Origin: Microgenomates group bacterium Gr01-1014_16
Lineage (GTDB): Bacteria > Patescibacteriota > Microgenomatia > CAZETR01 > Amesbacteraceae
DNA: 64,000 nt
Reading direction: 5' to 3'
Assembly: GCA_007376345.1 (NCBI GenBank)
Contig: VMGA01000002.1
Span: forward strand, 8,309-72,308
The notes under the pieces: model-generated
Told to the model about the DNA's origin: nothing
Databases searched by the model: none
Seen by the model: the letters and a program-made list of their open reading frames with translations, nothing else
Program-made: the position numbers and the translations under genes
Part shown: piece after piece, positions 1 to 64,000 of the stretch
Position numbering within the stretch: the stretch's first letter is position 1
Layout: each line of letters begins with the position of its first letter

Positions 1-519
1 GATAATAATTGCTTCTTCCGGCACTGCATGACTTAATGCATATTTTTTAAATAAGACCGCTTCTGGATCACGATTGGATTTATAGATTGGTGACCCACCG
101 GTGATTAATATTTTGGGAGCCATTTTTGATTTCCACAGGTCGATGGCTGTTTGAATCCTCAATGTACTCTGGCTGCCAAAAACGAAAATTAAGTCTGAAG
201 TTTTTGGACTATCGTTTTCTCCCAAATAAGCATAAATGTCGTTGGCTACGGTTTCCATATCCTCTAATGCTAATGTTCTTTGAACTACGTCCGTCTCAAG
301 TTCTGTTCCTTCAACGATAACTTCTTGCCAGGTTTTATCTGCAGTAAAAAGACCAGTGTCCAACTTTAATAAATTTAACCAAACGATCACCGAATCGAAT
401 TTGGGAAAGTGGATATTTTCTTTGCCTTTTGCAGGCTGACGCCAGGCCTCTTTCTTCATGATTTCCTCTAACTCTTTGACTGCCGGAAGCTGGGTGTAAG
501 AAGTCCTTTTAGTTGCCAT
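1..519 (-). CDS. DUF218/YdcF-like protein, 3' end truncated by the window edge (start codon at 519)
   Basis: Hand translation of the reverse strand gives MATKRTSYTQLPAVKELEEIMKKEAW...DLIFVFGSQSTLRIQTAIDLWKSKMAPKILITGG. The xVFG..R...A..L...ap.I.tGG pattern is typical of DUF218. The ORF track missed it because there is no stop inside the window. Confidence 0.45.
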   Translation of the reverse strand, partial: MATKRTSYTQLPAVKELEEIMKKEAWRQPAKGKENIHFPKFDSVIVWLNLLKLDTGLFTADKTWQEVIVEGTELETDVVQRTLALEDMETVANDIYAYLGENDSPKTSDLIFVFGSQSTLRIQTAIDLWKSKMAPKILITGGSPIYKSNRDPEAVLFKKYALSHAVPEEAIII

Positions 520-1333
520 GAAACTTGAAATCTGTGGGTGGTTTAATGTAACCAAATTTGGCAAATTTTTGTTTTTTTAAATATGCTGAAAGTTGATCTC
601 CATCGCCAAAGTGCCAGAATTCACCAGGATGAGCTACAAAGTCAAATTCGGGAGCTGTCAGAAGATGGAATAAAATACGTCTCATTTTCATCCTGGCAAT
701 ATTAATTTCATTTAATTGCTGTTTTTGCTCTAACACAAACGAATTAATGATATCCCCCGGATACGAGTAAGATAACGGACAACCCGTTTGTAAAGACCAA
801 AGTTCCAGGTCGCATGCTCCTCCGGTGGAATGGGGACTGACAGAAACAGAGGCAATGGCTTTGTCTACATATTTATTGCCAAATTCTTTGGACATGAGTT
901 TTTTTGAATCCGTTTGAGTTTGGGTGTCTCTCCAACCGCTGTTTATAACCAGAAAGAGGCCGTGAAGACGCAGGAGTAAATCGACTTTTCTCAACTTAGT
1001 AGCTATTGATTTTCTTAGCCAGGCGAATGGATACAGATTTCTATTTTGCAATTGATCTAATAGCTTTTCTTTTTTGGCAGTGATTTCGTCAAGGTAAACA
1101 TTGAGATAATAGTCTTTGCTAACCAACCCGTAGTCCCCGCAATTTACTAACTCCTCACTGTTATCTTTAATAGGAAGTTTTTGATATTCCTGCCTATATG
1201 ATCCGTCATTATTTTCACCAACCTGGGTCTTTTCCCATTCACTAAATATATATGGCTTTTCCATTAGATCAGCAGCCCAGCCATCAAATTTATGATCTGA
1301 AATCCTCTGGAACTGTTTTACACTGTCGTCCAT
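509..1333 (-). CDS. Peptidase M15 family, D-Ala-D-Ala dipeptidase (VanX)-like
   Basis: A 274-aa ORF with the motifs SPHSTGGACDLELW and HPGEFWHFGDGD, which match the VanX/M15D Zn-binding signatures SxHxxGxAxD and EWWH. Confidence 0.5.
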   Translation of the reverse strand: MDDSVKQFQRISDHKFDGWAADLMEKPYIFSEWEKTQVGENNDGSYRQEYQKLPIKDNSEELVNCGDYGLVSKDYYLNVYLDEITAKKEKLLDQLQNRNLYPFAWLRKSIATKLRKVDLLLRLHGLFLVINSGWRDTQTQTDSKKLMSKEFGNKYVDKAIASVSVSPHSTGGACDLELWSLQTGCPLSYSYPGDIINSFVLEQKQQLNEINIARMKMRRILFHLLTAPEFDFVAHPGEFWHFGDGDQLSAYLKKQKFAKFGYIKPPTDFKFHGN

Positions 1334-1362
1334 GCTGCTTGAGTAATTAGTTTACTACTTTC

Positions 1363-1378
1363 AATACTATCTGGTATT
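1363..1378. promoter_or_regulatory. Operator-like near-palindrome AATACTA-tc-TGGTATT followed by TATTAGAAAtaATG (copy of 38199-38224)
   Basis: Read from the sequence. Here the ATG opens only a 12-codon ORF. The site is in the upstream region of the M15 peptidase gene. Confidence 0.45.
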
Positions 1379-1398
1379 AGAAATAATGCGACCTTTTG

Positions 1399-1426
1399 AA
1401 TTACCATACTACAGAGTATGGTAATT
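1399..1426. repeat. 12-bp-stem hairpin aattaccatact-ACAG-agtatggtaatt (copy of the element at 38162-38189)
   Basis: A perfect inverted repeat. The stop codon of the HAD gene lies in its 3' arm. Confidence 0.7.
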
Positions 1427-1976
1427 AGACGAGTGTTAAAAACAAATCCAAAAGTTTTTGGCTGGATTCTTCCGGATGGACGGGGTCGTAGAGGAAGGTT
1501 TGCCAGCCAAATGATTTTGCTGCTTCAATGTGACGCGAGGTGTTCTCGATAAAAAGAATTTCGTTGCCTTTAACTCCTGCTTTTTGTTCTGCAAGTTTGA
1601 ATATTTTGGGATCCGGTTTGGCTAAGCCGACGACACTTGAGTCGATAATCACATTCCAATCCACTTCGGGCACGAGGCCGCTTTTTTTAATAGCATCAAA
1701 CATACCGGGGTACATGTTGGTGAGGAGACCGATGCGGTTTTTTGTGTGAATTTCGTTGATATCTGAATAAATGGACGGATTGGGTTCAAACCGGCTGACA
1801 AAAGCATTGAGAAATTCAGGACTGATTTTTTCTTTTCCCGCGCAGAGCTTCGGCTCAAAATCGTCCCAGTAAGCGTCGGTTATCCCCCACTCTTTTTTGA
1901 CTACTTCCCATTTATCCGTCCCACTAAAATCTAAAATTACTACCCCGCCTACATCAAAATATACAAATGAAATCAT
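1425..1976 (-). CDS. HAD superfamily hydrolase, subfamily IA
   Basis: N-terminal FDVGGVV (motif I), AKPDPKIF (the conserved Lys region) and a FIENTSRHIEAAKSFGW tail. Confidence 0.7.
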   Translation of the reverse strand: MISFVYFDVGGVVILDFSGTDKWEVVKKEWGITDAYWDDFEPKLCAGKEKISPEFLNAFVSRFEPNPSIYSDINEIHTKNRIGLLTNMYPGMFDAIKKSGLVPEVDWNVIIDSSVVGLAKPDPKIFKLAEQKAGVKGNEILFIENTSRHIEAAKSFGWQTFLYDPVHPEESSQKLLDLFLTLV

Positions 1977-2642
1977 TTAAGTGAAAATGTCTTTTTTTAA
2001 CTCTTTGGCTTTTTGAAGAAAAAATTCTTCCATTTCCCCCCGGTGAAATGGTACGAGCATTGTGGTTAGGTCTCCAAGTTCTTTAACTTTCAAAAATTGA
2101 CTGGATAACCCAATTGGGTCGATATGCCAATCAAACTTGGCTTTGGCGTCTAGGATTACCCTGTTTAAATCGTATTTGGCGCTTTTAAAAATAAAGAATA
2201 GATCGATGAAGTCCCTGGATCTGGGTTTCATGAATATAGTGTGCATTTTGTTGGCGGCAATATCCGGTAGGCTGTCCACATCCAGAGTTTTATATTTTTT
2301 GCCTTTTGATATACGAAGAAATGGATAATAATTAAAATCTACTTTTAGTTCTTCCCTGTCACTATAAGCCAGCTTGTAACTGACCAATCCCAGCATTTGG
2401 TTCTTTTTAATCTTACTCACGCCGATTTTTGGAGATATCTTTTTCAAAAAGGCTTCGACAATAACCGGATTCACTTCTTCGTTTTCACTGAATAAATCTA
2501 TGTCTTCAGATTTGCGGTGCTGCAAATGGAACTCAGCCAGTGCCGTGCCGCCAGTAAAATAGTAGTTGGCTACTATGTTTGGCTCTTTGGCGACCAGTTC
2601 CAAAAAGTGAGATTGTTTGGGAGTGAGTAGCGTTTTTCCCAT
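1977..2642 (-). CDS. Nucleotidyltransferase of the AbiEii/AbiGii toxin family (DUF1814)
   Basis: N-terminal YYFTGGTALAEFHLQHRKSEDIDLF matches the DUF1814 GGTAL...R.SEDIDL signature. Length is 221 aa. Confidence 0.5.
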   Translation of the reverse strand: MGKTLLTPKQSHFLELVAKEPNIVANYYFTGGTALAEFHLQHRKSEDIDLFSENEEVNPVIVEAFLKKISPKIGVSKIKKNQMLGLVSYKLAYSDREELKVDFNYYPFLRISKGKKYKTLDVDSLPDIAANKMHTIFMKPRSRDFIDLFFIFKSAKYDLNRVILDAKAKFDWHIDPIGLSSQFLKVKELGDLTTMLVPFHRGEMEEFFLQKAKELKKDIFT

Positions 2643-2839
2643 AATAAATACTCCAAAGCTCTGGCCTTATATGGATCCAGGCGATCTTTTATTTGCGGCC
2701 AGGAGGACTTGACTTCCTGTTCATTAAGTTTTTCTCCTTCGTCCAGGCCATAATTTATGAGTTGGGTCAGACGCCATAAACGATACCCTTCCGGATCGCG
2801 TTTTTTAAAAGCTTTCTCATCAACCGACCAATTCCACAT
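2573..2839 (-). CDS. Small hypothetical protein upstream of the AbiEii-like gene, possible cognate partner
   Basis: An 88-aa charged ORF whose last 70 nt overlap the AbiEii start in another frame. No recognisable domain. Confidence 0.25.
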   Translation of the reverse strand: MWNWSVDEKAFKKRDPEGYRLWRLTQLINYGLDEGEKLNEQEVKSSWPQIKDRLDPYKARALEYLLWEKRYSLPNNLTFWNWSPKSQT

Positions 2840-2846
2840 GGCTAAA

Positions 2847-3326
2847 TTATACTCCAGGAGTTGGAGTGACGCTGGGGGAAGCGGTGGGAGTGATTCTGAT
2901 GGGGATGATGTGGATTAATTTGGCTAAAATACCGGTGTCCTTGAGACTCCCGACTGCGATAATCCTTTGACCAACTGCTAATGCTGCAGATGAGGTGGCA
3001 GCTGACTTGGATTTGATAACGGTATTGGAATCGAAGAAGATTGTGTATGATCTGTCCTTTTGAATCTGATGGGTGAGGGTAATGGTGTTGTCGTTGAGAG
3101 CAGAAATAACACCTATCACAGCCCGGCGCTTGAGTTGGGCAGATACTGAAGCATTGACTTCCCTGATTAAAATCTTTTTGGTTCTAAATTCGGCCTCCCG
3201 GGTAGCTGGCTTGGCAGTTTTCATTTTTAAAACCACATCCCTAATTTTTTCTGAACCCAGCCTGGCACGAATGACCTCTGGTCTGGCTGGAGATAACAGA
3301 GCCAATAATAGAAAAACGGGAATCAT
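2847..3326 (-). CDS. Hypothetical secreted protein
   Basis: A 159-aa ORF with an N-terminal hydrophobic signal-like segment MIPVFLLLALLSPA. No recognisable motif. Confidence 0.4.
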   Translation of the reverse strand: MIPVFLLLALLSPARPEVIRARLGSEKIRDVVLKMKTAKPATREAEFRTKKILIREVNASVSAQLKRRAVIGVISALNDNTITLTHQIQKDRSYTIFFDSNTVIKSKSAATSSAALAVGQRIIAVGSLKDTGILAKLIHIIPIRITPTASPSVTPTPGV

Positions 3327-3814
3327 GGGCTGTAAACTAATTCCAGACTAACACTTTTTTCTTCACCGGTATCGCTATAAGCAGTGACAACAATGGAGTT
3401 GGTACCTTCGGCCAATAGAATCGTGCCTTCAAAGTTACCTGAATCATCGCTCTCGACGGCTACTTCATCGGTTTCGGAAAGAATAACCACATTTATATTT
3501 GGGGCTGTTTGACCTTTGACCAGCACTTCTTCATTTACTGCCAACTCATCGCTTTTGGGACTGGTGAGTGTCAAGAAAAACGTTTCAACGGGTGTTGGAG
3601 AAGGTGACGGACGCACCACTGCTAAAGGCACAGGAGTTGGAGCAGGTTTTGCGGATTGAAGCGCACCTAACTGGGTATAGGCAATGACCGCACCGGATAC
3701 TACAGTGGCCACGCCCAATACAATCAGAAATGGCATTCGGACTTTGGGGCGGGATGGAGGAACTAAAACTACCGGAGGAGGAGTGGGAGCTGGTTCTGGA
3801 GGGACAGGATCCAT
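3323..3814 (-). CDS. Hypothetical membrane-anchored Pro-rich protein
   Basis: A 163-aa ORF with an N-terminal Pro-rich stretch, one TM helix (FLIVLGVATVVSGAVIAY) and an Ig-like-looking C-terminal beta segment. It has an ATGA-type overlap with the downstream gene. Confidence 0.4.
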   Translation of the reverse strand: MDPVPPEPAPTPPPVVLVPPSRPKVRMPFLIVLGVATVVSGAVIAYTQLGALQSAKPAPTPVPLAVVRPSPSPTPVETFFLTLTSPKSDELAVNEEVLVKGQTAPNINVVILSETDEVAVESDDSGNFEGTILLAEGTNSIVVTAYSDTGEEKSVSLELVYSP

Positions 3815-3838
3815 GATTGTATTAGTATAACATTGAAA

Positions 3839-4906
3839 CTACAGAAAATAATTATCAATTGCGAATTGTAATTGTTTCATATAAAGACTCTTGAAATTGT
3901 ACAAATTATTGATTTCGTAAAAGACAATCATCGCGCTCCGATATTCATTAACATCAATGCTTCGATATGATAACGGAAAATAGTCGTAAGCTAAAAGTAT
4001 CGCATTTGAAAGCATGCGAGATGTTCTTTTATTTCCGTCGGAAAACGGTTGAAGGTAAGCAATCATAATCGAAAGTATTAGTGCTTTTTCCGGAGGAAAT
4101 TCAGTTTTGTTTACGATCTCAATTAACTGCCTTAATACGCTTTCGATTTGATGTTTATCAGACAAGGGCTCATAGCGTGTTCCGGAAATTCTTACTTTTT
4201 GAGATCTAATCCCGGAAGTTACCAGACCATTCGTCAAAACCTGATGCAATTGAATAATATCGGAGAAGTCAAGTTTTTTGAATGAATCTTTTTTGTGCAA
4301 AATAACATCAAATGCTTTTTTATGGTTCAAAATCATCACAGCCTCTTCGTCAGAATGACCTTGGGCCTTGATATTTTGTTTAATCAAAGTTTCTGTTTCA
4401 ATCAAGGTGTACGTATTTCCTTCAATTTGAGACGATTTCCAAGAAAGTTCAATAATAAATCTTTCAAGTTCCCTTCTGTAAATGGAGGGGTCTAATTTAT
4501 CCCCCGCTTCCTTGAAAATATTTTTGCTTCTTTCCCATAATTTGATTTCGTCCGGAGAATATAAACTATTCAGGCGAGAAAATACGACATTATTGAAATT
4601 TTTGTTAACAACCCGACTTTCTGCTTCAGTTTTAAAATAACTGTCTAAATCGAGATAAGTAAGCAAGGGATTTGTCTCGGCCAATCCATAAGTGGTGTTC
4701 TTTCCCTTCTCCGATACCTTGACAATCTTCAGATCAATAAGACGATTTAGATCCCGTATAAAAGTGATTCTCGAAATACTTGCGTCTGGCGAGACAATGT
4801 CTGCTAAAGCAAGGCGGGAAACGCTCCCCATCTGTTTCAAAACATCGATGATTTTCTTTTGACGGCCATTGAGATTCGTATCATTCATATTCGTCAATCG
4901 TATCAT
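3839..4906 (-). CDS. Fic/Doc family protein with N-terminal HTH and a degenerate Doc-like active-site motif
   Basis: A 355-aa ORF with a DeoR-like wHTH at the N-terminus and an SSQIEGN (SxxxEG) inhibitory-helix motif. The Fic motif position reads QPFSDGNKRTSR (nt 4025-4051). The canonical form is HPFx[DE]GN[GK]RxxR, so the catalytic His is Gln and the NKR matches Doc. Confidence 0.7.
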   Translation of the reverse strand: MIRLTNMNDTNLNGRQKKIIDVLKQMGSVSRLALADIVSPDASISRITFIRDLNRLIDLKIVKVSEKGKNTTYGLAETNPLLTYLDLDSYFKTEAESRVVNKNFNNVVFSRLNSLYSPDEIKLWERSKNIFKEAGDKLDPSIYRRELERFIIELSWKSSQIEGNTYTLIETETLIKQNIKAQGHSDEEAVMILNHKKAFDVILHKKDSFKKLDFSDIIQLHQVLTNGLVTSGIRSQKVRISGTRYEPLSDKHQIESVLRQLIEIVNKTEFPPEKALILSIMIAYLQPFSDGNKRTSRMLSNAILLAYDYFPLSYRSIDVNEYRSAMIVFYEINNLYNFKSLYMKQLQFAIDNYFL

Positions 4907-4929
4907 AAATGATACGAATAAAAATTAAC

Positions 4930-5490
4930 TTATTGATTAATTTCAAAAACTTTAAATTTATAGTTTGGTAAGAGCAATGATTCAATATCAGAAGTGATGT
5001 CTCTGAAAACAGTCTCCATTCCTTTTGTATAGTGGGGTATAGTTTTTACTGTAACTAAACCAAGGCCTTGAATTACACCTCCACCAGATTTGCTGTAACA
5101 ATACGTTGACAAGCTATTTGCTCCCGCAGATTCTCCTGCTACAATTTTTCCACTGAAAAGATCACCAAGATTCTTGTATTCTTTTAACTTATCCATCAAT
5201 CGTATAGTTGTCCCTCCACCAAAATAAATAACGTCGGATTTTTTTACTTGTTCTATGAAATCAAGTTCTGTGGCAACTCTAAAAATTAACTCTTTATCCC
5301 CCGCAACTCTCTCAAATTGAGATTTATCAGTTTGATAATTGAGATCTATTTTTTCGTTTCTACCAGCAAATTCTACCAATAATATTTTAACTCTGTCCTT
5401 AGCGTCCTTCAAAATTTCAGCAAAAAACTTGTCATTCTCTGAATTTATGTGTTGCGCGTTACCTCCGTGGAGGATATATTTGGTTTTCAT
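4930..5490 (-). CDS. Peptidase S51 (dipeptidase E / cyanophycinase-like) family protein
   Basis: VIYFGGGTTIRLMDKL...GKIVAGESAGANS is the S51 GGG...G.SAG pattern. The start is placed at the internal MKTKYILHGG (5490), which avoids a 62-nt overlap with the upstream Fic gene. The longest ORF would reach 5559. Confidence 0.5.
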   Translation of the reverse strand: MKTKYILHGGNAQHINSENDKFFAEILKDAKDRVKILLVEFAGRNEKIDLNYQTDKSQFERVAGDKELIFRVATELDFIEQVKKSDVIYFGGGTTIRLMDKLKEYKNLGDLFSGKIVAGESAGANSLSTYCYSKSGGGVIQGLGLVTVKTIPHYTKGMETVFRDITSDIESLLLPNYKFKVFEINQ

Positions 5491-5497
5491 CTTTAAG

Positions 5498-6520
5498 TCA
5501 TTTGAGCGAATAATAGCTATTTTTGGTGCCACCTTTTTTTTTGACATATCCTTTATCAACTAAGCCCGCTAGCAGTTTGTGCGCTTGTTGGCGAGAAACC
5601 TTGAACTCGTTTACCAGATCTTGAGAAGTCACTTCGGCATGAGATTGGAGATATATGAGAATTTCTTGCTCTTTGGGGGTAGGTCTATCTATCACCTTTT
5701 CGCTCAACATGGTCGTTTCGATTCGTGAAAGAGCACTTTGGAGTGAATATTTCACGCCATCTGTAAAGTACGTGAGCCACTCACTTTTATCGCCTTCGTC
5801 GGCGGTACTCAATTTGTCGGAATACTCAAAACGATCCAAATCATAGTAATCATCTAAAACAAAATATTTATTGATTTGATACCCGTACTTGAGAAATATA
5901 AGGGCGGTGAGAAGACGGCAGGTACGACCGTTGCCGTCGACAAAAGGGTGAATATAGACGTATTGATGATGGAAAATACCAATTTTGAGTAAAGGAGAAG
6001 TGTCCGTATCTTGCTCAACCCAATTTAGTAACTCGGTTGATACTCTTTCAATTTCTAACTTATTGTGAAAAGGGGGTTCGTGTTTGACGCGTAATTTAGA
6101 GATACCATTCTTAGTTTCGTACCCCCCCACAACAACTCGAGTATTCCTGATCTGACCTGCGATGTCATTATCAACTGACTTAAGCAATTTAGTATGAAGA
6201 TCAGTCACCATTGAAAGAGTAAGAGGTTGGTTTACATGTTGATCTAGCGACTTGAGCAAGTCAAAATAATTTTTAACCTCCCGCTCATCACGGTTTGCAG
6301 GAATTCGATCACCTAGCAAAAGATTGGTTACTTCCGGGAAAGATAAAGGATTACCCTCGATACTATTACTGATGTAAGTGGATTTGATGAGATGGTCGCG
6401 CTGGAGATTAAGTTCGAGTTTTTTGGGGATGCGCAAACCCTCAAGTTGACCATATAGCCGCTCTATTTGGGTAAGATTGGCAATAATCCTAGGAGAAAGA
6501 GTAAATATGGGCTGGAACAT
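5498..6520 (-). CDS. Fic family protein with the canonical motif and an N-terminal inhibitory SxxxEG, plus a C-terminal wHTH
   Basis: HPFVDGNGRTCRLL (nt 5924-5950) is a perfect HPFx[DE]GNGRxxR. SNSIEGN sits near the N-terminus. A C-terminal wHTH-like tail is present. Confidence 0.8.
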   Translation of the reverse strand: MFQPIFTLSPRIIANLTQIERLYGQLEGLRIPKKLELNLQRDHLIKSTYISNSIEGNPLSFPEVTNLLLGDRIPANRDEREVKNYFDLLKSLDQHVNQPLTLSMVTDLHTKLLKSVDNDIAGQIRNTRVVVGGYETKNGISKLRVKHEPPFHNKLEIERVSTELLNWVEQDTDTSPLLKIGIFHHQYVYIHPFVDGNGRTCRLLTALIFLKYGYQINKYFVLDDYYDLDRFEYSDKLSTADEGDKSEWLTYFTDGVKYSLQSALSRIETTMLSEKVIDRPTPKEQEILIYLQSHAEVTSQDLVNEFKVSRQQAHKLLAGLVDKGYVKKKGGTKNSYYSLK

Positions 6521-6528
6521 ATGTATTC

Positions 6529-6568
6529 AGTATACAAATTTCCAATCAATTGTCAACTTATTTGTCAA
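6529..6568 (-). promoter_or_regulatory. Sigma70-like promoter for the canonical fic gene. The -10 box lies 8 nt before the ATG, so the mRNA is likely leaderless
   Basis: The minus strand reads TTGACA (6551-6556), a 16-nt spacer, TATACT (6529-6534), then gaatacat and ATG (6520). A second TTGACA lies at 6563-6568 within the direct repeats TTGTCAACTTA x2. Confidence 0.5.
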
Positions 6569-6569
6569 C

Positions 6570-9278
6570 TTAATTGTAAGCTATGCAACCGTCACCGAGC
6601 CTAATTCGGGTAGTGGCATTTTTTGTATTTCTTGCCCGAGTTGCACCAACAAGGATCGTTGCGACCGAGGGATTTGTGATCGTTTTTGATGGCGGTTTTT
6701 TGGAGACCGGGGTGGGTTGGGGGTGGTGGGTAGTGAGATTGGTAGTGGGGGTGGGGGCAAGGGGCTGGGGGCCTATTTGGATTCTAAATAAGCGCTTAGA
6801 AAATTCCGAGTCGATTTGGGCGTGAAGGCGTTCGAACATGGAAAAGGCTTCGCCTTTATACTCGACTAAGGGGTCCCTTTGGCCGTAACCCCGCAGGCCG
6901 ATGCCGGAGCGCAGATCATCGACGGCGTCAAGATGATCTATCCAGAGATTGTCGATAGATGAGAGGTAAGCGAACTTAACGATATTTTTCCAATCCGACT
7001 CTCCCACTTGGGATTTTCGTTGAGAAATAGTGTCTATGACAATTTGATTAATTAAAGTGGTAATTTCTTTGGCCGTTCCCAGGCGTTTGAACTCGGAGGC
7101 CATATTGGCTTGAGAAGCGTCGTCGAATGGGACGACTTCGACCAGAGCCATAACAATAGGAGCCACTTCAGATTCGATGATGCCGTGCGGGGCGTAAGCA
7201 TTAACAATGTTAGTTAGTCTAGTAGTTAGAAGGTTCGTTAGTTCAGAGTCAGTGATTTCGTTGTTGAGGACACGATGGCGCAGGCCATAGATAATTTCAC
7301 GCTGTTTATTCATGACGTCGTCGTAATCAACGACATGTTTTCTGGCGTCAAAGTTGAAACCCTCTACTTTGACCTGGGCCTGCTCGATAGCCTTGCTAAC
7401 CATAGAGTGTTCGATAGGTTCGTTTTCGGGAATTTTGAGAAAACCCATAATTTTGGCGACCTGGTCGCCACCAAAAATACGCATAATGTCGTCGTCTAAA
7501 GCCAGATAAAACCGGGAAGCGCCGGGATCGCCCTGGCGGCCCGAACGGCCACGCAGCTGATTGTCGATGCGGCGGGATTCGTGGCGCTCGGTGCCGATGA
7601 CATATAAGCCTCCGGAAGCGACAACTTCGTCATGGGCCTCCTGCCACTGCTTACGGGCTTTTTCGTATTGTTTGTCGGTGAGTTTGTCAATGCCTAGAAC
7701 AAATTTAGGGTTGGGGGGGGGAGTGCCGCCCAAGACAATATCCACGCCGCGACCGGCAATATTAGTAGCTATGGTCACCGCGCCACTTCGACCGGCTTCG
7801 GAGATAATAGTGGCTTCTTTTTCGTGATTTTTGGCATTTAAAATCTGGTGGGGAACGCCTTTGTGTTTAAGAAGCTCTGATACTGTTTCATTTTTTTCGA
7901 TTGAAGTGGTGCCCACCAAGACTGGCTGGCCGGCGGCGTGTAGCTTGGCAATTTCATCAGCCAACGCCGTGTACTTGGCCCGGGTGGTTTTGTAAATTAT
8001 ATCTGCATTGTCCTGCCTGATCATGGGGCGGTGGGTGGGGATAATCAGAACGTCGAGATTGTAAATTTTTCTGAATTCTTCGGCTTCAGTAGAAGCAGTT
8101 CCGGTCATACCGGCTAACTTTTCGTACATGCGGAAGTAGTTTTGGAAAGAAATGGTGGCCAGGGTCCGGGATTCCTGCTGGATCACGACGCCTTCTTTGG
8201 CCTCGACAGCCTGGTGCATACCTTCAGACCAGCGGCGGCCGGGCATAAGACGGCCGGTAAATTCATCGACAATAACCACTTCATTGCCGCGGACGATATA
8301 GTCCTTGTCCTTGTGAAACAAAGCTCTGGATTTGAGGGCGTTTTCCAGGTGATGAATGGTATCAAAATCTTTTTCGTAGAGGTTGTCAAGGCCGAGCATT
8401 TTTTCTGTTTTTTGTAACCCGTGTTCAGTGAGAGTGGCAGTCCGGTGTTTTTCATCAATAATATAGTCGGTATCCGGAGAAAGTCGGTCGACTAATTTGG
8501 CAAATTCGTAATATTTCTGAGTGGGCTCTGAGTCCGGAGCGGAAATAATCAGCGGAGTGCGGGCCTCGTCGATTAAAATTGAGTCGACCTCATCGACGAT
8601 GGCAAAGTGGTGTCCGCGCTGGACCATTTCGGAAGTATCACCGACCATATTGTCCCGCAGATAGTCAAAACCAAATTCGTTGTTGGTGCCATAAGTAATA
8701 TCGGCGGTGTAAGCCTCTTTCCTGGACACGGGACGTAAATGAGCCAAGCGGTCGTCCCCATGCACGGGATCGAAGTACTTGGGATCATACAACAATGATT
8801 GGTCGTGGATAATAACTCCCACGGACAGGCCTAAAAGGTGGAAAGTGGGACCGTTCCAGCCGGCGTCACGGCGGGCAAGATAATCGTTGACAGTGACCAA
8901 GTGAGAGCCCTGACCGGAGAGAGAATTGAGATAGAGAGCGGGGATGGCAGACAGGGTTTTGCCCTCGCCCGTCTTTTGCTCGGCAACATTGCCTTCGTGA
9001 AATGCCGTGGCTGCAATGAGCTGAACATCAAAAGGGCGCAGGCCGATAGCCTGATCAGACGCTTCGCGGACGAGAGCAAAAGCTTCCGGGAGAAGCTGGT
9101 CTAAAGTTTCGCCTGAGGAGAGACGGTTTTTAAATTCGGCCGTGGAGGCGATAAAATCTTCAGGTTTTTTTAATTTCTTATATTGATCCGTGAAAGTATT
9201 CACCTGGGCGACCTTGATTTTTATCCTGTCTACTTCTTTTTGATTTAGGTCTAAGAATTTGGAAAGAAACTTGAACAT
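6570..9278 (-). CDS. secA: Preprotein translocase ATPase SecA
   Basis: A 902-aa ORF with DEAD-like motor motifs ([20 protein letters not shown]) and SecA preprotein cross-linking and scaffold regions. The C-terminus is a Pro/Thr-rich tail without the CxCxSGx8CH zinc finger. Confidence 0.95.
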
Positions 9279-9303
9279 ATGGCTTGCGGGTTATTATATC
9301 TGT

Positions 9304-9966
9304 TTACTCGCAAATTATCATGAGATTGGCGAAGCTGCGGACGAGTTCTGTTTTGGAAAAATGATTTCCGACTAATTTTACAAACTCCTGGGCGCTGGTT
9401 TTGTTTGCAGAATTATAAAATAGCCGGTTAAAAATTACTAATTGACCTAATTGTTCTAATTGATCTAAAAATTCGGGTTGCGAAGTAAACGCCGGAATTT
9501 TGTCGCCAATATATAAATCGACCAGAATATAGTCAAAGTGATCTTTAGCGTTTAGCGTATAGCGTTTAGCGTCCAGCTGAATTATTTCTAAATTTGGGAT
9601 TTTGTCCAAATCAAAATATTTTTTTCCGATGTCGATCATGACGGGGTCGATTTCCACGCCGACCAATCGGGACGGAGTAAATTTTTGGGAAATTTGGCGA
9701 ACTACAGTTCCACCTGCCAGTCCTAAAACAAGCCAAGATTTGCCGGGGGAGGGTTTGATTTTTTTGAAAACAGGGAGCCAAAGCTTGTTGACAATGCCAC
9801 CGCTTTGGGTAACTTCGGCCACGTCGGTGTGGATATAGCGGGAACCAAAACCGTCTTTGACAATTATCCTGCCATTGAACCGGGAAGGGATTGTCGCCAA
9901 AATTTGGGGAACAAAATACTTTTTAAATTTGGCCTGAAGTTGGGATATGATTGGCACATATGGCAT
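9304..9966 (-). CDS. Spermidine-synthase-like class I SAM-dependent methyltransferase-fold protein
   Basis: WLVLGLAGGTVVRQI...VGVEIDPVMIDIGKKYF...FDYILVDLY matches the spermidine synthase fold. The start is placed at MPYVPIIS (9966). The longer ORF extending to 10161 has a low-complexity N-terminus and overlaps the divergent gene. Confidence 0.45.
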   Translation of the reverse strand: MPYVPIISQLQAKFKKYFVPQILATIPSRFNGRIIVKDGFGSRYIHTDVAEVTQSGGIVNKLWLPVFKKIKPSPGKSWLVLGLAGGTVVRQISQKFTPSRLVGVEIDPVMIDIGKKYFDLDKIPNLEIIQLDAKRYTLNAKDHFDYILVDLYIGDKIPAFTSQPEFLDQLEQLGQLVIFNRLFYNSANKTSAQEFVKLVGNHFSKTELVRSFANLMIICE

Positions 9967-10853
9967 TTTGGAGTGGATGGGGCAAACAGTCAAGCTGGCC
10001 GGATGGGTCGGCGCCGGTAAAACTGGAAATCGGGCTGGATATCCGGCATTGTCAGGAGTGGGCGGAATATACGAGAAAAATCGGATGGATCGTGGAAAAG
10101 ATTTCAGGGACTGAGTTTCAAATTTTTGTGAGAAAGTTCGGAATTTTCGGATCTGTAGCAAAGATTCAGAGAGTCCGACTGCCGTTGCCTTGGGGAGAAT
10201 TAAATAAAATGTTAAAAAAATACCGGGTGTTCTTTACGATAATTGAGCCAATGAATGGGAATTTTGACGAATTAAAGAACGCGGGTTTTAAAAAAGAAAA
10301 AGACGCGTTTCGAGCGACAAAGACTACCAGAATTGATTTAAGCGGAGATGTGTTGGCAAAATTTAAACGGGCCAGGTCTTGGATTAATAAATTGGCTGGA
10401 GAAAAGCATAAAATCGAAATCGGGAAAGCGGACAAATTCTTTGAGATTTGGAAAAAGGCGACAAAAATCCAACATCTTTGGTCGTCAAATAAAGCCCACT
10501 ATGACGCGCTGGTAAATAGTTTTGGGAAGTCAGCGTTTACAGTAACGGTCGATGACATGTGCGGGTGTCTGGTTTTGACGTACGACGGTGTGGCTTATTA
10601 CTATTACGGAGCGGCGCTACCGGATGCTAAGAGGAAAAGTTTACCGTATTTATATGTTTGGGAGGCCATGAAGGAGGCCAAAAAAAGAGGGGCAAAAATC
10701 TGGGACTGGGAAGGAGTGTATGATCCTAGATATCCGAATAGAGGCTGGAAAGGCTTTACGCAATTTAAAAAAACATTCGGGGGGGAAGAGGTATGGTTCC
10801 CGGGGACTTTCGGCAAAAGAACTATCGGTAACTTTTGGCCTGGAGGTTTTTGA
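9960..10853 (+). CDS. FemAB-family protein (peptidoglycan interpeptide-bridge aminoacyltransferase-like)
   Basis: C-terminal VAYYYYGAALPDAKRKSLPYLYVWEAMKEAKKRGAKIWDWEGV...FKKTFGG resembles the FemAB C-terminus yY.ygga...k...ylL.weai..a...G...yDfgG...FK..FG. The ATG is at 9960; the track extends to a TTG at 9951. The exact start is uncertain because it overlaps the divergent upstream gene by 7 nt. Confidence 0.45.
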   Translation: MAFWSGWGKQSSWPDGSAPVKLEIGLDIRHCQEWAEYTRKIGWIVEKISGTEFQIFVRKFGIFGSVAKIQRVRLPLPWGELNKMLKKYRVFFTIIEPMNGNFDELKNAGFKKEKDAFRATKTTRIDLSGDVLAKFKRARSWINKLAGEKHKIEIGKADKFFEIWKKATKIQHLWSSNKAHYDALVNSFGKSAFTVTVDDMCGCLVLTYDGVAYYYYGAALPDAKRKSLPYLYVWEAMKEAKKRGAKIWDWEGVYDPRYPNRGWKGFTQFKKTFGGEEVWFPGTFGKRTIGNFWPGGF

Positions 10854-11451
10854 AACTTTCTTGAAGAGCAAGGAGTATTAATTTTTCCAGCTTAGAATTA
10901 TCTCCAGAGTCCGCCTGCTGCATGGCGTGGATATATTTTCGCCGGTCATTACTTGTTCCTGCTTTAATTTCGATAGGTGGTAGGTTCATTGTTAAACAAA
11001 TGAAGGAGGTAAGCATTCTCGCTGTTCGGCCGTTGTAGTCGTTGAAGGGATGGGTATAAACGAAACGGTGTTGAAACCAGGTCAATAAATTGGTTAGTTC
11101 TTCCAGAAAACTTTCTTCGTCTAAGCTAGGTAAATGTTTTATTCTCTCCTGAAGGTCTAGACATAGGTCAGCTACCAATTGGGGAACTTGATAATGTGGC
11201 GGGGCTTCTTTGCCGGAATATTCAACCTGGATAGTCCTGAACTTCCCTGCCCATTTCGGAAATATCCAACCAAAGGCTTCTTTATGGAGAGATAAAATAA
11301 GAACTGAGGTAATTTTTGCTTTTTTTGTTTTTGAAATTGAATATAGAAACTTAATTCCCTTTTTGATTCCCTTTATTTCAAGTTTTACTAACTGGGAGCG
11401 GGGAATTATTCCAAAAGATGTTTCTTTGTATGAAGTTTCGCCAGTTTTCAT
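10822..11451 (-). CDS. Fic family protein, short form without an SxxxEG inhibitory motif
   Basis: HPFNDYNGRTARML (nt 11026-11052) matches the Fic core. The protein is 209 aa. The C-terminal LQAKSYR is encoded by a 22-nt sequence that is repeated at the ABC transporter 3' end. Confidence 0.7.
   Translation of the reverse strand: MKTGETSYKETSFGIIPRSQLVKLEIKGIKKGIKFLYSISKTKKAKITSVLILSLHKEAFGWIFPKWAGKFRTIQVEYSGKEAPPHYQVPQLVADLCLDLQERIKHLPSLDEESFLEELTNLLTWFQHRFVYTHPFNDYNGRTARMLTSFICLTMNLPPIEIKAGTSNDRRKYIHAMQQADSGDNSKLEKLILLALQESFKNLQAKSYR
10825..10846. repeat. Direct repeat copy 1, tcggtaacttttggcctggagg. Its partner is at 11610-11631
   Basis: 21 of 22 nt are identical between the copies. Copy 1 encodes the FemAB-like C-terminus (GNFWPGGF) on plus and the Fic C-terminus (LQAKSYR) on minus. 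Copy 2 encodes the ABC transporter C-terminus (LQAKSYQ) on minus. Confidence 0.8.
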
Positions 11452-11606
11452 TTAATCAGAGTTGTTACCATTTTCCTAGTCACTGGTTCGTTCTCCAACC
11501 TCATAGTCCGATAAATCATTTCCGGTAAAAAACCTTTAAAATACCCTGCTATATCTGATTTTTTAAATTTAATATTTATTTTTTTACGTTTCATAAATTT
11601 ATTATA

Positions 11607-13400
11607 TCATTGGTAACTTTTGGCCTGGAGGGTGAAGAGTTCAGAATAAGTGCCTTTTTGCTTCATCAACTGTTCGTGCGAGCCGGATTCTGAAACCGTT
11701 CCATTTTCTAATACCAAAATCCGATCGGCCTTGCGAACGGTGGAGAAACGGTGGGAGACGAGCATTAATATTTGGTCACGAGTAATTTTGAGGACGTTTT
11801 CAAATATTTCCTCTTCGGCCTTAGGGTCAACATTACTGGTGGGTTCGTCCAGTATCATTATGTTGGACTTTCTGAACATTGTCCGAGCCAACCCAATGCG
11901 TTGTTTTTGTCCCCCCGAAGGGTCAACGCCATGTTCCAGCTCTTTATTTAAAGGCGTTTCGTACTTTAAGGGCAAGGTTTCGATGTAAGCATCAATTTCA
12001 GCAAGTTTAGCTGCCTGTTTGACTTCACTTAAATTATTGACTCGAGAGAGATCTGAAAAAGCTATACTTTCGCGAGCTGAAAGGGGAAAGAGATGAAAAT
12101 CTTGTTGCAAGACTGAAATTTTGTGCCAGAGTTTTTGTAAATTATATTCGTGGACGGGGAGTCCGTTGATCAATATTTGTCCCTTTTGTGGAGAATGGAG
12201 ACCTAATAACAGTTTGAGCAGAGTGGTTTTTCCAGCGCCGTTTTCCCCGACTATAGCGACGTTGTCTGTGGGATTTATCGATAAAGAGACATCCTTCAAA
12301 ACCCAGTCGGTACTGGTGGGATATTTGAAAAATACATGATCGAAAACTATACCGGTGTGTAATTTGTCCGGGAGAATCTTTGTACCGGAGGATAATTTGG
12401 GGACGAGATCCATAAACCAGGTGAAGTCTTGGACAAACAGATAGTTTTCATAAACTACAGCTATGTTTTGGACAACCATATTGAATCCATTTGTTAAAGT
12501 GTTGGCAGCTTGATACAGCATCTGTGCACTACCTAAAGTGATCCTCCCAATTAGAGCAAGAATAAAGAAATAAGAATTAAGACCAATTACCAACAAAGTC
12601 AGAGGAACATCAGTAAATGTGCGCCACTTGACACGGCGGAAACGCAAAGCACGATTGATTTCTTCGACTTTCTCCTGAAGAGCATTCAATTTGGCGGTGA
12701 CATAATTTGCCGTATCATATAATTTGTTTTCATATATTTGCCGCGTGTCGGTGATAAGCCAACTGATCCAACCCCAAATGCGATATTCTTTATTGAGTGA
12801 ATCGCGATCACGATATTCGAGCTTGGCAAGCCGACCACTTACAAACGCCTCTGGAAGACTCGCTGCAATAATCACAAGAGTGATGAGCGGATTGAATGTA
12901 AAAAGAGGAATCGCACCAGAAATAATTGTAAAGATAGCGTTGGGGAAATCGGATAAAGGCGAGAGCATTCCCCAGACGCGCTGATTAGACTCGCGGGAAA
13001 CTTTTTTGTATTTGTCCTGAAAGACCGGTGATTCGATTGTGGGTATGTCTAGAGTGTTGAGTTTTACCCCCAACATGATTTCGATTTTGTTACTAATTTG
13101 ACTGGTCAGAAGATTGGTAACTGCATTTTGATAACGACTTAAAAAACTGCGGGCAAATTCAATTCCGGCTCGAAGGATTGCAATCCAAATGATCGTTCTG
13201 GCCACAACTTCCCAGTTTGGATGACCGATTGAAGATATAACCAAATCAAGCAGAATTTTATTGATGTATAAGATCGGCAGATTGGTAAGTCCCCAAAACG
13301 CGCTGATTATAGTAAGAAGAACCAGATATGACGGGTTGACTCGGTAAGCTAAAGCTAAAATACGGCGATATGTGAGAAAAAATCTCTTAAATGAATCCAT
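11607..13400 (-). CDS. ABC transporter, fused permease and ATP-binding protein (MsbA-like type I exporter)
   Basis: A 597-aa ORF with an N-terminal 6-TM domain, Walker A GENGAGKTTL, signature LSGGQKQRIGLAR and Walker B ILDEPTS. Confidence 0.85.
   Translation of the reverse strand: MDSFKRFFLTYRRILALAYRVNPSYLVLLTIISAFWGLTNLPILYINKILLDLVISSIGHPNWEVVARTIIWIAILRAGIEFARSFLSRYQNAVTNLLTSQISNKIEIMLGVKLNTLDIPTIESPVFQDKYKKVSRESNQRVWGMLSPLSDFPNAIFTIISGAIPLFTFNPLITLVIIAASLPEAFVSGRLAKLEYRDRDSLNKEYRIWGWISWLITDTRQIYENKLYDTANYVTAKLNALQEKVEEINRALRFRRVKWRTFTDVPLTLLVIGLNSYFFILALIGRITLGSAQMLYQAANTLTNGFNMVVQNIAVVYENYLFVQDFTWFMDLVPKLSSGTKILPDKLHTGIVFDHVFFKYPTSTDWVLKDVSLSINPTDNVAIVGENGAGKTTLLKLLLGLHSPQKGQILINGLPVHEYNLQKLWHKISVLQQDFHLFPLSARESIAFSDLSRVNNLSEVKQAAKLAEIDAYIETLPLKYETPLNKELEHGVDPSGGQKQRIGLARTMFRKSNIMILDEPTSNVDPKAEEEIFENVLKITRDQILMLVSHRFSTVRKADRILVLENGTVSESGSHEQLMKQKGTYSELFTLQAKSYQ
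11610..11631. repeat. Direct repeat copy 2, ttggtaacttttggcctggagg
   Basis: See copy 1. The two copies flank the Fic gene and its 155-bp AT-rich upstream region. Confidence 0.8.
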
Positions 13401-13402
13401 GA

Positions 13403-14584
13403 TTATATTCTAGACTCTGGGGGTGATTTTGTCTTTGCCCATGTAGGGGCGGTTCTGGAAGTGGCAACGGCGGTGCCGTTTAACATGTGTATAAACTCGA
13501 TTTCGCCGGTTTTGCGCTTGAATTTAATGTTTAAATTTCTAGCCTGATAATCGGTACAATTGGAAGTAGATGTGACCTCGCCGTAATCATCTCTCGTTGG
13601 CATCCAGGCCTCGATATCAAATTTGCGGGCGGCCATGGCGCCCAAATCCCCGGTACACATTTCCAAAACTCTGTACGGCAGGCCAAGATTTTGATAGATT
13701 TTTTCTTCCATGTCCAAAATGTGGAGATGCATTTTTTCGGACTCTTCCGGCAGGCAGTAGATAAACATTTCGGCCTTGGTAAATTCGTGGACGCGATAAA
13801 GACCTTTGGAATATTTGCCATAAGCCCCGGCTTCCTGGCGGAAACAGTGTGAATAACCGATGTATTTAATAGGAAGTTTATCTTGCGGAATTATTTCATC
13901 GGCGTGTTTGCCGGCCAGAGTCACTTCGGCTGTGGCAATTAGTCCTAAATCTTCGTCTTGAATAGTGTATGTCTGGGCTTCGCTGCCCTTGGGTGCGTAG
14001 CCGGTGCCAAGATAATATCTGGCTTTGGCAAGATCAGGAGTAATAACCGGAAGAAAGCCTTCTTTGGATAAGAGGTCAAACGCATAGCGAACCAGAGCTA
14101 ATTCTAATAAAGCCCCGTCGCCATAAAGAAAATAAAATTGCGACCCAGAAACTTTAGCGCCGGTGGGAAAATCTAATATTTTTAATTTTTCGCCCAGCTC
14201 TAAATGATCAAGTGGCTTGAAATCAAATTTTCTGGGTTCACCCCATTTACGAACTTCGACGTTATCTTTTTCAGATTTGCCCGTGGGCGCTAGGGGGGAT
14301 GGCATGTTTGGTATTTGCAAGAGGAGCGCTTGCGAAGCTAATTCGGCAGCTGATAGCTGGGGTTCTAGTTCTTTGAGCTGGATCTTTATTTTTTTGCCTT
14401 CGTCAATTTGATCTTTGGTTAGCTTGTTGCGGGCTGCATGGAGCGCTTCCACAAGACCAATTAACTCGCGGTGTTTCTTGTCCAGTACGACAACTTCATC
14501 GACTAATTTGGGATCGAGACCTTTGGCGGTAATGCCGGCTTTGACTTTGTCGGGATTGTCTCGAATGAGTTTGATGTCGATCAT
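13403..14584 (-). CDS. serS: Seryl-tRNA synthetase
   Basis: An N-terminal coiled-coil arm (MIDIKLIRDNPDKV) and a class II core (FRQEAGAYGKYSKGLYRVHEFTKAEMF, GTAVATSRT). The start is at the internal MIDIK (14584), which gives an ATGA overlap with the upstream gene. Confidence 0.9.
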   Translation of the reverse strand: MIDIKLIRDNPDKVKAGITAKGLDPKLVDEVVVLDKKHRELIGLVEALHAARNKLTKDQIDEGKKIKIQLKELEPQLSAAELASQALLLQIPNMPSPLAPTGKSEKDNVEVRKWGEPRKFDFKPLDHLELGEKLKILDFPTGAKVSGSQFYFLYGDGALLELALVRYAFDLLSKEGFLPVITPDLAKARYYLGTGYAPKGSEAQTYTIQDEDLGLIATAEVTLAGKHADEIIPQDKLPIKYIGYSHCFRQEAGAYGKYSKGLYRVHEFTKAEMFIYCLPEESEKMHLHILDMEEKIYQNLGLPYRVLEMCTGDLGAMAARKFDIEAWMPTRDDYGEVTSTSNCTDYQARNLNIKFKRKTGEIEFIHMLNGTAVATSRTAPTWAKTKSPPESRI

Positions 14585-15132
14585 AATGAATATTCTATCA
14601 CCGAACAGTTGTCTAGGCGGTGAGACCAAATGTGATCTAAATCCTGACCGGCTAAATAAGTAGCAATTATCTGAATAACGTTTTCGTGGGTAACTACGAC
14701 TGTATTTTTGGCCTTGTCTAAATCAGTCCACCATGAAATGACCCGGGGAGCAGTCTGGCCAGCAAAGTTTTCTCCATTGGGAAATTGGGTTTGAGAGGGA
14801 TGTATTTTCCAGAGAGCGTATTCTTCCGGCCAACGGGCATTTATTTCGGCGTCATTTAGACTGCTCCAATCACCATGATCGGTTTCTTTTAATCTGTCAT
14901 CTTTAGATACGGGGATATTTAATGTACCGCTTATTATTTCAGCAGTTTGGATTGCCCGTTTCAGAGGGCTGGAGAAAATGGCGGATATATTTTCAGTCAG
15001 AAAAGTGGCGGCGATTTTTTGAGCCGAAAGGCGACCCTGATTTGTTAAATCGGTGTCGTACCGTTGGCCTTGAAACTTGCCGGTTAGATTGGCAACTGAT
15101 TGGCCGTGTCTGATTAAATATATTTTTGTCAT
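14581..15132 (-). CDS. Histidine phosphatase family protein (phosphoglycerate-mutase-like)
   Basis: IYLIRHGQSVANL is the RHG motif. The start is placed at MTKIYLIRHG (15132). The longest ORF extends to 15249. Confidence 0.6.
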   Translation of the reverse strand: MTKIYLIRHGQSVANLTGKFQGQRYDTDLTNQGRLSAQKIAATFLTENISAIFSSPLKRAIQTAEIISGTLNIPVSKDDRLKETDHGDWSSLNDAEINARWPEEYALWKIHPSQTQFPNGENFAGQTAPRVISWWTDLDKAKNTVVVTHENVIQIIATYLAGQDLDHIWSHRLDNCSVIEYSL

Positions 15133-15180
15133 ACGATGGTCATACGTGGTCATTCGTGGGCATACAATTGTTTTGGATTT

Positions 15181-15207
15181 AAAAAAAACTCGCCGTTTAT
15201 TGGCGAG
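15181..15207 (-). terminator. Rho-independent terminator, read on the minus strand
   Basis: The stem ctcgcc / ggcgag (15189-15194 and 15202-15207) has a 7-nt loop. On the minus strand it is followed by T8 (A8 at 15181-15188 on plus). Confidence 0.55.
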
Positions 15208-15365
15208 TTGCGGTTTCCCCTTCGACAAGCTCAGGGTAAAAGATGCCACCTCAACTAATACTCAATTTGAAAGCTATTACGGGCTAACCCGGACTGGTTT
15301 TTGACCCCAATCGGCATTGTCCGATGGAATTCGAACTAAAGCGCTTTGGATTATTGTAACATTTC

Positions 15366-15416
15366 GGAAAAAATAAGCAAATTTACAAGTTGATGCGACC
15401 GCATAAACTTGTAAAT
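15366..15416 (-). terminator. AT-rich hairpin immediately after the CYTH gene stop, with a downstream T-run on the minus strand
   Basis: An 11-bp stem atttacaagtt / aacttgtaaat (15381-15391 and 15406-15416) with a 14-nt loop. A T6 lies 9 nt downstream on the minus strand. Confidence 0.35.
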
Positions 15417-15418
15417 GT

Positions 15419-16039
15419 TTATAGGCCTATGGATTTGGATTTAACTCTGCCTTTCTTTGGCAAGTTGGCAAAGGGGTTGTTTTCAAAGGTTAAATTCGAA
15501 GCCAAGGCTAATGTTTTCTTCACCGATAATTGGTAAGTATCAATAAGCATATCCATAGAATTGGAAATTAGATGTTGCGTCCAGTCGAACCCTAATTTTT
15601 CAGATAGTGATTTTATTTTGATTTCTGAATCTGATTCAATCTCACAATAGGTGTCTAAACCCGGCCAGGTATCAATATCTATGTGACAACTGTCAAGTTC
15701 CCAGGATTCTCTCAAGGTTTCTTGATATTTATCAGGTTCTAAATTCACTAGCTTTAATATTTCTACAGCTTTGTCGTAATTACTGATTACAATTTCTATT
15801 TCCTTTTCGTCTTCAATCTTTCCGGTTTTTGAGTGTGATTTGGTGCTCATGGTAATTTTACTACCTTCATCACGAATTCTGAGAAAGCCGCATTTGAATT
15901 CGGGATGAATTACTTGATCGTAAATTACTCTGCGCATTTTTCTTTCCGGCGAGACTAATTTTGCCCCAAGTGAGACTAATTTTCTTTGAAGAGCTAATTT
16001 ATCTACGGGGTAAAATTTGACTTCGAACTCTGTGTCCAT
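15419..16039 (-). CDS. CYTH domain protein (CyaB / thiamine-triphosphatase-like)
   Basis: The N-terminal MDTEFEVKF is the ExExK hallmark of the CYTH domain. The start is placed at the internal MDTEF, directly after the upstream stop. Confidence 0.55.
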   Translation of the reverse strand: MDTEFEVKFYPVDKLALQRKLVSLGAKLVSPERKMRRVIYDQVIHPEFKCGFLRIRDEGSKITMSTKSHSKTGKIEDEKEIEIVISNYDKAVEILKLVNLEPDKYQETLRESWELDSCHIDIDTWPGLDTYCEIESDSEIKIKSLSEKLGFDWTQHLISNSMDMLIDTYQLSVKKTLALASNLTFENNPFANLPKKGRVKSKSIGL

Positions 16040-16040
16040 G

Positions 16041-16604
16041 CTATAAACCGATATCAAGTGCAATTTGTTGCATGGCGGATAAAGAGGTTTGGACGAAGTC
16101 GGAGAGATTGATGCCTAATTCTTTTTCACAATGCATGATGTCTTCGCGCTTGGCGCCGGCGGCAAAACTCTTCTGCGGAAACTTTTTCAGAACTGATTCG
16201 ACGGATAGGTCGGATAAATGTTTGGAAGGAAGAACCAGGGCACAGGCGACGATGAGACCGGTCAGCTCGTCGCAGCAGAACAGCGACCACTGCATTTGGG
16301 TTTTTGGCAGTTTTCCTTCGTGGAACCAGCCATGAGACTCTATGCCTTCTAATAATTCTGTGTCAGTCTCCCCTAGTTCTCGAACCCAATTGGCCATCAT
16401 TTTGGCATGGTTCCTGGAATCGTCTTTGGTAAATTCGTAATCGCCGTCATGCAAAAGCCCGACTATGGCCCATTTATCTTCGTCGGCTTTAAAACATTTC
16501 GCTAAAGCTCGCATGACAACCTCGACGGACAGGCAATGACGAACTAAATTTTTGTTCGTCATCTTGGAATTGAGTAGATCAAAAGCCTGAAGTCTGGTGA
16601 TCAT
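16041..16604 (-). CDS. HD domain phosphohydrolase
   Basis: RHCLSVEVVMRALAK...IVGLLHDGDYE contains the H...HD motif. Confidence 0.6.
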   Translation of the reverse strand: MITRLQAFDLLNSKMTNKNLVRHCLSVEVVMRALAKCFKADEDKWAIVGLLHDGDYEFTKDDSRNHAKMMANWVRELGETDTELLEGIESHGWFHEGKLPKTQMQWSLFCCDELTGLIVACALVLPSKHLSDLSVESVLKKFPQKSFAAGAKREDIMHCEKELGINLSDFVQTSLSAMQQIALDIGL

Positions 16605-18049
16605 AGTCCGTAGATTTCTTTAGTCGTTTCTTCTAATTCAAAGCGGAGCTGGGGGAAAGGGACACCTTCGCGGGCGGTGACGTCTTCCAAAAACCAGAAA
16701 ACGCGCTCGGAGTGACCGTAACCAAAAGTCGGGGGCATGCCGTACTCCAGCATTTCCACATAATCAATGTCCAACCATTGGGCTTCCGCGTCACCGGCGT
16801 CGCGCATGGCTTGCTGTTTTTGGAACCGCTCCAGCTGATCCAGAGCGTCGTTGACCTCGGACCACCCGTTACCCAATTCTGAACCGGCAATAATAGGTTG
16901 GAAACGTTCTACTATATTGGGGTTATCAACGCTGGGTTTTTGTAAAGGAGACAGATATTTGGGATGGTTGATGAGAAAAGCCGGACCGGCAATATCTTTT
17001 CTTAGCTGTTTCCAGAGGGCATCGATGGCTCGGGGAAGATTGGGGACTTTTTCTTTTACTAAGGGCTGAATATCCTTGAGACTGGCCGTATAAATATCGA
17101 CATTAAATTTGTCTTTAAATAGCTTGCCGAAATCAATAATTTCCCATTCTTTGCCAAAATCGACGTCAAAACCGCGGATCTTAAAAAGAGCCTTGTCCCC
17201 ATAAACCGATTTGATGACATGAGCAAATAGATCCTTGATGATTTGCATGCCGTCCTGCCAGTCAGCATAGGCCCAGTAAAATTCCATGGCAATGTGTTCG
17301 GGTAGATGCTCGTCCGAGAGTCCTTCGTTTCTAAACCTGGGGCCGATTTCGTACACTTTTTCATAACCGCCACCAATAAGTCTTTTGAGATAAAGTTCCT
17401 GGGAAATGCGTAAATAAAAATCCTGATCAATGGCATCCATGTGAGTAACAAACGGGTTGGCATCCCCGCCTCCGGGAATGTGTTCTAAAACGGGGATATT
17501 TATTTCCACAAAACCTTTTTTCTTAAAGAATTCACGATGCGCTTCCCAAAATTTGGACCGGCGAAGAAAACGAGAGTAAACGTCAGGGTTGATATTGGTA
17601 TCTAAATAACGGCGGCGAAGCCGGGTTTCTTTGTCCTTTAGCCCGTCCCATTGATCCGGCAGGGGGCGGAGAGCTTTGGCCAGAAGGCGCAGGGAAATAG
17701 ATTCGACGGTAACTTCACCGGACTGAGTTTTCATAACATTGCCGGAAACTTCAATAAAATCACTTGAATCGATAAAACTTAGGTAGTGTTCGTCTTTTAA
17801 TAAAACCTGGATTTTTCCGGATGCGTCTTTGAGATCTAAAAAGGCGATTTGGCCATGAATTCTCATTGCCAAAACGCGTCCAGCGACAACGACCCGTTTG
17901 TTGTGATAGCCGGAATAATCTGAAAGAATGTCGCCGATTTGGGTATCGCGCAGAGATTTGGCCGGATATGGATCGATCCCTAGTTTTTTGATCTGTGCCA
18001 GTTTGGCGATCCGGTTTTGGCGAATTTCGGCGAGACGGGAAGAAGACAT
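16601..18049 (-). CDS. lysS: Lysyl-tRNA synthetase, class II
   Basis: An OB-fold anticodon-binding N-terminus and a class II core (FRNEGLSDEHLPEHIAMEFYWAYAD, GGGYEKVYEIGPRFRNE). It has an ATGA overlap with the downstream gene. Confidence 0.9.
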   Translation of the reverse strand: MSSSRLAEIRQNRIAKLAQIKKLGIDPYPAKSLRDTQIGDILSDYSGYHNKRVVVAGRVLAMRIHGQIAFLDLKDASGKIQVLLKDEHYLSFIDSSDFIEVSGNVMKTQSGEVTVESISLRLLAKALRPLPDQWDGLKDKETRLRRRYLDTNINPDVYSRFLRRSKFWEAHREFFKKKGFVEINIPVLEHIPGGGDANPFVTHMDAIDQDFYLRISQELYLKRLIGGGYEKVYEIGPRFRNEGLSDEHLPEHIAMEFYWAYADWQDGMQIIKDLFAHVIKSVYGDKALFKIRGFDVDFGKEWEIIDFGKLFKDKFNVDIYTASLKDIQPLVKEKVPNLPRAIDALWKQLRKDIAGPAFLINHPKYLSPLQKPSVDNPNIVERFQPIIAGSELGNGWSEVNDALDQLERFQKQQAMRDAGDAEAQWLDIDYVEMLEYGMPPTFGYGHSERVFWFLEDVTAREGVPFPQLRFELEETTKEIYGL

Positions 18050-18058
18050 GGGATTATT

Positions 18059-18517
18059 TTATTCTATTGCGACTATGGTGTACAGGATTTTGCCGGCGGG
18101 AGCGCTGACTTCCACTTTGTCGCCGACTTTTTTGCCCATTAAGGCTTGACCGAGAGGAGAAGAGGGGGAAATTTTCTTTTGGGCGGGGTTGGCTTCCCAC
18201 TCGCCGACGATATGAAAGATCGCCTGGGAAGTGTTGACATGAACGGTGACTTTGTGGCCGACGTCGATAGCATCACTGCCTGACGGCTGGGCTATCTGGG
18301 CGTTTTGGACCAGATTTTCCAGCTCGGAAATGCGGCCGTCGGTAAAGGCCAGCTCTTCTTTGGCGTCCTGGTAATCGTTGTTTTCCGACAAATCACCCAT
18401 GGAACGGGCGACTGACAGACGGTCGACCAAATGGGGACGTTTGACATCCACCAGCTCGGCCAGCTCTTTTTTGAGCTCTTCGAGGCCGATTGCAGTGATT
18501 AACATGGGATTATTCAT
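18059..18517 (-). CDS. greA: Transcription elongation factor GreA
   Basis: LITAIGLEELKKELAELVDVKRP...SMGDLSENNDYQDAKEE matches GreA. The start is at MNNPML (18517) or MLITAIG (18505). Confidence 0.85.
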   Translation of the reverse strand: MNNPMLITAIGLEELKKELAELVDVKRPHLVDRLSVARSMGDLSENNDYQDAKEELAFTDGRISELENLVQNAQIAQPSGSDAIDVGHKVTVHVNTSQAIFHIVGEWEANPAQKKISPSSPLGQALMGKKVGDKVEVSAPAGKILYTIVAIE

Positions 18518-18600
18518 AAGTATCCATGAACAAAAAATGCCTCGCTGGCGCGGGGCGAGAAGAAGCAAAGCTGGGGGTATTTTAGAACTCTAAACCTGGT

Positions 18601-18629
18601 TTGTCAAACGAGGCTAAAACAGGTAAAAT
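18601..18629 (+). promoter_or_regulatory. Sigma70-like promoter for tRNA-Glu
   Basis: TTGTCA (18601-18606), a 17-nt spacer, TAAAAT (18624-18629), then 12 nt to the tRNA 5' end. Confidence 0.5.
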
Positions 18630-18641
18630 GAACCCCATCAA

Positions 18642-18714
18642 GGCTCCATCGTCTAGTGGCCTAGGACATCAGATTCTCATTCTGATAACCCCGGTTCAAA
18701 TCCGGGTGGAGTCA
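18642..18714 (+). tRNA. tRNA-Glu (anticodon CTC)
   Basis: Hand-folded cloverleaf. The acceptor is GGCTCCA / TGGAGTC (one G-U pair). The D-stem is GTCT / GGAC. The anticodon stem is TCAGA / TCTGA with loop TTCTCAT. The T-stem is CCCGG / CCGGG with loop TTCAAAT. The discriminator is A. Length 73 nt; CCA is not encoded. Confidence 0.8.
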
Positions 18715-18744
18715 CATCACTTAACCATGGTATATTAGAAAGGT

Positions 18745-20421
18745 ATGGTCCTGCCCGATGAACAGCTGGCCGATTTGGTGATCAAAGCCAATCTTGCCGA
18801 CGCCAAAAAATTGGTCGAAGCCTACACCTACGTCAAGCACTCCAATGTTTCTTTGGAAGACGCCCTTCTGGAGCTTAAAATTACGACTGACGACCAGCTC
18901 GGCCAGGCAGTGGCCGCCCATCTCAAACTCCCCTTTGTCAGCCTCTCCAAAGTTTCCATCCCCGAGGAGGTCTTCGATCTTATCCCGCCTGTTGTCGCCC
19001 GCAAACAAAAAGCCGTTGCCTTCGCCCGGGATGCTACTGGCGTCAAAGTCGCCCTGGCCAATCCACAAAACGCCCAATTAATTGATCTTTTGGCCAAAAA
19101 GACTGGTCAAAAAGTCATTGTCCACTACGCTACATTCCGGGATATCCAAAACACCCTGCATCTCTTCAAAAAAGACTTGCAGGTCGAAGTGGACAATTTA
19201 CTCAAAGAAGATATAGGCCGGCCTACCGGCACGGATGACCCACCCGTTGCCAAAATTGTTGATTTATTAATTGACACTGCCTACGAAGAAAAAGCCTCCG
19301 ATATCCATATCGAACCCCAGGAAGCCACTTCTTCCATCCGCTTCCGTATCGACGGCATGCTCCAGGACGTTCTGTCCATCTCCAAGTTTTTGCACGAGCG
19401 CGTCATCACCCGTATCAAAGTCCTGTCAAACTTGCGGACAGACGAACATTTAGCCGCCCAGGACGGTAAAATGCGCGTCCCCTTAGAGGAAGAAAATCTG
19501 GATATTCGCGTTTCTATTCTTCCCATTGTCGACGGTGAGAAATCGGTCCTGCGGCTGCTATCTTCCCGTTCCCGCCAGTACACCCTGCAAAACTTGGGCA
19601 TGAACGACAAGGATCTGCAAAAAGTCTACAACGCCTATTCCAAGTCCTACGGCATGATCTTGTCTACTGGTCCCACCGGCTCCGGCAAAACTACTTCCAT
19701 TTATTCCATACTAAAGATCCTAAATACCCGCGAGAAAAATATTACTACCGTCGAAGACCCCGTCGAATACCGCATCCAGGGCGCCAACCAAATTCAGGTC
19801 AACCCCAAAACAAATCTCACCTTTGCATCCGGCCTGCGGAGTATTCTCCGCCAGGACCCCAATATAATTTTTGTGGGCGAAATCCGCGATTTCGAAACCG
19901 CCGGAATTGCCGTCAACGCTGCTCTGACCGGCCATTTGGTCGTGTCCACACTGCATACCAATGATGCGGCTACAGCAATTCCTAGGCTTACGGACATGAA
20001 AGTCGAACCGTTTTTGGTCGCTTCCACAGTCACGGTTGTCGTCGCCCAGCGTTTGGTCCGCCGCACCTGCCCCTCGTGCAAAATAGAGATGGCGCTTACC
20101 TTCGAAGAACTGGCCAAAAATTTCCCCTCCGACGTACTTAAAAGAAACGACATCAAAAAATCCGTTACCGTCTTCAAAGGCAAGGGCTGCAAAATCTGCC
20201 GCAATTCCGGCTACGCCGGCCGCGTTGGCCTGTTTGAAGTTCTGGAAATTACCCCCCAAATCCGCAAGCTGATTACCGCCAAAAGCGACGCCGACGTCAT
20301 AGCCAAAGCCGCTATCACAGAAGGCATGAAAACCATGCTCGATGACGGCATAGCCAAGATCCTTTCCGGGGAAACCACCGTTGAAGAAGTTCTTCGTGTT
20401 ACTAAGGCGGAATTTTTGTAA
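18745..20421 (+). CDS. pilB: Type IV pilus assembly ATPase PilB (GspE family)
   Basis: An N-terminal GSPII_E_N-like domain, Walker A GPTGSGKTTS, Asp and His boxes and a C-terminal CxxC...CxxC zinc motif (CPSCK...CKICRNSG). Confidence 0.9.
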   Translation: MVLPDEQLADLVIKANLADAKKLVEAYTYVKHSNVSLEDALLELKITTDDQLGQAVAAHLKLPFVSLSKVSIPEEVFDLIPPVVARKQKAVAFARDATGVKVALANPQNAQLIDLLAKKTGQKVIVHYATFRDIQNTLHLFKKDLQVEVDNLLKEDIGRPTGTDDPPVAKIVDLLIDTAYEEKASDIHIEPQEATSSIRFRIDGMLQDVLSISKFLHERVITRIKVLSNLRTDEHLAAQDGKMRVPLEEENLDIRVSILPIVDGEKSVLRLLSSRSRQYTLQNLGMNDKDLQKVYNAYSKSYGMILSTGPTGSGKTTSIYSILKILNTREKNITTVEDPVEYRIQGANQIQVNPKTNLTFASGLRSILRQDPNIIFVGEIRDFETAGIAVNAALTGHLVVSTLHTNDAATAIPRLTDMKVEPFLVASTVTVVVAQRLVRRTCPSCKIEMALTFEELAKNFPSDVLKRNDIKKSVTVFKGKGCKICRNSGYAGRVGLFEVLEITPQIRKLITAKSDADVIAKAAITEGMKTMLDDGIAKILSGETTVEEVLRVTKAEFL

Positions 20422-20422
20422 C

Positions 20423-21472
20423 ATGAACTCCCGTGTTTCCCTTTCCGCTTCCGAAAAGATCGGCCTTTTGTCCAATTTATCTACCATGCTTTCGGCCGGT
20501 ATCCCGCTTTTGGAAGCTATCAACTCTTCCCTGGAAGACACCAAAGGGCCCACCAAAAAGGTTCTCGAAACCCTCAAAGCCGACCTCATGCAGGGAAAAT
20601 CCCTTTATGACTCTTTCGGTCAATTCCCCCGTGTATTCGACAAAGTTACCCTCAATTTGATCAAAGCCGCCGAAGAAGCCGGAACCCTGGAAACCACACT
20701 ACGCGACCTGCGCGAACACATCCAAAAAGAAACGGAGTTTATCGACAAAATCAAATTTGCCATGATTTATCCCATGCTTATTCTTTGTCTTTTTGCCGGT
20801 GTCTTATTAGTCATTCTTGTGGTTGTCATCCCCAAAATCTCCACGGTTTTTTCCAGACTCAAAGTTACCCTGCCCCTGCCCACCAGAATATTAATTTTTG
20901 CCTCCGATATTCTTCTCAAGCAAACCTGGTACTTTTTGGGCGGGGCGTTCGCCGTCATGGTAATACTATTCATTTTTTTCAAAACCAACCGCCGTCTGGT
21001 TTTAGAAGTCCTTTACCGTCTCCCGCTCATTTCCCACCTCATAAAACAAATCGATTTGACCCGCTTTTCCCGGAATATGTTTCTCCTGCTTTCCTCCGGG
21101 CTGCCGATTGTCACCGCCCTGGAACTTTCCCAGGAAGTTGTCTTGCGCGCCAAAACCGCCAAAATCATCACTCTTTCCAAAAACATGATCAGTTCAGGCA
21201 AAAAGTTGTCCGAGGGCTTGCGGACCGGCAAGGGTTATATTCCTTCTCTTATGATCAAGCTTATCGAGTCCGGTGAAAAAAGCGGCTCGCTGGATAAATC
21301 CATGGGCGAAATTGCCAACTATCTGGATTACCAGGTTTCCAATTCCCTAAAAACTATTACCGCGGTCATGGAACCGGTTCTTCTTGTCGTCGTCGGGATA
21401 TCTGTCGGAGCCATGATGATTTCCATAATTTCACCCATTTACGGCCTGATCGGTCAAGTAGGTAACCGATGA
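20423..21472 (+). CDS. pilC: Type IV pilus inner-membrane platform protein PilC (GspF family)
   Basis: Two T2SSF-like repeats (LSTMLSAGIPLLEAI...; LLSSGLPIVTALEL...). The start ATG is 2 nt after the pilB stop. Confidence 0.85.
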   Translation: MNSRVSLSASEKIGLLSNLSTMLSAGIPLLEAINSSLEDTKGPTKKVLETLKADLMQGKSLYDSFGQFPRVFDKVTLNLIKAAEEAGTLETTLRDLREHIQKETEFIDKIKFAMIYPMLILCLFAGVLLVILVVVIPKISTVFSRLKVTLPLPTRILIFASDILLKQTWYFLGGAFAVMVILFIFFKTNRRLVLEVLYRLPLISHLIKQIDLTRFSRNMFLLLSSGLPIVTALELSQEVVLRAKTAKIITLSKNMISSGKKLSEGLRTGKGYIPSLMIKLIESGEKSGSLDKSMGEIANYLDYQVSNSLKTITAVMEPVLLVVVGISVGAMMISIISPIYGLIGQVGNR

Positions 21473-21933
21473 AACCACGCCGCGGATTTACTTTACCCGA
21501 ACTTATTATCGTCATGGGCATACTGGCGGTTTTGTTTGGTTTAGTCAGCCTTGGCCTCTTGGGCGGCCAACACCAGCTTTCCGTCGCCTCTTCCCTCTCC
21601 CAACTGGTTGCGGACGTCAAACTCCAGCAATCCAAAGCTATGTGGGGCGATACCGAAGGACGCGACTCCGCGGATAGTTACGGGGTTTATTTAAACTCAA
21701 ATCAATATATTCTTTTCCACGGTTCGGCTTATTCCGCCGGCAATCCTGACAACGTCGTGATCGATCTGGATTCCGGCGTCACTCTCTCACCTACCCAATC
21801 GTTCATCTTTGCCAAAGGCAGCGGTGAAATCATCGGCTACGACGCCAATACGGATACTATTACCATTTCATCTCCCTCCGACTCCAAAACCATCGAATTT
21901 AATCAATATGGAGTTATTGTTCGAAATGATTAA
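21469..21933 (+). CDS. Prepilin-type (class III signal) pseudopilin / minor pilin
   Basis: The N-terminus MKPRRG|FTLPELIIVMGILAV is a prepilin cleavage and methylation motif. It has an ATGA overlap with pilC. Confidence 0.7.
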   Translation: MKPRRGFTLPELIIVMGILAVLFGLVSLGLLGGQHQLSVASSLSQLVADVKLQQSKAMWGDTEGRDSADSYGVYLNSNQYILFHGSAYSAGNPDNVVIDLDSGVTLSPTQSFIFAKGSGEIIGYDANTDTITISSPSDSKTIEFNQYGVIVRND

Positions 21934-21951
21934 AAAAAATTCCTTATTGCA

Positions 21952-21976
21952 CCCCTCTCCTAGACTAGGAGAGGGG
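21952..21976 (+). promoter_or_regulatory. Perfect 10-bp-stem hairpin CCCCTCTCCT-agact-AGGAGAGGGG, whose 3' arm is an SD-like AGGAGA, upstream of a pilin-like gene
   Basis: Read directly from the sequence. An in-frame GTG at 21983, within GGGTGAGGT, lies 7 nt after the hairpin. Confidence 0.6.
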
Positions 21977-21982
21977 ACGGGG

Positions 21983-23926
21983 GTGAGGTATTGGGAAAAG
22001 ATGGGGTTGCATAGGGGCCAATCCCTGGTCGAAATCATCCTGGCCATGGGCCTGGCCGCCGTTCTCCTCCCGGCACTTTTGACCGGCCTGGTTACGACCC
22101 GCGAAGGCAAAGCCCAACAAAACCAAAGATTGGAAGCATCTGCCTATCTCAAAGAAGCCCAGGAGGCCGTCCGCTCCGTTCGGGAAAAAGGCTGGGCCAA
22201 CGTCGTCCCTACCGGTACTTACCATCCCGTCCTCTCCGGTTCCTCCTGGTCTCTGGCGGCCGGGACCGATTCTCCGGGCGGGTTTACCCGTTCGCTGGTC
22301 GTCTCCGATGTTTTCCGTGACGCTGCGGGAAATATTGTCTCCTCCGGCGGCAGTCCCGACCCCTCCACCCGCCAGGTAACCACAACCGTCAGTTGGGACA
22401 CCCCTACTGCCTCCTCCGTCACTTCCGCTTTTTATCTCACTCGTTATTTGGACAATTTGACTCACGTTGAAACACTCCAATCTGAATTTGACGCCGGTAC
22501 CAAAACCGGAACCTCTACTTCCAACTCCTCCGGTGGAGAAGTGCTTTTGGGTGCTGGCGGATATGGCAACTGGTGCGAACCCAACCTCAACCTTTCTTCT
22601 CTCGACTTACCTAAAAACGGTGTGGCCAATGCCATTTCGGCAATCGTTGGCCGGGCCTTTGCCGGCACCGGTGAAAACGCTTCCGGTGTCTCTTTTGCCA
22701 ACGTCCAAATTACCAATGCAGACCCTCCCGTTCCTTCGGTTTTGGGGACTTATAACGGCTTCAAAACCAACGGCATTTTCGGCGAAACCGATTACGCTTA
22801 TTTGGCCACCGACAATAACTCCAAAGAAGTCGAAATAATTAATCTCACCACCAACCCCTACTCCGAAGCCGGCTGGTTCAACACTACCATCCTCGGTTTT
22901 CCCGTTAACGCCGATGCCACTGCCGTCTACGTATCCGGCAATCGCGGCTACGTCACCGCCGGCTCCTGGCTCTATGTCTTTGACTTATCCAGCAAATCCG
23001 GTTCCCGCCCTCCGGTAGGTTTCCCCCACCTGTTAGTTGGTACTGGGACCAGCATCGTTGTTTCCGGCAACTACGCCTTCGTCTCCGTCTCCGGTTCCCC
23101 CATCGAAATGCAAATTATCGATGTTTCTAATCCCTGGAGTATTTTCCAGGCCGGCTACGCCGATGTCAACGGCCAGGACGGCAAGCACGTTTTTATCAAC
23201 TCCACCGCCACCAGGGCGTATCTTGTCACCAACGCCTCCGCCTCCCTGGCCGAGTTTTTTATTATTAATACTTCTTCCAAATCCGGCTCCCGCCCCACAA
23301 TTTCTAGCTACGACGCCAACGGCATGAACCCCAAAGACCTGGCGGTAGTCACCGGAAATAAAGCCATCATAGTTGGCTCCGGGGCAGAGGAGTACCAGGT
23401 CATAGATATTGCCGATGAAACACAACCTGTTCGCTGCGGCGGCCTGAATCTGGACACCGGTGTAAATGGGATAGCCTCCGTTTTGGAGCCCGACGGGGAC
23501 GCTTTCTCTTATATTATTACCGGGGATGCCTCTTCCGAGTTCAAGATCATCGAGGGCGGTCCGGGTGGCCAATATTCCACTTCCGGCACTTTCGAGTCAG
23601 CCACTTTTCCTGACGTCGGTTACTCGACCGCTTTTAATTACATGTCTTATACCGCAACCGTTCCGGCCAATACTACTCTCCAGTTGCAAGTCGCCGGCGC
23701 CGACCAAGTTTCCGGCAGTTGTCCCTCTTCCGGTTACGTCTTCCTGGGCCCCGATGGGACCAGTAATAAATTCTTCTCTGCTACCGGCGGTCCGATACCC
23801 CTTAACGACGACGGCACCGGCTACGAAAATCCCGCCCGCTGCCTCCGCTACAAAGCCTATCTATCCACTACCGATACCTTCGCCAGCCCCGTATTAAATG
23901 ATGTAACAGTCAATTATTCACCGTGA
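21983..23926 (+). CDS. Large pilin-like protein with a prepilin N-terminal domain (about 640 aa)
   Basis: Translation from GTG 21983 gives (M)RYWEKMGLHRG|QSLVEIILAMGLAAVLL, and the ATG alternative is at 22001. A class III signal peptide is followed by a long Ser/Thr/Gly-rich beta-rich body. The track ORF from 21809 overlaps the preceding gene. Confidence 0.55.
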   Translation: MRYWEKMGLHRGQSLVEIILAMGLAAVLLPALLTGLVTTREGKAQQNQRLEASAYLKEAQEAVRSVREKGWANVVPTGTYHPVLSGSSWSLAAGTDSPGGFTRSLVVSDVFRDAAGNIVSSGGSPDPSTRQVTTTVSWDTPTASSVTSAFYLTRYLDNLTHVETLQSEFDAGTKTGTSTSNSSGGEVLLGAGGYGNWCEPNLNLSSLDLPKNGVANAISAIVGRAFAGTGENASGVSFANVQITNADPPVPSVLGTYNGFKTNGIFGETDYAYLATDNNSKEVEIINLTTNPYSEAGWFNTTILGFPVNADATAVYVSGNRGYVTAGSWLYVFDLSSKSGSRPPVGFPHLLVGTGTSIVVSGNYAFVSVSGSPIEMQIIDVSNPWSIFQAGYADVNGQDGKHVFINSTATRAYLVTNASASLAEFFIINTSSKSGSRPTISSYDANGMNPKDLAVVTGNKAIIVGSGAEEYQVIDIADETQPVRCGGLNLDTGVNGIASVLEPDGDAFSYIITGDASSEFKIIEGGPGGQYSTSGTFESATFPDVGYSTAFNYMSYTATVPANTTLQLQVAGADQVSGSCPSSGYVFLGPDGTSNKFFSATGGPIPLNDDGTGYENPARCLRYKAYLSTTDTFASPVLNDVTVNYSP

Positions 23927-23946
23927 AAATAAATATTTTCCATTTC

Positions 23947-23969
23947 CCCTCTCCTGAATCAGGAGAGGG
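23947..23969 (+). promoter_or_regulatory. Second copy of the hairpin CCCTCTCCT-gaatc-AGGAGAGGG upstream of the next pilin-like gene
   Basis: A 9-bp stem. An in-frame GTG at 23977, within the same GGGTGAGGT context, lies 7 nt after the stem. Same architecture as 21952-21985. Confidence 0.6.
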
Positions 23970-23976
23970 ATCAAGG

Positions 23977-24456
23977 GTGAGGTTCAGGGCGGGTGAGGTA
24001 TGTCGTGGTTTTACATTAATCGAAATCCTCATCTACATGGGTCTTATGGCCGCTTTGATCACCGTTTTGACCAACGTCTTTGTCACAGTTTTGGAAACCC
24101 AGCTCGAATCCTCCTCCGTTTCGGTCGTGGAAATCGACGGCCGCTACGTTTTATCCCGACTGATCTATGACATTCACCGAGCTACCAGTATTACTACCCC
24201 TGCTGTAGCCGGCCAGACTTCGCCCGGTCTGACTTTAAACATTGGCGGCCCCAATCACACTTACACGGTTACCGACGGAGTTCTGTATTTGGACGGTTCT
24301 TCCCGTCTGACAAGTATTGATACTTCCGTTTCCAACCTGTCGTTTACCCGCGTCGGCAACAGCACAGACAACGATACCCTGCGAATTTCCTTTACCTTAA
24401 CTAGCCTCGCCCAATCACAAAATTATAATTCCACCGTTAGTCTGCGTACCAATTAA
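23977..24456 (+). CDS. Prepilin-type minor pilin / pseudopilin
   Basis: From GTG 23977 the N-terminus reads (M)RFRAGEVCRG|FTLIEILIYMGLMAALI. No in-frame ATG precedes the prepilin motif. Confidence 0.55.
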   Translation: MRFRAGEVCRGFTLIEILIYMGLMAALITVLTNVFVTVLETQLESSSVSVVEIDGRYVLSRLIYDIHRATSITTPAVAGQTSPGLTLNIGGPNHTYTVTDGVLYLDGSSRLTSIDTSVSNLSFTRVGNSTDNDTLRISFTLTSLAQSQNYNSTVSLRTN

Positions 24457-24457
24457 T

Positions 24458-24826
24458 ATGAAACCCGGTCAAACATTAATTTTTTTACTCGTCTTCATAA
24501 CCATGGCCATTACTGTTACCACGGCTGCCACCTTGATCATTATTAGTAACTCCCAGGCCGCTTCCAAATTGGAGCAGAGCCTTACGGCCTACGCCGTGGC
24601 CGAAAGCGGGGCCGAAAACGCCCTGCTTCGTTTACTGCGCGACCCCGCCTACGCCGGAGAAACATTGACAATAGGCGGGGGCATTGCCACAATTAGTGCG
24701 ACGGGGAGTAATCCCAAAGTTATTTTGTCCAAAGGGGCTTATAGAAATTTTCTGCGCCAGGTCCAGGTCACAGCCAATTACGTCAGCGGAATTCTTACAG
24801 TGACCTCCTGGCAGGAAGTCTTTTGA
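24458..24826 (+). CDS. PilX-like minor pilin / pilus assembly protein
   Basis: An N-terminal TM segment followed by SQAASKLEQSLTAYAVAESGAENALL, which is the PilX_N-like pattern. Confidence 0.4.
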   Translation: MKPGQTLIFLLVFITMAITVTTAATLIIISNSQAASKLEQSLTAYAVAESGAENALLRLLRDPAYAGETLTIGGGIATISATGSNPKVILSKGAYRNFLRQVQVTANYVSGILTVTSWQEVF

Positions 24827-24827
24827 T

Positions 24828-25850
24828 ATGACCGCCCATCCTTTTATTGCCACTCTCTATCGGAATCGGATAGCCCTCTGTTCGCCGACAATCGCCCAGC
24901 CTCTGGAACTCAAATTCTCCGATGCTTCTATCAAGGATTTAGAGATAGTCAACCAATCGGAGTTGGAAAACCAGGTCAAGGCTTTCGGGTCCGCCCGCCA
25001 GCTTCACCCCGGGGAACTGATTTTTGTTCTCACCGCCAATGTGGTTTTTGAAAAAGACCTCTCCAAAATTCCCAGATCTGACCGTTCGGCCCAAATCCAG
25101 GCCTTTCTCGACTCCATTCCCTTGTCCAGTATCAGTCACAAAATATTCCGCGTCCAAAACGCCGAAAAGCTCATCGTCCTCAACCGTAATCTTCACGATG
25201 GTCTGAAAAAAGCCTTCGAAGCCGTTGGCTTTTCCGTCTCCGCCGTAATTCCCGGAGTCATGCTGGGGGATATCGGCGTCCAGGAATCAACCACCGCCGA
25301 ATCCTGTCGCGTTATTTCCAAAAAGATCGATTTTATCCGGGCCAATAGTTTCCTGTCCGACGAGGGAAATTTTCACCAGAAAGAAACCAAGTTCCTCAAA
25401 AAATATCAGCTGGCAGTCGTAGTGTTCTTTATCCTGGCTGTTGCCGGCGCCGTCCTCGCCGCCGTTTTTACTCTCCGTCCGGCGCCCCGGTCTAAACCCA
25501 CCCCCACCCTCACTCCCAAACCCACAACCCACAACTCACAACCCACCCCGCTTCCCACTGCTCCGGCCGAAGCCTCGCCCTCTGCCCTGACAGTCCAAAT
25601 TCTCAACTCCTCCGGCACTCCCGGTTTAGCCTCCAAAATCCAAAAACAGCTTACACCATTAGGTTACACCAATATTATCGTGGGCAACTCAACCGTTTTG
25701 TCATCACCATCTTCTGTTCTTTTTTCCTCCCGGGTTTCGCCTGCCCTACGCCAGTCTCTCCTCCAACTGCTTCAGATTTCCTCCGCCCGGGATAACCCCG
25801 CGCCCCAATTCGACATCATAATTACTCTCGGCAAGCAATCTACCCCTTGA
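24828..25850 (+). CDS. Membrane protein with a C-terminal LytR_C (LytR/CpsA/Psr C-terminal) domain, in the pilus operon
   Basis: A central TM segment (LAVVVFFILAVAGAVLAAVF), a Pro/Thr linker and a C-terminal VQILNSSGTPGLASKIQKQLTPLGYTNIIVGNS that is LytR_C-like. It has an ATGA-type overlap with the upstream gene. Confidence 0.4.
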   Translation: MTAHPFIATLYRNRIALCSPTIAQPLELKFSDASIKDLEIVNQSELENQVKAFGSARQLHPGELIFVLTANVVFEKDLSKIPRSDRSAQIQAFLDSIPLSSISHKIFRVQNAEKLIVLNRNLHDGLKKAFEAVGFSVSAVIPGVMLGDIGVQESTTAESCRVISKKIDFIRANSFLSDEGNFHQKETKFLKKYQLAVVVFFILAVAGAVLAAVFTLRPAPRSKPTPTLTPKPTTHNSQPTPLPTAPAEASPSALTVQILNSSGTPGLASKIQKQLTPLGYTNIIVGNSTVLSSPSSVLFSSRVSPALRQSLLQLLQISSARDNPAPQFDIIITLGKQSTP

Positions 25851-25876
25851 CAAATATTTTACCAAGTGGGCACAAT
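25847..25876 (+). promoter_or_regulatory. Candidate promoter of the major pilin gene
   Basis: TTGACA (25847-25852), an 18-nt spacer, CACAAT (25871-25876), then 10 nt to ATG 25887. Confidence 0.35.
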
Positions 25877-25886
25877 AGATACAGAC

Positions 25887-26360
25887 ATGAGAAAAGCCTT
25901 CACGCTAATTGAACTTCTGGTCGTCATCGGAGTCCTTGCTGTTTTACTCGCCATCACTCTTATTGCCATCAACCCCGCCCGCCAATTTTCCCAATCCAAT
26001 GACACCAAACGTTCCAGCGACGTCAACGCCATCTTAAACGCCGTCCACCAGTATGCTGCGGACAATAAAGGTACTCTCCCGGCTGGCATTACAACAACAG
26101 GAAAACTTATTCGACTTAGCAACCCCGCGGATCCGGCTACGGATGCTAATATCTGCGCCGCACTTGTTCCCACCTACTTAGCCGCTCTTCCGGTCGATCC
26201 TCTTACCAATAATGGAACCCCGATTACGGATTGCACGGGCGGAGTACCGCTTACCTACACCACCAATTACACCATTGTCGCTAGTGCCACAAACAACAGA
26301 ATAACAGTCACCGCCACGGCCACCGAAGTCGCGACAACAGATATCTCCGTCACCCGCTAA
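25887..26360 (+). CDS. Type IV pilin (major pilin candidate)
   Basis: MRKA|FTLIELLVVIGVLAVLLAI is a class III signal with Ala at -1, followed by a 140-aa Thr-rich body. The track ORF starts at an upstream GTG (25866). Confidence 0.6.
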   Translation: MRKAFTLIELLVVIGVLAVLLAITLIAINPARQFSQSNDTKRSSDVNAILNAVHQYAADNKGTLPAGITTTGKLIRLSNPADPATDANICAALVPTYLAALPVDPLTNNGTPITDCTGGVPLTYTTNYTIVASATNNRITVTATATEVATTDISVTR

Positions 26361-26405
26361 ATTGCTTCTTGCTAAAGTCCAAAAACTTCTCTACATTTGT
26401 GATTG

Positions 26406-27068
26406 ATGCGCCTGGGTACTTCGCTTCTCCTTGTCATATCCGGAGTAGTAATTAGCGTTTTCATTCTACATCTGACTTTTTCTTCTTACACCCGTTCCCA
26501 GATCCCCGCAGGATGCACATCCATAACCGACTCCGGCGAATTTGATCCCACCCAAACCGTGGCCTTCTGGCAAAACCAGCTCGTTGACCCTCCGTCGAAT
26601 TTATATGCTTCTCTGACCGACACCGACCAACGTGTCCTGGGCCAGTCGACAGCCGGAAAATGGATCGAGATCGATCTTTCCGAGCAAAAAATGACCGCCC
26701 GCGACGGCGACTCGGTTTTTCTGGAAAGCCCCATCAGCTCCGGTCTGTGGAACAAGACTCCAAAAGGAGAGTACCGTATCTGGTACAAAATCCGCTCCAC
26801 CAAAATGGAGGGCGGCATTCCGGGCACCAAATCATATTATTTTCTTCCCAATGTCCCCTACGCCATGTTTTTCAATGGCGATTACGGTATCCATGGTACA
26901 TATTGGCATTCCAATTTCGGCCAACCCATGAGCCACGGCTGCGTCAACTCTCCCACCCCAATTGCCGAAAAACTTTTCTACTGGACCGATCCCCAGTTGC
27001 CCGCGGGCAAAAAAATAGTTAGGGCAACTAGTGACAACCCTGGTACACTAGTAGTAGTTCATGAATAA
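26406..27068 (+). CDS. L,D-transpeptidase (YkuD domain)
   Basis: DYGIHGTYWHSNFGQPMSHGCVN contains the catalytic His and the SHGC(V/I) Cys motif. An N-terminal TM anchor is present. Confidence 0.8.
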   Translation: MRLGTSLLLVISGVVISVFILHLTFSSYTRSQIPAGCTSITDSGEFDPTQTVAFWQNQLVDPPSNLYASLTDTDQRVLGQSTAGKWIEIDLSEQKMTARDGDSVFLESPISSGLWNKTPKGEYRIWYKIRSTKMEGGIPGTKSYYFLPNVPYAMFFNGDYGIHGTYWHSNFGQPMSHGCVNSPTPIAEKLFYWTDPQLPAGKKIVRATSDNPGTLVVVHE

Positions 27069-27507
27069 TCTATTCCTCGACTCGGGCAATTATTTACTGA
27101 TTATTATGTATACGGCTCTTACAGTCTCCTGGTGGAAAAAACGCCGTGAGGCTCTGGTTCACGCTCTTTTGTCTTCCCTTCTTGCCTGGATCATAGCCGG
27201 TTTTATCAAAGATATTTTTCCCACTCCCCGTCCTTTTATTGAAAATGGCCTCATGCCCTTTGGCCGCATCGGCTTGGATAATGGCAGCTTTCCCTCGGCT
27301 CATGCGTCGGCCGCCTTTGCCTTCGGTGTTTCCGCATTTATGCACGACGGCCCAATTGGCATAGCTATGTTAATCGGCAGTTTCTTAATCGGCTTGGCCC
27401 GGGTTGTGGGCAACGTCCATTACCCCATCGACATAATAGGCGGCGCCGTCGTAGGCACACTGGTTGCTTATTTTGTTTTTCGCTCGCATCCGCGATTCCG
27501 TTCTTGA
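27061..27507 (+). CDS. PAP2 family phosphatase (undecaprenyl-diphosphatase / PgpB-like)
   Basis: KDIFPTPRP (KxxxxxxRP), PSAH (PSGH-like) and ARVVGNVHYPIDI (SRxxxxxHxxxD). Confidence 0.8.
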   Translation: MNNLFLDSGNYLLIIMYTALTVSWWKKRREALVHALLSSLLAWIIAGFIKDIFPTPRPFIENGLMPFGRIGLDNGSFPSAHASAAFAFGVSAFMHDGPIGIAMLIGSFLIGLARVVGNVHYPIDIIGGAVVGTLVAYFVFRSHPRFRS

Positions 27508-27551
27508 CATCTTGTCACTCCCAATGATAGAGTGATAAAGCAAAAAAGATT

Positions 27552-29966
27552 ATGGCTTTTTCCATCACCCGTTCAACTTCATCCACGCCTCTTATTAAAA
27601 GTTATCCGGTCGTCGCCCTTAGAGAAGGCGTCGTCTTCCCCAATACCGAAGCCCATCTTACTTTCGGCCGCCCCCAAAGCACTACGGCTGTCGAAGCCGC
27701 TATTAAGGGCGACAAACAAGTGGTTTTTGTGGCCCAGAAAAACCCCGTCGCCAACCCCTCGATTGAGGACTTGTATCAGATCGGTACCCTTTGCGCGGTC
27801 GAGCAAATCGTTCCTTACGGCAATGAGTTTTGGGCTGTAGTTAAAGGTATAAAAAGAGTCACCATTGGTCCATACTTGTCCGTCAATCCTTATTTTTCCG
27901 CTTCTATTTCGCCGCTGTCTGACCACTTCACCCCCAGTGACCAGCTGGAAGCCCTGGCCCGCCAGGTAGTTTCCGAGTTCAAAGTCGCTTTCAATCTGGG
28001 CAAATCAGTCGAGTTTCCTGTTTTTATGCGTCTCATGTCCGGCGTGTCCTTGCCGGAGCTGGCCGACCAGATAGCCAACTGCCTGGATATTAATACTGCC
28101 GAAAAACAAGGCATCTTAGAAATGATCGATATAAACCAGAAATTAGAAAGGATCCTTTCCCATCTCGTTCACGAAATCAAGATCTTGGAGCTGGAACGTT
28201 CTATTTCCAATAAAACCCACGCCAAATTTGAGCGCAACATGAAAGAGCAGGTCTTGCGTGAACGCAAAAAAACCATTACCGAAGAGTTAAAGAAATTGGG
28301 GGCCGACTCGGAAGACGGTGAAGAAGACGCCAGTGGCCTAAGCGATCTCAAAAAACAACTCAAAGCCTCAAGCATGCCGGTTTCCGTCAAAGAAAAAGCG
28401 GACAAGGAACTCAAGCGCTTGTCTCAAATGAGCCCTTACAATCCCGAAAGCAGCTACCTGCGTTCATACCTGGACTGGCTGGCCAGCATGCCCTGGACCA
28501 AGTCCACTTCCACCCGAGTTTCATTAGACCGGGCCCAAAAAATCCTAGACCAGGATCATTTTGGGTTAAAAAAAGCCAAGGAGCGTATTATCGAACACTT
28601 GGCCGTCATGAAGCTCAAAGGCGGCGAAACCTCACCCACCATCCTATGTTTCGTCGGCCCTCCCGGCGTGGGCAAGACTTCCATCGGCAAATCCATTGCC
28701 AAGGCCCTGGGCCGCAAATTCGTCCGGGTTTCTCTGGGGGGCATTCGTGACGAGGCAGAAATCCGGGGTCACCGCCGGACTTACGTCGGTGCCCTTCCCG
28801 GCCGTATCATCCAGGGCATCAAAAATGCCGGCTCCAAAAACCCTATCTTTATGTTGGACGAAATTGACAAAATCGGCTCCGACTTTAGGGGTGATCCCAG
28901 TTCGGCTCTTTTAGAAGCCCTCGATCCCGAGCAAAACAAAGAGTTCTCTGATCATTATTTAGAAGTCCCCTTCGATTTGTCCCAGGTCATGTTTATTATG
29001 ACCGCCAATCTTATGGATCCCATCCCTCCGGCTCTGCGCGACCGCATGGAAGTCATCGAGTTCCCCGGCTATACCTTGGAAGAAAAAACCCACATCGCCC
29101 AGGGTTTTCTCTGGCCAAAGCAGCTTTCCACCACCGGCTTGCCGGGGGGCATCAAGCTGGAGGCTCCCGCTCTCAAAGAGATCATCCACCGTTACACGCG
29201 TGAGGCCGGCGTTCGTGATTTGGAGCGTAATTTAGCCAAAATTTGCCGCAAACTGGCCAAAAACATTGCCGAGAAAAAACCAAATGGCCACTCCGTTTCT
29301 CTGGTTAATATCCACAAGTTTTTAGGCCCCCAGCGTTTCCCTGAAACTCTGGCCGAGAAAAAAGATGAGGTTGGTATGTCAACCGGCCTGGCCTGGACCG
29401 AAGCAGGCGGCGACGTTTTATTTATCGAGGTGGCCCTTATGCCCGGAAAGGGTGAGCTTAAATTAACCGGCAGATTAGGAGACGTTATGAAAGAATCCGC
29501 CCAAGCCGCCCATTCTTATGTCCGCACCCGCTGGCAAAAACTGGGTCTCAAAGAAGATTTTTACAAAAAGATTGATATCCACATCCACGTTCCCGAAGGC
29601 GGAGTTCCCAAAGACGGCCCTTCTGCCGGGATTGCCATGGCCACCGCCCTGGTTTCCGCTCTCACCGGCATTCCCGTCCGCCGGGACACGGCCATGACCG
29701 GGGAAATTACTCTGCGCGGCCGGGCTCTGGAAATTGGCGGGGTCAAAGAAAAAGTCATCGCCGCCCACCAGGCCGGTATCAAACAGGTGATTTTGCCCAA
29801 GGACAACAAAAAAGATTTAGTTGAAGACGTTCCCGCTTCCGTCCGCCGCGACATGAAATTCCAATTTGTTTCCCACCTCGACGACGTCTTAAAATACGCC
29901 CTCCGCGATCCCGCCCCATCTCCCAAACCCTTCCCCGCTCCCCGCTTCCTCACCGCAACTGCCTAA
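27552..29966 (+). CDS. lon: ATP-dependent Lon protease
   Basis: A LON N-terminal domain, AAA+ Walker [10 protein letters not shown], Walker B MLDEIDK, and a protease domain with [13 protein letters not shown] (catalytic Ser) and the K dyad. Confidence 0.95.
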
Positions 29967-30372
29967 GGGTCATTAGATATTGTCCCGGGGAAAAAATTTG
30001 GATATCTTTCATCTTTCTGGCCAACACCAACAGATGCTTTTTGTCCAGGGTTACTAATATCTGACACTTTTCTCTCATAGCGCTGGCCAATACATGCGAG
30101 TCGTCGGGATCTAATACTTTACTCTGGTATTTCTTAACCGCTTCTGCCTCCGGTGCCTCTGAAATCAAAATAAATATTTCTTCTATCTTTCTTTCCATTT
30201 CGGATCTACCGAATCCCGCTTTATCCGCATGTCTAGCCACTTCGTTAACGATTAGCTCCGATATCACGCCTTTTATTTCTCCGGCCTTCACCCTTTTTAG
30301 CAACTCTCCCGAAGCCCCACTTGGAGATCTCACTCCGGCCAATATTACCGAGGCGTTGAAAAATACTTTCAT
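29950..30372 (-). CDS. vapC: PIN domain protein (VapC-like toxin)
   Basis: [13 protein letters not shown]...[12 protein letters not shown]...[10 protein letters not shown] contains the conserved acidic PIN residues. It has an ATGA overlap with the upstream antitoxin-like gene and a convergent 17-nt overlap with the lon 3' end. Confidence 0.6.
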
Positions 30373-30629
30373 TTCAGCAATCCTCTTTTTTTCAGCATGT
30401 TACTTTCCTTCTTATCCAGTTCAAAAAATTCCCCCACCTCGGCATCTGTATATCTACGAACCGAATAACCCAAAACAGTTACCGGTTCCAACATCAACCC
30501 TCTTCCCACCCTCTTCACTTTTACAAAACTGTTTGCCCCGAATTTTTCATCCCTTAACCGCCTGGGAATAGTCAACAATCCTCGTGGCTGCATCTTAACG
30601 ATCTCTTCCCAGTCCTGTATTTGTTGCAT
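30369..30629 (-). CDS. AbrB/MazE/SpoVT-type antitoxin (VapB-like)
   Basis: GLLTIPRRLRDEKFGANSFVKVKRVGRGLMLEP is a SpoVT/AbrB swapped-hairpin motif. The start is placed at the ATG 30629; the track TTG start is at 30665. Confidence 0.5.
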   Translation of the reverse strand: MQQIQDWEEIVKMQPRGLLTIPRRLRDEKFGANSFVKVKRVGRGLMLEPVTVLGYSVRRYTDAEVGEFFELDKKESNMLKKRGLLK

Positions 30630-30665
30630 ACATTCGATAATACAGTATTCCCGTATTTCCGTCAA

Positions 30666-32456
30666 TTAGTTCGACACCTTCCGGTTTTGGCGGATGCGGT
30701 CCAGTTTTGTCAAAAACTTTTTTCGAAACCTCAAGTTCTTTGGCGTAATTTCCAGCAGCTCGTCATCGTTGATAAATTCCAGCGCTTGTTCCAGAGACAT
30801 TTTGACAGCCGGTGTTAGGACAGTTTTAATGTCCGCCGAAGCCGCCCGGGTATTGGTCAAGTGTTTCCCCTTGCACACATTCAGCTCCACATCATTTTCT
30901 CGGGTTCCCATGCCCACAATCATCCCCTCATATACTTCCTCTCCAGGTTCGATAAAAGTTATTCCTCTCAGCTGGGCGTTCTCCAGCGAATAGGCCAGGG
31001 CTTTCCCCCGATCCAGTGCCACCAACGCTCCGGGCCGGATATCTTCTCCCGCCGGCTCGGTTTCTTTGTATTGGGAAAACTGCCTGTTAATCACACTGGT
31101 TCCTTTCGTCGCCGTCAGTAAAATATTTCTTACCCCGATCATATTCCGCTGTGAAATCTCATAAACAATTCTGGTGTTACCTTTGCCGTCAGCTGCCATA
31201 TCCGACATTTTCCCTCGCCTTTTTCCCATTTCCACCGTCGCCACCCCCACGTATTCGTCCGGAATATCAATTATAACTTCTTCAAAAGGCTCGGTGTTGC
31301 CTTTAAAAATTACTTGCGGCCGGGATACCTGCGTCTCAAATCCTTCCCGGCGCAATGTTTCCAAAAGTATTGCCAAATGCAGCTCTCCCCTCCCGGCCAC
31401 TTCAAATTCACCGCCCCCCAAATCATTAAACTTCATTCCCAAATTAGTCGCTATTTCTTTCTCCAACCTCTCGCCAATTTGTCTGCTGGTTACGTACTTG
31501 CCATCCCGTCCGGCAAACGGCGAAGTATTCGCCCCTATTGTCATCTTCAGGGTTGGGTCGGTTACCGTAATCGTCGGCAGCGCCGAGGGCTCTGCCGGGT
31601 CGGCAATCGTCATCCCTATTTCCAGATCCTCAATTCCGGCCACCGCCACAATATCCCCCGCTACAGCTTCTTGTACCTCAATTCTTTGTATTCCCTGGCT
31701 GGTATACAACCTTTCAATATTAAACGACCCGTGGCCTACTAAAGTTACTCTTTGCCCCACTTTCAGCGTGCCTTGACTGATCCTACCTATTCCCATCTTG
31801 CCCAGGTGACTGTCAAAGTCCAGCGTCGATACCAGCATTTTCACTGGTTTATCCAAATCTTTCACGGCATTGGGCACTTCTTTCAAAATTATTTCAAATA
31901 ATGGTTCCAGGTTACCTGCCAGTTTATCCGGGGCCATCCCCGCCCGACCATCTCTTCCGACTGCGTAAACTATCGGAAAATCCAAATGTCCGGAATGCGT
32001 CGCCAGCTTCAAAAACAGCTCCTCGGTATCTTGCAATACTTTGGCCGTATTCGCATCTTTGCGGTCAATTTTATTAATCACAAGGATTATTTTTAGTCCG
32101 GTCACCAGAGCCTTTTCCAATACAAATTTCGTTTGGGGCAGGGGACCCTCCGCCGCGTCAACTACTAAAAGGGCCGCATCCGCCATATTCAATACCCGTT
32201 CTACTTCACCACCAAAATCAGCGTGCCCCGGCGTGTCAATAATGTTAATTTTTACCCCGTGATAATTAACAGCCGTGTTTTTAGACAATATAGTTATCCC
32301 TTTCTCTCTCTCCAAATCGTTGTTATCCAAAATAGTCGTCTGACTCATCTCCGCCTGGTTATCCCGAAATGAGTGAGTCTGTTTCAACATCCCATCCACC
32401 AGGGTTGTCTTTCCATGGTCAACGTGTGCGATAATAGCAATATTGCGTATGTCCAT
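30666..32456 (-). CDS. typA: Translational GTPase TypA/BipA
   Basis: NIAIIAHVDHGKTTLVD (G1), DTPGHADF (G3) and NKID (G4), with BipA-specific C-terminal domains. The start is at MDIRNIAII (32456). Confidence 0.9.
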   Translation of the reverse strand: MDIRNIAIIAHVDHGKTTLVDGMLKQTHSFRDNQAEMSQTTILDNNDLEREKGITILSKNTAVNYHGVKINIIDTPGHADFGGEVERVLNMADAALLVVDAAEGPLPQTKFVLEKALVTGLKIILVINKIDRKDANTAKVLQDTEELFLKLATHSGHLDFPIVYAVGRDGRAGMAPDKLAGNLEPLFEIILKEVPNAVKDLDKPVKMLVSTLDFDSHLGKMGIGRISQGTLKVGQRVTLVGHGSFNIERLYTSQGIQRIEVQEAVAGDIVAVAGIEDLEIGMTIADPAEPSALPTITVTDPTLKMTIGANTSPFAGRDGKYVTSRQIGERLEKEIATNLGMKFNDLGGGEFEVAGRGELHLAILLETLRREGFETQVSRPQVIFKGNTEPFEEVIIDIPDEYVGVATVEMGKRRGKMSDMAADGKGNTRIVYEISQRNMIGVRNILLTATKGTSVINRQFSQYKETEPAGEDIRPGALVALDRGKALAYSLENAQLRGITFIEPGEEVYEGMIVGMGTRENDVELNVCKGKHLTNTRAASADIKTVLTPAVKMSLEQALEFINDDELLEITPKNLRFRKKFLTKLDRIRQNRKVSN

Positions 32457-32925
32457 AAGCAAGCAATTATACAGCAAATTACTGCTTTTTCTTCTCAAAC
32501 GCACCGGAGGTAACTTTGAAGTCGCCCAAGAAGTAGTCCAAAACACATTCTTAGCCGCTATTAAATCTTTTCATACTTTTCACAGCAAGAGTACATTTTT
32601 TACCTGGATATGTAAAATTTCCCTGAATAAGCTTGCGGATTACTATCGGGGACAGGTTAACCCCAAATTTCAACTGCCTTTGGATCTACCCGCGCCCGGC
32701 CTCACTCCCGAAGAGCAAACTTCGCTCAATGATCTGCGCACCCAGGTCAACCGCTGTTTAAACTTACTCCCCCCCCGTTATCGCCAATTACTTCATCTCA
32801 AATACTACCAGGAGCTATCAACCAAAGAAATTTGTCTCAAACTGGATCTCTCGCCCCGCTCATTGGAAGGCAAACTCTACCGGGCCAAAAAACTTCTCGC
32901 CTCCGTGTATGAAAAATCTACGTAA
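32443..32925 (+). CDS. RNA polymerase sigma factor, ECF-like minimal sigma70 with regions 2 and 4
   Basis: Region 2 is VAQEVVQNTFLAAIKSFHTFHSKSTFFTWICKISLNKLADYYR. Region 4 is LPPRYRQLLHLKYYQELSTKEICLKLDLSPRSLEGKLYRAKKLL. The apparent start is TTG; it is divergent from typA. Confidence 0.6.
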   Translation: MRMSISKQLYSKLLLFLLKRTGGNFEVAQEVVQNTFLAAIKSFHTFHSKSTFFTWICKISLNKLADYYRGQVNPKFQLPLDLPAPGLTPEEQTSLNDLRTQVNRCLNLLPPRYRQLLHLKYYQELSTKEICLKLDLSPRSLEGKLYRAKKLLASVYEKST

Positions 32926-33514
32926 AGGCCTCGTTCACCTCCGCCGCGATCCAATTTTAGCTGTCCAAATCGCCAAATTCGGGGTAATTAATTACCAGCA
33001 GCCCAAAGACAGGTTCGAAAACCTGGTCTCGACTATCATCGGCCAGCAGCTCTCCAACAAAGCCGCGGACACGATTTACGAACGGGTTCTTAGTCTTTTC
33101 CCAAATCGAAAAATTGATCCCGATTGGATCTTGAATCTTGAATCTTCAAAATTCCGCGCAGCGGGTACGTCCTGGGCCAAAATCAGATCCCTAAAAGATC
33201 TTTCCCAGAAAATATTAGACAAATCTGTCTTATTAGACCAATTAGACCTAATGACCGATGATCAAGTTATCTCACATCTTACCCAGGTCAAAGGCATCGG
33301 ACCCTGGACTGCCCAGATGAAGCTCATGTTCACTCTCCACCGCCCGGACGTCATGCCCGTAGACGACCGCGGCATCCAAAACGCCATGATAAAACTTTAC
33401 GGTCTCAAAGATGGCAAAAAGCTAACGACTAATATGCTAAAGACTAGTAACTCTTGGCGTCCTTACAGAACGCTGGCCTGCTGGTACTTGTGGAAAAGCC
33501 TGGATAATAAGTAA
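32909..33514 (+). CDS. DNA glycosylase of the HhH-GPD superfamily (AlkA/3-methyladenine glycosylase II-like)
   Basis: LVSTIIGQQLSNKAADTIYERV...LTQVKGIGPWTAQMKLMFTLHRPDVMPVDDRGIQNAM carries the HhH-GPD hallmark with the catalytic Asp. Confidence 0.65.
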   Translation: MKNLRKGLVHLRRDPILAVQIAKFGVINYQQPKDRFENLVSTIIGQQLSNKAADTIYERVLSLFPNRKIDPDWILNLESSKFRAAGTSWAKIRSLKDLSQKILDKSVLLDQLDLMTDDQVISHLTQVKGIGPWTAQMKLMFTLHRPDVMPVDDRGIQNAMIKLYGLKDGKKLTTNMLKTSNSWRPYRTLACWYLWKSLDNK

Positions 33515-33523
33515 AATGCAGTC

Positions 33524-34540
33524 ATGTCCGACCAAATTAAAAAACTCGCCCCCCTCATATGGTCAGAAATCCAAAAAGCCAGCAAAATTCTCATGCATTG
33601 CCACCGAAATCCTGATGGAGATTCAGTGGGGGGGGTCTTAGCCAGTAAATTTGCTCTGGAAAGTTTAGGAAAATCAGTCACGGTCATTTGGGGTGACTCG
33701 CCACCCCCAACCACGTTATCTTCTGTTCCAGGCTACGCTTCGATTCTTCGAAAAAATTGGTTCGAAATAAATCCTACGGATTTCGATTTATTTTTGGCCC
33801 AAGATTCTTCCTCACTAGGCCAAATTTCAAATCTTGGAGAAGTTAAATTTCCCGAAAATCTTACAGTTATAGTTATTGACCATCATGTCACCAATGATAA
33901 TTACGGAAAAATAAACTTAGTCGGGCCTTCCTATCCAGCTGTATGCCAAATACTCTACGATCTATTTAGTCTCTGGGATATCAAACTAACCCCAGATATA
34001 GCTCTTTGTTTATTTACTGGAATATACACAGACACAGGAGGATTTAAATATCCTCTCGTTACCAAAGAAACGTTTCAAATTGCCGCCAAACTGGCAGAAA
34101 CCGGTGCCGATTTCCCAAAATTAATTTTTGAAATGGAAAATAGCCAAGATCCCAAATCAATTGAATATATGGGAATGTTTTTTTCCAGCGTTGAACACTA
34201 CTTCGGAGGAAACGTGGCCGTTTGTTCAATTACCCGTCAACAATTATTAGAAAAACAAATAGACTTGGACATTGATGTTCCCGAATTAGCAAATGCTATC
34301 AAGTCGGCCGTTGGCAATGAGATCGGGATATCTTTAACCGAAAAAGATCAGGATGTGATTCGGGTTAGCATGCGGACCCGAGGAAACAAATATGACTTGT
34401 CGAAAATAGCTGTAGCTACTGGAGCGGGCGGAGGACATCCGGTAGCCGCCGGAGCAACAATAAAAAAACCAATGGCAGAAGCCAAAAAATTTCTTTTGGA
34501 AACTATCCAAAAAGTCTATCCCGACCTCGGCCGGCCGTGA
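33524..34540 (+). CDS. nrnA: DHH/DHHA1 phosphoesterase (NrnA-like oligoribonuclease / pAp phosphatase)
   Basis: HCHRNPDGDSVGG (motif I), VIDHH (motif III) and DHHA1 GGGH. Confidence 0.75.
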   Translation: MSDQIKKLAPLIWSEIQKASKILMHCHRNPDGDSVGGVLASKFALESLGKSVTVIWGDSPPPTTLSSVPGYASILRKNWFEINPTDFDLFLAQDSSSLGQISNLGEVKFPENLTVIVIDHHVTNDNYGKINLVGPSYPAVCQILYDLFSLWDIKLTPDIALCLFTGIYTDTGGFKYPLVTKETFQIAAKLAETGADFPKLIFEMENSQDPKSIEYMGMFFSSVEHYFGGNVAVCSITRQQLLEKQIDLDIDVPELANAIKSAVGNEIGISLTEKDQDVIRVSMRTRGNKYDLSKIAVATGAGGGHPVAAGATIKKPMAEAKKFLLETIQKVYPDLGRP

Positions 34541-34543
34541 TAG

Positions 34544-34572
34544 TTGACAACCGTTTTTTCTGATGTTATGGT
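34544..34572 (+). promoter_or_regulatory. Sigma70-like promoter of the RHH-PIN pair; -10 box 9 nt before the ATG
   Basis: TTGACA (34544-34549), a 17-nt spacer, TATGGT (34567-34572), then 9 nt to ATG 34582. Confidence 0.5.
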
Positions 34573-34581
34573 GTATACACC

Positions 34582-34854
34582 ATGAACGGACAAACGAACC
34601 TCTCCCGCGTCCAAATTTATATGGAACCAGATCGGTTGATGATGCTGGATCTCATTTCAAATCGAATCAAAATCAACCGTTCCCAAATTATTCGTGACTT
34701 GACCAAACCCATAGCCTTGGCATACGGAAAAGTAGTCGATTTTATGACTTCAACTCCAAAAGGGAAAAATCCTCTCTTAAAGCTATCTGGGATAGAAAAA
34801 AGCAAAACCGGTCACATCAGCGAAAACGTGGACGAAATATATCTCCATGACTAA
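34582..34854 (+). CDS. Ribbon-helix-helix (CopG-like) antitoxin candidate
   Basis: RVQIYMEPDRLMMLDLISNRIKINRSQIIRD is an RHH-like N-terminus. It overlaps the downstream PIN gene by 8 nt. Confidence 0.4.
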   Translation: MNGQTNLSRVQIYMEPDRLMMLDLISNRIKINRSQIIRDLTKPIALAYGKVVDFMTSTPKGKNPLLKLSGIEKSKTGHISENVDEIYLHD

Positions 34855-35269
34855 GACAGTTTTTATAGACACCAGCGCTTGGTTGGCTTTTCTGCTCAGC
34901 GGGGAAAAACAGCATCAAGTCATCGACAAGTACGTCAAGCGTCTTATTTCCCAAAAAGCCAGACTGTTCACCTCGGATTATATCTTGGACGAGACCTGGA
35001 CAAGGTTAGTTACTAATCAGAATTTTTCTTCAGCCAGCTCCTTGCGCCAGATTGTCAAAGAGGCTCATAAAAAAGGACATCTGTCGGTTTTCTTTACTCT
35101 GGAAACATTTTTTGAAGAAACATGGCAAATATTCGAGAAATTCTCCAACCTGAAGTTGTCCTTCACTGACGCTACAATAATTTTCTACTCGCGTAAGTTT
35201 AAGATTGACGAAGTTGTCACTTTGGACGAGGGAATAAAAAAAGCCGGACTCAAGGTCTTTCCCAACTAA
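34847..35269 (+). CDS. vapC: PIN domain protein (VapC-like toxin)
   Basis: VFIDTSAWLAFL...FTSDYILDETWTRL...SFTDATIIFYSRKFKIDEVVTLDEG has the conserved D/E/D/D positions. Confidence 0.6.
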   Translation: MTKTVFIDTSAWLAFLLSGEKQHQVIDKYVKRLISQKARLFTSDYILDETWTRLVTNQNFSSASSLRQIVKEAHKKGHLSVFFTLETFFEETWQIFEKFSNLKLSFTDATIIFYSRKFKIDEVVTLDEGIKKAGLKVFPN

Positions 35270-35284
35270 GGTATACTTATATCA

Positions 35285-35629
35285 ATGTTCGGGTTTTTGT
35301 TTAAGGTAATTATCATGGCCGCGATGTTTGCTGGTGGGGGCTACGCTTATATTAACCGGGACAAATTACCCCAACTCTCCCAATTACCCCAATTAGCCCA
35401 ATTTGCCAAATTACCTAATATAGAAATCAACGCCTCCGAAGCCGGCTCGCGCATCAGCGCCGCCCTGGATTCGATAGTTACCCACCCGGACAAAAACTCG
35501 CCCGTAGTTCTGGGCGTCAAAATCACCAACGAAAGCATCGGCAAACTGGTCGACGTCATCCAGGGTCTCCCTCCCGAACAAGTCAAGCAAATCCAGCAAG
35601 TCATTTGTGCGACACCGTCGGCCCGGTAA
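35285..35629 (+). CDS. Hypothetical membrane-anchored protein
   Basis: A 114-aa ORF with an N-terminal TM segment and the low-complexity [17 protein letters not shown]. Confidence 0.35.
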
Positions 35630-35643
35630 CGTATAATCGCTTC

Positions 35644-36711
35644 ATGATCGACGTTAAAAAGCAATTAGACGAGTTGAAGGTTCGTTTGGACCAAATCAAA
35701 GTAAAACTAGACCCAGACCAGAAGACAAAGCAGATTCGCGAACTTGAAGCCAAATCCACTAATCCGAATTTCTGGTCGGATCCGCAATCCGCTCAGGCCG
35801 CCATGAAACTTATGGCTTCGCTCCAGTCCGAAGGCAAACAAATTTCTGATTTAGAAACAGAAATCACCGATGCTTTATCCGTCTTAGAAATTCTGGAAGA
35901 AAAAGATGTTGTCAAAATAGAAAAAAAGCTAGGTAAATTAGAAATCAAGACCTTCTTAAACGGTTCTTATGATCAAAGTAACGCGGTTATTTCTATTCAT
36001 GCCGGCCAGGGCGGAGTAGAAGCCATGGACTGGGTTTCCATGCTCCTGCGCATGTATCTCAAATATTGTGAGAACCGGGGTTGGCAAACGGAAATAATCG
36101 ATCAAATGCCCGGGGAAGAGGCCGGGCTCAAAACAGTTACATTTACAGTTACAGGTTCCTACGCGTACGGTTATTTAATAGGGGAGCGTGGCACCCATCG
36201 CCTGGTCCGCCAGTCGCCCTTCAATGCCGACGCCCTCCGCCAAACCTCGTTCGCCCTCGTCGAAGTTTTGCCGGAACTTCCCGAAACCGATAGCGAAATA
36301 ATTATCCCGGAGGACGACATTTTATTTGAAGCCTCGCATGCTTCCGGCCACGGTGGTCAAAATGTTAATAAAGTTTCCACGGCTGTGAAACTTACCCACA
36401 AACCCACAGGAATTTCTGTCCAATGCCAAACCCAAAGATATCAGGAACAAAACCGCAAAATTGCCCTAAATCTTCTCAAGGCCAAACTTTGGGCCAAAAA
36501 ACAAGCAGAACATGCTTCTTTGGAAAAGAATCTCAAAGGCAAACATGTCGCCGCGTCCTGGGGTACCCAGATCCGCTCCTATGTCCTTCATCCCTACAAA
36601 TTGGTCAAAGATTTAAGGACTGGCGTCGAAACTTCCCAAGCCGAGTCGGTTTTAGACGGCGATCTGGATATGTTCATCGACGCCGAACTCCGCCAACTCC
36701 CGGGTGTATAA
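35644..36711 (+). CDS. prfB: Peptide chain release factor 2, encoded without a programmed frameshift
   Basis: SPF (RQSPFN) and GGQ ([15 protein letters not shown]) are present and the reading frame is continuous from [17 protein letters not shown] at 35631-35636 lies 7 nt upstream of the ATG. Confidence 0.9.
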
Positions 36712-36718
36712 TCGAACT

Positions 36719-37063
36719 ATGACTAACCCCCTCTCCAAACAATTTAAATTCACCCAATTAGTTTACTTTGATGCCAGAGACAAAAAATTCACCGGGGTGT
36801 GTTTGGAACTGAATCTGGTAGTCGAGTCAGACTCTCTTGAATCTACCATCACTCTTCTTAACGACGCGACCGTCTCCCATCTTCTAGCCGCAGCCGAAGT
36901 CGGTTTTCCCTCGGAACTAGTCTTCCGACCAGCCCCTGCTCACTATTGGCAAATGGCCAAATCGGTTTCAGCCAAAGTCGGCCAAGACAGGACCCTTTCG
37001 GCAGAAGAATTCGCCCTTTTCACCCAGAATATAACTCTTCCCGAACTGCATCATGCCGCATAA
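36719..37063 (+). CDS. hicB: HicB-like antitoxin
   Basis: FTGVCLELNLVVESDSLESTITLLNDATVSHL resembles the HicB N-terminal RNase-H-like fold. It is immediately upstream of the HicA-like gene, with an 11-nt overlap. Confidence 0.45.
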   Translation: MTNPLSKQFKFTQLVYFDARDKKFTGVCLELNLVVESDSLESTITLLNDATVSHLLAAAEVGFPSELVFRPAPAHYWQMAKSVSAKVGQDRTLSAEEFALFTQNITLPELHHAA

Positions 37064-37310
37064 CCCGCCGCTTTCTTACCGGGACGTCATCAAAATTCTC
37101 AAAAATCTTGGCTTTACACCTGCTCGCCACGCCAGCGGCAGCCACGAAACTTGGAAACTTCTTCGTAGTAATCGCTGGTATTCCGTCACGGTTTACTTCC
37201 ACGGCGGCCAAAACTTTCAACTTCCACCCAAAACCCTCAAATCCATGATTGAACAATCCGGCTTTTCGCCGGAAGAATTTTATTCAGCCAAAAAGAAAAA
37301 ACTCAAATGA
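37053..37310 (+). CDS. hicA: HicA family toxin (YcfA-like mRNA interferase)
   Basis: YRDVIKILKNLGFTPARHASGSHETWKL...VTVYFHGGQNFQLPPKTLKSMIEQSG is the HicA pattern (GSH...H). Confidence 0.65.
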   Translation: MPHNPPLSYRDVIKILKNLGFTPARHASGSHETWKLLRSNRWYSVTVYFHGGQNFQLPPKTLKSMIEQSGFSPEEFYSAKKKKLK

Positions 37311-38149
37311 CTTGGTTAATTCTCGCCAGTACGGCAGCAGTGCTCTTTTCGCTAAATAGCCTTTTGGGGCGGGTTTTGGCAGTAAAAAGCCAAAATCCCC
37401 GAGCCTTTGCCTTTGTTTACAATTTATTTGGAGCTCTTTTTGCGCTCGGGCTTTGGTTCCTACATCCCCAGCCCATCTCTAACGTTCCGCCACTTGCCTG
37501 GCAGCTGCTTGTTTTGTCAATCATACTTTATGGGGTCTTCAACCGTTTTGAATTCTATGCCCGGAAGCACGTTGAGTCTTCCACCCTTTCTATACTGACC
37601 AAATTTATTCCAGTTATAACTTTTACTCTTTCTATCGTTATCTGGAAGGAAACCGTAACTCTAAATAAACTCCTCGCCGCAGCATTAATTATCGGGGGAA
37701 CTATGGCCGCGGTCTACAAAAAAGGTAGAATAGAGTTTAACCAAGGCCTAAAATACGCCGCAATAATAATCGTTTCTTTAGGCCTTGCCTGGACGGTAGA
37801 TAAAAAAGCCTCGTCATACTTTCCCTTGGCTCTATATGCATTCGCCACATATCTTCCCCCCAACATTTTTTTGTTGCCATTCCCATTTCTTAAGTGGTCG
37901 CAAATCGTCACCGAAATAAAATTGGCCAACTGGAAAATTGCCTTTCTAGCCTTCGTAAACATGACTGCTTACTATACTTTGATCTCCGCCTTCCAATACG
38001 GGGAGGCCTCCAAAGTAGTCTTAATTACCTCAACTTCGACTATTCTCACGGTCATTGCTGGGATAACCTTACTTAAAGAAAGAGAAAATATTTCGCGAAA
38101 AATCGTGGCTGCACTTATAGTTGTTATTGGAGCCCTACTTTTGAAGTAG
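37307..38149 (+). CDS. EamA/DMT family transporter
   Basis: A 280-aa ORF with about 10 predicted TM helices and two EamA-like halves. It has an ATGA overlap with the upstream gene. Confidence 0.65.
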   Translation: MTWLILASTAAVLFSLNSLLGRVLAVKSQNPRAFAFVYNLFGALFALGLWFLHPQPISNVPPLAWQLLVLSIILYGVFNRFEFYARKHVESSTLSILTKFIPVITFTLSIVIWKETVTLNKLLAAALIIGGTMAAVYKKGRIEFNQGLKYAAIIIVSLGLAWTVDKKASSYFPLALYAFATYLPPNIFLLPFPFLKWSQIVTEIKLANWKIAFLAFVNMTAYYTLISAFQYGEASKVVLITSTSTILTVIAGITLLKERENISRKIVAALIVVIGALLLK

Positions 38150-38161
38150 TTACTTTTACAC

Positions 38162-38189
38162 AACTCCCATACTACAGAGTATGGGAGTT
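38162..38189. repeat. 12-bp-stem hairpin aactcccatact-ACAG-agtatgggagtt. A covarying copy lies at 1399-1426
   Basis: A perfect inverted repeat with the same ACAG loop and CCATACT core as at 1399-1426. The two stem differences between the copies are compensatory. Confidence 0.7.
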
Positions 38190-38198
38190 ATTAATTAC

Positions 38199-38214
38199 AA
38201 TACTACCTAGTATT
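38199..38214. promoter_or_regulatory. Operator-like palindrome AATACTA-cc-TAGTATT, 8 nt upstream of the ATG; it is copied at 1363-1378
   Basis: The stretch aatactacctagtattagaaaatATG is 21 of 23 nt identical to aatactatctggtattagaaataATG at 1363-1388. Confidence 0.5.
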
Positions 38215-38221
38215 AGAAAAT

Positions 38222-38731
38222 ATGCATTATGTCTCGAGGGCTGGAGAAAAGTTAGAGTTTGCCCTGGCCACCTGGCACATTAATGTCACGGGTTTAATCT
38301 GTGCCGATTTGGGCTGTAGTGCGGGAGGATTTACGGACTGCTTGTTACAGCGCGGAGCGGCCAAAGTTTATGCCGTTGACACCGGATATGGTGTTTTGGA
38401 TTGGAAATTAAGAAACAATTCGAGAGTAATTGTCATGGAGCGAACCAACGCCTTGCATGTCAAACTACCCGAATTAGTGGATTTTGTATCTATAGACGTC
38501 GGTTGGACTCCACAGCGGCTGATTTTGCCCGTCGCTAAGACATTGTTAAAGCCCGGCGGCCAAATAATTTCATTAATAAAACCCCACTACGAAGCCAAAA
38601 AAGCCCACCTAACGCCCGACGAGGCGAAAAACATAGCCGACCAATTTGCCCAATTAGGCCAATTAGTCCAATCACCCATTACCGGTCAAAAAGCCGGCAA
38701 CGTGGAGTATCTCTTGCGTATGTTATACTAG
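38222..38731 (+). CDS. tlyA: TlyA family rRNA (cytidine-2'-O)-methyltransferase, lacking the N-terminal S4 domain
   Basis: SRAGEKLEFAL...DLGCSAGGFTDCLLQRGAAKVYAVDTGYGVLDWKLRNNSRV closely matches TlyA/FtsJ-like SAM motifs. Confidence 0.75.
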   Translation: MHYVSRAGEKLEFALATWHINVTGLICADLGCSAGGFTDCLLQRGAAKVYAVDTGYGVLDWKLRNNSRVIVMERTNALHVKLPELVDFVSIDVGWTPQRLILPVAKTLLKPGGQIISLIKPHYEAKKAHLTPDEAKNIADQFAQLGQLVQSPITGQKAGNVEYLLRMLY

Positions 38732-38735
38732 CTTC

Positions 38736-39169
38736 ATGCCCGAAGATTTGGTTCAACCCATCACTCCAATATCTACTTCGCCTCCCAAGTCTCTTTTATT
38801 TGGCGGTGCGATTGCAGTGGTAATTTCCGGCGCGGTTGTCGGATTTATTCTCACCAAAATTCCCGGACTTGGTAAAAACGTCAAAGGATCTTCGGCAACC
38901 ATAGTAAATACCGCCACCGAAGTTGGTTCTACCGATACCCAAACTTTCCGTGACTCCGCCCAGGGGACCCTGGAATCCGGCGGCCTAAACGGAGAGGGGA
39001 CTCACAAGTTGATTAGAGACGGTGGTCCCAGTCAGACAGTCTACATCATCTCTTCCATAGTGGATTTGGAACAATATGCCGGCTCCAAGGTCCAGGTCTG
39101 GGGCGAGACTATCAAGGCCCAGCGCGCCCCCTGGCTCATGGACGTCGGCCGGTTAAAGATTTTGGAGTA

Positions 39170-39170
<1 letters not shown>
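38736..39170 (+). CDS. Hypothetical membrane-anchored protein
   Basis: A 144-aa ORF with an N-terminal TM segment (LLFGGAIAVVISGAVVGFIL). No recognisable motif. Confidence 0.35.
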
Positions 39171-39839
<669 letters not shown>

Positions 39840-39847
<8 letters not shown>

Positions 39848-40718
39848 CCATTTTACAACCGCCGCCAATCGTATCCGCCGTTCACCCTACCAAACCCTGG
39901 CCGCCGTTTCTATTATGACCATGACTCTGTTTCTGGCATGCGCCTTCTTTTTGATCGCCGCCGGCTCTCAAGCCGTCCTCAAATATTTCGAGACCCGCCC
40001 CCAGGTCAACGCCTTCTTTGCCACCGATTTTACCCCTTCCGCCAGCCAGGTAGAAATCATCAAGTCTGATCTCGCCGCCACAGGCACGACCGATTCAATC
40101 ACATACATCTCCAAAGAAGACGCTCTGACCATTTACAAGGAGCTCAACAAAAACGACCCCCTGCTTTTAGAAGCTGTCACCGCCCAGATGCTCCCCGCGT
40201 CCATCGAAGTCACCGCTGTTAACCCTTCGGATCTCAAGCCGTTGGCCGACCGGCTCAAAGAAGTGGAGGGCATTTCTGACGTCCGCTATGCCGAAGATGT
40301 GGTGGGTCAACTGTCCAAGTGGACCGCTTCAGTTCGGGCTATCGGAATTGCCCTCGTCGGAGCCCACGTTTTCATTACCTTTACAATTATTATGCTCATC
40401 ATTGGGGTCAAAGTAGCCAATCGTCGCGAAGAAATCTCTCTTCTGCAACTAGTTGGCGCCACACCCGGCTATGTCGCTGCTCCGTTTATCTGGGAAGGGC
40501 TTCTTTATGGTTTGTCCGGGGCCTTTATTGCCTGGGGGGTTTCCTATCTGGTCCTGCTTTATTCCACCGGGTTTTTGATCGGATTTTTGACCGGAGTCCC
40601 CATTCTCCCCGTCCCTGTCATATTTATGCTCGAAGTTCTGGCAGGTACAATCGCTTTGGGAGCGTTAGTTGGCGGCTTGGGGGGATTTTTAGCCGTCCGC
40701 CGCTACCTCAAAGCATGA
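39840..40718 (+). CDS. ftsX: Cell division permease FtsX
   Basis: An N-terminal TM helix, an extracytoplasmic domain and three C-terminal TMs in the FtsX-like arrangement. It overlaps ftsE by 8 nt. Confidence 0.85.
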
Positions 40719-41812
40719 AGAAAAAACTTTTACTCCTCCTCGTTTACACTTTTACACTTTTACACACTTACGCTTTAGTGTCCGCAGACACGTTGTCCGA
40801 CAAACAAAGTCAGATCGATGAATTAGAATCAAAGGTTGCTTCACTTCAATCCCAAGCCAAAACCCTGGCCGGTCAAATCGCCTATTACGACGGCCAGATC
40901 GCTCTGGCCAACCTCAAAATTTCCCAAAGTGAAGATTTGATAACCAGCATTTCTACCAAAATCCGCCTGTTAGAACATTCTCTCCAGACCCGTGGGCAAA
41001 TTTTAGAAAGTCAAGTCAGGGAAACTTACAAACAAGGCCACCAGGATCTTTTGTCCTTATTTTTCTCCTCCCCCAATTTTTCCGCCGCCATCAATCGTTT
41101 CAAATATCTCCAGGTTGTCCAGGACCACAACCGCAAATTTCTCCACGATACCCAGGTCGTCCAAAGCAACTATTCTTCCCAAAAAGATCTCCTAGAGCAA
41201 TCCCGCGTCCGTCTGGAAGCCCAGAAAAAGTCCCTGGCCCTTATCCGCGCCGACCGGGACAATTTACTCACCCAGACCAAAAACGACGAAGCCGTTTACC
41301 AGAAACAACTAGAGCAAGCCCGCCTAGAATATGAAGCTATCCAAAAAGCGCTTATTGCTGGAAAAAAAGAGGGTCCAGTTAAGAAAGGCGATCCGATTGC
41401 GCTAGTTGGTAATTCAGGATATTGGGCACCTGATCCACGACAGGGTTGCTCTACTGGTAAACACTTACATTTTGAAGTCCGGGTGAACAACGATTGGATC
41501 AACGCCGAAACTTACGTCAAATCCATGACTGACAAATGGGGTTTAAATATCGGTTCTGGCAACTGGGATTGGCCCCTCCAGAGCCCAATCGAGATTACTC
41601 AACGCTACGGCAAAACCAATTACTCTTACGTGTATAAATATAGTGGGGGGATTCATACCGGTATAGATATGGTTTCTAATCAAGACGTAATCTATGCCGT
41701 AGCCGACGGAACTCTATATTCTTATACTGGCAAATGTGGTCCGGCCGATCTGAACATCAAATACATCGACCACGGCTCCAATCTCAAAACCTTCTACCTG
41801 CATATCCAATAA
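40715..41812 (+). CDS. EnvC-like coiled-coil protein with a peptidase M23 (LytM) domain whose conserved segments appear in permuted order
   Basis: ATGA overlap with ftsX. It has a signal peptide and about 200 aa of coiled coil. The segment VKKGDPIALVGNSGYWAPDPRQGCSTGKHLHFEV (an HxH block, normally C-terminal) precedes WPLQSPIEITQRYG...GGIHTGIDM...IDHGSNLKTFYLHI (the HxxxD block, normally N-terminal). Confidence 0.7.
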   Translation: MKKKLLLLLVYTFTLLHTYALVSADTLSDKQSQIDELESKVASLQSQAKTLAGQIAYYDGQIALANLKISQSEDLITSISTKIRLLEHSLQTRGQILESQVRETYKQGHQDLLSLFFSSPNFSAAINRFKYLQVVQDHNRKFLHDTQVVQSNYSSQKDLLEQSRVRLEAQKKSLALIRADRDNLLTQTKNDEAVYQKQLEQARLEYEAIQKALIAGKKEGPVKKGDPIALVGNSGYWAPDPRQGCSTGKHLHFEVRVNNDWINAETYVKSMTDKWGLNIGSGNWDWPLQSPIEITQRYGKTNYSYVYKYSGGIHTGIDMVSNQDVIYAVADGTLYSYTGKCGPADLNIKYIDHGSNLKTFYLHIQ

Positions 41813-41875
41813 TAAATCTTATAGTTAGCATAATTTACATTATTACGACGACCGCATAAATATTGTAAAAGTTGT

Positions 41876-42688
41876 GTGTGGTATATTCAGTTTATGATGT
41901 GGTGGAGCCTGATTCTCCTTTTTTTCCTCTCCACCTTCCCCGCTCTTGCCGTCACGATCACCCTCTCCAATGTTCCCTCTTCAATTTCTACAGACCCGTT
42001 TACTCTAAACGTTGATATTTCCGGCCCGAATCCCGGCACAAACTACTTACGCGTAGATCTTTTTAAGGATGGGACAAGTAACTATTTTGGTGAAACTAAC
42101 AATGGCTCAGTTTATTATGGCGGATCTGATGGCCTGCAATACTTTCCGGTCACAATTAACGCCGAAGGAACAGCTTCTGCCCAGCTCACAGCCAGAATAG
42201 GCAATCCTTCTCACACGGATTATCCTGGATCGGGTCAATATAAATTGAAAATCCGACGTTATACCTCGGCTGACAGTAACTCCTCGTCCAATTCGAATGA
42301 TGTTCAAATTACCTTCGACTGGCCTACTCCTACCCCTACCTCCACTCCCCAGCCAACGAGTCCCCCTGCTCCGACCAATACACCCGCCCCCACAACTACC
42401 CCCAAGCTCTCCTCCACCCCCAAGCCGTCAGCCACACCCACGCCGAAACCAACTTCTCCGCCTATTACAGTTACTGTTACTCTTACAACTCCGCAGGTTT
42501 TGGCCGAAGCCACCGAATTCTTCACCAACTCCTCCCCGACCCCAATTCCTGTTCCAGAATCAATAACCGATAACCGAACACCGAACACCGAACACCAATC
42601 TCCCCCCTGGCCGGCCTTTCTCCTTATAGGCCTGGGCGCAGGTGGCCTGGCCGCCTCCGCCTACCTCTTTTTCCGCTCTCGGGGCTAG
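41876..42688 (+). CDS. Cell-surface protein with a signal peptide, a Pro/Thr-rich linker and a C-terminal TM plus basic tail
   Basis: An N-terminal hydrophobic signal, a PTPTPTSTPQPTSPPAPTNTPAPTTTP linker, and a C-terminal LLIGLGAGGLAASAYLFFRSRG. There is a CCGAACA x3 microsatellite at 42571-42591. Confidence 0.4.
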   Translation: MWYIQFMMWWSLILLFFLSTFPALAVTITLSNVPSSISTDPFTLNVDISGPNPGTNYLRVDLFKDGTSNYFGETNNGSVYYGGSDGLQYFPVTINAEGTASAQLTARIGNPSHTDYPGSGQYKLKIRRYTSADSNSSSNSNDVQITFDWPTPTPTSTPQPTSPPAPTNTPAPTTTPKLSSTPKPSATPTPKPTSPPITVTVTLTTPQVLAEATEFFTNSSPTPIPVPESITDNRTPNTEHQSPPWPAFLLIGLGAGGLAASAYLFFRSRG

Positions 42689-42721
42689 ACTTAGGCTCTA
42701 TCTTATAGTACAATACTTATC

Positions 42722-42746
42722 TGCCCTTTCGGGGGTATTTTTTTTG
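42722..42746 (+). terminator. Weak rho-independent terminator after the surface protein gene
   Basis: gccc-tttc-gggg stem-loop followed by T9 (42737-42745). Confidence 0.35.
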
Positions 42747-42753
42747 TATCATT

Positions 42754-45700
42754 ATGGCTCAACCAACCGTCATTTTGCCCCGCCACCGACGGACTATGTT
42801 GGGTGCGGGCGTCTCTCATAATGGCCGGGAGTATATCACCCATTCCACCCTTCCCCACCACCTCTCTGCCCATATTACTCTAGTCCTCTGGCAGAAAATA
42901 TTTCTCCTCTTACTGTTACTGTTACTGCTTACAGGTTTATTCTTTTATCCCTGGGCCACCGCCATCGGATTCATAGCTGTTTTGACCGCCGTCTACTTCG
43001 CCGACGCCGTATTTAACTTCATTTTGATCTTCAAATCCCTCCACTTCCCCCCCGAAATCACCTTCTCGGATATTGAACATCGAACATTGAACATTGGACA
43101 TTTACCCACATATTCTATCTTATGTCCCCTCTACCGCGAAGCCCGCGTCCTTCCCCAGTTCGTCGAGGCCATTTCCGCTCTCGACTGGCCCAAAGCCAAG
43201 CTGGACGTCCTGCTTCTCCTGGAGGAGGATGACACAACCACAATCGAGGTCGCCCATAGCCTTAATCTGCCCTCATATTTCCGGACAATCATCGTTCCGG
43301 TTTCACAACCCAAAACCAAACCCAAAGCCTGCAATTATGGCTTGAGCTACGTCAAAGGTGAATATGTGGTCGTTTACGACGCCGAGGACCGCCCCGAACC
43401 CGACCAGCTCAAAAAGGCCTATCTGGCCTTCCAAAAAGTTCCGGCTTCGGTCACCTGTCTTCAATCCAAGCTCAACTACTACAACCCCCGCCACAATCTG
43501 CTCACCCGCCTCTTCACCGCCGAATATTCTCTCTGGTTCGACGTAGTTTTGCCCGGCCTTCAGTCGATCAACACCACCCTCCCCCTGGGCGGTACCTCCA
43601 ACCACTTCCGCACCAAAATCCTAAAAAAGCTTCATGGCTGGGACGCCTTCAACGTCACCGAGGACTGCGATCTGGGTTCCCGTCTTTTCAAAGCCGGCTA
43701 CACCACGGCTATTATCGACTCCACCACTTACGAAGAAGCCAACAGTCAGTTGGGTAACTGGATCAGGCAGCGCTCGCGTTGGATCAAGGGCTATCTCCAG
43801 ACCTTTCTCGTCCACAACCGCCACCCCCTGAAGTTTTTGCGCGACCACGGTTGGCATGCCCTCATTTTCCAGCTGATAGTCGGCGGCAAGATCGCCTTTA
43901 TGCTCATCAACCCCTTCCTCTGGCTCATGACCTTCGCCTACTTCACTCTTTATAGCTTCGTCGGCCCGGCCATCGAATCTCTTTATCCCGCTCCCGTCTT
44001 CTACATGGCCGCCTTCTCTGCTGTTTTCGGTAACTTTCTCTATCTCTACTACTATATGATCGGCTGCGCCAAACGCGGCCATTGGGATCTCATCAAATAT
44101 GTCTTCTTTATTCCCCTCTACTGGCTTTTTATCAGCATCGCCGGCTTCAAAGCCCTGGCCCAGTTGATCCTGCGCCCCCACTACTGGGAAAAAACCCACC
44201 ACGGCTTCCATCTTGACCGGGCCGAATCTTCCTTCCTGCGCTCCCAAATCATCTCCCGTTTCGGTTGGGTTCGTCCTTTAGCCGGGCATCGCCTCACCGG
44301 CGCCACGCTTTTAGTCGCCTCGGCCGCAGCCGCCAATTTCTTCAATTTTCTCTACAATGCCTATCTGGGCCGGGTTTTGTCCGCATCCGATTTCGGTTTA
44401 GTAGCCCTCATGGGCAGCCTGATATTTATTGTCAATCTTCCGATCGGCGCCCTCTCCGGAACTGTTTCCTATCGGGCTTCCTATCTCATTGGCAAGTTCG
44501 GTAGCACAGCCCAAGCCTTTTGGTCACTCATCCGCCGTCGCTCAATCATGGTCGCTATTTTGTGTGTCCTTGTCTGGCTGGTTCTCTCGCCCTGGCTGGC
44601 CGGTTTTTTCCGCTCCCCCGACATCCTGCCTTTTTGGCTCTTCGCTCCCATTTGGACCATCGCCTTCACTGCTGCCGTCGACCGGGGTTTCTTAACCGCC
44701 AACCTCCGCTTTTTCACTTTGGCGGTGGTCATTCTGGGTGAGGCCTTGTCCAAATTTGGCCTGGCCGTGTTATTTGTTCATCTGGGCTATCCCCAGCTGG
44801 TCTACGCCGCCATTCCTTTGTCCATGGTTTTACCGTTGGGCATTGGCTGGTGGGTAGCTCGCAGAACCACCTCACCCGTCGTTTTGGACCCCTCCCATAT
44901 TACCTATTTCCCCAGGCGTTATTTTGCCACCTCGATTCTTATGGGTCTATCCGCTCTTGGGTTTTTGAGCTTGGACGTGATTTTAGCCAAGCGCTTTTTG
45001 GATCCCGTCTCCGCCGGCAACTACGCCCTGCTTTCCCTGGTTGGCAAAATGATCTATTTCTTCGGCAAGCTGGTTTCCCAATTTACTATCCCCCTGGTCA
45101 GCCGGGCCGAAGGCGAGGGCGCCGATTCCCAAAAAGTCTTTCTGCCCATCTTTCTCCTGTCCGTTTTTGCTACTACTGCCGGCTTTGTAGCCTTAGGCCC
45201 ACTGGGCCATCTCACCGTCCCCCTCTTACTGGGCGCCAAGACTATCCCGATATTGCCATATCTCACTCTCTATTCCCTGGCCCTGGCTCTCTATACCATG
45301 ACGACTACCGTCATTGATTACCACCAGGCCCGCCGCCACTATCTTTTTCCCGTCACCGGTTTCTTTTTAGCCATTGCCCAAGTCGTCGCCCTGTCCTTTT
45401 TTCACGACCACCTATCCATGTTGGTCAACGTCATCTTTGCCTTGAGCCTGTTTTATTTCCTGCTCATTACCGGCCTGCATTTCACCTATGACGCAATAAT
45501 AATTATTTTTCACAACCTCCACGATTTACTGGACCTTTTTTTCTTGAGGCTCAACGGCCGCCGCCCCCTGCCCTCCGACAAACTGCGCATTTTAGCTTTC
45601 AACTGGCGGGATACCAAACACGTCTGGGCCGGTGGGGCGGAAGTATATTTACACGAAGTAGCCAAGCGCTGGGTCACGGCCGGACACACAGTCACTCTTT

Positions 45701-46755
45701 TTTGCGGCAATGACGGCCATGATCCCAGAAATGAAATGATGGACGGAGTCAAAATAATCCGCCGCGGTGGCCTGTTCACCGTCTATATATGGGCGTTTTT
45801 ATACTACGTCCTCAAATTCCGCGGCCGCTTCGACGTTATTATCGATTCCGAAAACGGCATTCCCTTTTTCACACCACTTTTCACTAGGCTTCCGGTCTTT
45901 CTTTTAATACATCACGTCCACCAGGATCTCTTTCGTTCAAATCTTTATTTCCCCATGGACAAAATAGCCATGCTTTTAGAAGGCAAACTTATGCCCCTGG
46001 TCTACCGGAATTCCCGAATCATCACCGTTTCCGATTCCTCCCGCAAAGATATTTTGTCTCTAGGCTTTTTCAAATCCGACAATATTACAGTCGTCAATCC
46101 CGGTATCGATCCTTCTATCTTTTACACCTCTCCCAAAACCCGCTATCCTTCGTTTGTCTATCTCGGCCGCATCCGCGCCCAGAAAAATATCGACGTGGCC
46201 ATCCGGGCTTTTGCCTCTGTTGTCAAAAAATATCCCAAAGCCCGGTTCTCCATTGCTGGCTGGGGTGACAAATTAGACGAATTAGCCAAATTAGCCAAAT
46301 CACTCAGACTGGCCAAATCGGTCAAATTCCTAGGCAAAGTCAGCGATGCCGAACGGGTCAAACTTTTAGGAAAATCCTGGGCCATGCTCCAGCCCAGCTC
46401 TTTTGAAGGGTGGGGGATAACGGTTATCGAGGCCAATGCCTGCGGGACTCCGGTAATAGCTTCGAACGTCCCCGGCCTGCGCGACTCCGTCCTCCACGAT
46501 GAATCCGGTATTTTAGTTTCTCTCAAGAACGAATTTGAATTGGCCGAATGTATGAAATTGTTAATTTCCCTTCCGGACTACCGCTCCCGCCTATCCCAAA
46601 ACGCCCTCGCCTGGTCCACCAACTTCAACTGGGACGTCAAATCAGCCGAATTCATCCGCGCCGTCTCAAATCGTAACCAGAAACAGGAGTTAACTATCCC
46701 GCTCGCCAAACCCGGTTTGGCTTATTCGTATGAATCAACTGATCAACATTCTTAA
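42754..46755 (+). CDS. 1333-aa fusion protein: processive GT2-type glycosyltransferase, Wzx/MOP-flippase-like polytopic domain, GT4 (group 1) glycosyltransferase
   Basis: The GT2 part carries the D,D motif VVYDAEDRP, the Q(R/Q)xRW motif NWIRQRSRWIKG, and flanking TM helices. The middle has about 12 TM helices, with GNYALLSLVGKMIYFFGKLVSQFTIPLVSR in the Polysacc_synt/Wzx style. The C-terminus is GT4, with EGWGITVIEANACGTPVIAS (the EX7E region). The reading frame is uninterrupted. Confidence 0.75.
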   Translation: MAQPTVILPRHRRTMLGAGVSHNGREYITHSTLPHHLSAHITLVLWQKIFLLLLLLLLLTGLFFYPWATAIGFIAVLTAVYFADAVFNFILIFKSLHFPPEITFSDIEHRTLNIGHLPTYSILCPLYREARVLPQFVEAISALDWPKAKLDVLLLLEEDDTTTIEVAHSLNLPSYFRTIIVPVSQPKTKPKACNYGLSYVKGEYVVVYDAEDRPEPDQLKKAYLAFQKVPASVTCLQSKLNYYNPRHNLLTRLFTAEYSLWFDVVLPGLQSINTTLPLGGTSNHFRTKILKKLHGWDAFNVTEDCDLGSRLFKAGYTTAIIDSTTYEEANSQLGNWIRQRSRWIKGYLQTFLVHNRHPLKFLRDHGWHALIFQLIVGGKIAFMLINPFLWLMTFAYFTLYSFVGPAIESLYPAPVFYMAAFSAVFGNFLYLYYYMIGCAKRGHWDLIKYVFFIPLYWLFISIAGFKALAQLILRPHYWEKTHHGFHLDRAESSFLRSQIISRFGWVRPLAGHRLTGATLLVASAAAANFFNFLYNAYLGRVLSASDFGLVALMGSLIFIVNLPIGALSGTVSYRASYLIGKFGSTAQAFWSLIRRRSIMVAILCVLVWLVLSPWLAGFFRSPDILPFWLFAPIWTIAFTAAVDRGFLTANLRFFTLAVVILGEALSKFGLAVLFVHLGYPQLVYAAIPLSMVLPLGIGWWVARRTTSPVVLDPSHITYFPRRYFATSILMGLSALGFLSLDVILAKRFLDPVSAGNYALLSLVGKMIYFFGKLVSQFTIPLVSRAEGEGADSQKVFLPIFLLSVFATTAGFVALGPLGHLTVPLLLGAKTIPILPYLTLYSLALALYTMTTTVIDYHQARRHYLFPVTGFFLAIAQVVALSFFHDHLSMLVNVIFALSLFYFLLITGLHFTYDAIIIIFHNLHDLLDLFFLRLNGRRPLPSDKLRILAFNWRDTKHVWAGGAEVYLHEVAKRWVTAGHTVTLFCGNDGHDPRNEMMDGVKIIRRGGLFTVYIWAFLYYVLKFRGRFDVIIDSENGIPFFTPLFTRLPVFLLIHHVHQDLFRSNLYFPMDKIAMLLEGKLMPLVYRNSRIITVSDSSRKDILSLGFFKSDNITVVNPGIDPSIFYTSPKTRYPSFVYLGRIRAQKNIDVAIRAFASVVKKYPKARFSIAGWGDKLDELAKLAKSLRLAKSVKFLGKVSDAERVKLLGKSWAMLQPSSFEGWGITVIEANACGTPVIASNVPGLRDSVLHDESGILVSLKNEFELAECMKLLISLPDYRSRLSQNALAWSTNFNWDVKSAEFIRAVSNRNQKQELTIPLAKPGLAYSYESTDQHS

Positions 46756-46774
46756 AAGAATTCGCTCCATCATT

Positions 46775-47425
46775 ATGCGGCAGATAAAACCTAGCCGCAA
46801 CTATTGGCTTGCCCATCGAAGTGTCCGACCACTTAGTTCCAAGTTTGGGTTCGACCGTGGCACTCCCATTGATCGATATTGGATAGAATCGTTTCTTTCT
46901 AAGCATCATCAGGACATTCAAGGGAGATGTCTTGAAGTTACAGACAGCAAATACACTACTCAATTCGGTCAACATATCATAAAAAGTGATATCTTGGACA
47001 TTAATCCCAAAAACAAACTAGCCACTATTCACGGCGACCTGCGCCATTTACCCAAAGTCAAAAGCAATACTTATGACTGCATTATTTTAACCCAAGTTCT
47101 GGGATTAATAGATGATTATGAATCAGCCATTGGGGAATGCCGGCGTATTCTCAAGCCTGAGGGAATATTGTTAGTCACCATGGCCAGTCTTTGTCCAACT
47201 TTTTACGAGGAGGGAAGTTTCTGGCGATTAACTACAGCCTCTGCCAAATTTGTTTTCAAAAAATATTTCAAACCCCAAAACCTTCTAATTCAAGGTTACG
47301 GAAATATTTTAACCGGTCAATGTTTTTGGGTTGGCATGTGCCAGGAAGAACTAACCAAGAAAGAACTCGAATATTACGACCCCAGTTATACATGTCTGGT
47401 CTCTATAAGGGCAGTTAAAGATTAA
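46775..47425 (+). CDS. Class I SAM-dependent methyltransferase
   Basis: CLEVTDSKY...KSDILDINP...YDCIILTQVLGLIDDYESAIGECRRILKPEGILLVT contains motifs I, II and post-II. The start is at the internal MRQIKPS, just after the upstream stop. Confidence 0.6.
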   Translation: MRQIKPSRNYWLAHRSVRPLSSKFGFDRGTPIDRYWIESFLSKHHQDIQGRCLEVTDSKYTTQFGQHIIKSDILDINPKNKLATIHGDLRHLPKVKSNTYDCIILTQVLGLIDDYESAIGECRRILKPEGILLVTMASLCPTFYEEGSFWRLTTASAKFVFKKYFKPQNLLIQGYGNILTGQCFWVGMCQEELTKKELEYYDPSYTCLVSIRAVKD

Positions 47426-47426
47426 T

Positions 47427-48320
47427 ATGAAACCCACAGTCAGCATTGGTATTCCCGCCTACAATGAAGAGGCCAATCTCGGACACTTGCTCTCGGACTT
47501 GCAATCTCAAAAACAAACCGGTTTCAAACTCCAGGAAATCATTGTATCCTCTGACGCCAGCACCGACCAAACAGTAAGCATAGCCAAGAAATATTCTGGT
47601 TCTGGGGTCAAAATTTTGGACAACCAAGTTCGTCAAGGTCAAGCCGCCCGCCAGAACCAGATTATCGATCTGGCAAATTCCGACGTTCTTGTTTTGTTAA
47701 ACGCTGATATTTTAATCGAAGGTCGGGATTTTGTCTGGAGGTTAATCCAGCCCATAACAAACAATCATGCCGACCTCACTTCAAGTAATCTCCTGGCCCT
47801 TGCACCCAAGACTTTTATGGGCCAAGTCTTGTTTCATTCCCTAAAGCTTAGAAACGAAGTCTACAAAAAATATCATTTGGGACAAAATATTTATACTTGT
47901 CATGGCGCCGCCAGGGCGTTCTCCAAGAATCTGTACCAGAATTTTAGGTTCCAAAACAGCGTAGCAGAAGATGCTTACTCCTACCTTTACGCTATTTTCA
48001 AAGGATATAAATATCGTTATGTCGCAGATGCCATAGCTTACATTAGATGGCCAGAGTCGTTAATCGATCACGAGCGCCAAAGCTTGCGTTTCTTTCAATC
48101 TCAAAAAGTTCTCTCGTCCCAATTCGATCCCCAATTCGTCAGCGATCAATATAAATTACCGCCACTTGAGGTACTTAAAACCGTCGTCAAATTTTACCTT
48201 CAATATCCTATTCACGCTCTTGCCTATTCATTTATATTTTGGTTTATGTTTTGCAAATCATTTTTCAAACGGCCCATGGACACCTGGCAATCGTCTGTTA
48301 GTTCTAAGATTCTCAAGTAG
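47427..48320 (+). CDS. Glycosyltransferase family 2
   Basis: VSIGIPAYNEEANLGHLL...IIVSSDASTDQT...LLNADIL contains the GT2 DxD-type motifs. Confidence 0.8.
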   Translation: MKPTVSIGIPAYNEEANLGHLLSDLQSQKQTGFKLQEIIVSSDASTDQTVSIAKKYSGSGVKILDNQVRQGQAARQNQIIDLANSDVLVLLNADILIEGRDFVWRLIQPITNNHADLTSSNLLALAPKTFMGQVLFHSLKLRNEVYKKYHLGQNIYTCHGAARAFSKNLYQNFRFQNSVAEDAYSYLYAIFKGYKYRYVADAIAYIRWPESLIDHERQSLRFFQSQKVLSSQFDPQFVSDQYKLPPLEVLKTVVKFYLQYPIHALAYSFIFWFMFCKSFFKRPMDTWQSSVSSKILK

Positions 48321-48321
48321 T

Positions 48322-49122
48322 ATGAACAAACTTATCTTAGCCAGAAAGATTATCTATCCCGGATTGGGGATATTAGACAGCGTCCTTTTAAGACGCCCCG
48401 AAGGTATTACTATTTTTTGCTACCACAGCATCTCTTCAGACTCTTGGCGCTTTAGTGTGACTGCTCAAGAGTTTAAAAATCAGTTGGACTATCTTCTTAG
48501 CCATTTGCACCCAATTTCCCTTTCAGATGTCCATCAATATCTAAATAGAAAAAAAGAAATCTCTTCTCCTTCTTTCGTTTTAACCTTCGATGACGGATTT
48601 AAAGACTTGATGAGCGTAAAAGAACACGTCAAAAAATTAGGTATTAAGCCGACCATATTTGTTTTATCCCATCCGCAAAAAACCAACAAAACGGAATTGG
48701 GAACAAGTCAAGATTTATTAAAAGATAAAGATGTTTTTGCGCTTCATAAATCCGGTTGGGAAATTGGCTGTCACAGCGCTACCCACCCAGACTTTTTTTC
48801 CTTAACAAGTACAGATTTGAAGGAGGAAATAATTGAATCCAAAAAAACTTTGGAATCTAAATTAAATCTTCCTGTCGAGTACTTTGCTTACCCCAAAGGC
48901 CGATATTCACCCGCCGTTCTGGCCGCAGTTCAAAAAGCCGGATACCAGCTAGGTTTGACCATGGACGACGGGATTATTAGCCGAAATACAAACCCGCTCC
49001 TCTTGCCTCGGGTCGGTGTTGATGGTTCTCATTCGTTTGCCGAATTTACCTCATCTTTTTCCCCATCGGTTGTCAAATTGAGGGGAATGTTAAAAAGACG
49101 TAAAATAGGCCTTAATATATGA
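48322..49122 (+). CDS. Polysaccharide deacetylase (NodB homology domain)
   Basis: LTFDDGFKDL (the TFDDG motif) and GCHSATHPDF (the His-His metal site). The start is at MNKLILARK, just after the upstream stop. Confidence 0.75.
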   Translation: MNKLILARKIIYPGLGILDSVLLRRPEGITIFCYHSISSDSWRFSVTAQEFKNQLDYLLSHLHPISLSDVHQYLNRKKEISSPSFVLTFDDGFKDLMSVKEHVKKLGIKPTIFVLSHPQKTNKTELGTSQDLLKDKDVFALHKSGWEIGCHSATHPDFFSLTSTDLKEEIIESKKTLESKLNLPVEYFAYPKGRYSPAVLAAVQKAGYQLGLTMDDGIISRNTNPLLLPRVGVDGSHSFAEFTSSFSPSVVKLRGMLKRRKIGLNI

Positions 49123-50309
49123 CCAAATCGCATCGCGGTTCCATTGCGGTAGTCTCCAAATATTTTTACCCGGTTGCCGCCGGCATCGAAGTTAATGTTT
49201 TGGAAACTTATTCTGTACTCGCCGGTCTAGGTTGGGATGTGACCATATATACTTCTCGCGATACTCTGACCGAAAAAAGTGTCCTTCCACAAACGGATAA
49301 TATTCGGGGATTAAAAGTTATCCGTTACCCGTTTGCCAACGACTATTTTGGATACGTTCCCGAGATCAACTGGAAATCGGTGGACGTCGTATGTCTCCAT
49401 AATTTTAACGTCTTTCATTTCTGGATACTGCTCTATGTTGGTTGGTTCAAACTTCTCGGCCGCAAAAAATTTGCCCTGATTGTCACTCCACACGGCGCTT
49501 TCAACCCGGAATGGTCGATATATCCCAAATGGAGCATGGCTTTTCCCAAACAGCTCTACCACTACATTATCGGGACATTTTTTATGAACACTGTGGCAGA
49601 TAAAATGCGGGCTGTTTCCAATTGGGAAAGACAGGAGATCATCAACAAAGGAGTCCACCCTGACAAGGTCGAGGTTATCAGCAACGGCTTGGAGGATGAG
49701 GCTTATCAGGACATTGACAGTTTGGCTAGTTCACAAATTAAAGATCGAGTTAAAAAAATAGGTCGATACTTAATTCAAATTGGTCGCGTTTATCCCATAA
49801 AGAATTATGAAACCGTCATCAAGGCATTGCCAGACATACCTTCAGACGTTAAGTTTATAATAGCTGGTCCAATAGAGAGCAATTACAACGACACTTATTA
49901 CGCAGCCCTAAAAGATTTAATATCCAATCTCCATCTAGAAAATCGGGTAATTTTTTGGGGAGTAATTCGTGGGGTTGACAAATACTACCTCATTAAACAC
50001 GCCCAAATGATGGTCCACATGGCGCTGTGGGAAAGTTTTTGTAACGTCGTTCACGAAGGCATGAGCCAGGGTCTTGTTTGTATTGTGGCCAACAACACTG
50101 CTCTCCCGTATCTTGTTAAAAACGGTGTTAATGGCTATTTAATTGATACTCATGACTATGTCTCTCTAGCCAGAAAAATAAATTACACATTGGATCCAAA
50201 AAACTCTCGCGAAATTAAATTAATCCAAAGTTATAACACTAAGCACGGTCGGGACAATTCATGGCGTCAGGTGGCGCTTAAAATGGACAAGCTATACAAA
50301 AATTTATGA
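49119..50309 (+). CDS. Glycosyltransferase family 4 (group 1)
   Basis: IQIGRVYPIKNYETVIKAL...MVHMALWESFCNVVHEGMSQGLVCIVAN is the GT4 E...E region. It has an ATGA overlap with the upstream gene. Confidence 0.75.
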   Translation: MTKSHRGSIAVVSKYFYPVAAGIEVNVLETYSVLAGLGWDVTIYTSRDTLTEKSVLPQTDNIRGLKVIRYPFANDYFGYVPEINWKSVDVVCLHNFNVFHFWILLYVGWFKLLGRKKFALIVTPHGAFNPEWSIYPKWSMAFPKQLYHYIIGTFFMNTVADKMRAVSNWERQEIINKGVHPDKVEVISNGLEDEAYQDIDSLASSQIKDRVKKIGRYLIQIGRVYPIKNYETVIKALPDIPSDVKFIIAGPIESNYNDTYYAALKDLISNLHLENRVIFWGVIRGVDKYYLIKHAQMMVHMALWESFCNVVHEGMSQGLVCIVANNTALPYLVKNGVNGYLIDTHDYVSLARKINYTLDPKNSREIKLIQSYNTKHGRDNSWRQVALKMDKLYKNL

Positions 50310-50914
50310 AAAAACTCATCTATTCATTATTCCCCCTATACAGGTTTTTTTACCATCACCTTTCCATGGCCAAAATTAATGTGTACATGATGATTTTGGG
50401 GATGAAGATCAGATACCTTGGTCATCACTGTAGAATATATTTTGCCAATATGACCGAGCCCTACAATGTCTCAATCGGCCACCATGTCCATATAAACAAA
50501 AACTGCGAAATTATTACCACCGGCAGCCCTGTCGAAATCGGAAATTATGTCATGATTGGTCCAGGCGTCACTCTTGTGGCCCAAAACCACGACGTTTCAG
50601 ACTGGTCGATGCCCATGATTTTTAGCAATAAATACATTCGGGGAAAGGTTAAAATTGCTGATGACGTTTGGATAGGCGCTAATGCCACCGTCCTCTCCGG
50701 AGTCACGGTCAACAGGGGCGCAGTCATCGCGGCGGGAGCCGTCGTTACCAAAGATGTGGAGGCTTTTTCAATAGTCGGCGGCGTCCCAGCCCAAAAAATA
50801 AAAAGTCGTTTCCCTGTAGAAGTTATCAAAAAAGCTCATAAGGTAAACTTTAATAGTTTTGAAAACGCCGATATGAACTGGCGTAAATGGGGAGTGGGCA
50901 ATTATGCAAATTAA
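50306..50914 (+). CDS. Hexapeptide-repeat (left-handed beta-helix) sugar O-acetyltransferase
   Basis: Tandem [LIV]GxxxxI hexapeptides are present, for example IGNYVMIGPGVTLVAQNH and VWIGANATVLSGVTVNRGAVIAAGAVVTKDV. The pattern resembles WbbJ or maltose acetyltransferase. Confidence 0.7.
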   Translation: MKKLIYSLFPLYRFFYHHLSMAKINVYMMILGMKIRYLGHHCRIYFANMTEPYNVSIGHHVHINKNCEIITTGSPVEIGNYVMIGPGVTLVAQNHDVSDWSMPMIFSNKYIRGKVKIADDVWIGANATVLSGVTVNRGAVIAAGAVVTKDVEAFSIVGGVPAQKIKSRFPVEVIKKAHKVNFNSFENADMNWRKWGVGNYAN

Positions 50915-50926
50915 AAAAAATCAATT

Positions 50927-52456
50927 ATGAAGTATTTTCTATTGATCTTTTCTTTCATCATTCTCACGTTAAGCATCGCTGGGAGATGGGGGAATCCCTC
51001 CATTTCTATGCTAAACGATTCCGCCTCTCCATATACCAATGTCTTCGAGAACTCCTCACCACGGGCCAGATTTGCCCTAATCTATTCAATTCTTGAAAAC
51101 CGCTCTTTAGTATTTTCTTTACCTTTGGCCAAGTTCTCACTGCCTGACTTGGCAGTTCATGATGGTAATTATGTCTCTTTGTTTGCTCCGGGGACATCTT
51201 TTCTAGCACTACCGGGTTATGTAATAGGTAAAACCTTAGGGGCCTCACAGCTTGGTACTTACTCCATAGTCTCGATTTTTGCCATCCTCAATGTTTTTCT
51301 CATTTACCTTTTTCTACGAAATTTAGAGGTCAGCCCTTTAGCTTCTGCCTTAGCCGGTCTAATATTTCTTTTTGGCTCACCAGCATTTGCCTACTCTGTC
51401 ACTCTCTACCAACACCACTTTTCTACTTTTCTCCTCCTTGCAGCCTTACTCCTGGTCCAGCGCAAAACAAACTTTTTATCCTTATCTGTTGTTTGGTTTT
51501 TATCCTCTCTTTCCATTCTCATAGATTATCCCAATCTTTTTCTTATGGCTCCGGTAGCTTTATTTGCCCTGACTCGTTTGATAGACGTAAGCCATCTTAA
51601 AAGCCGATTAAAAATAAGCCTTCGCCCCTGGCATCTATTAACTTTTGTTGCAGTCATCCCTCCGCTTTTGGCGTTTCTGTGGTATAACAACTCAGCCAAT
51701 GGTGGCCTGTTTCGTCTCTCCGGCTCTTTGCGCCGCGTTGAAGCTATTGACCTCTCGGGTCAGCCCACTACCCCACGCCTTCTTGAACAGGGTCAAATTG
51801 AAAATTTTATCCAGTCTAACCCTGACAAAAAGAACACCGTAAATTTCTTCCGTACCCGCCGCCTCCTTGGTGGCTTTTACACTCATTTTATGAGTCTAGA
51901 CCGAGGTTTGATATTTTTTTCTCCAGTATTAGTTTTGTCAATTATTGGGGTCGGGATTCTAAATCAAAAAAGAAACCAACTATTAAACGTTCTTCTAGGA
52001 GTGTTGGGCGCCAATGTCATCATCTATTCCCTTTGGGGTGATCCCTGGGGGGGGTGGGCATTCGGTTCTCGGTACCTCATACCCAGCTACTCTATCCTGG
52101 CCATATTTTTGGGTATTGGTCTAGGACATTTTCATCGCCGTCTTTTAGTAATTTTACCGTTCCTGGTTCTTTCAGTCTACTCAATTGCTGTTAATACTCT
52201 TGGAGCTATAACGACAACCAACAATCCACCTCAAGTGGAAGTTCTGGCACTTGAAAAGGTCACTGGACGAGAGGAAAAGTACACCTGGGAACGAAATTGG
52301 GATTTTCTGATAACCAACGGCTCCAAGTCATTTGTCTTTCAAACTTATGCCAAAAATTATTTGACTGCCCCGCAATACTTTTACATTATCTCATGGGCGA
52401 TTGTCTCCGCGGTAATTTTACTTACCTATCGGCTTTACAGTTATGATAGTCCTTGA
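50927..52456 (+). CDS. Polytopic membrane protein, GT-C fold glycosyltransferase-like (ArnT / PMT / GT39-83-like)
   Basis: A 509-aa ORF with more than 10 TM helices and a periplasmic loop early. No catalytic motif could be assigned by eye. Confidence 0.4.
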   Translation: MKYFLLIFSFIILTLSIAGRWGNPSISMLNDSASPYTNVFENSSPRARFALIYSILENRSLVFSLPLAKFSLPDLAVHDGNYVSLFAPGTSFLALPGYVIGKTLGASQLGTYSIVSIFAILNVFLIYLFLRNLEVSPLASALAGLIFLFGSPAFAYSVTLYQHHFSTFLLLAALLLVQRKTNFLSLSVVWFLSSLSILIDYPNLFLMAPVALFALTRLIDVSHLKSRLKISLRPWHLLTFVAVIPPLLAFLWYNNSANGGLFRLSGSLRRVEAIDLSGQPTTPRLLEQGQIENFIQSNPDKKNTVNFFRTRRLLGGFYTHFMSLDRGLIFFSPVLVLSIIGVGILNQKRNQLLNVLLGVLGANVIIYSLWGDPWGGWAFGSRYLIPSYSILAIFLGIGLGHFHRRLLVILPFLVLSVYSIAVNTLGAITTTNNPPQVEVLALEKVTGREEKYTWERNWDFLITNGSKSFVFQTYAKNYLTAPQYFYIISWAIVSAVILLTYRLYSYDSP

Positions 52457-54041
52457 TATCCCCATTACTCCCATTCGAAATTTTTTCAACAAGTACGTTT
52501 TTTGGTTGATCACCATAACTCTGACGATTTTCTCGATCTTTTATTTTCTCAATTATTATTTCAACGGTCTGGGTCTGGCCTATAACGACGCCCGGTCGCA
52601 CCTCGATATTGGCAGAAGGGTTGTTGAGAGTCTCAAACCGGGACTGGCCCAACTGGGTTCCGTCTGGTTGCCCCTCACCCACTTGCTCATGGTTCCTACC
52701 GTTTGGAATGACTTTATGTGGCATTCCGGTCTGGCCGGAGCCATCCAGTCTATGGCCGGCTTTGTCGCCGCCGGCCTCCTCATTTATAAAATTCTGGAAA
52801 AACTAAGAGTTGGAACTCTTGGTCGTCTGGTTGGAGTTGCTGTCTTTGTCGCCAACCTCAACGTTTTGTATTTGCAATCTACGGCCATGACCGAACTGCC
52901 GCTTTTGGCCACTATGACCGCCGGCTGTTATTACCTCATCAAATGGCACCAAACCGACAATATTTTAGACGTCATCAAATCCGCCTTCTGGATCATGCTC
53001 TCTTCACTCATCCGTTACGACGGCTGGTTTTTATTTTTAGCCGCCGCCGGTTTGATTTTTGTCCGCCAGCTAAAGAAAAATGGCTACAAAACTGCCGAAG
53101 GCGCCATGATCCTATTCGCCACCCTGGCCGGCTTCGGCATCGCCCTCTGGTTTCTCTGGAACCAGTTAATTTTCAAAGATGCTCTCTACTTTGCCCTTGG
53201 TCCCTTTTCCGCCCGCGCCCAGCAGATCCAGTTAAGCAACGCCGGCAACCTGCCCAGCAAGTACAACCTCTTCCTGTCCACTAAAATTTATCTGTACGCC
53301 CTGTTTTACAACTCCTATACCCTGCCTGTCTTTTTGGCCCTGGCCGGCTTGGCTGTTCTCCTCTGGGACCGCCGCTTGCACTTTGACCTGCGTCTCTCTA
53401 CTTTGTCACTGCTCACGCCGCTTGTTTTCAACATTATTGCCATGTTTTTTGGTTTCTCCGTACTTTTTGTCCAGGGCATTTCCGGAGACACCTGGTTCAA
53501 CATCCGCTACGGCATCATGCTTGCCCCCGCGGTAGCGGTTTTTATAGGTATATTGATCGACCGGGTCAAATCCTTGCGTCCGGTGATTATCGGCCTTTTA
53601 GCCTTCGTTTTATTCTTCGCTTTTGCCAACCAGGACGCGGTCACAATTGACGACGCCCGTGTGGGATCCAGCCAGAAAAACGTTTCCGAAGTCGCTTCAT
53701 ATCTGGCCAAAAACGCCGCAGACCAGCCCGGCTTTATTCTCATCTCCGTCGCCTCTCATGACGCCATTATTTTCTCATCCGGTCTGCCCATATCCCGCTT
53801 TATCCACGAAGGCACCGGCGCCTACTGGACAGCGGCTACAACCGCTCCCGACCGCTGGGCCCGCTGGATCATCATGCGTACATATGACGACAACGATTTA
53901 GCCTGGAAATTCGTCTCCAAATCACCGGGCTTCAGGTTCTATTCTCTAGTGAATCATTATCCCTTTGCGGACGTCTACGAAATAGATCCGTCTCTGGTCG
54001 GCCAACTCCACACCGAACCGGTTTTCAAGAACCAGAAGTAA
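52443..54041 (+). CDS. Second polytopic GT-C-like membrane glycosyltransferase candidate
   Basis: A 532-aa ORF with more than 10 TM helices and the loop motif YNDARSHLDIGRR. The C-terminal PVFKNQK is encoded by a 20-nt stretch that is duplicated at 54729-54748. Confidence 0.4.
   Translation: MIVLDIPITPIRNFFNKYVFWLITITLTIFSIFYFLNYYFNGLGLAYNDARSHLDIGRRVVESLKPGLAQLGSVWLPLTHLLMVPTVWNDFMWHSGLAGAIQSMAGFVAAGLLIYKILEKLRVGTLGRLVGVAVFVANLNVLYLQSTAMTELPLLATMTAGCYYLIKWHQTDNILDVIKSAFWIMLSSLIRYDGWFLFLAAAGLIFVRQLKKNGYKTAEGAMILFATLAGFGIALWFLWNQLIFKDALYFALGPFSARAQQIQLSNAGNLPSKYNLFLSTKIYLYALFYNSYTLPVFLALAGLAVLLWDRRLHFDLRLSTLSLLTPLVFNIIAMFFGFSVLFVQGISGDTWFNIRYGIMLAPAVAVFIGILIDRVKSLRPVIIGLLAFVLFFAFANQDAVTIDDARVGSSQKNVSEVASYLAKNAADQPGFILISVASHDAIIFSSGLPISRFIHEGTGAYWTAATTAPDRWARWIIMRTYDDNDLAWKFVSKSPGFRFYSLVNHYPFADVYEIDPSLVGQLHTEPVFKNQK
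54021..54040. repeat. Direct repeat copy 1, gttttcaagaaccagaagta. Its partner is at 54729-54748
   Basis: 18 of 20 nt are identical between the copies. Each copy encodes a C-terminal PVFKNQK plus stop. The copies flank the HEPN/MNT cassette. Confidence 0.75.
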
Positions 54042-54063
54042 CTGACCGTGGTATACTCAACTC

Positions 54064-54447
54064 ATGAAAGACGAAGCTAAAATCTGGTTGGAGCAAGCAG
54101 AAGACAGTCTAAAAGATGCCGAATATCTTTATACAGGATCCCGCTACTCAATGGCCGTTTACTGCTGCCATCAGGCCCTCGAAAAAATCCTTAAAGCTTG
54201 CATAATCCAGTTTGCTAACCAGCTTCCTCCAAAATCGCACAATCTCGACGCTCTTGCCCGTCAAACCACGCTTGAGTTTCCTGATAGCTGGCTGGAAGAC
54301 CTAGCCGAAATCACTCACCATTTTTGGCGCGTCCGTTATCCGGACTTCCAGAAATTTGTTTACACCTCCAAAGAATCAGTCAAGCCTACCTACGATAAAA
54401 CTAAAGAGGTTTTTATATGGATAAAACAACACTTACCACAGATATAA
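54064..54447 (+). CDS. HEPN domain protein (HepT-like toxin candidate)
   Basis: MAVYCCHQALEKILKACII...PKSHNLDAL is the HEPN pattern (QA.EK.LKA....H.L). An Rx4-6H-type RVRYP...H region is also present. Confidence 0.6.
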   Translation: MKDEAKIWLEQAEDSLKDAEYLYTGSRYSMAVYCCHQALEKILKACIIQFANQLPPKSHNLDALARQTTLEFPDSWLEDLAEITHHFWRVRYPDFQKFVYTSKESVKPTYDKTKEVFIWIKQHLPQI

Positions 54448-54749
54448 AAAAATACTTGGACAAGCTGGGAAAATTTGTTTCTATTGACGAGGCTATTATG
54501 TTCGGTTCTTCGTCAACTGGTACGGCTGGAGGTGACAGCGATATTGACCTACTGATCCTTTCCCGTGATTTTTCCAAATATGACCCGGATACAAGACTTA
54601 AAATTATCTACCGGGCCAGTGTGGGATTTCCTTACGACCTACACGCCTACGGCGTAACTCCGGAGGAATATGCTTCCGCTTCTTCTCTCACAACTTTGGG
54701 GGCCATTAGATCCACAAATCCTACACCCGTCTTCAAAAACCAGAAGTAG
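54417..54749 (+). CDS. Minimal nucleotidyltransferase (MntA-like antitoxin candidate)
   Basis: IMFGSSSTGTAGGDSDIDLLIL is the GS...SDIDL NTase motif. It overlaps the HEPN gene by 31 nt. Confidence 0.6.
   Translation: MDKTTLTTDIKKYLDKLGKFVSIDEAIMFGSSSTGTAGGDSDIDLLILSRDFSKYDPDTRLKIIYRASVGFPYDLHAYGVTPEEYASASSLTTLGAIRSTNPTPVFKNQK
54729..54748. repeat. Direct repeat copy 2, gtcttcaaaaaccagaagta
   Basis: See copy 1. Confidence 0.75.
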
Positions 54750-54758
54750 GTGGAATTC

Positions 54759-56012
54759 ATGAAAAAATTTCTTTCGTCACTGATAATTCTATTTCTTGTT
54801 TCTGTTACTGTTACTGTGCCCGCCGAAGCCGCAGGCGAAGGCCGGGCTGTTTGGTGGCAGTTCCAATCCATCGACACTATGAAATATTCCCGGGACATAG
54901 CCCGTGAAAAACTCAAGGATTCCTCTTTTGACACCTCTATTGATTTGCAGGTCAAAAACATCGCCGCCACCGGCGCCACTCATGTAGCCATTGCCACTCC
55001 ATATGACGAAGAATTTATTCCTTTTTTGACCCGCTGGGTAAACGCCGCCCGCAAACACAAGCTCAACATCTGGTTCCGCGGTAATTTTTCCGGTTGGGAA
55101 AACTGGTTTGACTATCCGGAAATTTCTCGGGAAGAGCATCTGGCCAAAACCAAAACCTTTATTACCAAAAATGCCGGATTATTTCAAAACGGCGACGTTT
55201 TCACAGCCTGCCCGGAGTGTGAAAATGGCGGACCGGGCGATCCCCGCCAGACAGGAGATGTAGAAGGTCATCGTCAATTTCTTATAGACGAATTTGTGAC
55301 CACCCAGCAGCTTTTTCGTAACATGGGGAAAAATGTCCGGTCTAATTATTTCTCTATGAACGGCGACATGGCCAAAGCCATCATGGACAAAGAAACTACC
55401 ACTGCCCTCGGCGGTATCGTGACTATCGATCATTACGTCGCTTCACCCCAAAAATTGGTCAAAGATATCCAAAATCTTGCCCATCAGTCCGGAGGTAAAA
55501 TAATACTAGGTGAATTCGGTGCCCCGATTCCGGATATTCACGGCTCAATGTCCCAGGACCAGCAGGCTAAATGGCTGAATGACGCTTTCAAGCTTTTAGT
55601 TTCCACTCCGGAATTAGTCGGCATTAATTATTGGACCAACGTCGGCGGGTCCACCCAGCTCTGGACAGAAAACTATGAGCCCAAAAAAGCCGTTGATGTC
55701 GTTACTTTCTATTTCTTTCCCAAAACCGCCCGAGGCATCGTGAATGACGTTTTCGGTTCCACCATAAAAAACGCACAAGTTTCTTCATCACATAAGACTG
55801 TTTATGCCAACTCAGCCGGAAATTTTCAACTACCATATATTGACTCCTCCGATCCTCTTTCCGTGTCTGCCAAGAATTATATCTCCAAAGAATACAATAA
55901 TTACTCAAGTGATAAAAACATCGAAGTTTACTTATCTCCTATCCGAAAAGGAATACTTTTTAGACTCAAACTCTTGACTTATAGGCTTCTTGGTCGTAAA
56001 ATACATGGTTAG
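54759..56012 (+). CDS. Secreted TIM-barrel glycoside-hydrolase-like protein (GH5-like, tentative)
   Basis: A signal peptide (MKKFLSSLIILFLVSVTVTVPAEA), and IILGEFGAP (a GExG nucleophile-like region) with CPECENGGP upstream. The assignment is by pattern only. Confidence 0.35.
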   Translation: MKKFLSSLIILFLVSVTVTVPAEAAGEGRAVWWQFQSIDTMKYSRDIAREKLKDSSFDTSIDLQVKNIAATGATHVAIATPYDEEFIPFLTRWVNAARKHKLNIWFRGNFSGWENWFDYPEISREEHLAKTKTFITKNAGLFQNGDVFTACPECENGGPGDPRQTGDVEGHRQFLIDEFVTTQQLFRNMGKNVRSNYFSMNGDMAKAIMDKETTTALGGIVTIDHYVASPQKLVKDIQNLAHQSGGKIILGEFGAPIPDIHGSMSQDQQAKWLNDAFKLLVSTPELVGINYWTNVGGSTQLWTENYEPKKAVDVVTFYFFPKTARGIVNDVFGSTIKNAQVSSSHKTVYANSAGNFQLPYIDSSDPLSVSAKNYISKEYNNYSSDKNIEVYLSPIRKGILFRLKLLTYRLLGRKIHG

Positions 56013-56514
56013 TGAAGCTAAAACTTCTGTTAGCTTCTGCCCTTTTCTTTGTCGCTTCGGCGACTTCTGCTGTACTTCCCCTTCCGGATCCGTCAAAGTC
56101 AGCTACGATTCCGGCATTCATGGCGTTCCCGGCGACTTGGGTGAGTACATCGGCAGTGATATCGTCTACACCGTCTCCGATACCACCCTAGTTCAGTGCT
56201 TTTGTGCCGTTTCGGGTTCCGGTATCCAAACCAACTGGTGGAGGGACAACAGCCTTTCCCAATCTCAAATCGACCAACTAGTTAGTGACGGCTGGATCTA
56301 TATTCCCGATGGTTCTGCCTGGGGCCTGGATTCTGTTCCCTATCTGGCCAAAAACAGTAGCTATAATTGTGACGGTCCGGCAGCTGCCGGGGGCGGACAG
56401 GTGCTTGGTTTAGCTACAACCGGTAATTCAACTCTTCTCTACACCATGCTTGCCCTCGGCGGATTAACTCTTATTCTGGCCATTCTCTCCCGCCGCCGGA
56501 ATCAACGTGCTTAA
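56012..56514 (+). CDS. Sortase-substrate-like surface protein whose signal peptide and body lie in different frames (possible frameshift or pseudogene)
   Basis: A GTG at 56012 opens the frame (M)KLKLLLASALFFVASATSAVLP, a clear signal peptide, which stops at about 56192. The overlapping ORF in the 55990 frame carries the body and the C-terminal sorting signal LATTGNSTLLYTMLALGGLTLILAILSRRRNQRA (LPXTG-like, hydrophobic, basic tail). A CCCC run at 56079-56082 is a candidate slip site. Confidence 0.35.
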
Positions 56515-56959
56515 ACTCCTCTCATTATTCTTCTTTGCTTGTTCGGCCTTTCTTATCTGGCAGCGTAATGTCCCATTACCCCCAGCGCCAGTTCCAACTT
56601 CACTTTCTCAACCTGTTTCACTCTCTTTACCGGAGCTGGGCATTTCTCTTCCGGTTCTGACAGAACCCCTTACACCCAAAGGCGTCACCTACGAACCTCA
56701 CGGTAACAACCTCGTCTTCTACGGCCACAACTGGCCAAATATTTTAAAGCCCTTTCAAAAAGCCCGGGTCGGCCAAACAATCATCATTGGCTACGCCGAC
56801 GGGTCGTCTAAACACTTCGAAATCAAAACTCTCTCCGTCGTCTCCGGCACTGATATTTCTGTCTTACAACCTACAACTTACAACCAACAACTAATTTTAT
56901 ATACCTGCACCGGCTTTCTCGACCGCGACCGCCTCGTCGCCACCGCCACCCCGATTTGA
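56507..56959 (+). CDS. Sortase family transpeptidase (short form)
   Basis: An N-terminal TM anchor, VFYGHNWP (His), LILYTCTG (the TLxTC catalytic Cys) and DRDRLVATA (Arg). It overlaps the substrate-like gene by 8 nt. Confidence 0.6.
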   Translation: MLKLLSLFFFACSAFLIWQRNVPLPPAPVPTSLSQPVSLSLPELGISLPVLTEPLTPKGVTYEPHGNNLVFYGHNWPNILKPFQKARVGQTIIIGYADGSSKHFEIKTLSVVSGTDISVLQPTTYNQQLILYTCTGFLDRDRLVATATPI

Positions 56960-56982
56960 CACCGGTGCCATAATTACTTCAC

Positions 56983-57447
56983 ATGAATATTCTGGTTGTC
57001 CTGGCCCTGACCCTGTTTTTGGCTGGCGGCTTTTTTCGCCAAACAAAAGCCATTTCTTCTCCTTCCGTTCCCACATCCACACCCACACCTTTCAGCTCGC
57101 CGGCCTTGCCTGCCGGCAGGCAGGAGCCAACGGCGGAGGCGGCCACCCCCATTCCCACTACTCCAGTTACAGTTACACCCCCGTCAGTTACATCGGATTG
57201 GCAATACCCGGGCGGCAGTCAAATTTCCGCCGGCGTTTACGAAAGTTCTGACCCCTCGGACAAAATAACCGATTGGTACCAGGACAAAATTAAGCAGCTC
57301 GGGTTAAATACCAAGACTTTTGTCCGCACCAAGACCAACGATCGCGTTCTCAACAAATTAGTCGCGGCAGGCATTTCTACAGAGATCAGGGTGGAAATTT
57401 CCAAAAATCCCTCCGACTCTTTAACCCGGATCACAGTCGACTATTGA
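56983..57447 (+). CDS. Hypothetical secreted protein
   Basis: A signal peptide followed by a Pro/Thr-rich linker. No recognisable motif. Confidence 0.35.
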   Translation: MNILVVLALTLFLAGGFFRQTKAISSPSVPTSTPTPFSSPALPAGRQEPTAEAATPIPTTPVTVTPPSVTSDWQYPGGSQISAGVYESSDPSDKITDWYQDKIKQLGLNTKTFVRTKTNDRVLNKLVAAGISTEIRVEISKNPSDSLTRITVDY

Positions 57448-57498
57448 CAACCCCTGATGCCTTGGATATCATTCGAACAAATATGCTGCCCATCATAA

Positions 57499-58131
57499 AT
57501 GACTACTCGTACCCTCAAACTCACCGAATTTTTTTCCTCTCTCCGTCGGTTGCGCCGGATTCCATTTAAAAAGTATCTTCCCCAATCTATAGTAGTTATT
57601 ACTGTCGCGATAACCCTTGGCCTCGTTGTCAAACTACTTACCCGCCCATCCCGGACCTCGTCTACCTCTTCAGTTCCCGCTTCCGATTCCCGGATTTCCA
57701 TTTTGGGCGCCAGAGCCTCCTCCCAGCTAAACCAAGAATTTTCCTTTCCTCTCAACTCTTCTGCCGGTTCTAAACTCACCGATATTAAATTCATTCTCGA
57801 ATCTGCCGAGCTCCGCGACGAAATCATTGTCAAAGGCAAACGGGCCACGGCTGTCCAAGGTCGGACCTTTCTCATCCTCAATCTCAAAATCTCAAGCGCC
57901 TATTCCCGGGCCTTAAATATCAACACCCAGGATTATTTCCGCCTGACCATGAATGACAAACCCGACCAGCTCTTGGCTCCTGATATTCACAACGATCCGG
58001 TTGTTGTCCAGCCGATTTCAACTAAACTCGCCCGTTTGGGCTTCCCCGTAAACGACACCGACAAAAATCTTACCCTCTGGGTGGGCGAGGTGGCCGGCGA
58101 AAAAACCCAGATCGACCTCAACTTGCAATGA
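57499..58131 (+). CDS. Hypothetical membrane-anchored protein (DUF4352-like beta domain)
   Basis: An N-terminal TM anchor followed by GKRATAVQGRTFLILNLKISS...DYFRLTMNDKPDQLLAP, an Ig-like DUF4352-style pattern. Confidence 0.35.
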   Translation: MTTRTLKLTEFFSSLRRLRRIPFKKYLPQSIVVITVAITLGLVVKLLTRPSRTSSTSSVPASDSRISILGARASSQLNQEFSFPLNSSAGSKLTDIKFILESAELRDEIIVKGKRATAVQGRTFLILNLKISSAYSRALNINTQDYFRLTMNDKPDQLLAPDIHNDPVVVQPISTKLARLGFPVNDTDKNLTLWVGEVAGEKTQIDLNLQ

Positions 58132-58322
58132 AAAAAACCTTAACCAACGAGATCCTTGCCTCTCTGGCTTCTGTGCAGGGTTACGGCAGTGTGGAAATTT
58201 TCGTTCACGACAGCAAAGTTACCCAGATTACCGTTAGAAATATCAAAAAAACCAACTCCCCGGTCCCAACTAACGGCCATCGCGTGAAAATGACTCTTGA
58301 CAAACCTATCTCATTATATTAA
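58128..58322 (+). CDS. Small DUF2292 (YezD)-like protein
   Basis: GYGSVEIFVHDSKVTQITVRNIKK matches the DUF2292 core GfGsvei.v.dgkvv.ie. It has an ATGA overlap with the upstream gene. Confidence 0.35.
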   Translation: MKKTLTNEILASLASVQGYGSVEIFVHDSKVTQITVRNIKKTNSPVPTNGHRVKMTLDKPISLY

Positions 58323-58382
58323 ACAACTACTCAACTAGTACAAAATAAATCTTTCTCTATTGGCCCTGGAGCTGGCCGCAAA

Positions 58383-58452
58383 CGGAGGCTTCTCTGTCCA
58401 AAGCACTTATTAAATTATAGGTGTATTTGGATCGAGGAGCCTCCGCTTTTTT
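58383..58452 (+). terminator. Long-loop hairpin followed by T6 after the DUF2292 gene
   Basis: cggaggcttctc (58383-58394) pairs with gaggagcctccg (58434-58445), followed by ctttttt. Confidence 0.35.
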
Positions 58453-58475
58453 ATAAATTTGGAGGAAGAAGTGCA

Positions 58476-58491
58476 CCCCTAAGCTTAGGGG
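58476..58491. promoter_or_regulatory. Perfect 16-bp palindrome CCCCTAAGCTTAGGGG, 35 bp upstream of the repeat-protein gene
   Basis: Read from the sequence. It is followed by aaagggggtga (SD-like) 12 nt before ATG 58527. Confidence 0.4.
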
Positions 58492-58526
58492 ATATTCCTA
58501 AAAAGAAAGGGGGTGATTATAGATAA

Positions 58527-59798
58527 ATGACTACATTTAGAAAACAAATAGTAGCTGCAGTTTCCGCCTCTGTCATGTTTTTAAGCATGGCCGCCCCGGT
58601 TTTTGCAGAAACTACCATAGTAATTTCCGGCAATGGAGCCAATTCGGATAGCAAAAGTGATGTCCAGTTTACTGGCGACACGACTGTTACCCAAACCAAC
58701 CAGGCTTCCATTTCCAACAACATTGACGCAGACGCTGATACCGGCAAAAACGACGCCAACCAGAATACGGGAGGCTCGGTTTTGGTCAAAACCGGTGACG
58801 CGACAACTGGTGTCAGTGTAGAAAACGTGGTCAACAGCAACCAGGCTTCTGTAGATTGTTGCACCGCTGGCGATACGGATATCGAAATCTCCGGCAACGG
58901 AGCTGATACGAAAAACGATGTCAAGCTCAAAAACGACGCTGACGTCTCTCTGTACCAGACCAACGAGGCTGATATTTACAACCGGGTTGATGCCGACGCC
59001 GATACGGGCAAAAACGATGCCAACCAGAATACGGGTGGCGATGTTGAAGTCAGGACAGGTGACGCCTCTACTTGGGTTGGGGTATCCAATACCGCCAACG
59101 CCAACTGGGCACAAATCGGAGACGGTGGCCAGGGCTCACTTTCCGCAAGGATTTTGGGCAATGGTTTCAATTCGGACAACAAAATAGATTTGGATTTGGA
59201 CAATGACACCACTTTGGTGCAAACCAATTTGGCGGACATCACCAACTACATCTATGCGGACGCTGATACAGGCAAAAACGACGCCAACCAGAATACGGGT
59301 GGCAGCGTTCTAGTCGATACTGGTGATGCCGAAACCGGTGTAGAAGTCGACAATTTGGTCAACTTCAACTGGGCCGATGTTGATTGCGGTGGCTGCGTCT
59401 TGGACCTTTTGGCCAAGGTAGCCGGCAACGGTGCTGATACGAAAAACGAGATCAAGCTCAAGCTTGATAACGATTTGGAAGTTTATCAGACCAACGTATG
59501 CGGTGACGAGGGACGGCCCTGGTTCGAACTTTGGGATTACCAAGGTTATGAAGAGGATTGTTCAACTCGCGTTGACGCAGACGCTGATACCGGCTCTAAC
59601 GACGCCAACCAAAACACTGGCGATCCGGAAGGGGATCCTTCCGTCTTAACCGGCGATTCTGCCTCGTTCGTCGAGGTGAGTAATTCCGGCAACGTCAACT
59701 CTTATGGAGTTGGTGGAGGAGAGTGGCCCGACTTTGATTTTGAGTTCAACCTTTCGTTGAACTTAAATGACTTGTTGAGCTTGCTCGACTTGATCTAA
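58527..59798 (+). CDS. Secreted protein built from four ~70-aa Asp-rich repeats
   Basis: A signal peptide (MTTFRKQIVAAVSASVMFLSMAAPVFA), then four repeats of the form GNGA(N/D)(S/T)..N....QTN.A.I.N..DADADTGKNDANQNTGG.V.V.TGDA.T.V.V.N. Confidence 0.6.
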   Translation: MTTFRKQIVAAVSASVMFLSMAAPVFAETTIVISGNGANSDSKSDVQFTGDTTVTQTNQASISNNIDADADTGKNDANQNTGGSVLVKTGDATTGVSVENVVNSNQASVDCCTAGDTDIEISGNGADTKNDVKLKNDADVSLYQTNEADIYNRVDADADTGKNDANQNTGGDVEVRTGDASTWVGVSNTANANWAQIGDGGQGSLSARILGNGFNSDNKIDLDLDNDTTLVQTNLADITNYIYADADTGKNDANQNTGGSVLVDTGDAETGVEVDNLVNFNWADVDCGGCVLDLLAKVAGNGADTKNEIKLKLDNDLEVYQTNVCGDEGRPWFELWDYQGYEEDCSTRVDADADTGSNDANQNTGDPEGDPSVLTGDSASFVEVSNSGNVNSYGVGGGEWPDFDFEFNLSLNLNDLLSLLDLI

Positions 59799-59864
59799 GG
59801 CTATATCTTGTGGGGTGGATCCGCTAGCACTTCAGCGGGACACCCTGCAAGTATAGAAAAAAAT

Positions 59865-61988
59865 ATGAAACTAAAAAAACTATTATCAATAATTGCCCTG
59901 ACGGCACTGTTTACAGTCCAGATTCTGCCTGTCTCTGCCCAGGAGGCTCCGCCCCAACCGCCTACTGCCCCCACCGCCCCGGTTGCGCCTACAGCCCCGC
60001 CCGCTCCTACTGCTCCTACCGCTCCTACTCCACCCCCGCCGCCCCCGCCACCTTTGCCCGCCGAAGCCTTGGCGGAGGAGGGTCCTTCCCCCACCGAAGT
60101 CCCCACTGCTTCTACCCAGTCAGAAGAGCCAACGAGCCTTCCCGAGGAAACTAGTGGCCAAACCCAGGACGGAAATTCAGGAGACACCAATATTACAACC
60201 GGCGACGCTAACAACTCCGGTGTAGTAGTGAGCGAGGCCAACAATAATTTATTGGCCGACTCCGGCCCCGGCATCCTGGAAGTGGTCAATGAGGGTAACG
60301 GTGCCGAGTCCCAAAATACCGGTTCAGTCACCGTAGCCGAGACGAACACTTCGGTTCAACAAAATGAAGCCGAGGTCCAAAATAATCTCGATTTAGGCAG
60401 CGTTACCGGCCAAAATTCAGCCTCTTACACTACCGGCGGCGACGCCAATATCAAAACCGGCGACGCCAACGTTTCCGGAACTGCCATTACCGCCGTAAAC
60501 ACCAATGTGGACGCCGTTTCCGTCTCCGAATTCAATATCGCCGACAACCACGTCGGAGACTATATTTTGGATTTTGCCGCCAACTGTGTCTCGGGTTGCA
60601 GCTCGGGTGATGCCGTCGCCAAAAATTCCGGCAATGGAGCCAACTCCGTCAACGACGCCGATATTTCCCAAGACGTAAATAACCTCGACTTCCAGTCCAA
60701 CTCGGCCACCGTCGGCAACTCCATGATCCTAAATGCCGACTCCGGCGCCAACCAGGCCAACTACCAAACCGGCGGGGATTCCAATATTACAACCGGTGAC
60801 GCCAACGTTTCCGCGTCCTCGCTGACTTTGGCCAATAACAACTTGAGTGGCAACGTCATTTACGGCGTAGTCAATATTTATGGGGACTTGATAGGGGACA
60901 TTATCTTTCCCGAGGAAGCCCTGGCCGGCTGCTGCGCTTCTTCGGCTACAGCTGCCAATATAGGAAACGGAGCTGATTCGACCAACACCGCCAACATCGA
61001 TTCCACTCTCACCGACTCCACCATCCAGAGTAACGACGTGGTTATCGAAAACACCCTCGTTCTGGACGCCGATACCGGTGCCAATAAGACTTCCGGCAAT
61101 ACCGGCGGCGACTCCGCCATTTCTACGGGCGATTCCAACGTTACCGCCCAGGTCTTAAACGTCGCCAATTCCAACATTTCCGGCGGTACCTGGTGGCTGG
61201 TTTTGGTCAACGAAGCCGGCCAGTGGATAGGCCGCATTTTAGGCGCACCCGTTGGCGCCAATTATGCCGGCTCGGCTGACACCCAATTCACAGTCGGCCA
61301 GTCCGGAGAAATTACCGCCGTCAACTCCGGCAACGGTTCCGGCTCCACCAATGATGCCAATGTCTCCCAAACCACGACTAACACCACGGTCCAGACAAAT
61401 TCCGCTACCGTCCAAAACGACCTGAAATTAACTGCCAACACCGGCGGTAATTCTGCTTCTTACAATACCAACGGCGATTCCAATATCCAAACCGGCGACG
61501 CCACTATCATGGCCAATATCGTCAACTTTGTGAACAACAATGTCACCGGCGGCGGCAAATTATTTGTCACAGTCGTCAACGTCTTTGGCAGCTGGCTAGG
61601 TGACTTTGTCACTCCCGGCAGCCATAAAACACCTCCAGTCGCAGAAGTTCCCGCACCCGCCCCAGAACCAGCTGTTGGCGGGGCCGAAATTCCTGCCGTC
61701 CAATCTTCTACATCTAATCCCTCTGATTCCTCTAATTCATCTAACTCCTCTCCTTCCGTTGCTTCCGTATCAGTTCAATCCCGCGTCATCCGCCGCCGCG
61801 TCGCCGGCCTTTCCACCTCTTTCCCTTCAGTCGAATCTCCAGTCCTCGCGTCCGAATCCGTTGTTTCTCCCGACCCCGGTCCCGCCCGCAATAAAGTTCG
61901 CATCAACCTCGCCTGGCTCCTTTTAGGCCTCCCCTTACTCCTGCCCGTTTACCTCCGCTTCCGCCGTCCCCGCATCGTCCAGGTTTGA
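59865..61988 (+). CDS. Secreted paralogous repeat protein with a Pro-rich linker, four ~75-aa GNGA.S...QTN/QNN...TGG..NI.TGDANV repeats and a C-terminal hydrophobic plus basic tail
   Basis: The start is at MKLKKLLSIIALTALFTV. The linker is QEAPPQPPTAPTAPVAPTAPPAPTAPTAPTPPPPPPPP. The repeats are separated by VVN..G.W.G.I segments. The C-terminus is LAWLLLGLPLLLPVYLRFRRPRIVQV. Confidence 0.6.
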   Translation: MKLKKLLSIIALTALFTVQILPVSAQEAPPQPPTAPTAPVAPTAPPAPTAPTAPTPPPPPPPPLPAEALAEEGPSPTEVPTASTQSEEPTSLPEETSGQTQDGNSGDTNITTGDANNSGVVVSEANNNLLADSGPGILEVVNEGNGAESQNTGSVTVAETNTSVQQNEAEVQNNLDLGSVTGQNSASYTTGGDANIKTGDANVSGTAITAVNTNVDAVSVSEFNIADNHVGDYILDFAANCVSGCSSGDAVAKNSGNGANSVNDADISQDVNNLDFQSNSATVGNSMILNADSGANQANYQTGGDSNITTGDANVSASSLTLANNNLSGNVIYGVVNIYGDLIGDIIFPEEALAGCCASSATAANIGNGADSTNTANIDSTLTDSTIQSNDVVIENTLVLDADTGANKTSGNTGGDSAISTGDSNVTAQVLNVANSNISGGTWWLVLVNEAGQWIGRILGAPVGANYAGSADTQFTVGQSGEITAVNSGNGSGSTNDANVSQTTTNTTVQTNSATVQNDLKLTANTGGNSASYNTNGDSNIQTGDATIMANIVNFVNNNVTGGGKLFVTVVNVFGSWLGDFVTPGSHKTPPVAEVPAPAPEPAVGGAEIPAVQSSTSNPSDSSNSSNSSPSVASVSVQSRVIRRRVAGLSTSFPSVESPVLASESVVSPDPGPARNKVRINLAWLLLGLPLLLPVYLRFRRPRIVQV

Positions 61989-62023
61989 TACATTTTCAAC
62001 TAAAAACATCTATTAAGTGACAG

Positions 62024-62051
62024 TTGACACGTGCTATAAGCTTTCTATAAA
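62024..62051 (+). promoter_or_regulatory. Sigma70-like promoter with the -10 box 10 nt before the ATG (near-leaderless)
   Basis: TTGACA (62024-62029), a 16-nt spacer, TATAAA (62046-62051), then 10 nt to ATG 62062. Confidence 0.55.
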
Positions 62052-62061
62052 ACTATAGGCG

Positions 62062-63426
62062 ATGCGCCGTCCTGCCCTCGGTATTCTGATTATTGTCATC
62101 GGAACTGTCTCGATTCTCCGCCTGACATCGGCCTTTTTCTCCGACACCGAAACCTCCTCCGACAACACTCTCCAAGCCGGCGAACTTGATTTAAAGATCG
62201 ATAATACAAGCTATTACAACGAGGCCTCCAGTTCAGCCACCACCTGGCCATCGGACAATCTTCCCGGCCATCTTTTCTTCGATTTTAATGATCTAAAGCC
62301 CGGCGACCGGGGCGAAGACACTATTAGCCTGTCAGTCCAAAATCCCGCCTGGGCCTGCATGAAAATCAAGATCACCCAAAACACCGACGAAAGTTGTACC
62401 GAACCGGAAATCATCAACGATCCTAGTTGTCCTGACACCGGCGACCTGGCTCAACAACTCAACTTCGTCTTCTGGGCCGACGACGGCGACAACATCCATC
62501 AACTTAATGAACCCGTTATCAAAGAGGGGACTGCATCAGCAATTTTTAATGACGATACCTGGACGTTGGCTGATTCATTGTTCAGTGTCTGGCCCACCCC
62601 TGGGCCTATTCCCGCCAGCGAGACCCGTTACATAGGTAAGTACTGGTGTTTCGGCATACTATCTCCGTCAGCCAATCCTCCAGGCTTCTCTTGTGACGGC
62701 CAAAATCTAAATAACTCCGCCCAGTCGGACAAGGTTATGGCCGATGTGGAATTTACCGCCATCCAATCCCGCCACAACCCCGGTTTTTTATGCAATGGCA
62801 GTATCACTCCCACCCCTCCCATCATCTCTCCCACTATCACCCCCACTCCAACTCCCTTAGCCTGTAACCAAGCCGACGTTATGCTCGTTCTCGATCGCTC
62901 CGGCAGTATCAACTCAACTGAATTGGCTCAGCTCAAAACCGCCTCCAAAGCCTTTGTGGACGACCTCGGCCTGTCTTCGTCCGGCATCCACGCTGGCATG
63001 TCCAGTTTTGCCACCTCCGGCACTCTTAACCACATTCTCTCGTCCAACTCAATCACCATCAAAGCCGCCATCGACCTGCTTGTTTCGGGTGGGTTTACCA
63101 ATCTCAAATCAGGCATTGACATAGCAGCCGGCGAGTTAGCCGGAGTTAACGACCGCCCCGACGGTTCCTCGCCGGATAAAATGATTGTGATAACCGACGG
63201 CCACCCCAACCGTCCCCTGCCCGAATCCACCGCCGATGACGTTGCTGCTACTTCCGCCGATGCGGCCCGCGCCGCCGGCTCCGAAATCTTTGTCGTGGGC
63301 GTCGGCTCCGACGTGGACGCAACATATCTCCAAAACGAAATTGCCGACGACGCCGGCCACTACTTCCCTATTTCAAATTACAGCGACCTGCAAACCGCGT
63401 TACAAAATCTCGACCTATGCGATTAA
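62062..63426 (+). CDS. TasA/camelysin-like (SipW-cognate signal peptide) protein fused to a C-terminal von Willebrand factor A domain
   Basis: The N-terminus LRLTSAFFSDTETSSDNTLQAGELDLK is the SipW-cognate-class signal / peptidase M73-like pattern AFFSDTE...N.f.aG.LdL. The C-terminus DVMLVLDRSGSI is a VWA MIDAS DxSxS motif, with further MIDAS residues downstream (TDG...). Confidence 0.6.
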   Translation: MRRPALGILIIVIGTVSILRLTSAFFSDTETSSDNTLQAGELDLKIDNTSYYNEASSSATTWPSDNLPGHLFFDFNDLKPGDRGEDTISLSVQNPAWACMKIKITQNTDESCTEPEIINDPSCPDTGDLAQQLNFVFWADDGDNIHQLNEPVIKEGTASAIFNDDTWTLADSLFSVWPTPGPIPASETRYIGKYWCFGILSPSANPPGFSCDGQNLNNSAQSDKVMADVEFTAIQSRHNPGFLCNGSITPTPPIISPTITPTPTPLACNQADVMLVLDRSGSINSTELAQLKTASKAFVDDLGLSSSGIHAGMSSFATSGTLNHILSSNSITIKAAIDLLVSGGFTNLKSGIDIAAGELAGVNDRPDGSSPDKMIVITDGHPNRPLPESTADDVAATSADAARAAGSEIFVVGVGSDVDATYLQNEIADDAGHYFPISNYSDLQTALQNLDLCD

Positions 63427-63496
63427 TTAAATTATTAAATTATTGAACATTGATTATTGAACATTGATTATTAAAGAGAGAGGGGGTGAATAACGA

Positions 63497-64000
63497 ATGA
63501 AGAAAATATTACTAGGCTTATTAGTCACCGGAGCTGTCGGCGGAGTGGCATTTTATGCCACCAACGCCTTCTTCTCCGACACCGAAACATCAACGGGAAA
63601 CACCTTGCAAGCTGGTGCAATCGATCTCAAAGTAGATAACACTTGTTACTACAATGGGCAGGCATGTACTCAAGGCCCTGATGATAGATTCTACTGGGGA
63701 GGACTACCCAATCATCCCAGCCCAACACCAGCCACAAATCTCTGTTCATGTACCTGGAAATCTAAAAATCTTGAAGAAGGCGATCTATTTTTTGATATTG
63801 AAGATATCAAACCAGGAGACTGGGAAGAGGACACAATCAGCCTAACAGTTGAAAATAACGAGGCTTGGCTTTGTGCAGACGTTCATTTAACAAGTGATGA
63901 CGACGTAACCTGCACCGAACCCGAATCTGAGACAGGTCTTGCCGACCCCGAGTGTAGCGCTCCAACGCCTTCGCCAGGTACGGGCGAACTTGCCGATAGA
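63497..64000 (+). CDS. Second TasA/camelysin-like protein, 3' end truncated by the window edge
   Basis: Hand translation from ATG 63497 gives MKKILLGLLVTGAVGGVAFYATNAFFSDTETSTGNTLQAGAIDLKVDNTCYYNG.... The SD gagagggggtga lies 8 nt upstream. There is no stop inside the window. Confidence 0.55.
   Translation, partial: MKKILLGLLVTGAVGGVAFYATNAFFSDTETSTGNTLQAGAIDLKVDNTCYYNGQACTQGPDDRFYWGGLPNHPSPTPATNLCSCTWKSKNLEEGDLFFDIEDIKPGDWEEDTISLTVENNEAWLCADVHLTSDDDVTCTEPESETGLADPECSAPTPSPGTGELADR

Follow-up and report, generated by a model that had tools for sequence, protein, structure and literature searches.

In a Microgenomates (CPR) bacterium, a single reading frame codes for a real multi-domain protein of the inner membrane that is maintained by selection; in it a GT2 synthase-like module, a linker, a MOP-superfamily transporter domain and a GT4 glycosyltransferase follow one another. 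The gene (42754..46755, + strand, 1333 aa) was recognized by ORF scanning, Pfam matches and public relatives in a 64-kb stretch of DNA, hereafter the window, and it heads a cell-surface glycan locus, as a sequence-only reading of the window had proposed; this locus is conserved in Microgenomates. That reading also called the architecture unusual, which is true in comparison with model organisms but not within uncultured Microgenomates, where the fusion is common and even the norm.

An intact and selectively maintained reading frame

The frame starts with ATG and runs for 1333 codons with zero internal stops, a length whose chance occurrence is about 1e-28 ((61/64)^1333). A public identical protein (P0001) is annotated as 'family 2 glycosyl transferase [Microgenomates group bacterium Gr01-1014_16]', and the search for orthologous fusions suggested in the sequence-only reading recovered >120 colinear full-length relatives from independent Microgenomates assemblies. 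Four close relatives (81, 72, 71 and 65% identity), themselves from independent assemblies and samples, are colinear through both junctions. GC3 is even across the modules (0.58-0.68), and dN/dS values of 0.04-0.36 indicate purifying selection in every segment, including the linker and the second junction; selection is strongest in the post-GT2 segment (0.04-0.06). All of these lines agree with a single uninterrupted frame. There is next to no chance that the long ORF was created during assembly, be it by joining unrelated pieces into a chimera or by a false frameshift that merged two or three separate genes: the modules are indeed encoded by separate genes in some related genomes, and apparent frameshifts lie within the gene at three loci (L010, L015 and L019), but the identical protein and the four close relatives span both junctions, >100 further relatives keep the same module order, GC3 is uniform throughout, and both joining regions are under purifying selection.

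Domain composition

The protein begins with a conserved cytoplasmic stretch and two transmembrane (TM) helices (TM1-TM2, aa ~39-97; 42754..43053, +), with T29, H30, A39 and Q47 invariant. The GT2 (GT-A) catalytic core follows at aa 101-360 (43054..43833, +), defined by Pfam, invariant columns, similarity to BcsA and Foldseek. Pfam matches the region at aa 118-425 (Glyco_trans_2_3, 1.6e-25; Glyco_tranf_2_3, 2.2e-22), and the previously noted VVYDAEDRP (D209/D212) and QRSRW (aa 339-343) motifs are both in place. The motif set D, DxD, TED and QxxRW is complete, with DAED (43378-43389), TED (43657-43665) and QRSRW (43768-43782) invariant throughout the family. By sequence, the closest solved relative is BcsA (5ej1, E 4.6e-7). 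The best Foldseek matches to the GT2 module are hyaluronan synthases and BcsA, over ~440-500 columns that include the TM region; PcManGT is also among the top structural matches. With its full motif set and flanking TM helices, the module resembles hyaluronan and cellulose synthases and is putatively processive. A cellulose-synthase-like fold can also belong to a non-processive enzyme, however, and PcManGT is reportedly such an enzyme, with a minimal version of that fold. Among distant relatives the GT2 module is the most conserved part of the fusion (71% identity).

The post-GT2 part (aa 361-474; 43834..44175, +), an interface with TM helices, is modelled as three long helices at low confidence (pLDDT 43-61). 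A cytoplasmic linker would require four membrane passes here, and the first of these helices may be split in two at the invariant N386-P387.

Orthologues of the GT2 module at 47-52% identity occur in Chloroflexota, Actinomycetota and Bacillota, and those outside the CPR bear one to six MshEN domains. MshEN domains act as c-di-GMP receptors and are known from fusions with glycosyltransferases (PMC5013675), and the title of a further report describes an exopolysaccharide synthase controlled by c-di-GMP (PMC8669469). The CPR forms of the fusion carry neither PilZ nor MshEN. Control by c-di-GMP is typical of exopolysaccharide synthases; BcsA bears PilZ, and the c-di-GMP-controlled synthase mentioned above is reportedly NfrB, with MshEN.

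An Arg/Lys-rich linker (aa 475-513; 44176..44292, +), probably cytoplasmic, joins the GT2 module to the remainder. Its length varies from 21 to 69 aa across the family, its pLDDT is ~30, and split loci mark it as the point of fusion or fission. The whole model has a pTM of 0.48, with no confident fixed packing between domains. The segment that follows (aa 514-930; 44293..45543, +) has 12 predicted TM helices and is a MOP-superfamily (Wzx/PST-like) transporter domain. Of the three segments for which profile searches had been proposed, GT2 and GT4 were detected, but this one, searched alone, gave no match to Pfam or NCBIfam even at E<=10. Its earlier description as a polytopic 12-TM segment is borne out by the helix count, and the Wzx/Polysacc_synt-like label is restored by its relatives and fold searches, on which the MOP identity rests; the predicted structure by itself does not distinguish it from MATE exporters.

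The C-terminal GT4 (GT-B) domain (aa 956-1300; 45619..46653, +) was assigned from Pfam (Glycos_transf_1, 4.7e-38; Glyco_transf_4, 2.2e-15; aa 960-1285), PDB relatives (GlgA, WbaZ, PimA and MshA) and invariant residues. Its expected EX7E region, EGWGITVIEANACGTPVIAS (46405-46431), is present, with both glutamates (E1218 and E1226) invariant in the family. All NCBIfam matches fall far below the family cut-offs, and donor and acceptor cannot be read from them. From the topology, this domain is most probably cytoplasmic, lying after the twelfth MOP helix.

Most relatives carry an additional N-terminal GT2 domain that the window protein lacks. This domain of the long forms matches DPMS (5mlz, 1.5e-19), ArnC and GtrB, and also PgfS. 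No clear substitute for it as an initiating domain was found in the 64-kb window, and the ORFs scanned in the locus include no initiating transferase of the Bac_transf or MraY type.

The surrounding locus

Upstream on the + strand lie FtsE (39170-39847), FtsX (39840-40718), an M23/PcsB-like peptidase (40319-41812) and a Pro/Thr-rich surface protein (41876-42688) with a signal peptide and a C-terminal anchor, annotated with the help of Pfam. This block (39170..42688) is found in the same order at four other loci (L001, L006, L013 and L016), at each of which, as in the window, the Pro/Thr-rich protein directly precedes the fusion.

Downstream, the operon-like run described in the sequence-only reading was found as stated. 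It includes a low-GC accessory cassette (46730..52456, +; Pfam, NCBIfam and GC3) comprising a methyltransferase (46730-47425), a GT2 (47427-48320), a NodB-type deacetylase (Polysacc_deac_1; 48322-49122, in an ORF that opens at 48166), a GT4 resembling Agl16 (49119-50309), a hexapeptide acetyltransferase (50306-50914) and the polytopic protein M509 (50927-52456). GC3 is 0.39-0.50 in the cassette versus 0.58-0.68 in the fusion gene, and accessory gene content differs among close relatives of the locus. The run ends with M532 (52443..54041, +; 532 aa), a polytopic, GT-C (PMT_2)-like protein with a C-terminal soluble domain. S420 (54750..56012, +; 420 aa), a secreted protein with a signal-like N-terminus, has no match in PDB or Pfam; in most loci of Patescibacteria it shows synteny with M509 and M532. 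Genes for sortase and VWA surface proteins also lie downstream.

M509 and M532 had both been called GT-C proteins. The assignment is plausible: 5 of 15 M532-family members match PMT_2 (best 2.5e-7), and M532 shows a weak NCBIfam LA_3751/3752 match and D49, a loop-1 Asp invariant in the family. The window's own copies, however, have no direct Pfam support for it. An M532-family gene lies downstream of the GT2 module (GT2b) in 25 of 28 non-CPR loci, adjacent or fused in 24 (fused in 4), and in 40 of 46 CPR-like loci. Judged by gene order, the GT2 module keeps this GT-C-like family, and not MOP or GT4, as its constant partner from phylum to phylum.

Modularity and origin of the fusion

In related genomes the modules are split, reordered or partly missing. 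Separate adjacent genes encode them in eight genomes of other Patescibacteria, with the gene boundary inside the linker in all eight split loci. The MOP domain also occurs alone and in MOP-GT4, MOP-GT2, MOP-GT4-GT2 and MOP-GT4-acetyltransferase arrangements. The MOP module is missing altogether from five loci, so that the locus does not depend on flipping through this domain. Identity to two relatives is mosaic (MOP, 89% versus 48%; GT4, 74% versus 89%): close relatives seem to have swapped the MOP module as a cassette, and by this comparison MOP and GT4 differ in evolutionary history within the gene. The fusion arose by the joining of neighbouring genes from a conserved envelope-glycan locus, and it is not a tightly integrated machine; its modules are tethered by a variable, low-confidence linker.

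Proposed mechanism and alternatives

We infer a model to which we give slightly less than even chances: the synthase would make a backbone, and lipid-linked units flipped by the MOP domain would decorate it on the outside of the cell. The modules would be independent enzymes, tethered for co-localization and fixed proportion and not as one assembly line. The GT2 module would polymerize and export a conserved backbone glycan, which possibly contains HexNAc because deacetylases are associated with the locus. In parallel, the GT4 domain and the cassette enzymes (GT2, GT4, deacetylase, methyltransferase and acetyltransferase) would assemble a variable sugar unit, linked to lipid, at the cytoplasmic side of the membrane; in most relatives the extra DPMS/ArnC-like domain probably starts this unit on polyprenyl-phosphate. 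The MOP domain would flip the unit, after which M509 and M532, outside the cell, would attach it either to the backbone or to a different acceptor at the surface. The whole would amount to 'multicomponent transmembrane glycosylation' of the kind known from GacI-GacK-GacL or WpsA-WpsG-WpsJ, combined with a backbone pathway of the synthase-dependent type. A precedent is known in which a C55-P-sugar synthase, a Wzx-family flippase and a GT-C work on a backbone that is exported by a separate route (PMC9574508). In favour of the lipid-linked branch are the DPMS, ArnC and GtrB matches of the long forms, the PMT_2 matches and invariant loop-1 Asp of the M532 family and the near-universal GT2-M532 pairing; in favour of variable decoration are the low-GC cassette and the accessory genes that differ among close relatives.

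Several observations count against this model: the window protein has no DPMS-like initiating domain, PcManGT is among the top structural matches to the GT2 module, the translocation channel depends on the low-confidence post-GT2 model, five loci have no MOP module, and the GT-C assignment of M509 and M532 lacks direct Pfam support. So does the fact that tight pairing of a GT2 with a GT-C normally marks a lipid-sugar donor synthase and its transferase and not a polymer synthase.

This last point leads to a different reading, which we regard as doubtful but deserving of weight. The GT2 module might be a membrane glycosyltransferase of the non-processive type, whose product, a short glycan or a sugar on a lipid carrier, M532 transfers outside the cell; no polysaccharide would go through a synthase channel, and MOP-GT4 would supply or flip that intermediate or a second one. 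The reportedly non-processive PcManGT is among the best structural matches, and the post-GT2 TM region that would have to form a channel is poorly modelled. The near-constant GT2b-M532 pairing outside the CPR, including the four fusions, recalls the classical coupling of a donor synthase to a GT-C in ArnC/ArnT, GtrB/GtrC and GacI/GacL (PMC9574508). Yet the processive-type motif set is invariant, TED and QRSRW included, and the best matches in both sequence and structure, TM region included, are BcsA and the hyaluronan synthases. The MshEN-bearing orthologues likewise point to the c-di-GMP control typical of exopolysaccharide synthases, and most Patescibacteria forms already have a separate, clearly DPMS/ArnC-like domain for making lipid-sugars, beside which another donor synthase would be a less economical arrangement.

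It is unlikely that the locus serves mainly protein O-glycosylation of the Pgf or Ppm1/Pmt kind, in which flipped lipid-linked sugars would pass through PMT_2-like proteins to surface proteins rich in Ser, Thr and Pro, for instance the anchored one encoded upstream. The conserved position of that protein, the sortase and VWA genes, the match of the long-form N-terminal domain to DPMS and PgfS, and the match of the M532 family to PMT_2, the protein O-mannosyltransferase family, all fit this reading. PMT_2 also includes lipid- and glycan-modifying enzymes such as ArnT, however, and the match therefore does not specify a protein acceptor. The reading leaves both the synthase-like GT2, the most conserved part of the protein, and its MshEN-regulated orthologues unexplained. 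It is otherwise compatible with the backbone-decoration model, from which it differs in the acceptor only.

We consider it quite improbable that, as first suggested, one polypeptide handles one chain throughout, with GT2 initiating or polymerizing a glycan, the flippase domain moving it and GT4 glycosylating it further. Three domains co-conserved in one frame in >120 relatives, and the functional coupling that a fusion usually implies, would favour such a scheme, but the GT4 uses nucleotide sugars and, being most probably cytoplasmic, would have to act before any flipping and not after translocation. Synthases of the HAS and BcsA type, moreover, translocate their own product without a flippase. 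The separable, reordered or missing modules, the differing histories of MOP and GT4, the very low linker confidence and the lack of confidently modelled fixed inter-domain packing (pTM 0.48) also argue against it.

Comparison with known systems

The GT2 module shares with BcsA, class I hyaluronan synthases, PgaC/IcaA and NfrB a GT-A core, the D/DxD/TED/QxxRW motifs and TM helices on both sides, matching 5ej1 best by sequence and 8smn and 4p00 best by structure. Its non-CPR orthologues carry MshEN, as NfrB reportedly does. Unlike these synthases, the window protein continues covalently into a MOP transporter and a GT4, and its constant genomic partner is GT-C-like and not a BcsB/PgaD-type subunit.

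Compared with the Wzx/PST flippases (WzxE, and GacK and WpsG from the cell-wall polysaccharide pathways of Gram-positive bacteria), the MOP segment is a domain of a larger enzyme and not a free protein; this copy has diverged too far for Pfam to recognize it, and its locus yielded no initiating phosphoglycosyl transferase. The GT4 domain has the two Rossmann-like halves (Glyco_transf_4 and Glycos_transf_1) and invariant EX7E of retaining GT4 enzymes that act on lipid-linked or small acceptors (PimA, MshA, WbaZ, PglA/H/J and archaeal Agl16), but here it extends a flippase at the C-terminal end; a free MOP-GT4 protein of about 820 aa occurs in related bacteria.

The GacI/J-GacK-GacL and WpsA/B-WpsC-F-WpsG-WpsJ/I systems (PMC9574508) have the same cast: a GT-A polyprenyl-P-sugar synthase (here the long-form N-terminal domain), cytoplasmic elongating glycosyltransferases, a Wzx-family flippase and an outside GT-C acting on a separately exported backbone. 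They also share the layout of conserved core genes beside variable accessory genes (PMC9574508). In the CPR locus, by contrast, the window protein has no initiating domain, the presumed backbone would come from a synthase-type GT2 and not from an ABC-transporter pathway, and several such proteins are fused into one chain in a CPR host.

The fusion gene is a single intact reading frame

The sequence-only reading of this region had placed a GT2 synthase, a flippase-like segment and a GT4 transferase in one uninterrupted frame. The fusion gene (42754-46755, + strand) is indeed a single ORF of 1333 codons, beginning with ATG and containing no internal stop, and the motifs quoted for its product lie where they had been placed. 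The protein is identical to a public entry named 'family 2 glycosyl transferase' from Microgenomates group bacterium Gr01-1014_16. Orthologous fusions, for which a search had been proposed, are plentiful: the best 120 database matches listed are all full length (1228-1598 aa, 50-81% identity), with a query coverage of 93% or more (96-100% in nearly all). They originate from many independent assemblies, among them those of Amesbacteria, Gottesmanbacteria, Levybacteria, Curtissbacteria and Woesebacteria.

The same three-domain order is found in the nearest relatives (81, 72, 71 and 65% identity), and for two of these we obtained the DNA, from unrelated samples. GC3 is uniform across the modules of the fusion gene (0.58-0.68), and all segments, the linker and second junction among them, have a dN/dS of 0.04-0.36; these values are approximate, with dS near saturation. 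Given the colinear independent relatives, the uniform GC3 and the low dN/dS in all segments, a chimeric join or frameshift error is very unlikely.

Among the homologous loci compared, the fusion gene is seemingly broken by an in-domain frame change in L010:376-5065, L015:9272-13961 and L019:338-5003, reflecting either assembly errors or pseudogenes. Further loci (L007, L008, L011-L014, L016-L018 and others) are colinear with the Microgenomates locus and ~50% identical to it, in MAG records labelled 'uncultured Gammaproteobacteria', 'Bdellovibrionales' or 'Pseudomonadales'; these labels are probably automatic mislabels of Patescibacteria bins.

Two glycosyltransferase domains flank a predicted MOP transporter

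Profile searches recovered both proposed glycosyltransferase domains well above Pfam gathering scores. The GT2 domain spans aa 118-425 (Glyco_trans_2_3, 1.6e-25; Glyco_tranf_2_3, 2.2e-22; Glycos_transf_2, 7e-11), with two hydropathy-predicted TM segments ahead of its core and three to four behind. The two-lobed GT4 domain (aa 960-1285) comprises Glyco_transf_4 (aa 960-1121, 2.2e-15) and Glycos_transf_1 (aa 1129-1284, 4.7e-38), and also matches NCBIfam Agl16, an archaeal N-glycosylation protein (1.8e-24). The GT2 motifs D160, D209-A-E-D212, T302-E303-D304 and Q339-R-S-R-W343, as well as the GT4 EX7E residues E1218 and E1226, are invariant across 25 homologues. Between distant family members, GT2 is the most conserved part (71% identity), followed by GT4 (56%) and the middle domain (41%). 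The closest solved relative of the GT2 core by sequence is BcsA. Foldseek ranked hyaluronan synthases and BcsA first for the GT2 module, over 440-500 columns with TM-scores of 0.3-0.5 and a pLDDT of 43-61 in the model's TM region, followed by the crenarchaeal mannosyltransferase PcManGT.

The profile test failed for the flippase segment of the window copy. Scanned alone, aa 510-932 matched no Pfam or NCBIfam profile, even at E<=10, so from its own sequence the middle domain is not a recognisable Polysacc_synt member. Its proposed topology held, with about twelve TM segments by hydropathy (aa 514-918). In an alignment of 17 middle domains from relatives, 36-88% identical to the window copy, Polysacc_synt matched six (best 1.6e-8) and Polysacc_synt_3 matched three (best 2e-13), the matching relatives being 36-44% identical to it. 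An AlphaFold2 model built from this alignment (pLDDT 86, pTM 0.85) contains twelve TM helices, and its top 50 Foldseek matches in the PDB are all transporters of the MOP superfamily (MATE, WzxE, MurJ). Together, the relatives' Pfam matches, the confident model and the Foldseek ranking assign the middle domain a predicted MOP fold. A PDB sequence-profile search with the same family's alignment returned chance matches only.

MOP transporters consist of two pseudo-symmetric lobes, with 12 TM helices in Wzx and MATE and 14 in MurJ. We place the middle domain on the Wzx/PST side rather than with MATE, based on the Pfam matches in relatives and on context, as structural scores cannot tell Wzx from MATE. 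Conserved charged residues (R540, K667, D741, K746, K765, H884 and H909) and a dN/dS of 0.06-0.19 indicate that this domain is kept by selection. Its context in a glycan locus, the fused GT4 and the cationic R540, K667, K746 and K765 would fit a putative transport of a polyprenyl-(di)phosphate-linked sugar.

The modules are separable and probably exchangeable

To place this architecture within its family, one genome per GTDB species was scanned and domains were mapped with local HMMs on 80 loci. Here GT2b denotes the synthase-like module and GT2a an additional N-terminal GT2 domain found in longer relatives. In the 51 Patescibacteria-type loci, the GT2b ORF reads GT2a-GT2b-MOP-GT4 in 14, GT2b-MOP-GT4 in 7, GT2(a)-GT2b-GT4 with MOP absent in 5, and GT2(a)-GT2b only in 23, with 2 partial. 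GT4 is joined straight to the GT2 module in L026, L027, L028, L030 and L034, where neither a MOP domain nor a MOP gene was found within the retrieved flanks. Among the 23 loci with GT2(a)-GT2b only, five carry a MOP-GT4 gene directly downstream, and in three MOP, GT2 and GT4 are each encoded by a gene of their own. All eight split loci have their gene boundary inside the linker of the window protein: the GT2 genes align to it up to aa 489-502, and the MOP genes start at aa 506-514 in seven cases and at aa 534 in the remaining one.

With the MOP domain as query, an exhaustive phmmer search returned 2130 cluster representatives, among them free MOP proteins (410-470 aa) and the fused forms MOP-GT4 (about 820 aa), MOP-GT2, MOP-GT4-GT2, MOP-GT4-acetyltransferase and MOP-kinase-like. 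The linker varies from 21 to 69 aa across the family and has a pLDDT of about 30 in a 945-aa model, which is of moderate confidence overall (pTM only 0.48) and whose inter-domain packing is not reliable. Identity to two relatives is also mosaic. Comparing window segments 44293-45543 (MOP) and 45619-46653 (GT4) with L083:351-4316 and L084:261-4286, the MOP part is 89% identical to L083 and 48% to L084, whereas the GT4 part is 74% and 89% identical, respectively. This pattern suggests that intragenic recombination exchanged the MOP (flippase) module as a cassette. From the alternative architectures, the splits within the linker, the free and otherwise fused MOP forms, the variable low-pLDDT linker and the mosaic identity, we conclude that the window protein tethers together enzymes that are separable, rather than being one indivisible machine.

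Most relatives reach about 1550 aa through the fourth, N-terminal domain (about 228 aa), present in 19 of 25 aligned relatives. It is nearest to polyprenyl-phosphate sugar synthases (Pyrococcus DPMS, 5mlz, 1.5e-19; ArnC, 1.3e-15; GtrB, 3e-10), and its NCBIfam matches are ArnC, PgfS and AglJ. The window protein and the clade nearest to it lack this DPMS-like domain. A tblastn search of the 64-kb window with it found only the GT2 gene at 47427 (25% identity, E 4e-4), and no clear substitute. We considered this GT2 as a candidate stand-in on the strength of that 25% identity; genes of its type also occur in loci that have the DPMS-like domain.

The GT2 module is paired with a GT-C-like protein across phyla

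Chloroflexota, Actinomycetota and Bacillota, cultured strains among them, have stand-alone orthologues of the GT2 module that are 47-52% identical. In 25 of 28 loci outside the CPR (Patescibacteria), the GT2 gene is followed by a homologue of M532, the second of the two polytopic proteins encoded downstream of the fusion gene (M509, 50927-52456; M532, 52443-54041). The two genes are adjacent or fused in 24 loci, four of these being fusions. A homologue likewise lies downstream in 40 of 46 Patescibacteria-type loci, with accessory genes in between.

Neither M509 nor M532 of the window matches Pfam at E<=10, and their NCBIfam matches, to the LA_3751/3752 'putative glycosyltransferase' family, are weak (5.9e-10 and 2.1e-4). 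Within the M532 family, five of 15 members match PMT_2 (GT-C; best 2.5e-7), and one fused GT2b-M532 protein reaches 27.6 bits, above the cut-off of 26.1. Taking 8-13 TM helices and a first extracytoplasmic loop with a conserved acidic residue as the marks of a GT-C protein, we find both in M532: it has about eight hydrophobic segments ahead of a soluble C-terminal third, and D49, in 'YNDA' just past TM1, is invariant across phyla. A PDB sequence-profile search with the M532 alignment gave chance matches only.

A single polypeptide of ~1000 aa contains both the GT2 module and the M532-type protein in Ktedonobacteraceae and other Chloroflexota (L061:6173-9082, L062:9686-12595, L070:4238-7240 and L075:9788-12793), an independent fusion linking both functions. 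The M532-family protein is the true partner of the GT2 module.

A Pfam scan of five non-CPR orthologues found one to six N-terminal MshEN domains in four of them (L056:9029-11323, L059:7184-11323, L073:9065-11404 and L079:9164-11416), with up to six copies in one Chloroflexi orthologue (E 3.7e-90); no MshEN domain was matched in the fifth, from L062, where GT2b and M532 are fused. The E. coli exopolysaccharide synthase NfrB is reportedly controlled by MshEN. These domains imply that Chloroflexota, Actinomycetota and Bacillota have an uncharacterised glycan system that would be under c-di-GMP control, and they lend indirect support to a putative processive polymerisation coupled to translocation by the GT2 module. 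MshEN is a high-affinity c-di-GMP receptor domain with known glycosyltransferase fusions (PMC5013675), and a further report concerns an exopolysaccharide synthase under c-di-GMP control (PMC8669469).

The near-universal pairing of GT2 and GT-C would also fit a GT2 module that is a non-processive lipid-sugar transferase and might feed its GT-C partner. This main alternative is countered by the synthase-type motifs, which are invariant, by the matches to HAS/BcsA and by the c-di-GMP sensor domains.

A variable cassette lies within a conserved division and surface locus

The window and several relatives share the gene order RF-1, FtsE, FtsX, M23/PcsB-like peptidase, Pro/Thr-rich anchored protein and fusion gene, continuing with accessory enzymes, M509, M532 and a secreted 420-aa protein (S420, 54750-56012). 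FtsE, FtsX (with an FtsX_ECD domain) and the M23 peptidase, which carries a PcsB-type coiled coil, lie directly upstream (39170-41812, + strand). As listed, the peptidase ORF begins at a GTG (40319) and overlaps ftsX by 400 nt, and its true start is therefore probably near 40715. The anchored surface protein (41876-42688, + strand; 270 aa) combines a signal-like N-terminus and a C-terminal TM anchor with a beta-rich domain and a long linker rich in Pro/Thr/Ser, and is a candidate for O-glycosylation by the PMT_2-like proteins. Its syntenic position directly ahead of the fusion gene recurs in L001, L006, L013 and L016.

The run downstream is as first described from sequence: a methyltransferase, a GT2, a NodB-type deacetylase, a GT4, a hexapeptide acetyltransferase and two polytopic proteins. 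GC3 is 0.39-0.50 in the accessory block (46730-52456), compared with 0.58-0.68 in the fusion gene and 0.63 in M532, and gene content within the block varies even between close relatives. The segment from the methyltransferase to M509 has the appearance of an exchangeable glycan cassette of low GC, set between two core genes that are conserved. The joint presence of synthase, deacetylase, methyltransferase and hexapeptide acetyltransferase prompted us to consider a NodC/NodB/NodS/NodL-like lipochitooligosaccharide pathway, which we did not adopt: the 25 best NCBIfam matches to the fusion protein do not include NodC, the top GT2 matches being CelA and PgaC, and the accessory genes differ between close relatives. 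For the stand-alone GT4 (49119-50309, + strand), the best NCBIfam match is Agl16 (E 1.3e-54), although its 185 bits stay below the cut-off of that family. Neither the ORFs scanned at 35.6-63.4 kb nor an annotated relative locus yielded an initiating transferase of the Bac_transf or MraY/WecA type.

Between M532 and S420 lie a HEPN-domain gene (54064-54447, + strand; Pfam 1.9e-23) and an overlapping 110-aa ORF (54417-54749, + strand), possibly an inserted HEPN/nucleotidyltransferase toxin-antitoxin pair; the M532 and S420 genes adjoin each other in other loci. S420 has no PDB or Pfam relative. With a sortase gene (56507-56959, + strand; a sortase occupies the same position in L001) and a gene for a VWA-domain surface protein (62062-63426, + strand) further downstream, the whole region is a cell-surface gene neighbourhood.

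A proposed route to a surface glycopolymer

CPR bacteria make up a large share of bacterial diversity, and very few are cultured, so their envelopes are known almost only from genomes. Every component described here is of a known kind, and the protein is already public under a generic name; the interest of the fusions lies less in enzymatic oddity than in what they show of an unstudied CPR envelope pathway. As a 'Rosetta stone', the natural fusions and fissions link a polyprenyl-P-sugar synthase, a synthase-type GT2, a Wzx flippase, a GT4 and a GT-C partner into one pathway. The locus is among the most conserved envelope-glycan loci in Microgenomates. This conservation and its location next to the FtsEX-M23 division genes recommend it as a good candidate for making the principal glycopolymer of their wall or surface, with possible relevance to host attachment and phage recognition. 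Cultured representatives carry the widespread GT2 + GT-C pair (Paraconexibacter sp. AEG42_29, L056; Desulforamulus aeronauticus DSM 10349, L079; and Sporolactobacillus sp. THM7-7, L073), and its chemistry is directly testable there. A literature search, with subscription journals mostly outside its coverage, found no account of the fusion or the MOP-GT4 unit, nor of the GT2 + GT-C pair shared across phyla; PMC12419801, which mentions Patescibacteria, flippase and fusion together, concerns other proteins.

In the mechanism we propose as most likely, the synthase-type GT2 module would make a backbone, while a lipid-linked unit would be built by the DPMS-like domain (where present), the GT4 and the cassette enzymes, flipped by the MOP domain and attached by M509 and M532. 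A start on a monophosphate carrier would account for the missing phosphoglycosyl transferase. The deacetylases (NodB-type in the window, PIG-L in a relative) hint at HexNAc chemistry. The lack of the initiating domain in the window protein is accounted for neither by this mechanism nor by the lipid-sugar transferase alternative.

Extended to its full scope, our reading is tentative, and we consider it rather unlikely to hold. It states that Microgenomates, and more loosely many Patescibacteria, make their main surface glycopolymer by an undescribed hybrid route, in which a synthase-type GT2 would export a conserved backbone, and variable side units would be begun on polyprenyl-phosphate, flipped by a Wzx-type domain and joined outside by GT-C proteins. 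Up to four activities would reside on one polypeptide, encoded beside the FtsEX-PcsB division genes. Underlying this would be an uncharacterised two-gene system of GT2 synthase and PMT_2-like GT-C, conserved at ~50% identity across Chloroflexota, Actinomycetota, Bacillota and CPR, which outside the CPR carries MshEN and would be under direct c-di-GMP control.

A precedent is the multicomponent transmembrane glycosylation of Gram-positive cell-wall polysaccharides, in which a GT-A enzyme loads a sugar onto C55-P (PMC9574508). Cytoplasmic glycosyltransferases may then extend this unit, a 12-TM flippase of the Wzx family exports it, and a GT-C enzyme attaches it to a separately exported backbone (PMC9574508). 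The parts of the window locus appear to correspond to those of these systems.

Follow-up and report, generated by a model that had tools for sequence, protein, structure and literature searches.

Within the 64-kb stretch of DNA analysed here (the window), a cassette of ~0.7 kb occupies an insertion point 4 nt 3' of the stop codon of a gene that we refer to as the target (Table 1). The target protein had been labelled GT-C in an initial annotation, a label that we treat as tentative; the protein has no Pfam match, and NCBIfam gives a glycosyltransferase hint that is well under threshold (NF047440, a putative glycosyltransferase family; weak match, E=2e-4, far below cut-off). The cassette itself encodes a HEPN protein (PF05168, E=1.9e-23, 83.3 bits with a cut-off of 22) and a minimal nucleotidyltransferase, MNT (PF01909, E=1e-10, 42.3 bits with a cut-off of 21), the latter carrying the NTase motif G-S-x10-D-x-D (GSSSTGTAGGDSDID). 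The two ORFs are co-oriented and overlap by 31 nt, and by scores above the curated thresholds the pair falls within the HEPN-MNT family. A described example of such a HepT/MntA-type module is Shewanella SO_3166/SO_3165 (PMC4621449), and the pairing of HEPN with a minimal nucleotidyltransferase in overlapping ORFs is common to both; in contrast, the gene order here is HEPN-first and the MNT C-terminus is chimeric with a host gene tail. We treat HEPN as the putative toxin and MNT as the putative antitoxin.

Table 1. Coordinates of the cassette, its surroundings and the second instance, in window positions
Feature	Positions	Strand	Remarks
Target gene, multi-pass membrane protein, 532 aa	52443..54041	+	native C-terminus ...PVFKNQK*
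Repeat copy 1	54018..54041	+	target gene's last 7 codons + TAA; functional tail
Cassette left end	54042..54063	+	4-nt spacer CTGA, then CCG-TGGTATACT
HEPN gene, putative toxin component, 127 aa	54064..54447	+	PF05168
MNT gene, putative antitoxin component, 110 aa	54417..54749	+	PF01909
Repeat copy 2	54726..54749	+	displaced target tail, in frame with MNT, gives its TAG stop
Downstream gene, 417 aa, no family match	54759..56012	+	directly after target gene in relatives
Second instance, 48-aa ORF + Fic	10822..11634	-	behind ABC-transporter gene

The cassette has a compact left end. An extended -10 box (54049-54057) lies in CCG-TGGTATACT, 6 nt 5' of the HEPN ATG, an arrangement consistent with a leaderless HEPN design with a predicted -10 promoter; a consensus promoter scan that required both a -35-like element and a -10 hexamer made no call at the left end. 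Homology to six other cassettes begins at 54046, with the TGGTATACT motif conserved, and the homologous DNA spans ~54046-54726, or ~680 nt. GC content passes from ~0.51–0.55 in the flanking target gene to ~0.41–0.47 over the cassette. Neither terminal inverted repeats nor a hairpin was found at the cassette ends, and the cassette together with 40 other window ORFs contains no recombinase or transposase.

The tail of the target gene is present on both sides of the cassette. In codon register, the repeat spans 24 nt, and its copies (CCG GTT TTC AAG AAC CAG AAG TAA at 54018-54041; CCC GTC TTC AAA AAC CAG AAG TAG at 54726-54749) are identical at 20/24 nt and both encode PVFKNQK-stop. The 20-mers at 54021-54040 and 54729-54748 that first drew attention to the locus do match at 18/20 positions. 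The accompanying statement that the repeats enclose exactly HEPN and MNT in ~690 bp is right in that these are the only genes between the repeats, but MNT itself extends into the second copy. This second copy also overlaps the Shine-Dalgarno sequence AGGTGG of the next gene (54748-54753).

Could such a likeness arise without any insertion, either by chance or from a C-terminal motif common to both proteins? By our own arithmetic, a 20-mer with ≤2 mismatches inside 3 kb is expected ~0.3 times per 64-kb window, and a single such pair somewhere in the window would be unremarkable. However, the copies here both finish in frame at the stops of consecutive co-oriented ORFs, only two such stop-codon pairs exist within the window, and the motif is absent from 35 aligned MNT homologues and present in 80 target-gene orthologues. 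The scans of the window agree: leaving out internally repetitive genes at 58–63 kb, just three pairs of ≥18/20 matches lie 100–3000 bp apart, of which one is the HEPN/MNT pair, one belongs to a Fic cassette and one is a simple GTTACT tract. With relaxed settings, no pair outscores the Fic and HEPN/MNT pairs, which rank highest or joint-highest and are the only ones with both copies ≤30 nt from stop codons, and in the window these two pairs alone provide a C-terminal peptide common to same-strand ORFs ≤5 kb apart. Chance or a shared C-terminal motif as the source of the repeat is refuted by these sequence comparisons, and we assign this reading next to no probability. The initial annotation had itself named a shared C-terminal domain as an observation that would undo its interpretation; the MNT homologues are without the PVFKNQK tail, and the interpretation survives. 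An assembly chimera, in which unrelated contigs were joined at a short repeat, is just as improbable. The source is a metagenome-assembled genome, where mis-joins at short repeats are possible, but two further assemblies cross both junctions colinearly: Logan contig SRR8863434 is 100% identical over both, and ENA contig ERZ27284380, from another assembly, differs by one silent SNP.

Relatives give a picture of the locus before insertion. The 80 orthologues of the target end in ...T[EK]PV[FL]GKQK* or PVFKNQK*, and at all 80 Microgenomates loci there is a single tail, with the next gene within -12 to +150 nt in most and the target and downstream genes often joined by an ATGA stop/start overlap. 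These single-tail loci with the downstream gene directly after, compared between species only and at protein identities ≤72%, indicate the empty site. Sites at odds with a duplication had been the other observation that could have overturned the initial annotation, and the ~80 genomes, with one tail copy each, speak for it instead. Fourteen related loci with larger gaps hold ordinary glycosyltransferase or oxidoreductase genes and have no repeats. A look-up of the exact target protein returned no match, a near-identical empty site was not found, searches with the downstream gene and MNT returned the same insertion only, and a scan of viral contigs for the cassette gave no match.

The complementary evidence comes from MNT. 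Its homologues are 106–107 aa long and end in ...IRSTNPPAIQI*, and the window MNT ends in NPT+PVFKNQK*; the alignment indicates that the window MNT is without its native last 4–5 codons, its tail and stop being borrowed from repeat copy 2. In other words, the upstream copy keeps the target intact, and the downstream copy stands at the original tail's place before the next gene. Together, the empty sites and the native MNT C-terminus bear out the earlier proposal that a minimal toxin–antitoxin module was inserted at a gene 3' end. Three MNT homologues with unusual C-termini (P0029, P0032 and P0058) have no flanking repeats. The peptide LLTYRL, which occurs near the C-termini of the ORFs at 50927-52456 and 54750-56012, was considered as an older tail duplication and is treated as a coincidence, since in relatives the two genes do not have it in common and the downstream tail looks native.

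As had been proposed, the Fic cassette is built in the same way: a small module at a gene 3' end with a repeat identical at 20/20 nt. Its 48-aa ORF (11594-11448) and Fic gene (11451-10822) follow an ABC-transporter gene on the minus strand (13400-11607), and a TATAAT box lies directly after the ABC-transporter stop, 6 nt 5' of the ATG of the 48-aa ORF. The repeat, GGTAACTTTTGGCCTGGAGG, is found at 10827-10846 and 11612-11631, and the proteins end in ...LQAKSYR* (Fic) and ...LQAKSYQ* (ABC transporter). The copy at 10827-10846 doubles as the 3' end of a convergent FemAB-like gene (9951-10853); in the orientation of the Fic cassette, the tail that is duplicated is that of the minus-strand ABC transporter, besides the FemAB-like gene. 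The remaining toxin–antitoxin cassettes of the window (AbiEii, two Fic and two PIN) have no tail repeats.

The phenomenon also recurs beyond the window, within the same cassette family. On an unrelated contig (locus L094), a 74%-identical cassette lies behind a response-regulator gene with a repeat of 69 nt, whose copies differ at seven positions, all silent (7/7). More broadly, direct repeats scoring ≥15 flank 12/32 non-redundant HEPN-MNT loci, as against 0.8% of cross-locus controls. The usual home of the family is an array downstream of tRNA-Trp, i.e. again a gene 3' end, and the ~46-nt repeats between the array cassettes align with the 3' half of tRNA-Trp; this array repeat is absent from the window. 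As an attC-like hairpin, the array repeat folds no better than shuffled sequence (z-scores 0.2–1.1), and as a known RNA it has no Rfam match. In the window, at L094 and in the tRNA-Trp arrays alike, the MNT stop codon is given by the flanking repeat. The left end of the cassette is constant almost to the nucleotide across all contexts, and the right junction varies, lying inside the last codons of MNT in the window and coinciding with the MNT stop at L094. Repeat lengths vary as well, from 24 nt in the window and 20–25 nt at the Fic site to 69 nt at L094. This variation in repeat length (24, ~25 and 69 nt) and in the right junction argues against a transposase with a fixed stagger. The hexamer TCCAGG, considered as a possible motif in common, is found in tRNA-Trp and in the tails of the response-regulator and ABC genes and is absent from the target tail and from other repeats.

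How did the tail come to be present twice; was it copied where it stands, or do the two copies have separate histories? Precedent exists for the former. Restriction–modification genes are described as inserting with a long, variable target duplication and without a linked mobility gene (Nobusato 2000, Gene 259:99; Furuta 2010, PMC2853133), and as a pattern the present insertion is not wholly uncharacterised; the mechanism of the restriction–modification insertions is likewise described as unknown. Shared with that account are a small addictive unit without a mobility gene, direct repeats whose sequence is single at the empty site of a related genome, variable repeat length and a gene fusion at the junction. 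There are also differences. The cargo here is a type II toxin–antitoxin pair (Fic at the second site) in a CPR bacterium, the repeat is a coding tail that ends at a stop and lends this stop to the final cassette gene, and the repeats of 24 nt in the window and 20–25 nt at the Fic site fall below the published >30-bp working criterion, with the L094 repeat at 69 nt. Copy differences that are exclusively silent are a feature of the HEPN/MNT cassettes that the available part of PMC2853133 does not bring up.

On this precedent, the cassette might have entered by a primary insertion in which a long, variable target duplication was made in place, for example by filling in of staggered breaks 20–70 nt apart or by a template switch re-entering upstream of a break, with copies that were identical at the start. 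The published pattern of missing mobility gene, variable repeats and junction gene fusion fits, and the published cases are mostly in naturally competent hosts (PMC2853133). The Fic site fits as well; its repeat is identical at 20/20 nt and takes up most of the stretch in which two convergent genes overlap, and only a duplication of that overlap leaves both of these genes intact. Additionally, the target's stop overlaps the next start in relatives, where the tail is thus in double duty too, and every model requires some primary event of this kind. The nature of the copy differences, however, points elsewhere. All four between the window copies (4/4) are silent or stop-to-stop, as are the 7/7 at L094 silent, whereas a redundant copy in decay should gather mostly non-silent changes, and at L094 nothing further downstream would constrain the second copy. 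By chance, 4/4 silent differences would arise with P ~5e-4 under random substitutions (0.01 with transitions only), and 7/7 with P ~1e-5 (4e-4 with transitions only). We consider duplication in place somewhat unlikely as the origin of these two copies. The initial claim of a duplication of the last ~20 nt can be kept in the sense that the tail is present twice, but the silent-only differences in the window and at L094 make it probably not a simple duplication on the spot.

Silent-only differences argue against the decay of a transposase-type duplication and favour a recombination event that united two functional alleles; an unconstrained copy with that much silent divergence should hold many non-silent changes, and it has none. 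We lean, at a little short of an even chance, towards a reading in which the tail copies are two alleles, one resident and one brought with the cassette from a relative, and are joined by Campbell-type recombination; we infer that the donor relative already had the cassette behind the same gene. First, the repeat-bounded cassette would loop out or amplify via its repeats, giving circular or permuted DNA with one tail copy. A related cell would take up this DNA, and reciprocal (Campbell-type) recombination with the chromosomal tail, whether by host RecA or by another recombinase, would recreate the order tail–cassette–tail. After such an exchange, each allelic difference would be displayed between the two tail copies. 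The observed differences extend through the entire repeat as far as the stop codon, which fits a single reciprocal exchange, unlike a later allelic replacement of one flank. Taken as a whole, the model would amount to the life cycle proposed for restriction–modification units with long target duplication plus one hop between lineages. An empty site would show the target tail followed by GTGGAATTCATG, and the circle or tandem junction of the proposed cycle would read ...AATCCTACACC[C/G]GT[C/T]TTCAA[A/G]AACCAGAAGTAACTGACCGTGGTATACT.

Several observations weigh against the two-allele model. The closest empty sites are only 72% identical at the protein level and the silent variants are accordingly not assignable to resident or incoming DNA, a length of 24 nt falls at the bottom of the range for homologous exchange of the RecA type, and the Fic repeat, being 20/20 identical, carries no allelic signal. 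The model also needs an earlier event by which the cassette first came to lie behind this gene in the relative, and at least three different target genes imply several such first placements. The near-constant left end of the cassette could point to an end-specific enzyme. Finally, searches for a donor allele, a near-identical empty site, a circle junction or a tandem form found none.

An enzyme encoded elsewhere is another candidate. Integrative elements are known to insert in the 3' ends of tRNA and protein genes, and their integrase-less derivatives are termed CIMEs (Guédon et al. 2017, PMC5704250). Like these, the cassette has direct repeats at a gene 3' end, a replacement tail and an old tail displaced downstream, and in relatives it forms tandem arrays at tRNA-Trp. 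The cassette could thus be an att-bounded element without an integrase, placed by a tyrosine or serine integrase whose gene lies elsewhere, similar to a cis-mobilizable element (CIME) or to an addictive remnant of a decayed island, with an element-borne att site holding the surrogate 3' end of the target gene. An insertion at a gene 3' end in which a surrogate tail preserves the target gene is classically the mark of an integrase, the arrays behind tRNA-Trp with their tRNA-3'-half-like repeats resemble tandem accretion, and silent-only differences suit an element-borne tail held functional by selection. The location at gene termini, for which a specific targeting mechanism had been suggested, does recur, and integration at such sites with a surrogate tail is classical for integrative elements. 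Much speaks against an integrase nonetheless. None was found among the 40 scanned window ORFs or the 10 ORFs of locus L095, and a cassette of only 0.7 kb leaves no space for att arms; one repeat borders directly on the promoter and the other on the coding region of MNT. The same cassette lies at ≥3 unrelated targets, which would require several specificities, and independent decay would not cut different islands to identical end points. We consider this explanation unlikely.

Two further classes of element invite comparison. Like integron cassettes, the present ones are small, often bear toxin–antitoxin genes and form arrays parted by repeats. The stop codon of an integron cassette ORF can fall in the flanking repeat. 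Unlike in integrons, however, the repeats do not take the form of imperfect palindromes, the scanned ORFs yielded no integron integrase, and each cassette has its own predicted promoter. The distant recombinase or retron- or integron-like feature anticipated by the initial annotation did not turn up in the 40 window ORFs, the 10 L095 ORFs or the cassette ends. IS1630 of Mycoplasma makes variable target duplications of 19–26 bp (cited in PMC2853133, in the legend of Figure 1), a range that includes the window repeat; in contrast to IS1630, the cassettes have no transposase and no terminal inverted repeats, their repeat copies are non-identical, and the 69 nt at L094 are out of range. The hallmarks of DNA transposons and IS elements, i.e. 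a transposase, terminal inverted repeats and an identical duplication of fixed length, are thus lacking here.

How toxin–antitoxin and restriction–modification modules move in the absence of a mobility gene is a long-standing open question, and the present cassettes offer a compact, repeated and sequence-defined case in which the left end is mapped to a few nucleotides and the right junction to a few codons. The silent-only tail differences provide a clue to allele recombination over cut-and-fill duplication, and the cassette family connects insertions at protein-gene tails with the tRNA-Trp arrays. It is possible, though we regard it as doubtful, that the recombinase-less toxin–antitoxin minicassettes of Microgenomates are true mobile elements aimed at the 3' ends of genes (tRNA-Trp and protein genes), carrying the tail of the target, borrowing its stop and integrating either by host homologous recombination on 24–70 nt or by an enzyme that is not recognised as a recombinase. 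If the two-allele model were true, defence and addiction modules of CPR bacteria, which are thought to depend on DNA uptake, could spread among relatives via short homology to conserved gene ends alone. Such insertions also produce chimeric protein C-termini, as in the window MNT, whose borrowed end might have a bearing on its putative neutralising role.

One further locus (L109) has three diverged tail copies with intact frames, situated inside a Hint/PT-HINT gene; this may be a different phenomenon.

The gene of the 532-aa membrane protein and the MNT (minimal nucleotidyltransferase) gene behind it end alike. The stretches 54021–54040 and 54729–54748 are identical at 18 of 20 positions; taken codon by codon, the repeat extends over 24 nt (20/24 identical), and each copy encodes PVFKNQK-stop. 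Coordinates, matches and codons all agree with the initial annotation, as does its description of the segment in between as exactly one HEPN and one minimal NTase gene: Pfam finds PF05168 (HEPN, E=1.9e-23) and PF01909 (MNT, E=1e-10) there and nothing else, in ORFs that overlap by 31 nt. The repeat is no chance match. Leaving aside the repetitive genes at 58–63 kb, the window holds three pairs of at least 18/20 within 100–3000 bp: the HEPN–MNT pair, a pair at a Fic cassette and a simple GTTACT tract. In a relaxed repeat scan, for which shuffled sequence yields 2–7 matches of score at least 13 anywhere, the Fic pair scores highest and the HEPN–MNT pair is joint second, and these two alone have both copies at most 30 nt from stop codons; apart from them, no two ORFs on one strand and within 5 kb of each other have a C-terminal peptide in common. 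The HEPN–MNT structure recurs in two further assemblies, one of them 100% identical across 2.7 kb and the other colinear at both junctions, its one SNP (54088) being silent.

To which gene does the tail belong? A scan with one genome per species found an orthologue of the 532-aa protein in 80 Microgenomates/Patescibacteria loci (56–72% identity), with alignments reaching its last residue in nearly all of them; the orthologues end in ...T[EK]PV[FL]GKQK-stop, and several in exactly PVFKNQK-stop. The orthologue of the downstream gene (54759–56012) follows at −12 to +150 nt in most of these loci, often with the target stop overlapping its ATG (ATGA), and HEPN or MNT lies between the two in 0/80; the 14 loci with larger gaps contain ordinary genes there and no tail repeat. 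Since the relatives have a single tail with the downstream gene close behind, the empty site has one tail and the window two. Additionally, tail copy 2 precedes the downstream gene at the exact position of the native tail in relatives, and GC content falls from ~0.51–0.55 in the 3' part of the target gene to ~0.41–0.47 over the cassette. This comparison, which the initial annotation had proposed, shows that the HEPN–MNT cassette is an insertion and the tail a property of the upstream gene.

The ends of the cassette can be placed by its relatives. Among 66 MNT relatives found, those at 70–84% identity are 106–107 aa long and end in ...LGAIRSTNPPAIQI-stop (or ...AIK/AVK-stop); the window MNT ends in ...LGAIRSTNPT-PVFKNQK-stop. 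DNA homology (~75%) to the cassettes of seven other contigs starts at 54046 and stops at about 54721–54737, which puts the right junction inside the last 4–5 MNT codons, with MNT using the codons and stop of the displaced tail. The left homology boundary is identical in all contexts: C[CA][GT]-TGGTATACT, 6 more bases, ATG. We read TGGTATACT as a putative extended −10 box for a leaderless transcript; a consensus promoter scan, which needs a −35-like element as well as a −10 hexamer, makes no call at this box. The same −10/ATG design in relatives suggests that leaderless transcripts are a family trait. The constant left end may merely be the start of functional sequence (the promoter) or else reflect the action of an end-specific enzyme. 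In both window cassettes, exactly 6 nt separate a −10 box from the first ATG.

The Fic cassette, previously placed at 10825–11631 and said to carry the same signature, is a true second instance, in which Fic ends in the tail of an ABC-transporter gene; with the single-tail empty sites, it upholds recurrent insertion of small toxin-type modules at gene 3' ends. The 21 Fic relatives (55–66% identity) end a few residues past ...ALSESLxK, so the Fic of this cassette is complete, with its last codons and stop borrowed from the duplicated tail. The repeat spans most of the overlap of the convergent ABC and FemAB-like genes; without a duplicated overlap, one or the other would have been truncated.

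Coordinates of cassettes, repeats and other features (window positions unless a contig is named)
Feature	Position	Strand	Details
Tail repeat copy 1	54018–54041		CCG GTT TTC AAG AAC CAG AAG TAA; ends 532-aa ORF 52443–54041
Tail repeat copy 2	54726–54749		CCC GTC TTC AAA AAC CAG AAG TAG; ends MNT ORF 54417–54749
Region of −10 box and first ATG, HEPN–MNT	54049–54066		TGGTATACT
Region of −10 box and first ATG, Fic	11609–11592	−	TATAAT
ABC-transporter gene	13400–11607	−	ends ...LFTLQAKSYQ-stop (TGA)
48-aa ORF	11594–11448	−	TATAAT, then AAATTT, then its ATG, directly behind ABC stop
Fic	11451–10822	−	ATGA overlap with 48-aa ORF; ends ...ESFKN-LQAKSYR-stop
Fic-cassette repeat	10827–10846 and 11612–11631		GGTAACTTTTGGCCTGGAGG; 20/20 identical
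FemAB-like gene	9951–10853		
Further toxin–antitoxin-type genes	1977–2642, 3839–4906, 5498–6520, 29950–30665, 34582–35269		AbiEii, two Fic-domain proteins, two PIN-domain genes with small partners
tRNA-Trp arrays, leaderless	L095 1262–4405; L090 417–2173; L115 151–1933		
L109 locus	2122–7213		HicAB and HEPN–MNT
L116 flanking repeat			28 nt, from 5' end of downstream gene
L150 flanking repeat			with terminator
L142 flanking repeat			31-nt gene tail
L117 flanking repeat	3393–3498 and 4323–4428		106 nt, structured; around HEPN–MNT pair
Repeated hairpin	21952–21989 and 23946–23983		CCCCTCTCCT-N5-AGGAGAGGG, then GGGTGAGGT (Shine-Dalgarno-like)
9-nt-periodic tracts	35362–35429, 38641–38690, 46269–46318		CCAATTAGC / CCAATTACC
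LLTYRL codons	52414–52431 and 55966–55983		near C-termini of ORFs 50927–52456 and 54750–56012
Large repetitive ORFs	58527–61988 and 62062–63654		internal repeats of 264 nt and ~333 nt

The same cassette family is found behind other genes. On a Logan contig (L094), a cassette 74% identical to that of the window follows a response-regulator gene (PF00072), again 4 nt after the upstream stop; its 69-nt repeat, the regulator's last 22 codons plus stop, recurs directly behind MNT and starts at the TGA that is the MNT stop. On eight other contigs (L083, L090, L092, L093, L095, L096, L113, L115), cassettes stand in arrays of small toxin–antitoxin units (AbiE, Fic, HEPN–MNT), each unit with its own −10 box and with a ~46-nt repeat, AAATTTGAGCGTAATAGGTTCGAATACTTTCCATCCAGGGCTGCAAAAT, between units; the repeat has no hairpin and no Rfam match. 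The L095 array begins at a tRNA-Trp gene, with whose 3' half the repeat aligns (CCAGGTTCGAAT 12/12, and also the trailer CTGCAAAAT), and no integrase lies within 8 kb of the tRNA-Trp arrays. The repeat itself encodes what had been taken as the "usual" end of MNT (...Q I stop), for AAATTTGAGCGTA stands in front of it also at places that have no MNT upstream. Window, L094 and array repeats thus show one arrangement in all three settings, namely a cassette without its own stop bounded by copies of a gene 3' end. More broadly, flanking direct repeats of score at least 15 occur at 12 of 32 non-redundant HEPN–MNT loci versus 0.8% of 128 cross-locus control comparisons; these loci, among them L116, L150, L142 and L117, are heterogeneous, and some may be integron-like or placed between repeats by chance. 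Several copies of the ~46-nt array repeat are interrupted by a GC-rich hairpin, and the two L117 repeat copies are identical except that a 30-nt palindrome has its central 6 nt inverted (GTGCGC vs GCGCAC).

Was the tail simply duplicated where it stands, as the initial annotation held for the last ~20 nt? Probably not: the differences between tail copies are all third-position synonymous or stop-to-stop, 4/4 in the window and 7/7 in L094, where nothing downstream would constrain the second copy. In simulations with as many random substitutions, all are silent with a probability of ~5e-4 for the window and ~1e-5 for L094 (0.01 and 4e-4 with transitions only). At the silent divergence between tail copies, ~0.3–0.5 per silent site, a redundant unconstrained copy should hold many non-silent changes; the count is 0. 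The differences are spread over the whole repeat, as far as the stop codon; later allelic replacement of one flank would not give this pattern, as homology ends with the cassette. On the simplest reading, each copy evolved as a functional tail in a lineage of its own before the two were joined. Contig L109 lends weak support as a further two-lineage case: its cassette is 47% identical, and three copies of a 60–69-codon gene end (78% and 71% protein identity, frames intact) bracket a HicAB and a HEPN–MNT cassette. Together, the two cassettes separate the N-half of a Hint/PT-HINT domain gene from its C-half, and behind each is an intact-frame copy of the N-half's last 60–69 codons; because its gene is such an N-half, L109 may be a polymorphic-toxin-type locus.

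We infer that, most likely, a repeat-bounded cassette would loop out or amplify via its repeats to give DNA in circular or permuted form with a single tail copy, that a relative would take up this DNA, and that the incoming tail would recombine reciprocally with the chromosomal tail, yielding tail–cassette–tail with all allelic differences displayed between the copies. Such a route would explain the silent-only differences, the lack of a mobility gene and why each variant keeps to a single target; the repeat length and the right junction, both of which vary across instances, would be fixed at creation of the first repeat. It agrees with the life cycle proposed for restriction–modification units with long target duplication (PMC2853133). 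It leaves the first repeat-creating event unexplained and needs exchange on only 24 nt. One main rival is long target duplication purely on the spot, against which the silent-only differences weigh; the other is an integrase acting in trans on a CIME-like (cis-mobilizable, integrase-less) element. For the latter, integrative elements offer known cases of gene-3'-end integration with a surrogate tail and of att-bounded remnants that lack an integrase (PMC5704250); the search suggested earlier for a distant site-specific recombinase or retron/integron-like integrase gave no transposase, integrase, reverse transcriptase or integron integrase in the cassette, 40 other window ORFs or 10 L095 ORFs. 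There are no terminal inverted repeats or palindromes at the cassette ends, and no cassette relatives in the viral contigs scanned. Recombination between relatives, on-the-spot duplication and a trans-acting integrase are not mutually exclusive.

The claim of a specific, uncharacterised insertion mechanism at gene termini gains from the recurrence at gene ends; "uncharacterised" gives way to the restriction–modification precedent of 2000 and 2010. In these reports (Nobusato 2000; Furuta 2010, PMC2853133), a small addictive module has no mobility gene, a long variable target duplication and occasional gene fusion; here, in contrast, the cargo is a type II toxin–antitoxin pair and the host a CPR bacterium. 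New in this case are a coding tail that extends precisely to the stop codon and from which the last cassette gene takes its stop, tail copies that differ silently only, and one cassette family that links protein-gene tails to tRNA-Trp arrays. We found no description of such insertion for toxin–antitoxin cassettes in the literature searched, whose coverage is incomplete.

The window is unusually rich in toxin–antitoxin-type genes besides these two cassettes, and none of the further AbiEii, Fic and PIN loci has tail repeats. One of the further Fic-domain proteins has a MarR-type HTH, and the PIN pair at 29950–30665 has Lon on one side (17-nt convergent overlap) and BipA/TypA on the other (zero spacer). 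The LLTYRL coding stretches, which have seven synonymous nucleotide differences, are probably a coincidence, as the peptide is not common to both genes in relatives. The 9-nt-periodic tracts lie inside or near ORF ends. Both copies of the repeated hairpin, possibly a regulatory or terminator element, are just upstream of pilus/secretion-cluster genes: the gene starting at 22001 has an N-terminus that is prepilin-like by eye (Pfam gives an LVIVD repeat only), and that starting at 24001 lies inside ORF 23923–24456, with an N_methyl prepilin motif. Two neighbouring genes in the region of the large repetitive ORFs have an 89-nt stretch in common at 72% identity; these look like repetitive surface-protein genes.

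Follow-up and report, generated by a model that had tools for sequence, protein, structure and literature searches.

Two adjacent genes, A and B, in a 64,000-nucleotide stretch of DNA from Microgenomates group bacterium Gr01-1014_16 (the window; GCA_007376345.1 VMGA01000002.1:8309-72308) encode paralogous repeat proteins with export signals. The reading that we favour, and to which we give an even chance, is that they are the free (A) and the membrane-tethered (B) members of a CPR-specific envelope family, and that A joins anchored paralogues in building an acidic polymer on the cell surface. By sequence comparison the ~85-residue repeat is CPR-wide, and the family that it defines is previously undescribed.

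Export and anchoring of A and B

The original prediction described two adjacent + strand genes for paralogous secreted proteins, and the ORFs (Table 1), the Sec-type N-termini and the BLASTP and hhalign comparisons all bear this out. A and B match each other by BLASTP (E 1e-26), and their ortholog alignments match by hhalign with probability 100 (E 1.3e-41), repeats R1-R4 being collinear. Protein A is 100% identical to a Microgenomates MAG protein. The listed ORF of gene B starts at a TTG at 59808, compared with the MKLKK start at 59865. The signal peptides expected on both proteins were read at ...APVFA/ETT in A and ...LPVSA/QEA in B (slash, cleavage), each with an AF2 helix; the residue preceding the cut is invariant in both cases (A27 in the A ortholog alignment, A25 of B in a 50-sequence alignment).

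Mature A has a net charge of about -54 and is 18% Asp+Glu. Its C-terminal tail has a predicted amphipathic helix (aa 413-422, AF2) and no TM segment. The C-terminal motif of B is conserved among its orthologues (N681 invariant; L682, A683, W684 and P690 at >=90%). The C-terminal hydrophobic helix (AF2, 682-699) and the RFRRPR that follows it had been foreseen correctly; the poly-Pro linker is at the N-terminus (aa 26-~65), immediately after the signal peptide, and not beside this anchor. AF2 gives the Pro-rich linker no secondary structure (pLDDT about 50-55, and <50 for aa 61-92). A sortase signal is absent from both proteins: the A tail is amphipathic, B has K..INLAW, a TM helix and RFRRPR with no LPXTG, and the B tail gave no anchor match in NCBIfam.

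Table 1. Genes and protein features in the window, with nucleotide positions counted from its first letter
Feature	Position	Strand	Basis or remark
Sortase-substrate-like protein, VLGLATTG + TM + RRRNQR; context, not a repeat protein	55990..56514	+	Sequence
Sortase (context)	56507..56959	+	PF04203, E 8e-13
p154, small secreted or membrane protein, Pro/Thr linker	56983..57447	+	Frequent partner gene
p210, single-pass membrane protein, extracellular beta domain, weakly DUF4352-like	57499..58131	+	Conserved partner; upstream of A in 82/83 loci
DUF2292 (YezD-like) small protein, no signal peptide	58128..58322	+	PF10055, 31.9 bits vs cutoff 22; 72/83 loci
Very stable hairpin + T-run, terminator-like, between DUF2292 and A	58383..58452	+	z -5.65
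Gene A, secreted unanchored 4-repeat protein, 423 aa	58527..59798	+	ORF
A signal peptide, aa 1-27, cleavage after VFA	58527..58607	+	Read from sequence; AF2 helix aa 4-19
A repeat 1, aa 30-112	58614..58862	+	HMM domain, 87 bits
A repeat 2, aa 118-197	58878..59117	+	HMM domain, 92 bits
A repeat 3, aa 206-288	59142..59390	+	HMM domain, 101 bits
A repeat 4, aa 296-395, 18-aa insertion in strand 2	59412..59711	+	HMM domain, 80 bits; insertion from alignment
A conserved C-terminal tail, E.P.FDF.FN.S..L..LL.LL	59712..59795	+	Ortholog alignment; AF2 secondary structure
Gene B, membrane-tethered paralogue, 707 aa from MKLKK	59865..61988	+	ORF
B signal peptide, aa 1-25	59865..59939	+	Read from sequence; AF2 helix aa 2-18
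B Pro-rich N-terminal linker, aa 26-93	59940..60143	+	Sequence, alignment, AF2
B N-terminal half repeat, distal hairpin half, HMM positions 42-79	60144..60254	+	HMM; AF2 pLDDT 88-95
B repeat 1	60279..60524	+	HMM domain, 77 bits
B hydrophobic insert after repeat 1, VSEFNIADNHVGDYILDF..C..GC	60525..60611	+	B orthologue alignment; AF2
B repeat 2	60618..60860	+	HMM domain, 72 bits
B further similar inserts	60861-60947, 61197-61310, 61554-61619	+	Resemble the insert after repeat 1
B repeat 3	60948..61196	+	HMM domain, 80 bits
B repeat 4	61311..61553	+	HMM domain, 87 bits
B low-complexity Ser/Pro/Ala stalk, aa 586-675	61620..61889	+	Sequence; alignment; pLDDT <50 for aa 596-674
B K..INLAW motif + transmembrane helix + basic tail RFRRPR	61890..61985	+	Alignment; AF2 helix aa 682-699
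TasA/camelysin-like N-terminal domain + VWA	62062..63426	+	PF12389 match; context
Second TasA/camelysin-like gene, runs off window; 320 aa in locus L087	63497..64000	+	TasA/camelysin-like match

Repeat architecture

Each protein holds four full tandem repeats, as had been proposed (HMM domain scores 72-101 bits), and B has an extra N-terminal half repeat by the same HMM; the repetition in A and B is far beyond chance. The proposed unit of ~70 aa is replaced by a shared core of 83-85 aa (HMM domains, repeat alignment). The period is 88 aa in A, with GNG at aa 35, 123, 211 and 300, and about 110-120 aa in B, with GNG at aa 144, 256, 367 and 489. The hydrophobic inserts of B are kept in B orthologues and missing from A, and AF2 models them as strands (pLDDT 70-86).

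GNG, Q.N, G.N, T.G, TGD and N.N are invariant across all eight repeats of A and B; Asp residues are not among them. The Asp-rich core DADADTGKNDANQNTGG, described as strictly conserved, is near-exact within A, where it occurs in two exact copies plus YADADTGKNDANQNTGG and DADADTGSNDANQNTGD. It is different in B, where the counterparts are LDLGSVTGQNSASYTTGG, LNADSGANQANYQTGG, LDADTGANKTSGNTGG and LTANTGGNSASYNTNG.

Distribution and genomic context

Searches of Pfam and NCBIfam with A and B found no domain of any kind, PDB sequence searches with single sequences and profiles gave no match, and Foldseek gave no significant match for either model; the suggestion that the repeat is not a described family thus stands. 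Protein searches returned at least 654 homologues of A and at least 578 of B, and the repeat profile matches 2954 clusters at 50% identity. The repeat is found in Microgenomatia, Parcubacteria (which also have a short and long pair of repeat proteins), Andersenbacteria and Woykebacteria. The cluster is present in organisms of many habitats; between class-level lineages the proteins are about 50% identical, and their architecture is strictly kept.

We compared 83 related loci from Microgenomatia. The operon order p210(TM)-DUF2292-A-B is kept, the four genes being present in 82, 72, 83 and 83 of the loci, respectively. Four of 12 p210 orthologues match PF11611 (best E 8e-4), and p154 has a tblastn match in 42 of the 83 loci; apart from about four cases, the match lies upstream of p210. 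An equivalent of the terminator-like element is found in 76/82 related loci, compared with 8/80 in a coding control.

In the window, A and B are flanked as originally described, with a sortase upstream and two TasA-like genes downstream. The TasA neighbourhood does not carry over as support, since only about 8 of the 83 related Microgenomatia loci have such genes within 8 kb; the position of the sortase also varies among them. A link to sortase holds at the level of the family, through a paralogue C, and not for A and B themselves. Most related loci also have this putatively sortase-anchored paralogue, in most cases directly downstream of B, and a free 2-repeat paralogue D (pI about 7.4). LPx[TS]G, a TM segment and a basic RLRSGRSP tail were read directly in 39 of 51 three-repeat forms of C, and an xGLSAxAG-type signal in 11 of 13 one-repeat forms; no match of C to TIGR01167 was reported, and there were weak sub-threshold matches (21-22 bits) to an LPXTG surface-protein family. 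The repeat HMM finds only A and B within the window, C and D being absent, and the anchoring scheme here therefore depends on B alone. Envelope glycosyltransferase genes lie close by.

Predicted fold of the repeat

Mean-field DCA on 2133 unique repeat units (Meff 1818) gave an antiparallel ladder within the repeat (i+j = 105-108; pairs 26-79, 28-77, 32-74, 34-72/74, 36-70/72, 40-68, 42-64/66, 44/45-62 and 49-57/59) and a second small ladder (3-16, 3-18 and 5-16). Some couplings fall at positions that hardly vary and may have arisen artificially from degenerate repeats, and the inter-repeat couplings are mostly between the same positions, which shared ancestry could explain too. AF2 strands coincide with the ladder positions; overall AF2 confidence was moderate (mean pLDDT 62 and 67), and the distal hairpin halves of B reached pLDDT 90-97. 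A beta-roll or beta-helix had been expected from AlphaFold; AF2 and coevolution give long antiparallel hairpins instead. The contacts describe a repeat that starts as a small hairpin about the invariant GNG loop and continues as a long antiparallel beta-hairpin, with the invariant NTGG turn at its tip.

The even face of the hairpin (1.52 bits, 1% charged) is conserved and lacks charge, with many Asn, Gln, Ala and Val residues, and is therefore probably buried. The odd face (3.33 bits, 36% charged) is variable and strongly charged, and is the face that bears DADAD in A. Seven Asn residues of the repeat are near-invariant.

Coupling of the tip residues

Position 51, at the tip, differs between A orthologues; it is hypervariable between lineages and uniform within a protein, the same residue occupying all four repeats in 106 of 184 A proteins vs 3.5 expected. 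It covaries with position 10, which adjoins GNG, and its residue class agrees between A and B of one genome (MI 0.77 bits, 0/5000 shuffles, phylogeny uncorrected). Local gene conversion could lie behind part of the within-protein identity, because R1 and R3 of A share a 29-nt identical run; the motif copies in the window's A differ at synonymous sites.

Discussion

We infer a scheme in which A and B would be exported by Sec, B would be held in the membrane by its C-terminal helix, and the long low-complexity stalk of B would span the wall. The anchor-less A would be retained through repeat-to-repeat co-assembly with B and, in most relatives, also with the sortase-anchored C and the small neutral D. 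The product would be a polyanionic surface polymer, fibre or lattice. The GNG and NTGG loops, at opposite ends of the repeat, may serve as its docking surfaces; in a beta protein that acts only as a monomer, invariant loops at both repeat ends would be unusual.

A non-polymerising coat is in our judgement unlikely. Here A-D would be independent soluble, membrane-bound and wall-bound polyanionic brushes with no ordered co-assembly, acting in place of teichoic acids to buffer cations or to keep phage off. The conserved acidity, the paralogues at different envelope depths (TM, LPxTG, free) and the nearby envelope glycosyltransferase genes in the window would all fit. However, an unanchored A would diffuse off unless it had a binding partner. 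Specific contacts are indicated by the invariant loops at the repeat ends and by the tip covariation of A with B, and the conserved uncharged face requires a partner or a closed core.

We regard as distinctly unlikely a functional amyloid like curli or Fap, in which the repeats would stack into a fibre of cross-beta or beta-solenoid type, nucleated at the cell by B or C. As in CsgA/CsgB and FapC/FapB, the tandem repeats are imperfect and rich in conserved Gln, Asn, Gly and Ala (here with the near-invariant Asn residues), and a free, secreted major subunit is accompanied by cell-associated paralogues. FapC was the top Foldseek match for both models and CsgA the second for the A model, at insignificant scores (best E 2.8e-3, TM 0.06-0.12). 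The repeat is, however, 85 aa long vs about 22 or 37, it forms intra-repeat antiparallel hairpin ladders unlike the short strand-arc-strand rungs of the CsgA/FapC beta-solenoids, its surface is highly charged, and the organisms here are monoderm-like, with no CsgG or FapF outer-membrane machinery. Similarity to curlin or Fap repeats was rejected for want of a Pfam or PDB match, Foldseek matches being insignificant (TM 0.04-0.12).

The original prediction was of candidate calcium-binding surface fibres, in which DxDxD(T)G...ND would supply the Ca2+ loops in a beta-roll or beta-helix whose folding or assembly Ca2+ would drive; this is very unlikely. A is extremely acidic, the majority consensus of its orthologues retains VDADADTG.NDAN.NTGG in all four repeats, and the short Parcubacteria paralogue is poly-acidic too; with RTX beta-rolls, A and B share Asp/Gly/Asn-rich repeated motifs in secreted acidic proteins. 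Nevertheless, the Asp sites of DADAD keep Asp in only 41-75% of 48 A orthologues, with N, S, K, E or Y as substitutes, and they are not conserved in B. DADAD occupies positions 39-43, inside strand 2 of the hairpin rather than a loop (DCA and AF2), its Asp residues belong to the odd, high-entropy face, and the Gly of D-A-D-A-D-T-G is at position 7, where DxDxDG requires position 6. With the Asp residues on a variable charged face and conserved only to this extent, the DxDxDG calcium-loop/beta-roll reading is therefore unsupported. PF00353 (HemolysinCabind) gave no match at E <= 1 with whole proteins or E <= 10 with single repeats, other Ca-binding families matched neither A nor B, and PDB Foldseek matches to beta-helices and beta-rolls were insignificant (TM about 0.05, E >0.1). 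Unlike RTX proteins, A and B have no nonapeptide periodicity (period 85-88 aa). The acidic surface of A is likely to bind cations non-specifically.

Episymbiont adhesins, with repeats that bind host cell-wall polymers and tip residues that determine host specificity, are highly improbable: these are surface proteins of CPR bacteria, which are thought to be episymbionts, and a position 51 that is lineage-hypervariable yet uniform per protein is what a multivalent ligand site predicts, but the identity across class-level lineages and the strict architecture are unusual for adhesins, the same cluster is found in organisms from many habitats, and the shared A/B tip chemistry would be explained only if both bound one ligand.

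Co-assembly of a free protein with anchored paralogues, the reading that we favour, has a likeness in the chaplins (ChpA-H) of Streptomyces. Long chaplins are wall-anchored by sortase, and short secreted forms co-assemble with them on the cell surface. Both systems are paralogue sets with one beta-rich domain, sortase-anchored and free forms, and conserved Cys pairs. This layout is found in the 83 related loci (A free, B with a TM anchor, C with an LPx[TS]G or xGLSAxAG-type signal) and not within the window, which has only A and B. The domains themselves are unrelated, the repeat being 85 aa vs about 40, and the surface of A and B is polar, acidic and strongly charged, in contrast to the hydrophobic chaplin amyloid. 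Membership of the chaplin domain family was rejected, as A and B match no Pfam family, that one included.

TasA/camelysin fibres likewise consist of a secreted subunit and have an accessory protein for anchoring (TapA), and TasA-like genes adjoin A and B here; these downstream genes, unlike A and B, do match TasA/camelysin. A and B are not homologous to TasA, and have neither a PF12389 (Peptidase_M73) match nor a SipW-type signal (AFFSDTE). The adjacency holds in only about 8/83 loci. With monoderm S-layers, A and B share the character of acidic secreted envelope proteins, and the conserved strong terminator and own transcription unit before A would suit a highly expressed structural gene. They differ in having several paralogues with predicted TM and sortase anchors and a conservation unusually high for S-layer proteins; since no Pfam family matches A or B, no SLH or CWB2 anchoring module is detected in them (Pfam, NCBIfam).

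A bolder and doubtful extension is that the cluster might encode the chief protein polymer in the envelope of Microgenomatia and of other CPR bacteria, possibly the regular surface layer that has been seen on ultra-small groundwater cells. Its subunits would have a new beta-hairpin-repeat fold and would polymerise with NTGG tips docking on GNG loops. The residue chosen uniformly at the tip (D, K, R, Q, F, Y or H, of a class common to A and B) might then be a lineage-specific self-recognition code.

A large part of bacterial diversity belongs to the CPR/Patescibacteria, but almost nothing is known of what their envelope is made of, and their secreted proteins are mostly 'hypothetical'. Our analysis corrects a tempting but wrong annotation of calcium-binding loops. 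It defines a radiation-wide repeat family (about 3000 clusters at 50% identity) that has a clear signature and a fold backed by contacts. It also defines a gene module kept across loci, p210-DUF2292-A-B with C and D, and a set of paralogues, free, membrane-anchored or putatively sortase-anchored, whose layout suggests a surface polymer. The repeat signature is a sequence marker with which thousands of proteins can be annotated, and together these results offer targets for heterologous assembly, for labelling in cryo-ET and for metaproteomics.

A new repeat in two adjacent secreted proteins

Genes A and B encode neighbouring proteins with classical Sec signal peptides, as read from their sequences and in agreement with the original prediction. 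We built a repeat profile from the eight repeats of A and B and searched the 64-kb window with it. A gave four domains (80-101 bits) and B four domains plus a half repeat at the N-terminus, so that the four repeats proposed for each protein were recovered; outside the two genes the window held no further match to the profile. The proposed paralogy was likewise confirmed (BLASTP E 1e-26; hhalign E 1.3e-41), and repeats 1-4 align in collinear order. The prediction of real, paralogous repeats therefore stands, but two of its details do not. Firstly, the repeat is larger than the ~70 aa first estimated: A has a period of 88 aa and B one of ~110-120 aa, lengthened by a hydrophobic insert after each repeat, and the common core is 83-85 aa. 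Secondly, the Asp-rich motif DADADTGKNDANQNTGG, taken to be strictly conserved, has two exact and two near-exact copies in A but is degenerate in B. The residues invariant in all eight repeats are GNG, Q.N, G.N, T.G, TGD and N.N. A has no tandem repeats at the DNA level and its motif copies differ by 3-9 synonymous codons per pair, so the motif is kept by selection on the protein and not just by recent homogenisation; recent gene conversion as the sole reason for motif identity is thereby ruled out.

The two proteins end differently. A has no anchor and finishes with a conserved tail, E.P.FDF.FN.S..L..LL.LL. B carries a long low-complexity Ser/Pro stalk and, at its C-terminus, a transmembrane helix preceded by a conserved K..INLAW motif and followed by a basic tail; the hydrophobic and basic tail had been foreseen, but the Pro-rich linker lies at the N-terminus. 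Conserved Cys clusters (CC, C..C or C...C) lie at repeat ends in A (aa 111-112, 287 and 290) and B (aa 241, 245 and 356-357), and in the further paralogues C and D described below, D having one CGC cluster. These Cys may make disulfides, between repeats or between molecules, or a metal site.

Neither A, B nor single repeats matched a Pfam or NCBIfam family, and other architectures with 6-10 repeats had no Pfam match. Single-sequence queries and two family profiles (A1 and A3) found nothing meaningfully related among PDB sequences, and Foldseek returned no match at E ≤ 0.001 for the AF2 models of A and B against the PDB or for the B model against BFVD; its weak top matches, FapC and CsgA, are below significance and were treated as a lead only. 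The view that the repeat is unlike any described family was thus upheld across these searches, which were run on A and B and in part on repeats. Nor did we find the family described in the literature searched on CPR, Microgenomates or Patescibacteria envelope proteins (sortase, TasA, S-layer, amyloid, LPXTG).

Homologues are abundant: there are at least 654 for A and 578 for B, at ~45-60% identity, all annotated 'hypothetical'. A is 100% identical to a protein from the CPR/Patescibacteria MAG 'Microgenomates group bacterium Gr01-1014_16'. The repeat profile matches 2954 clusters at 50% identity (576 below E 1e-30), with architectures of four repeats (~420 aa), five repeats (~500 aa), the B type (700-800 aa) and a few with 8-10 repeats. 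By name, the Microgenomatia sources are Ames-, Woese-, Gottesman-, Levy-, Davies- and Chisholmbacteria, and the family also occurs in Parcubacteria, Andersenbacteria and Woykebacteria. Many GTDB records with the cluster (related loci L004, L006, L013, L016 and others) are titled 'uncultured Gammaproteobacteria bacterium'; these look like placeholder mislabels, as gene content indicates Microgenomatia.

A predicted long-hairpin fold for the repeat

The AF2 models are all-beta, with a mean pLDDT of 62 for A and 67 for B, rising to 90-97 in the half of the B repeat around TG.N.A..NTGG...I.TGDA. As an independent check, 504 family proteins were split into their repeat units, and the 2133 unique ones were analysed by mean-field DCA (Meff 1818; 85 alignment positions, used as numbering below). 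The strongest couplings line up as an antiparallel ladder (i+j = 105-108: 26-79, 28-77, 32-74, 34-72/74, 36-70/72, 40-68, 42-64/66, 44/45-62 and 49-57/59), which is a long hairpin with NTGG at its tip (positions 52-55). In this hairpin the conserved TG of strand 2 faces that of TGDA, and the pairs 3-16, 3-18 and 5-16 make a further, smaller ladder around the GNG loop. DCA and AF2 strands coincide, and together they point to this hairpin in place of the beta-roll or beta-helix originally predicted.

Every coupled position belongs to the even face. In strand 2 the entropy of this face is 1.5 bits, with 1% of its residues charged and 53% hydrophobic or small; for the odd face the figures are 3.3 bits and 36% charged. 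DADAD has its Asp residues at positions 39, 41 and 43, all odd. In a set of 48 A orthologues these positions are Asp in 41-75%, and otherwise N, S, K, E or Y; the Ala between them and the flanking N, G, N and N-T-G-G are 62-100% conserved. Since the Asp residues are poorly conserved and on the variable face, the motif is an exposed strand face and not a metal-ligand loop, and the DxDxDG calcium-binding loops first suggested are not supported.

Covariation at the hairpin tip

NTGG is preceded by position 51, which is Q in the ANQNTGG of the window (A aa 79, 167, 255 and 362); position 10 follows GNG (A aa 38, 126, 214 and 303). In 106 of 184 A-type proteins the four repeats share one residue at position 51 (3.5 expected), yet that residue varies among orthologues (DDDD, RRRR, KKKK, QQQQ, DRDR and others), which use D, R, K, Q, Y, F, H or E. 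Position 51 covaries with position 10, where S/T pairs with D, D with R, and A with K, R, Y, Q or F. Within a genome, the class at position 51 is linked between A and B (basic-basic at 17/17 loci, aromatic-aromatic at 16/18), and an acidic residue in A mostly has a basic or polar partner in B; the mutual information, 0.77 bits, was reached in 0 of 5000 shuffles, a statistic that ignores phylogeny. A self-recognition code may lie behind these patterns, or else a ligand in common, or gene conversion acting locally.

Couplings of the tip (51, 53, 57) to the GNG loop (8-10), and those among N30, G45, N47, G62 and N75, misfit a straight 24-residue hairpin. Either the ribbon would fold back near 37-39 and 67-70, or tips would dock on GNG loops, be it of the next repeat or of the next subunit. 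In paired-repeat DCA, the strongest off-diagonal inter-repeat coupling joins position 51 of one repeat to position 10 of the next. For hairpin packing, same-position couplings dominate; repeat ancestry explains these too and they do not settle the sheet topology.

Genomic neighbourhood and further paralogues

We retrieved 83 related loci with profile A1 as a comparison set (L001-L083). The features of the window and examples from these loci are collected in the table; p154, p210 and the DUF2292 protein are the conserved genes just upstream of A-B.

Features of the window and of selected related loci
Feature	Position	Strand	Remarks
tRNA gene	18642-18714		sole above-threshold Rfam match in window
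Cell-envelope gene block	39840-54041		includes methyltransferase, GT2, polysaccharide deacetylase, GT4, hexapeptide acyltransferase and next three rows
FtsX + PcsB-like M23 peptidase	39840-41812
GT2+GT4 fusion	42754-46755		1333 aa
Large multi-pass membrane proteins	50927-52456; 52443-54041		both without Pfam match
HEPN domain protein	54064-54447		PF05168, 83 bits; ~30 nt overlap with next gene
Minimal nucleotidyltransferase	54417-54749		PF01909
420-aa gene	54750-56012		end overlapped by next ORF
Sortase-substrate-like ORF	55990-56514		VLGLATTG + TM + RRRNQR; TTG start; no evident signal peptide
Sortase	56507-56959
p154	56983-57447		42/83 loci
p210	57499-58131		single-pass membrane protein, weakly DUF4352-like domain; 82/83 loci
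DUF2292/YezD-like small protein	58128-58322		PF10055 above threshold; 72/83 loci
Very stable hairpin + T-run	58383-58452		between DUF2292 and A
Perfect palindrome CCCCTAAGCTTAGGGG	58476-58491		16 nt; just ahead of A ribosome-binding site
A	58527-59798	+	423 aa
B	59865-61988	+	707 aa counted from MKLKK; mechanical ORF start TTG 59808
TasA/camelysin-like gene	62062-63426		SipW-type N-terminus (AFFSDTETS); C-terminal VWA domain fused
TasA/camelysin-like gene	63497-64000		SipW-type N-terminus (AFFSDTETS)
C/D example, L001	13470-14054		equivalents in most of L004-L083
C/D example, L002	13632-14252
C/D example, L054	9670-10287	-
L002 homologue of ORF 55990-56514	6910-7761		signal peptide + fn3 domain

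In the window the hairpin ahead of A has a dG of ~ -42 kcal/mol, against a median of -35.6 for the loci, and in L001-L083 it sits ~97 nt upstream of the A homologue; with its T-run it is present in 76 of 82 related loci, against 8 of 80 coding controls. Rfam gave it only sub-threshold, spurious miRNA-hairpin models. Possible roles are those of a strong terminator, an mRNA stabiliser or a regulatory element. As a terminator-like element is rare between A and B (13/83 loci), A-B looks like its own transcription unit.

A sortase is often near A-B, in varying position. TasA-like genes lie within 8 kb at only ~8 of the 83 Microgenomatia loci, and near the pair again in L085, a Parcubacteria locus; their adjacency, offered as evidence for a fibre locus, is not conserved and was set aside as uninformative. 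The sortase-substrate-like ORF may be a truncated copy, or its start may be mis-assigned, and the HEPN and nucleotidyltransferase genes look like a HEPN-MNT toxin-antitoxin pair set among envelope genes.

A repeat HMM scan revealed two more paralogues, C and D, in most of the 83 loci; both are absent from the 64-kb window, where A and B are the sole repeat proteins. C lies directly downstream of B in two forms. The three-repeat form (~390 aa) ends in LPx[TS]G, a hydrophobic segment and RLRSGRSP in 39 of 51 cases, and the one-repeat form (~200 aa) has an xGLSAxAG-type signal in 11 of 13, which resembles the VLGLATTG of the sortase-adjacent window ORF. A scan with the NCBIfam LPXTG model gave no report of these C signals. 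D is on the opposite strand (~200 aa, two repeats, signal peptide, near-neutral pI). Of the family's forms, A and D are thus free, B is membrane-anchored and C is probably wall-anchored.

Discussion

The interpretation with the best support is an envelope assembly specific to CPR bacteria, in which A would be the free subunit and B the member tethered to the membrane; most relatives would add a wall-anchored C and a further free member, D. Assembly would proceed through the conserved face and invariant end loops of the new beta-hairpin repeat, and the product would display a polyanionic surface. We infer the polymerisation, abundance and localisation of A and B.

The mature proteins are strongly acidic (net charge ~ -54 for A and ~ -46 for B), and a polyanionic coat that does not polymerise is the first rival to this assembly; non-specific cation binding by such a surface is likely. 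A true cross-beta amyloid, to which the FapC and CsgA lead would belong, and a role as host adhesins are further rivals. The calcium-loop model fits the data worst: of the original interpretation the surface structure remains, but not the DxDxDG loops or the beta-roll, and the TasA context says nothing either way.

In organisation, A-D resemble the chaplins, where sortase-anchored long forms accompany secreted short forms, and A/B resemble curli and Fap, with a major subunit and a cell-bound paralogue, although the domains of all three are unrelated to the A/B repeat. That repeat is an undescribed, radiation-wide family, organised like known surface-fibre systems.
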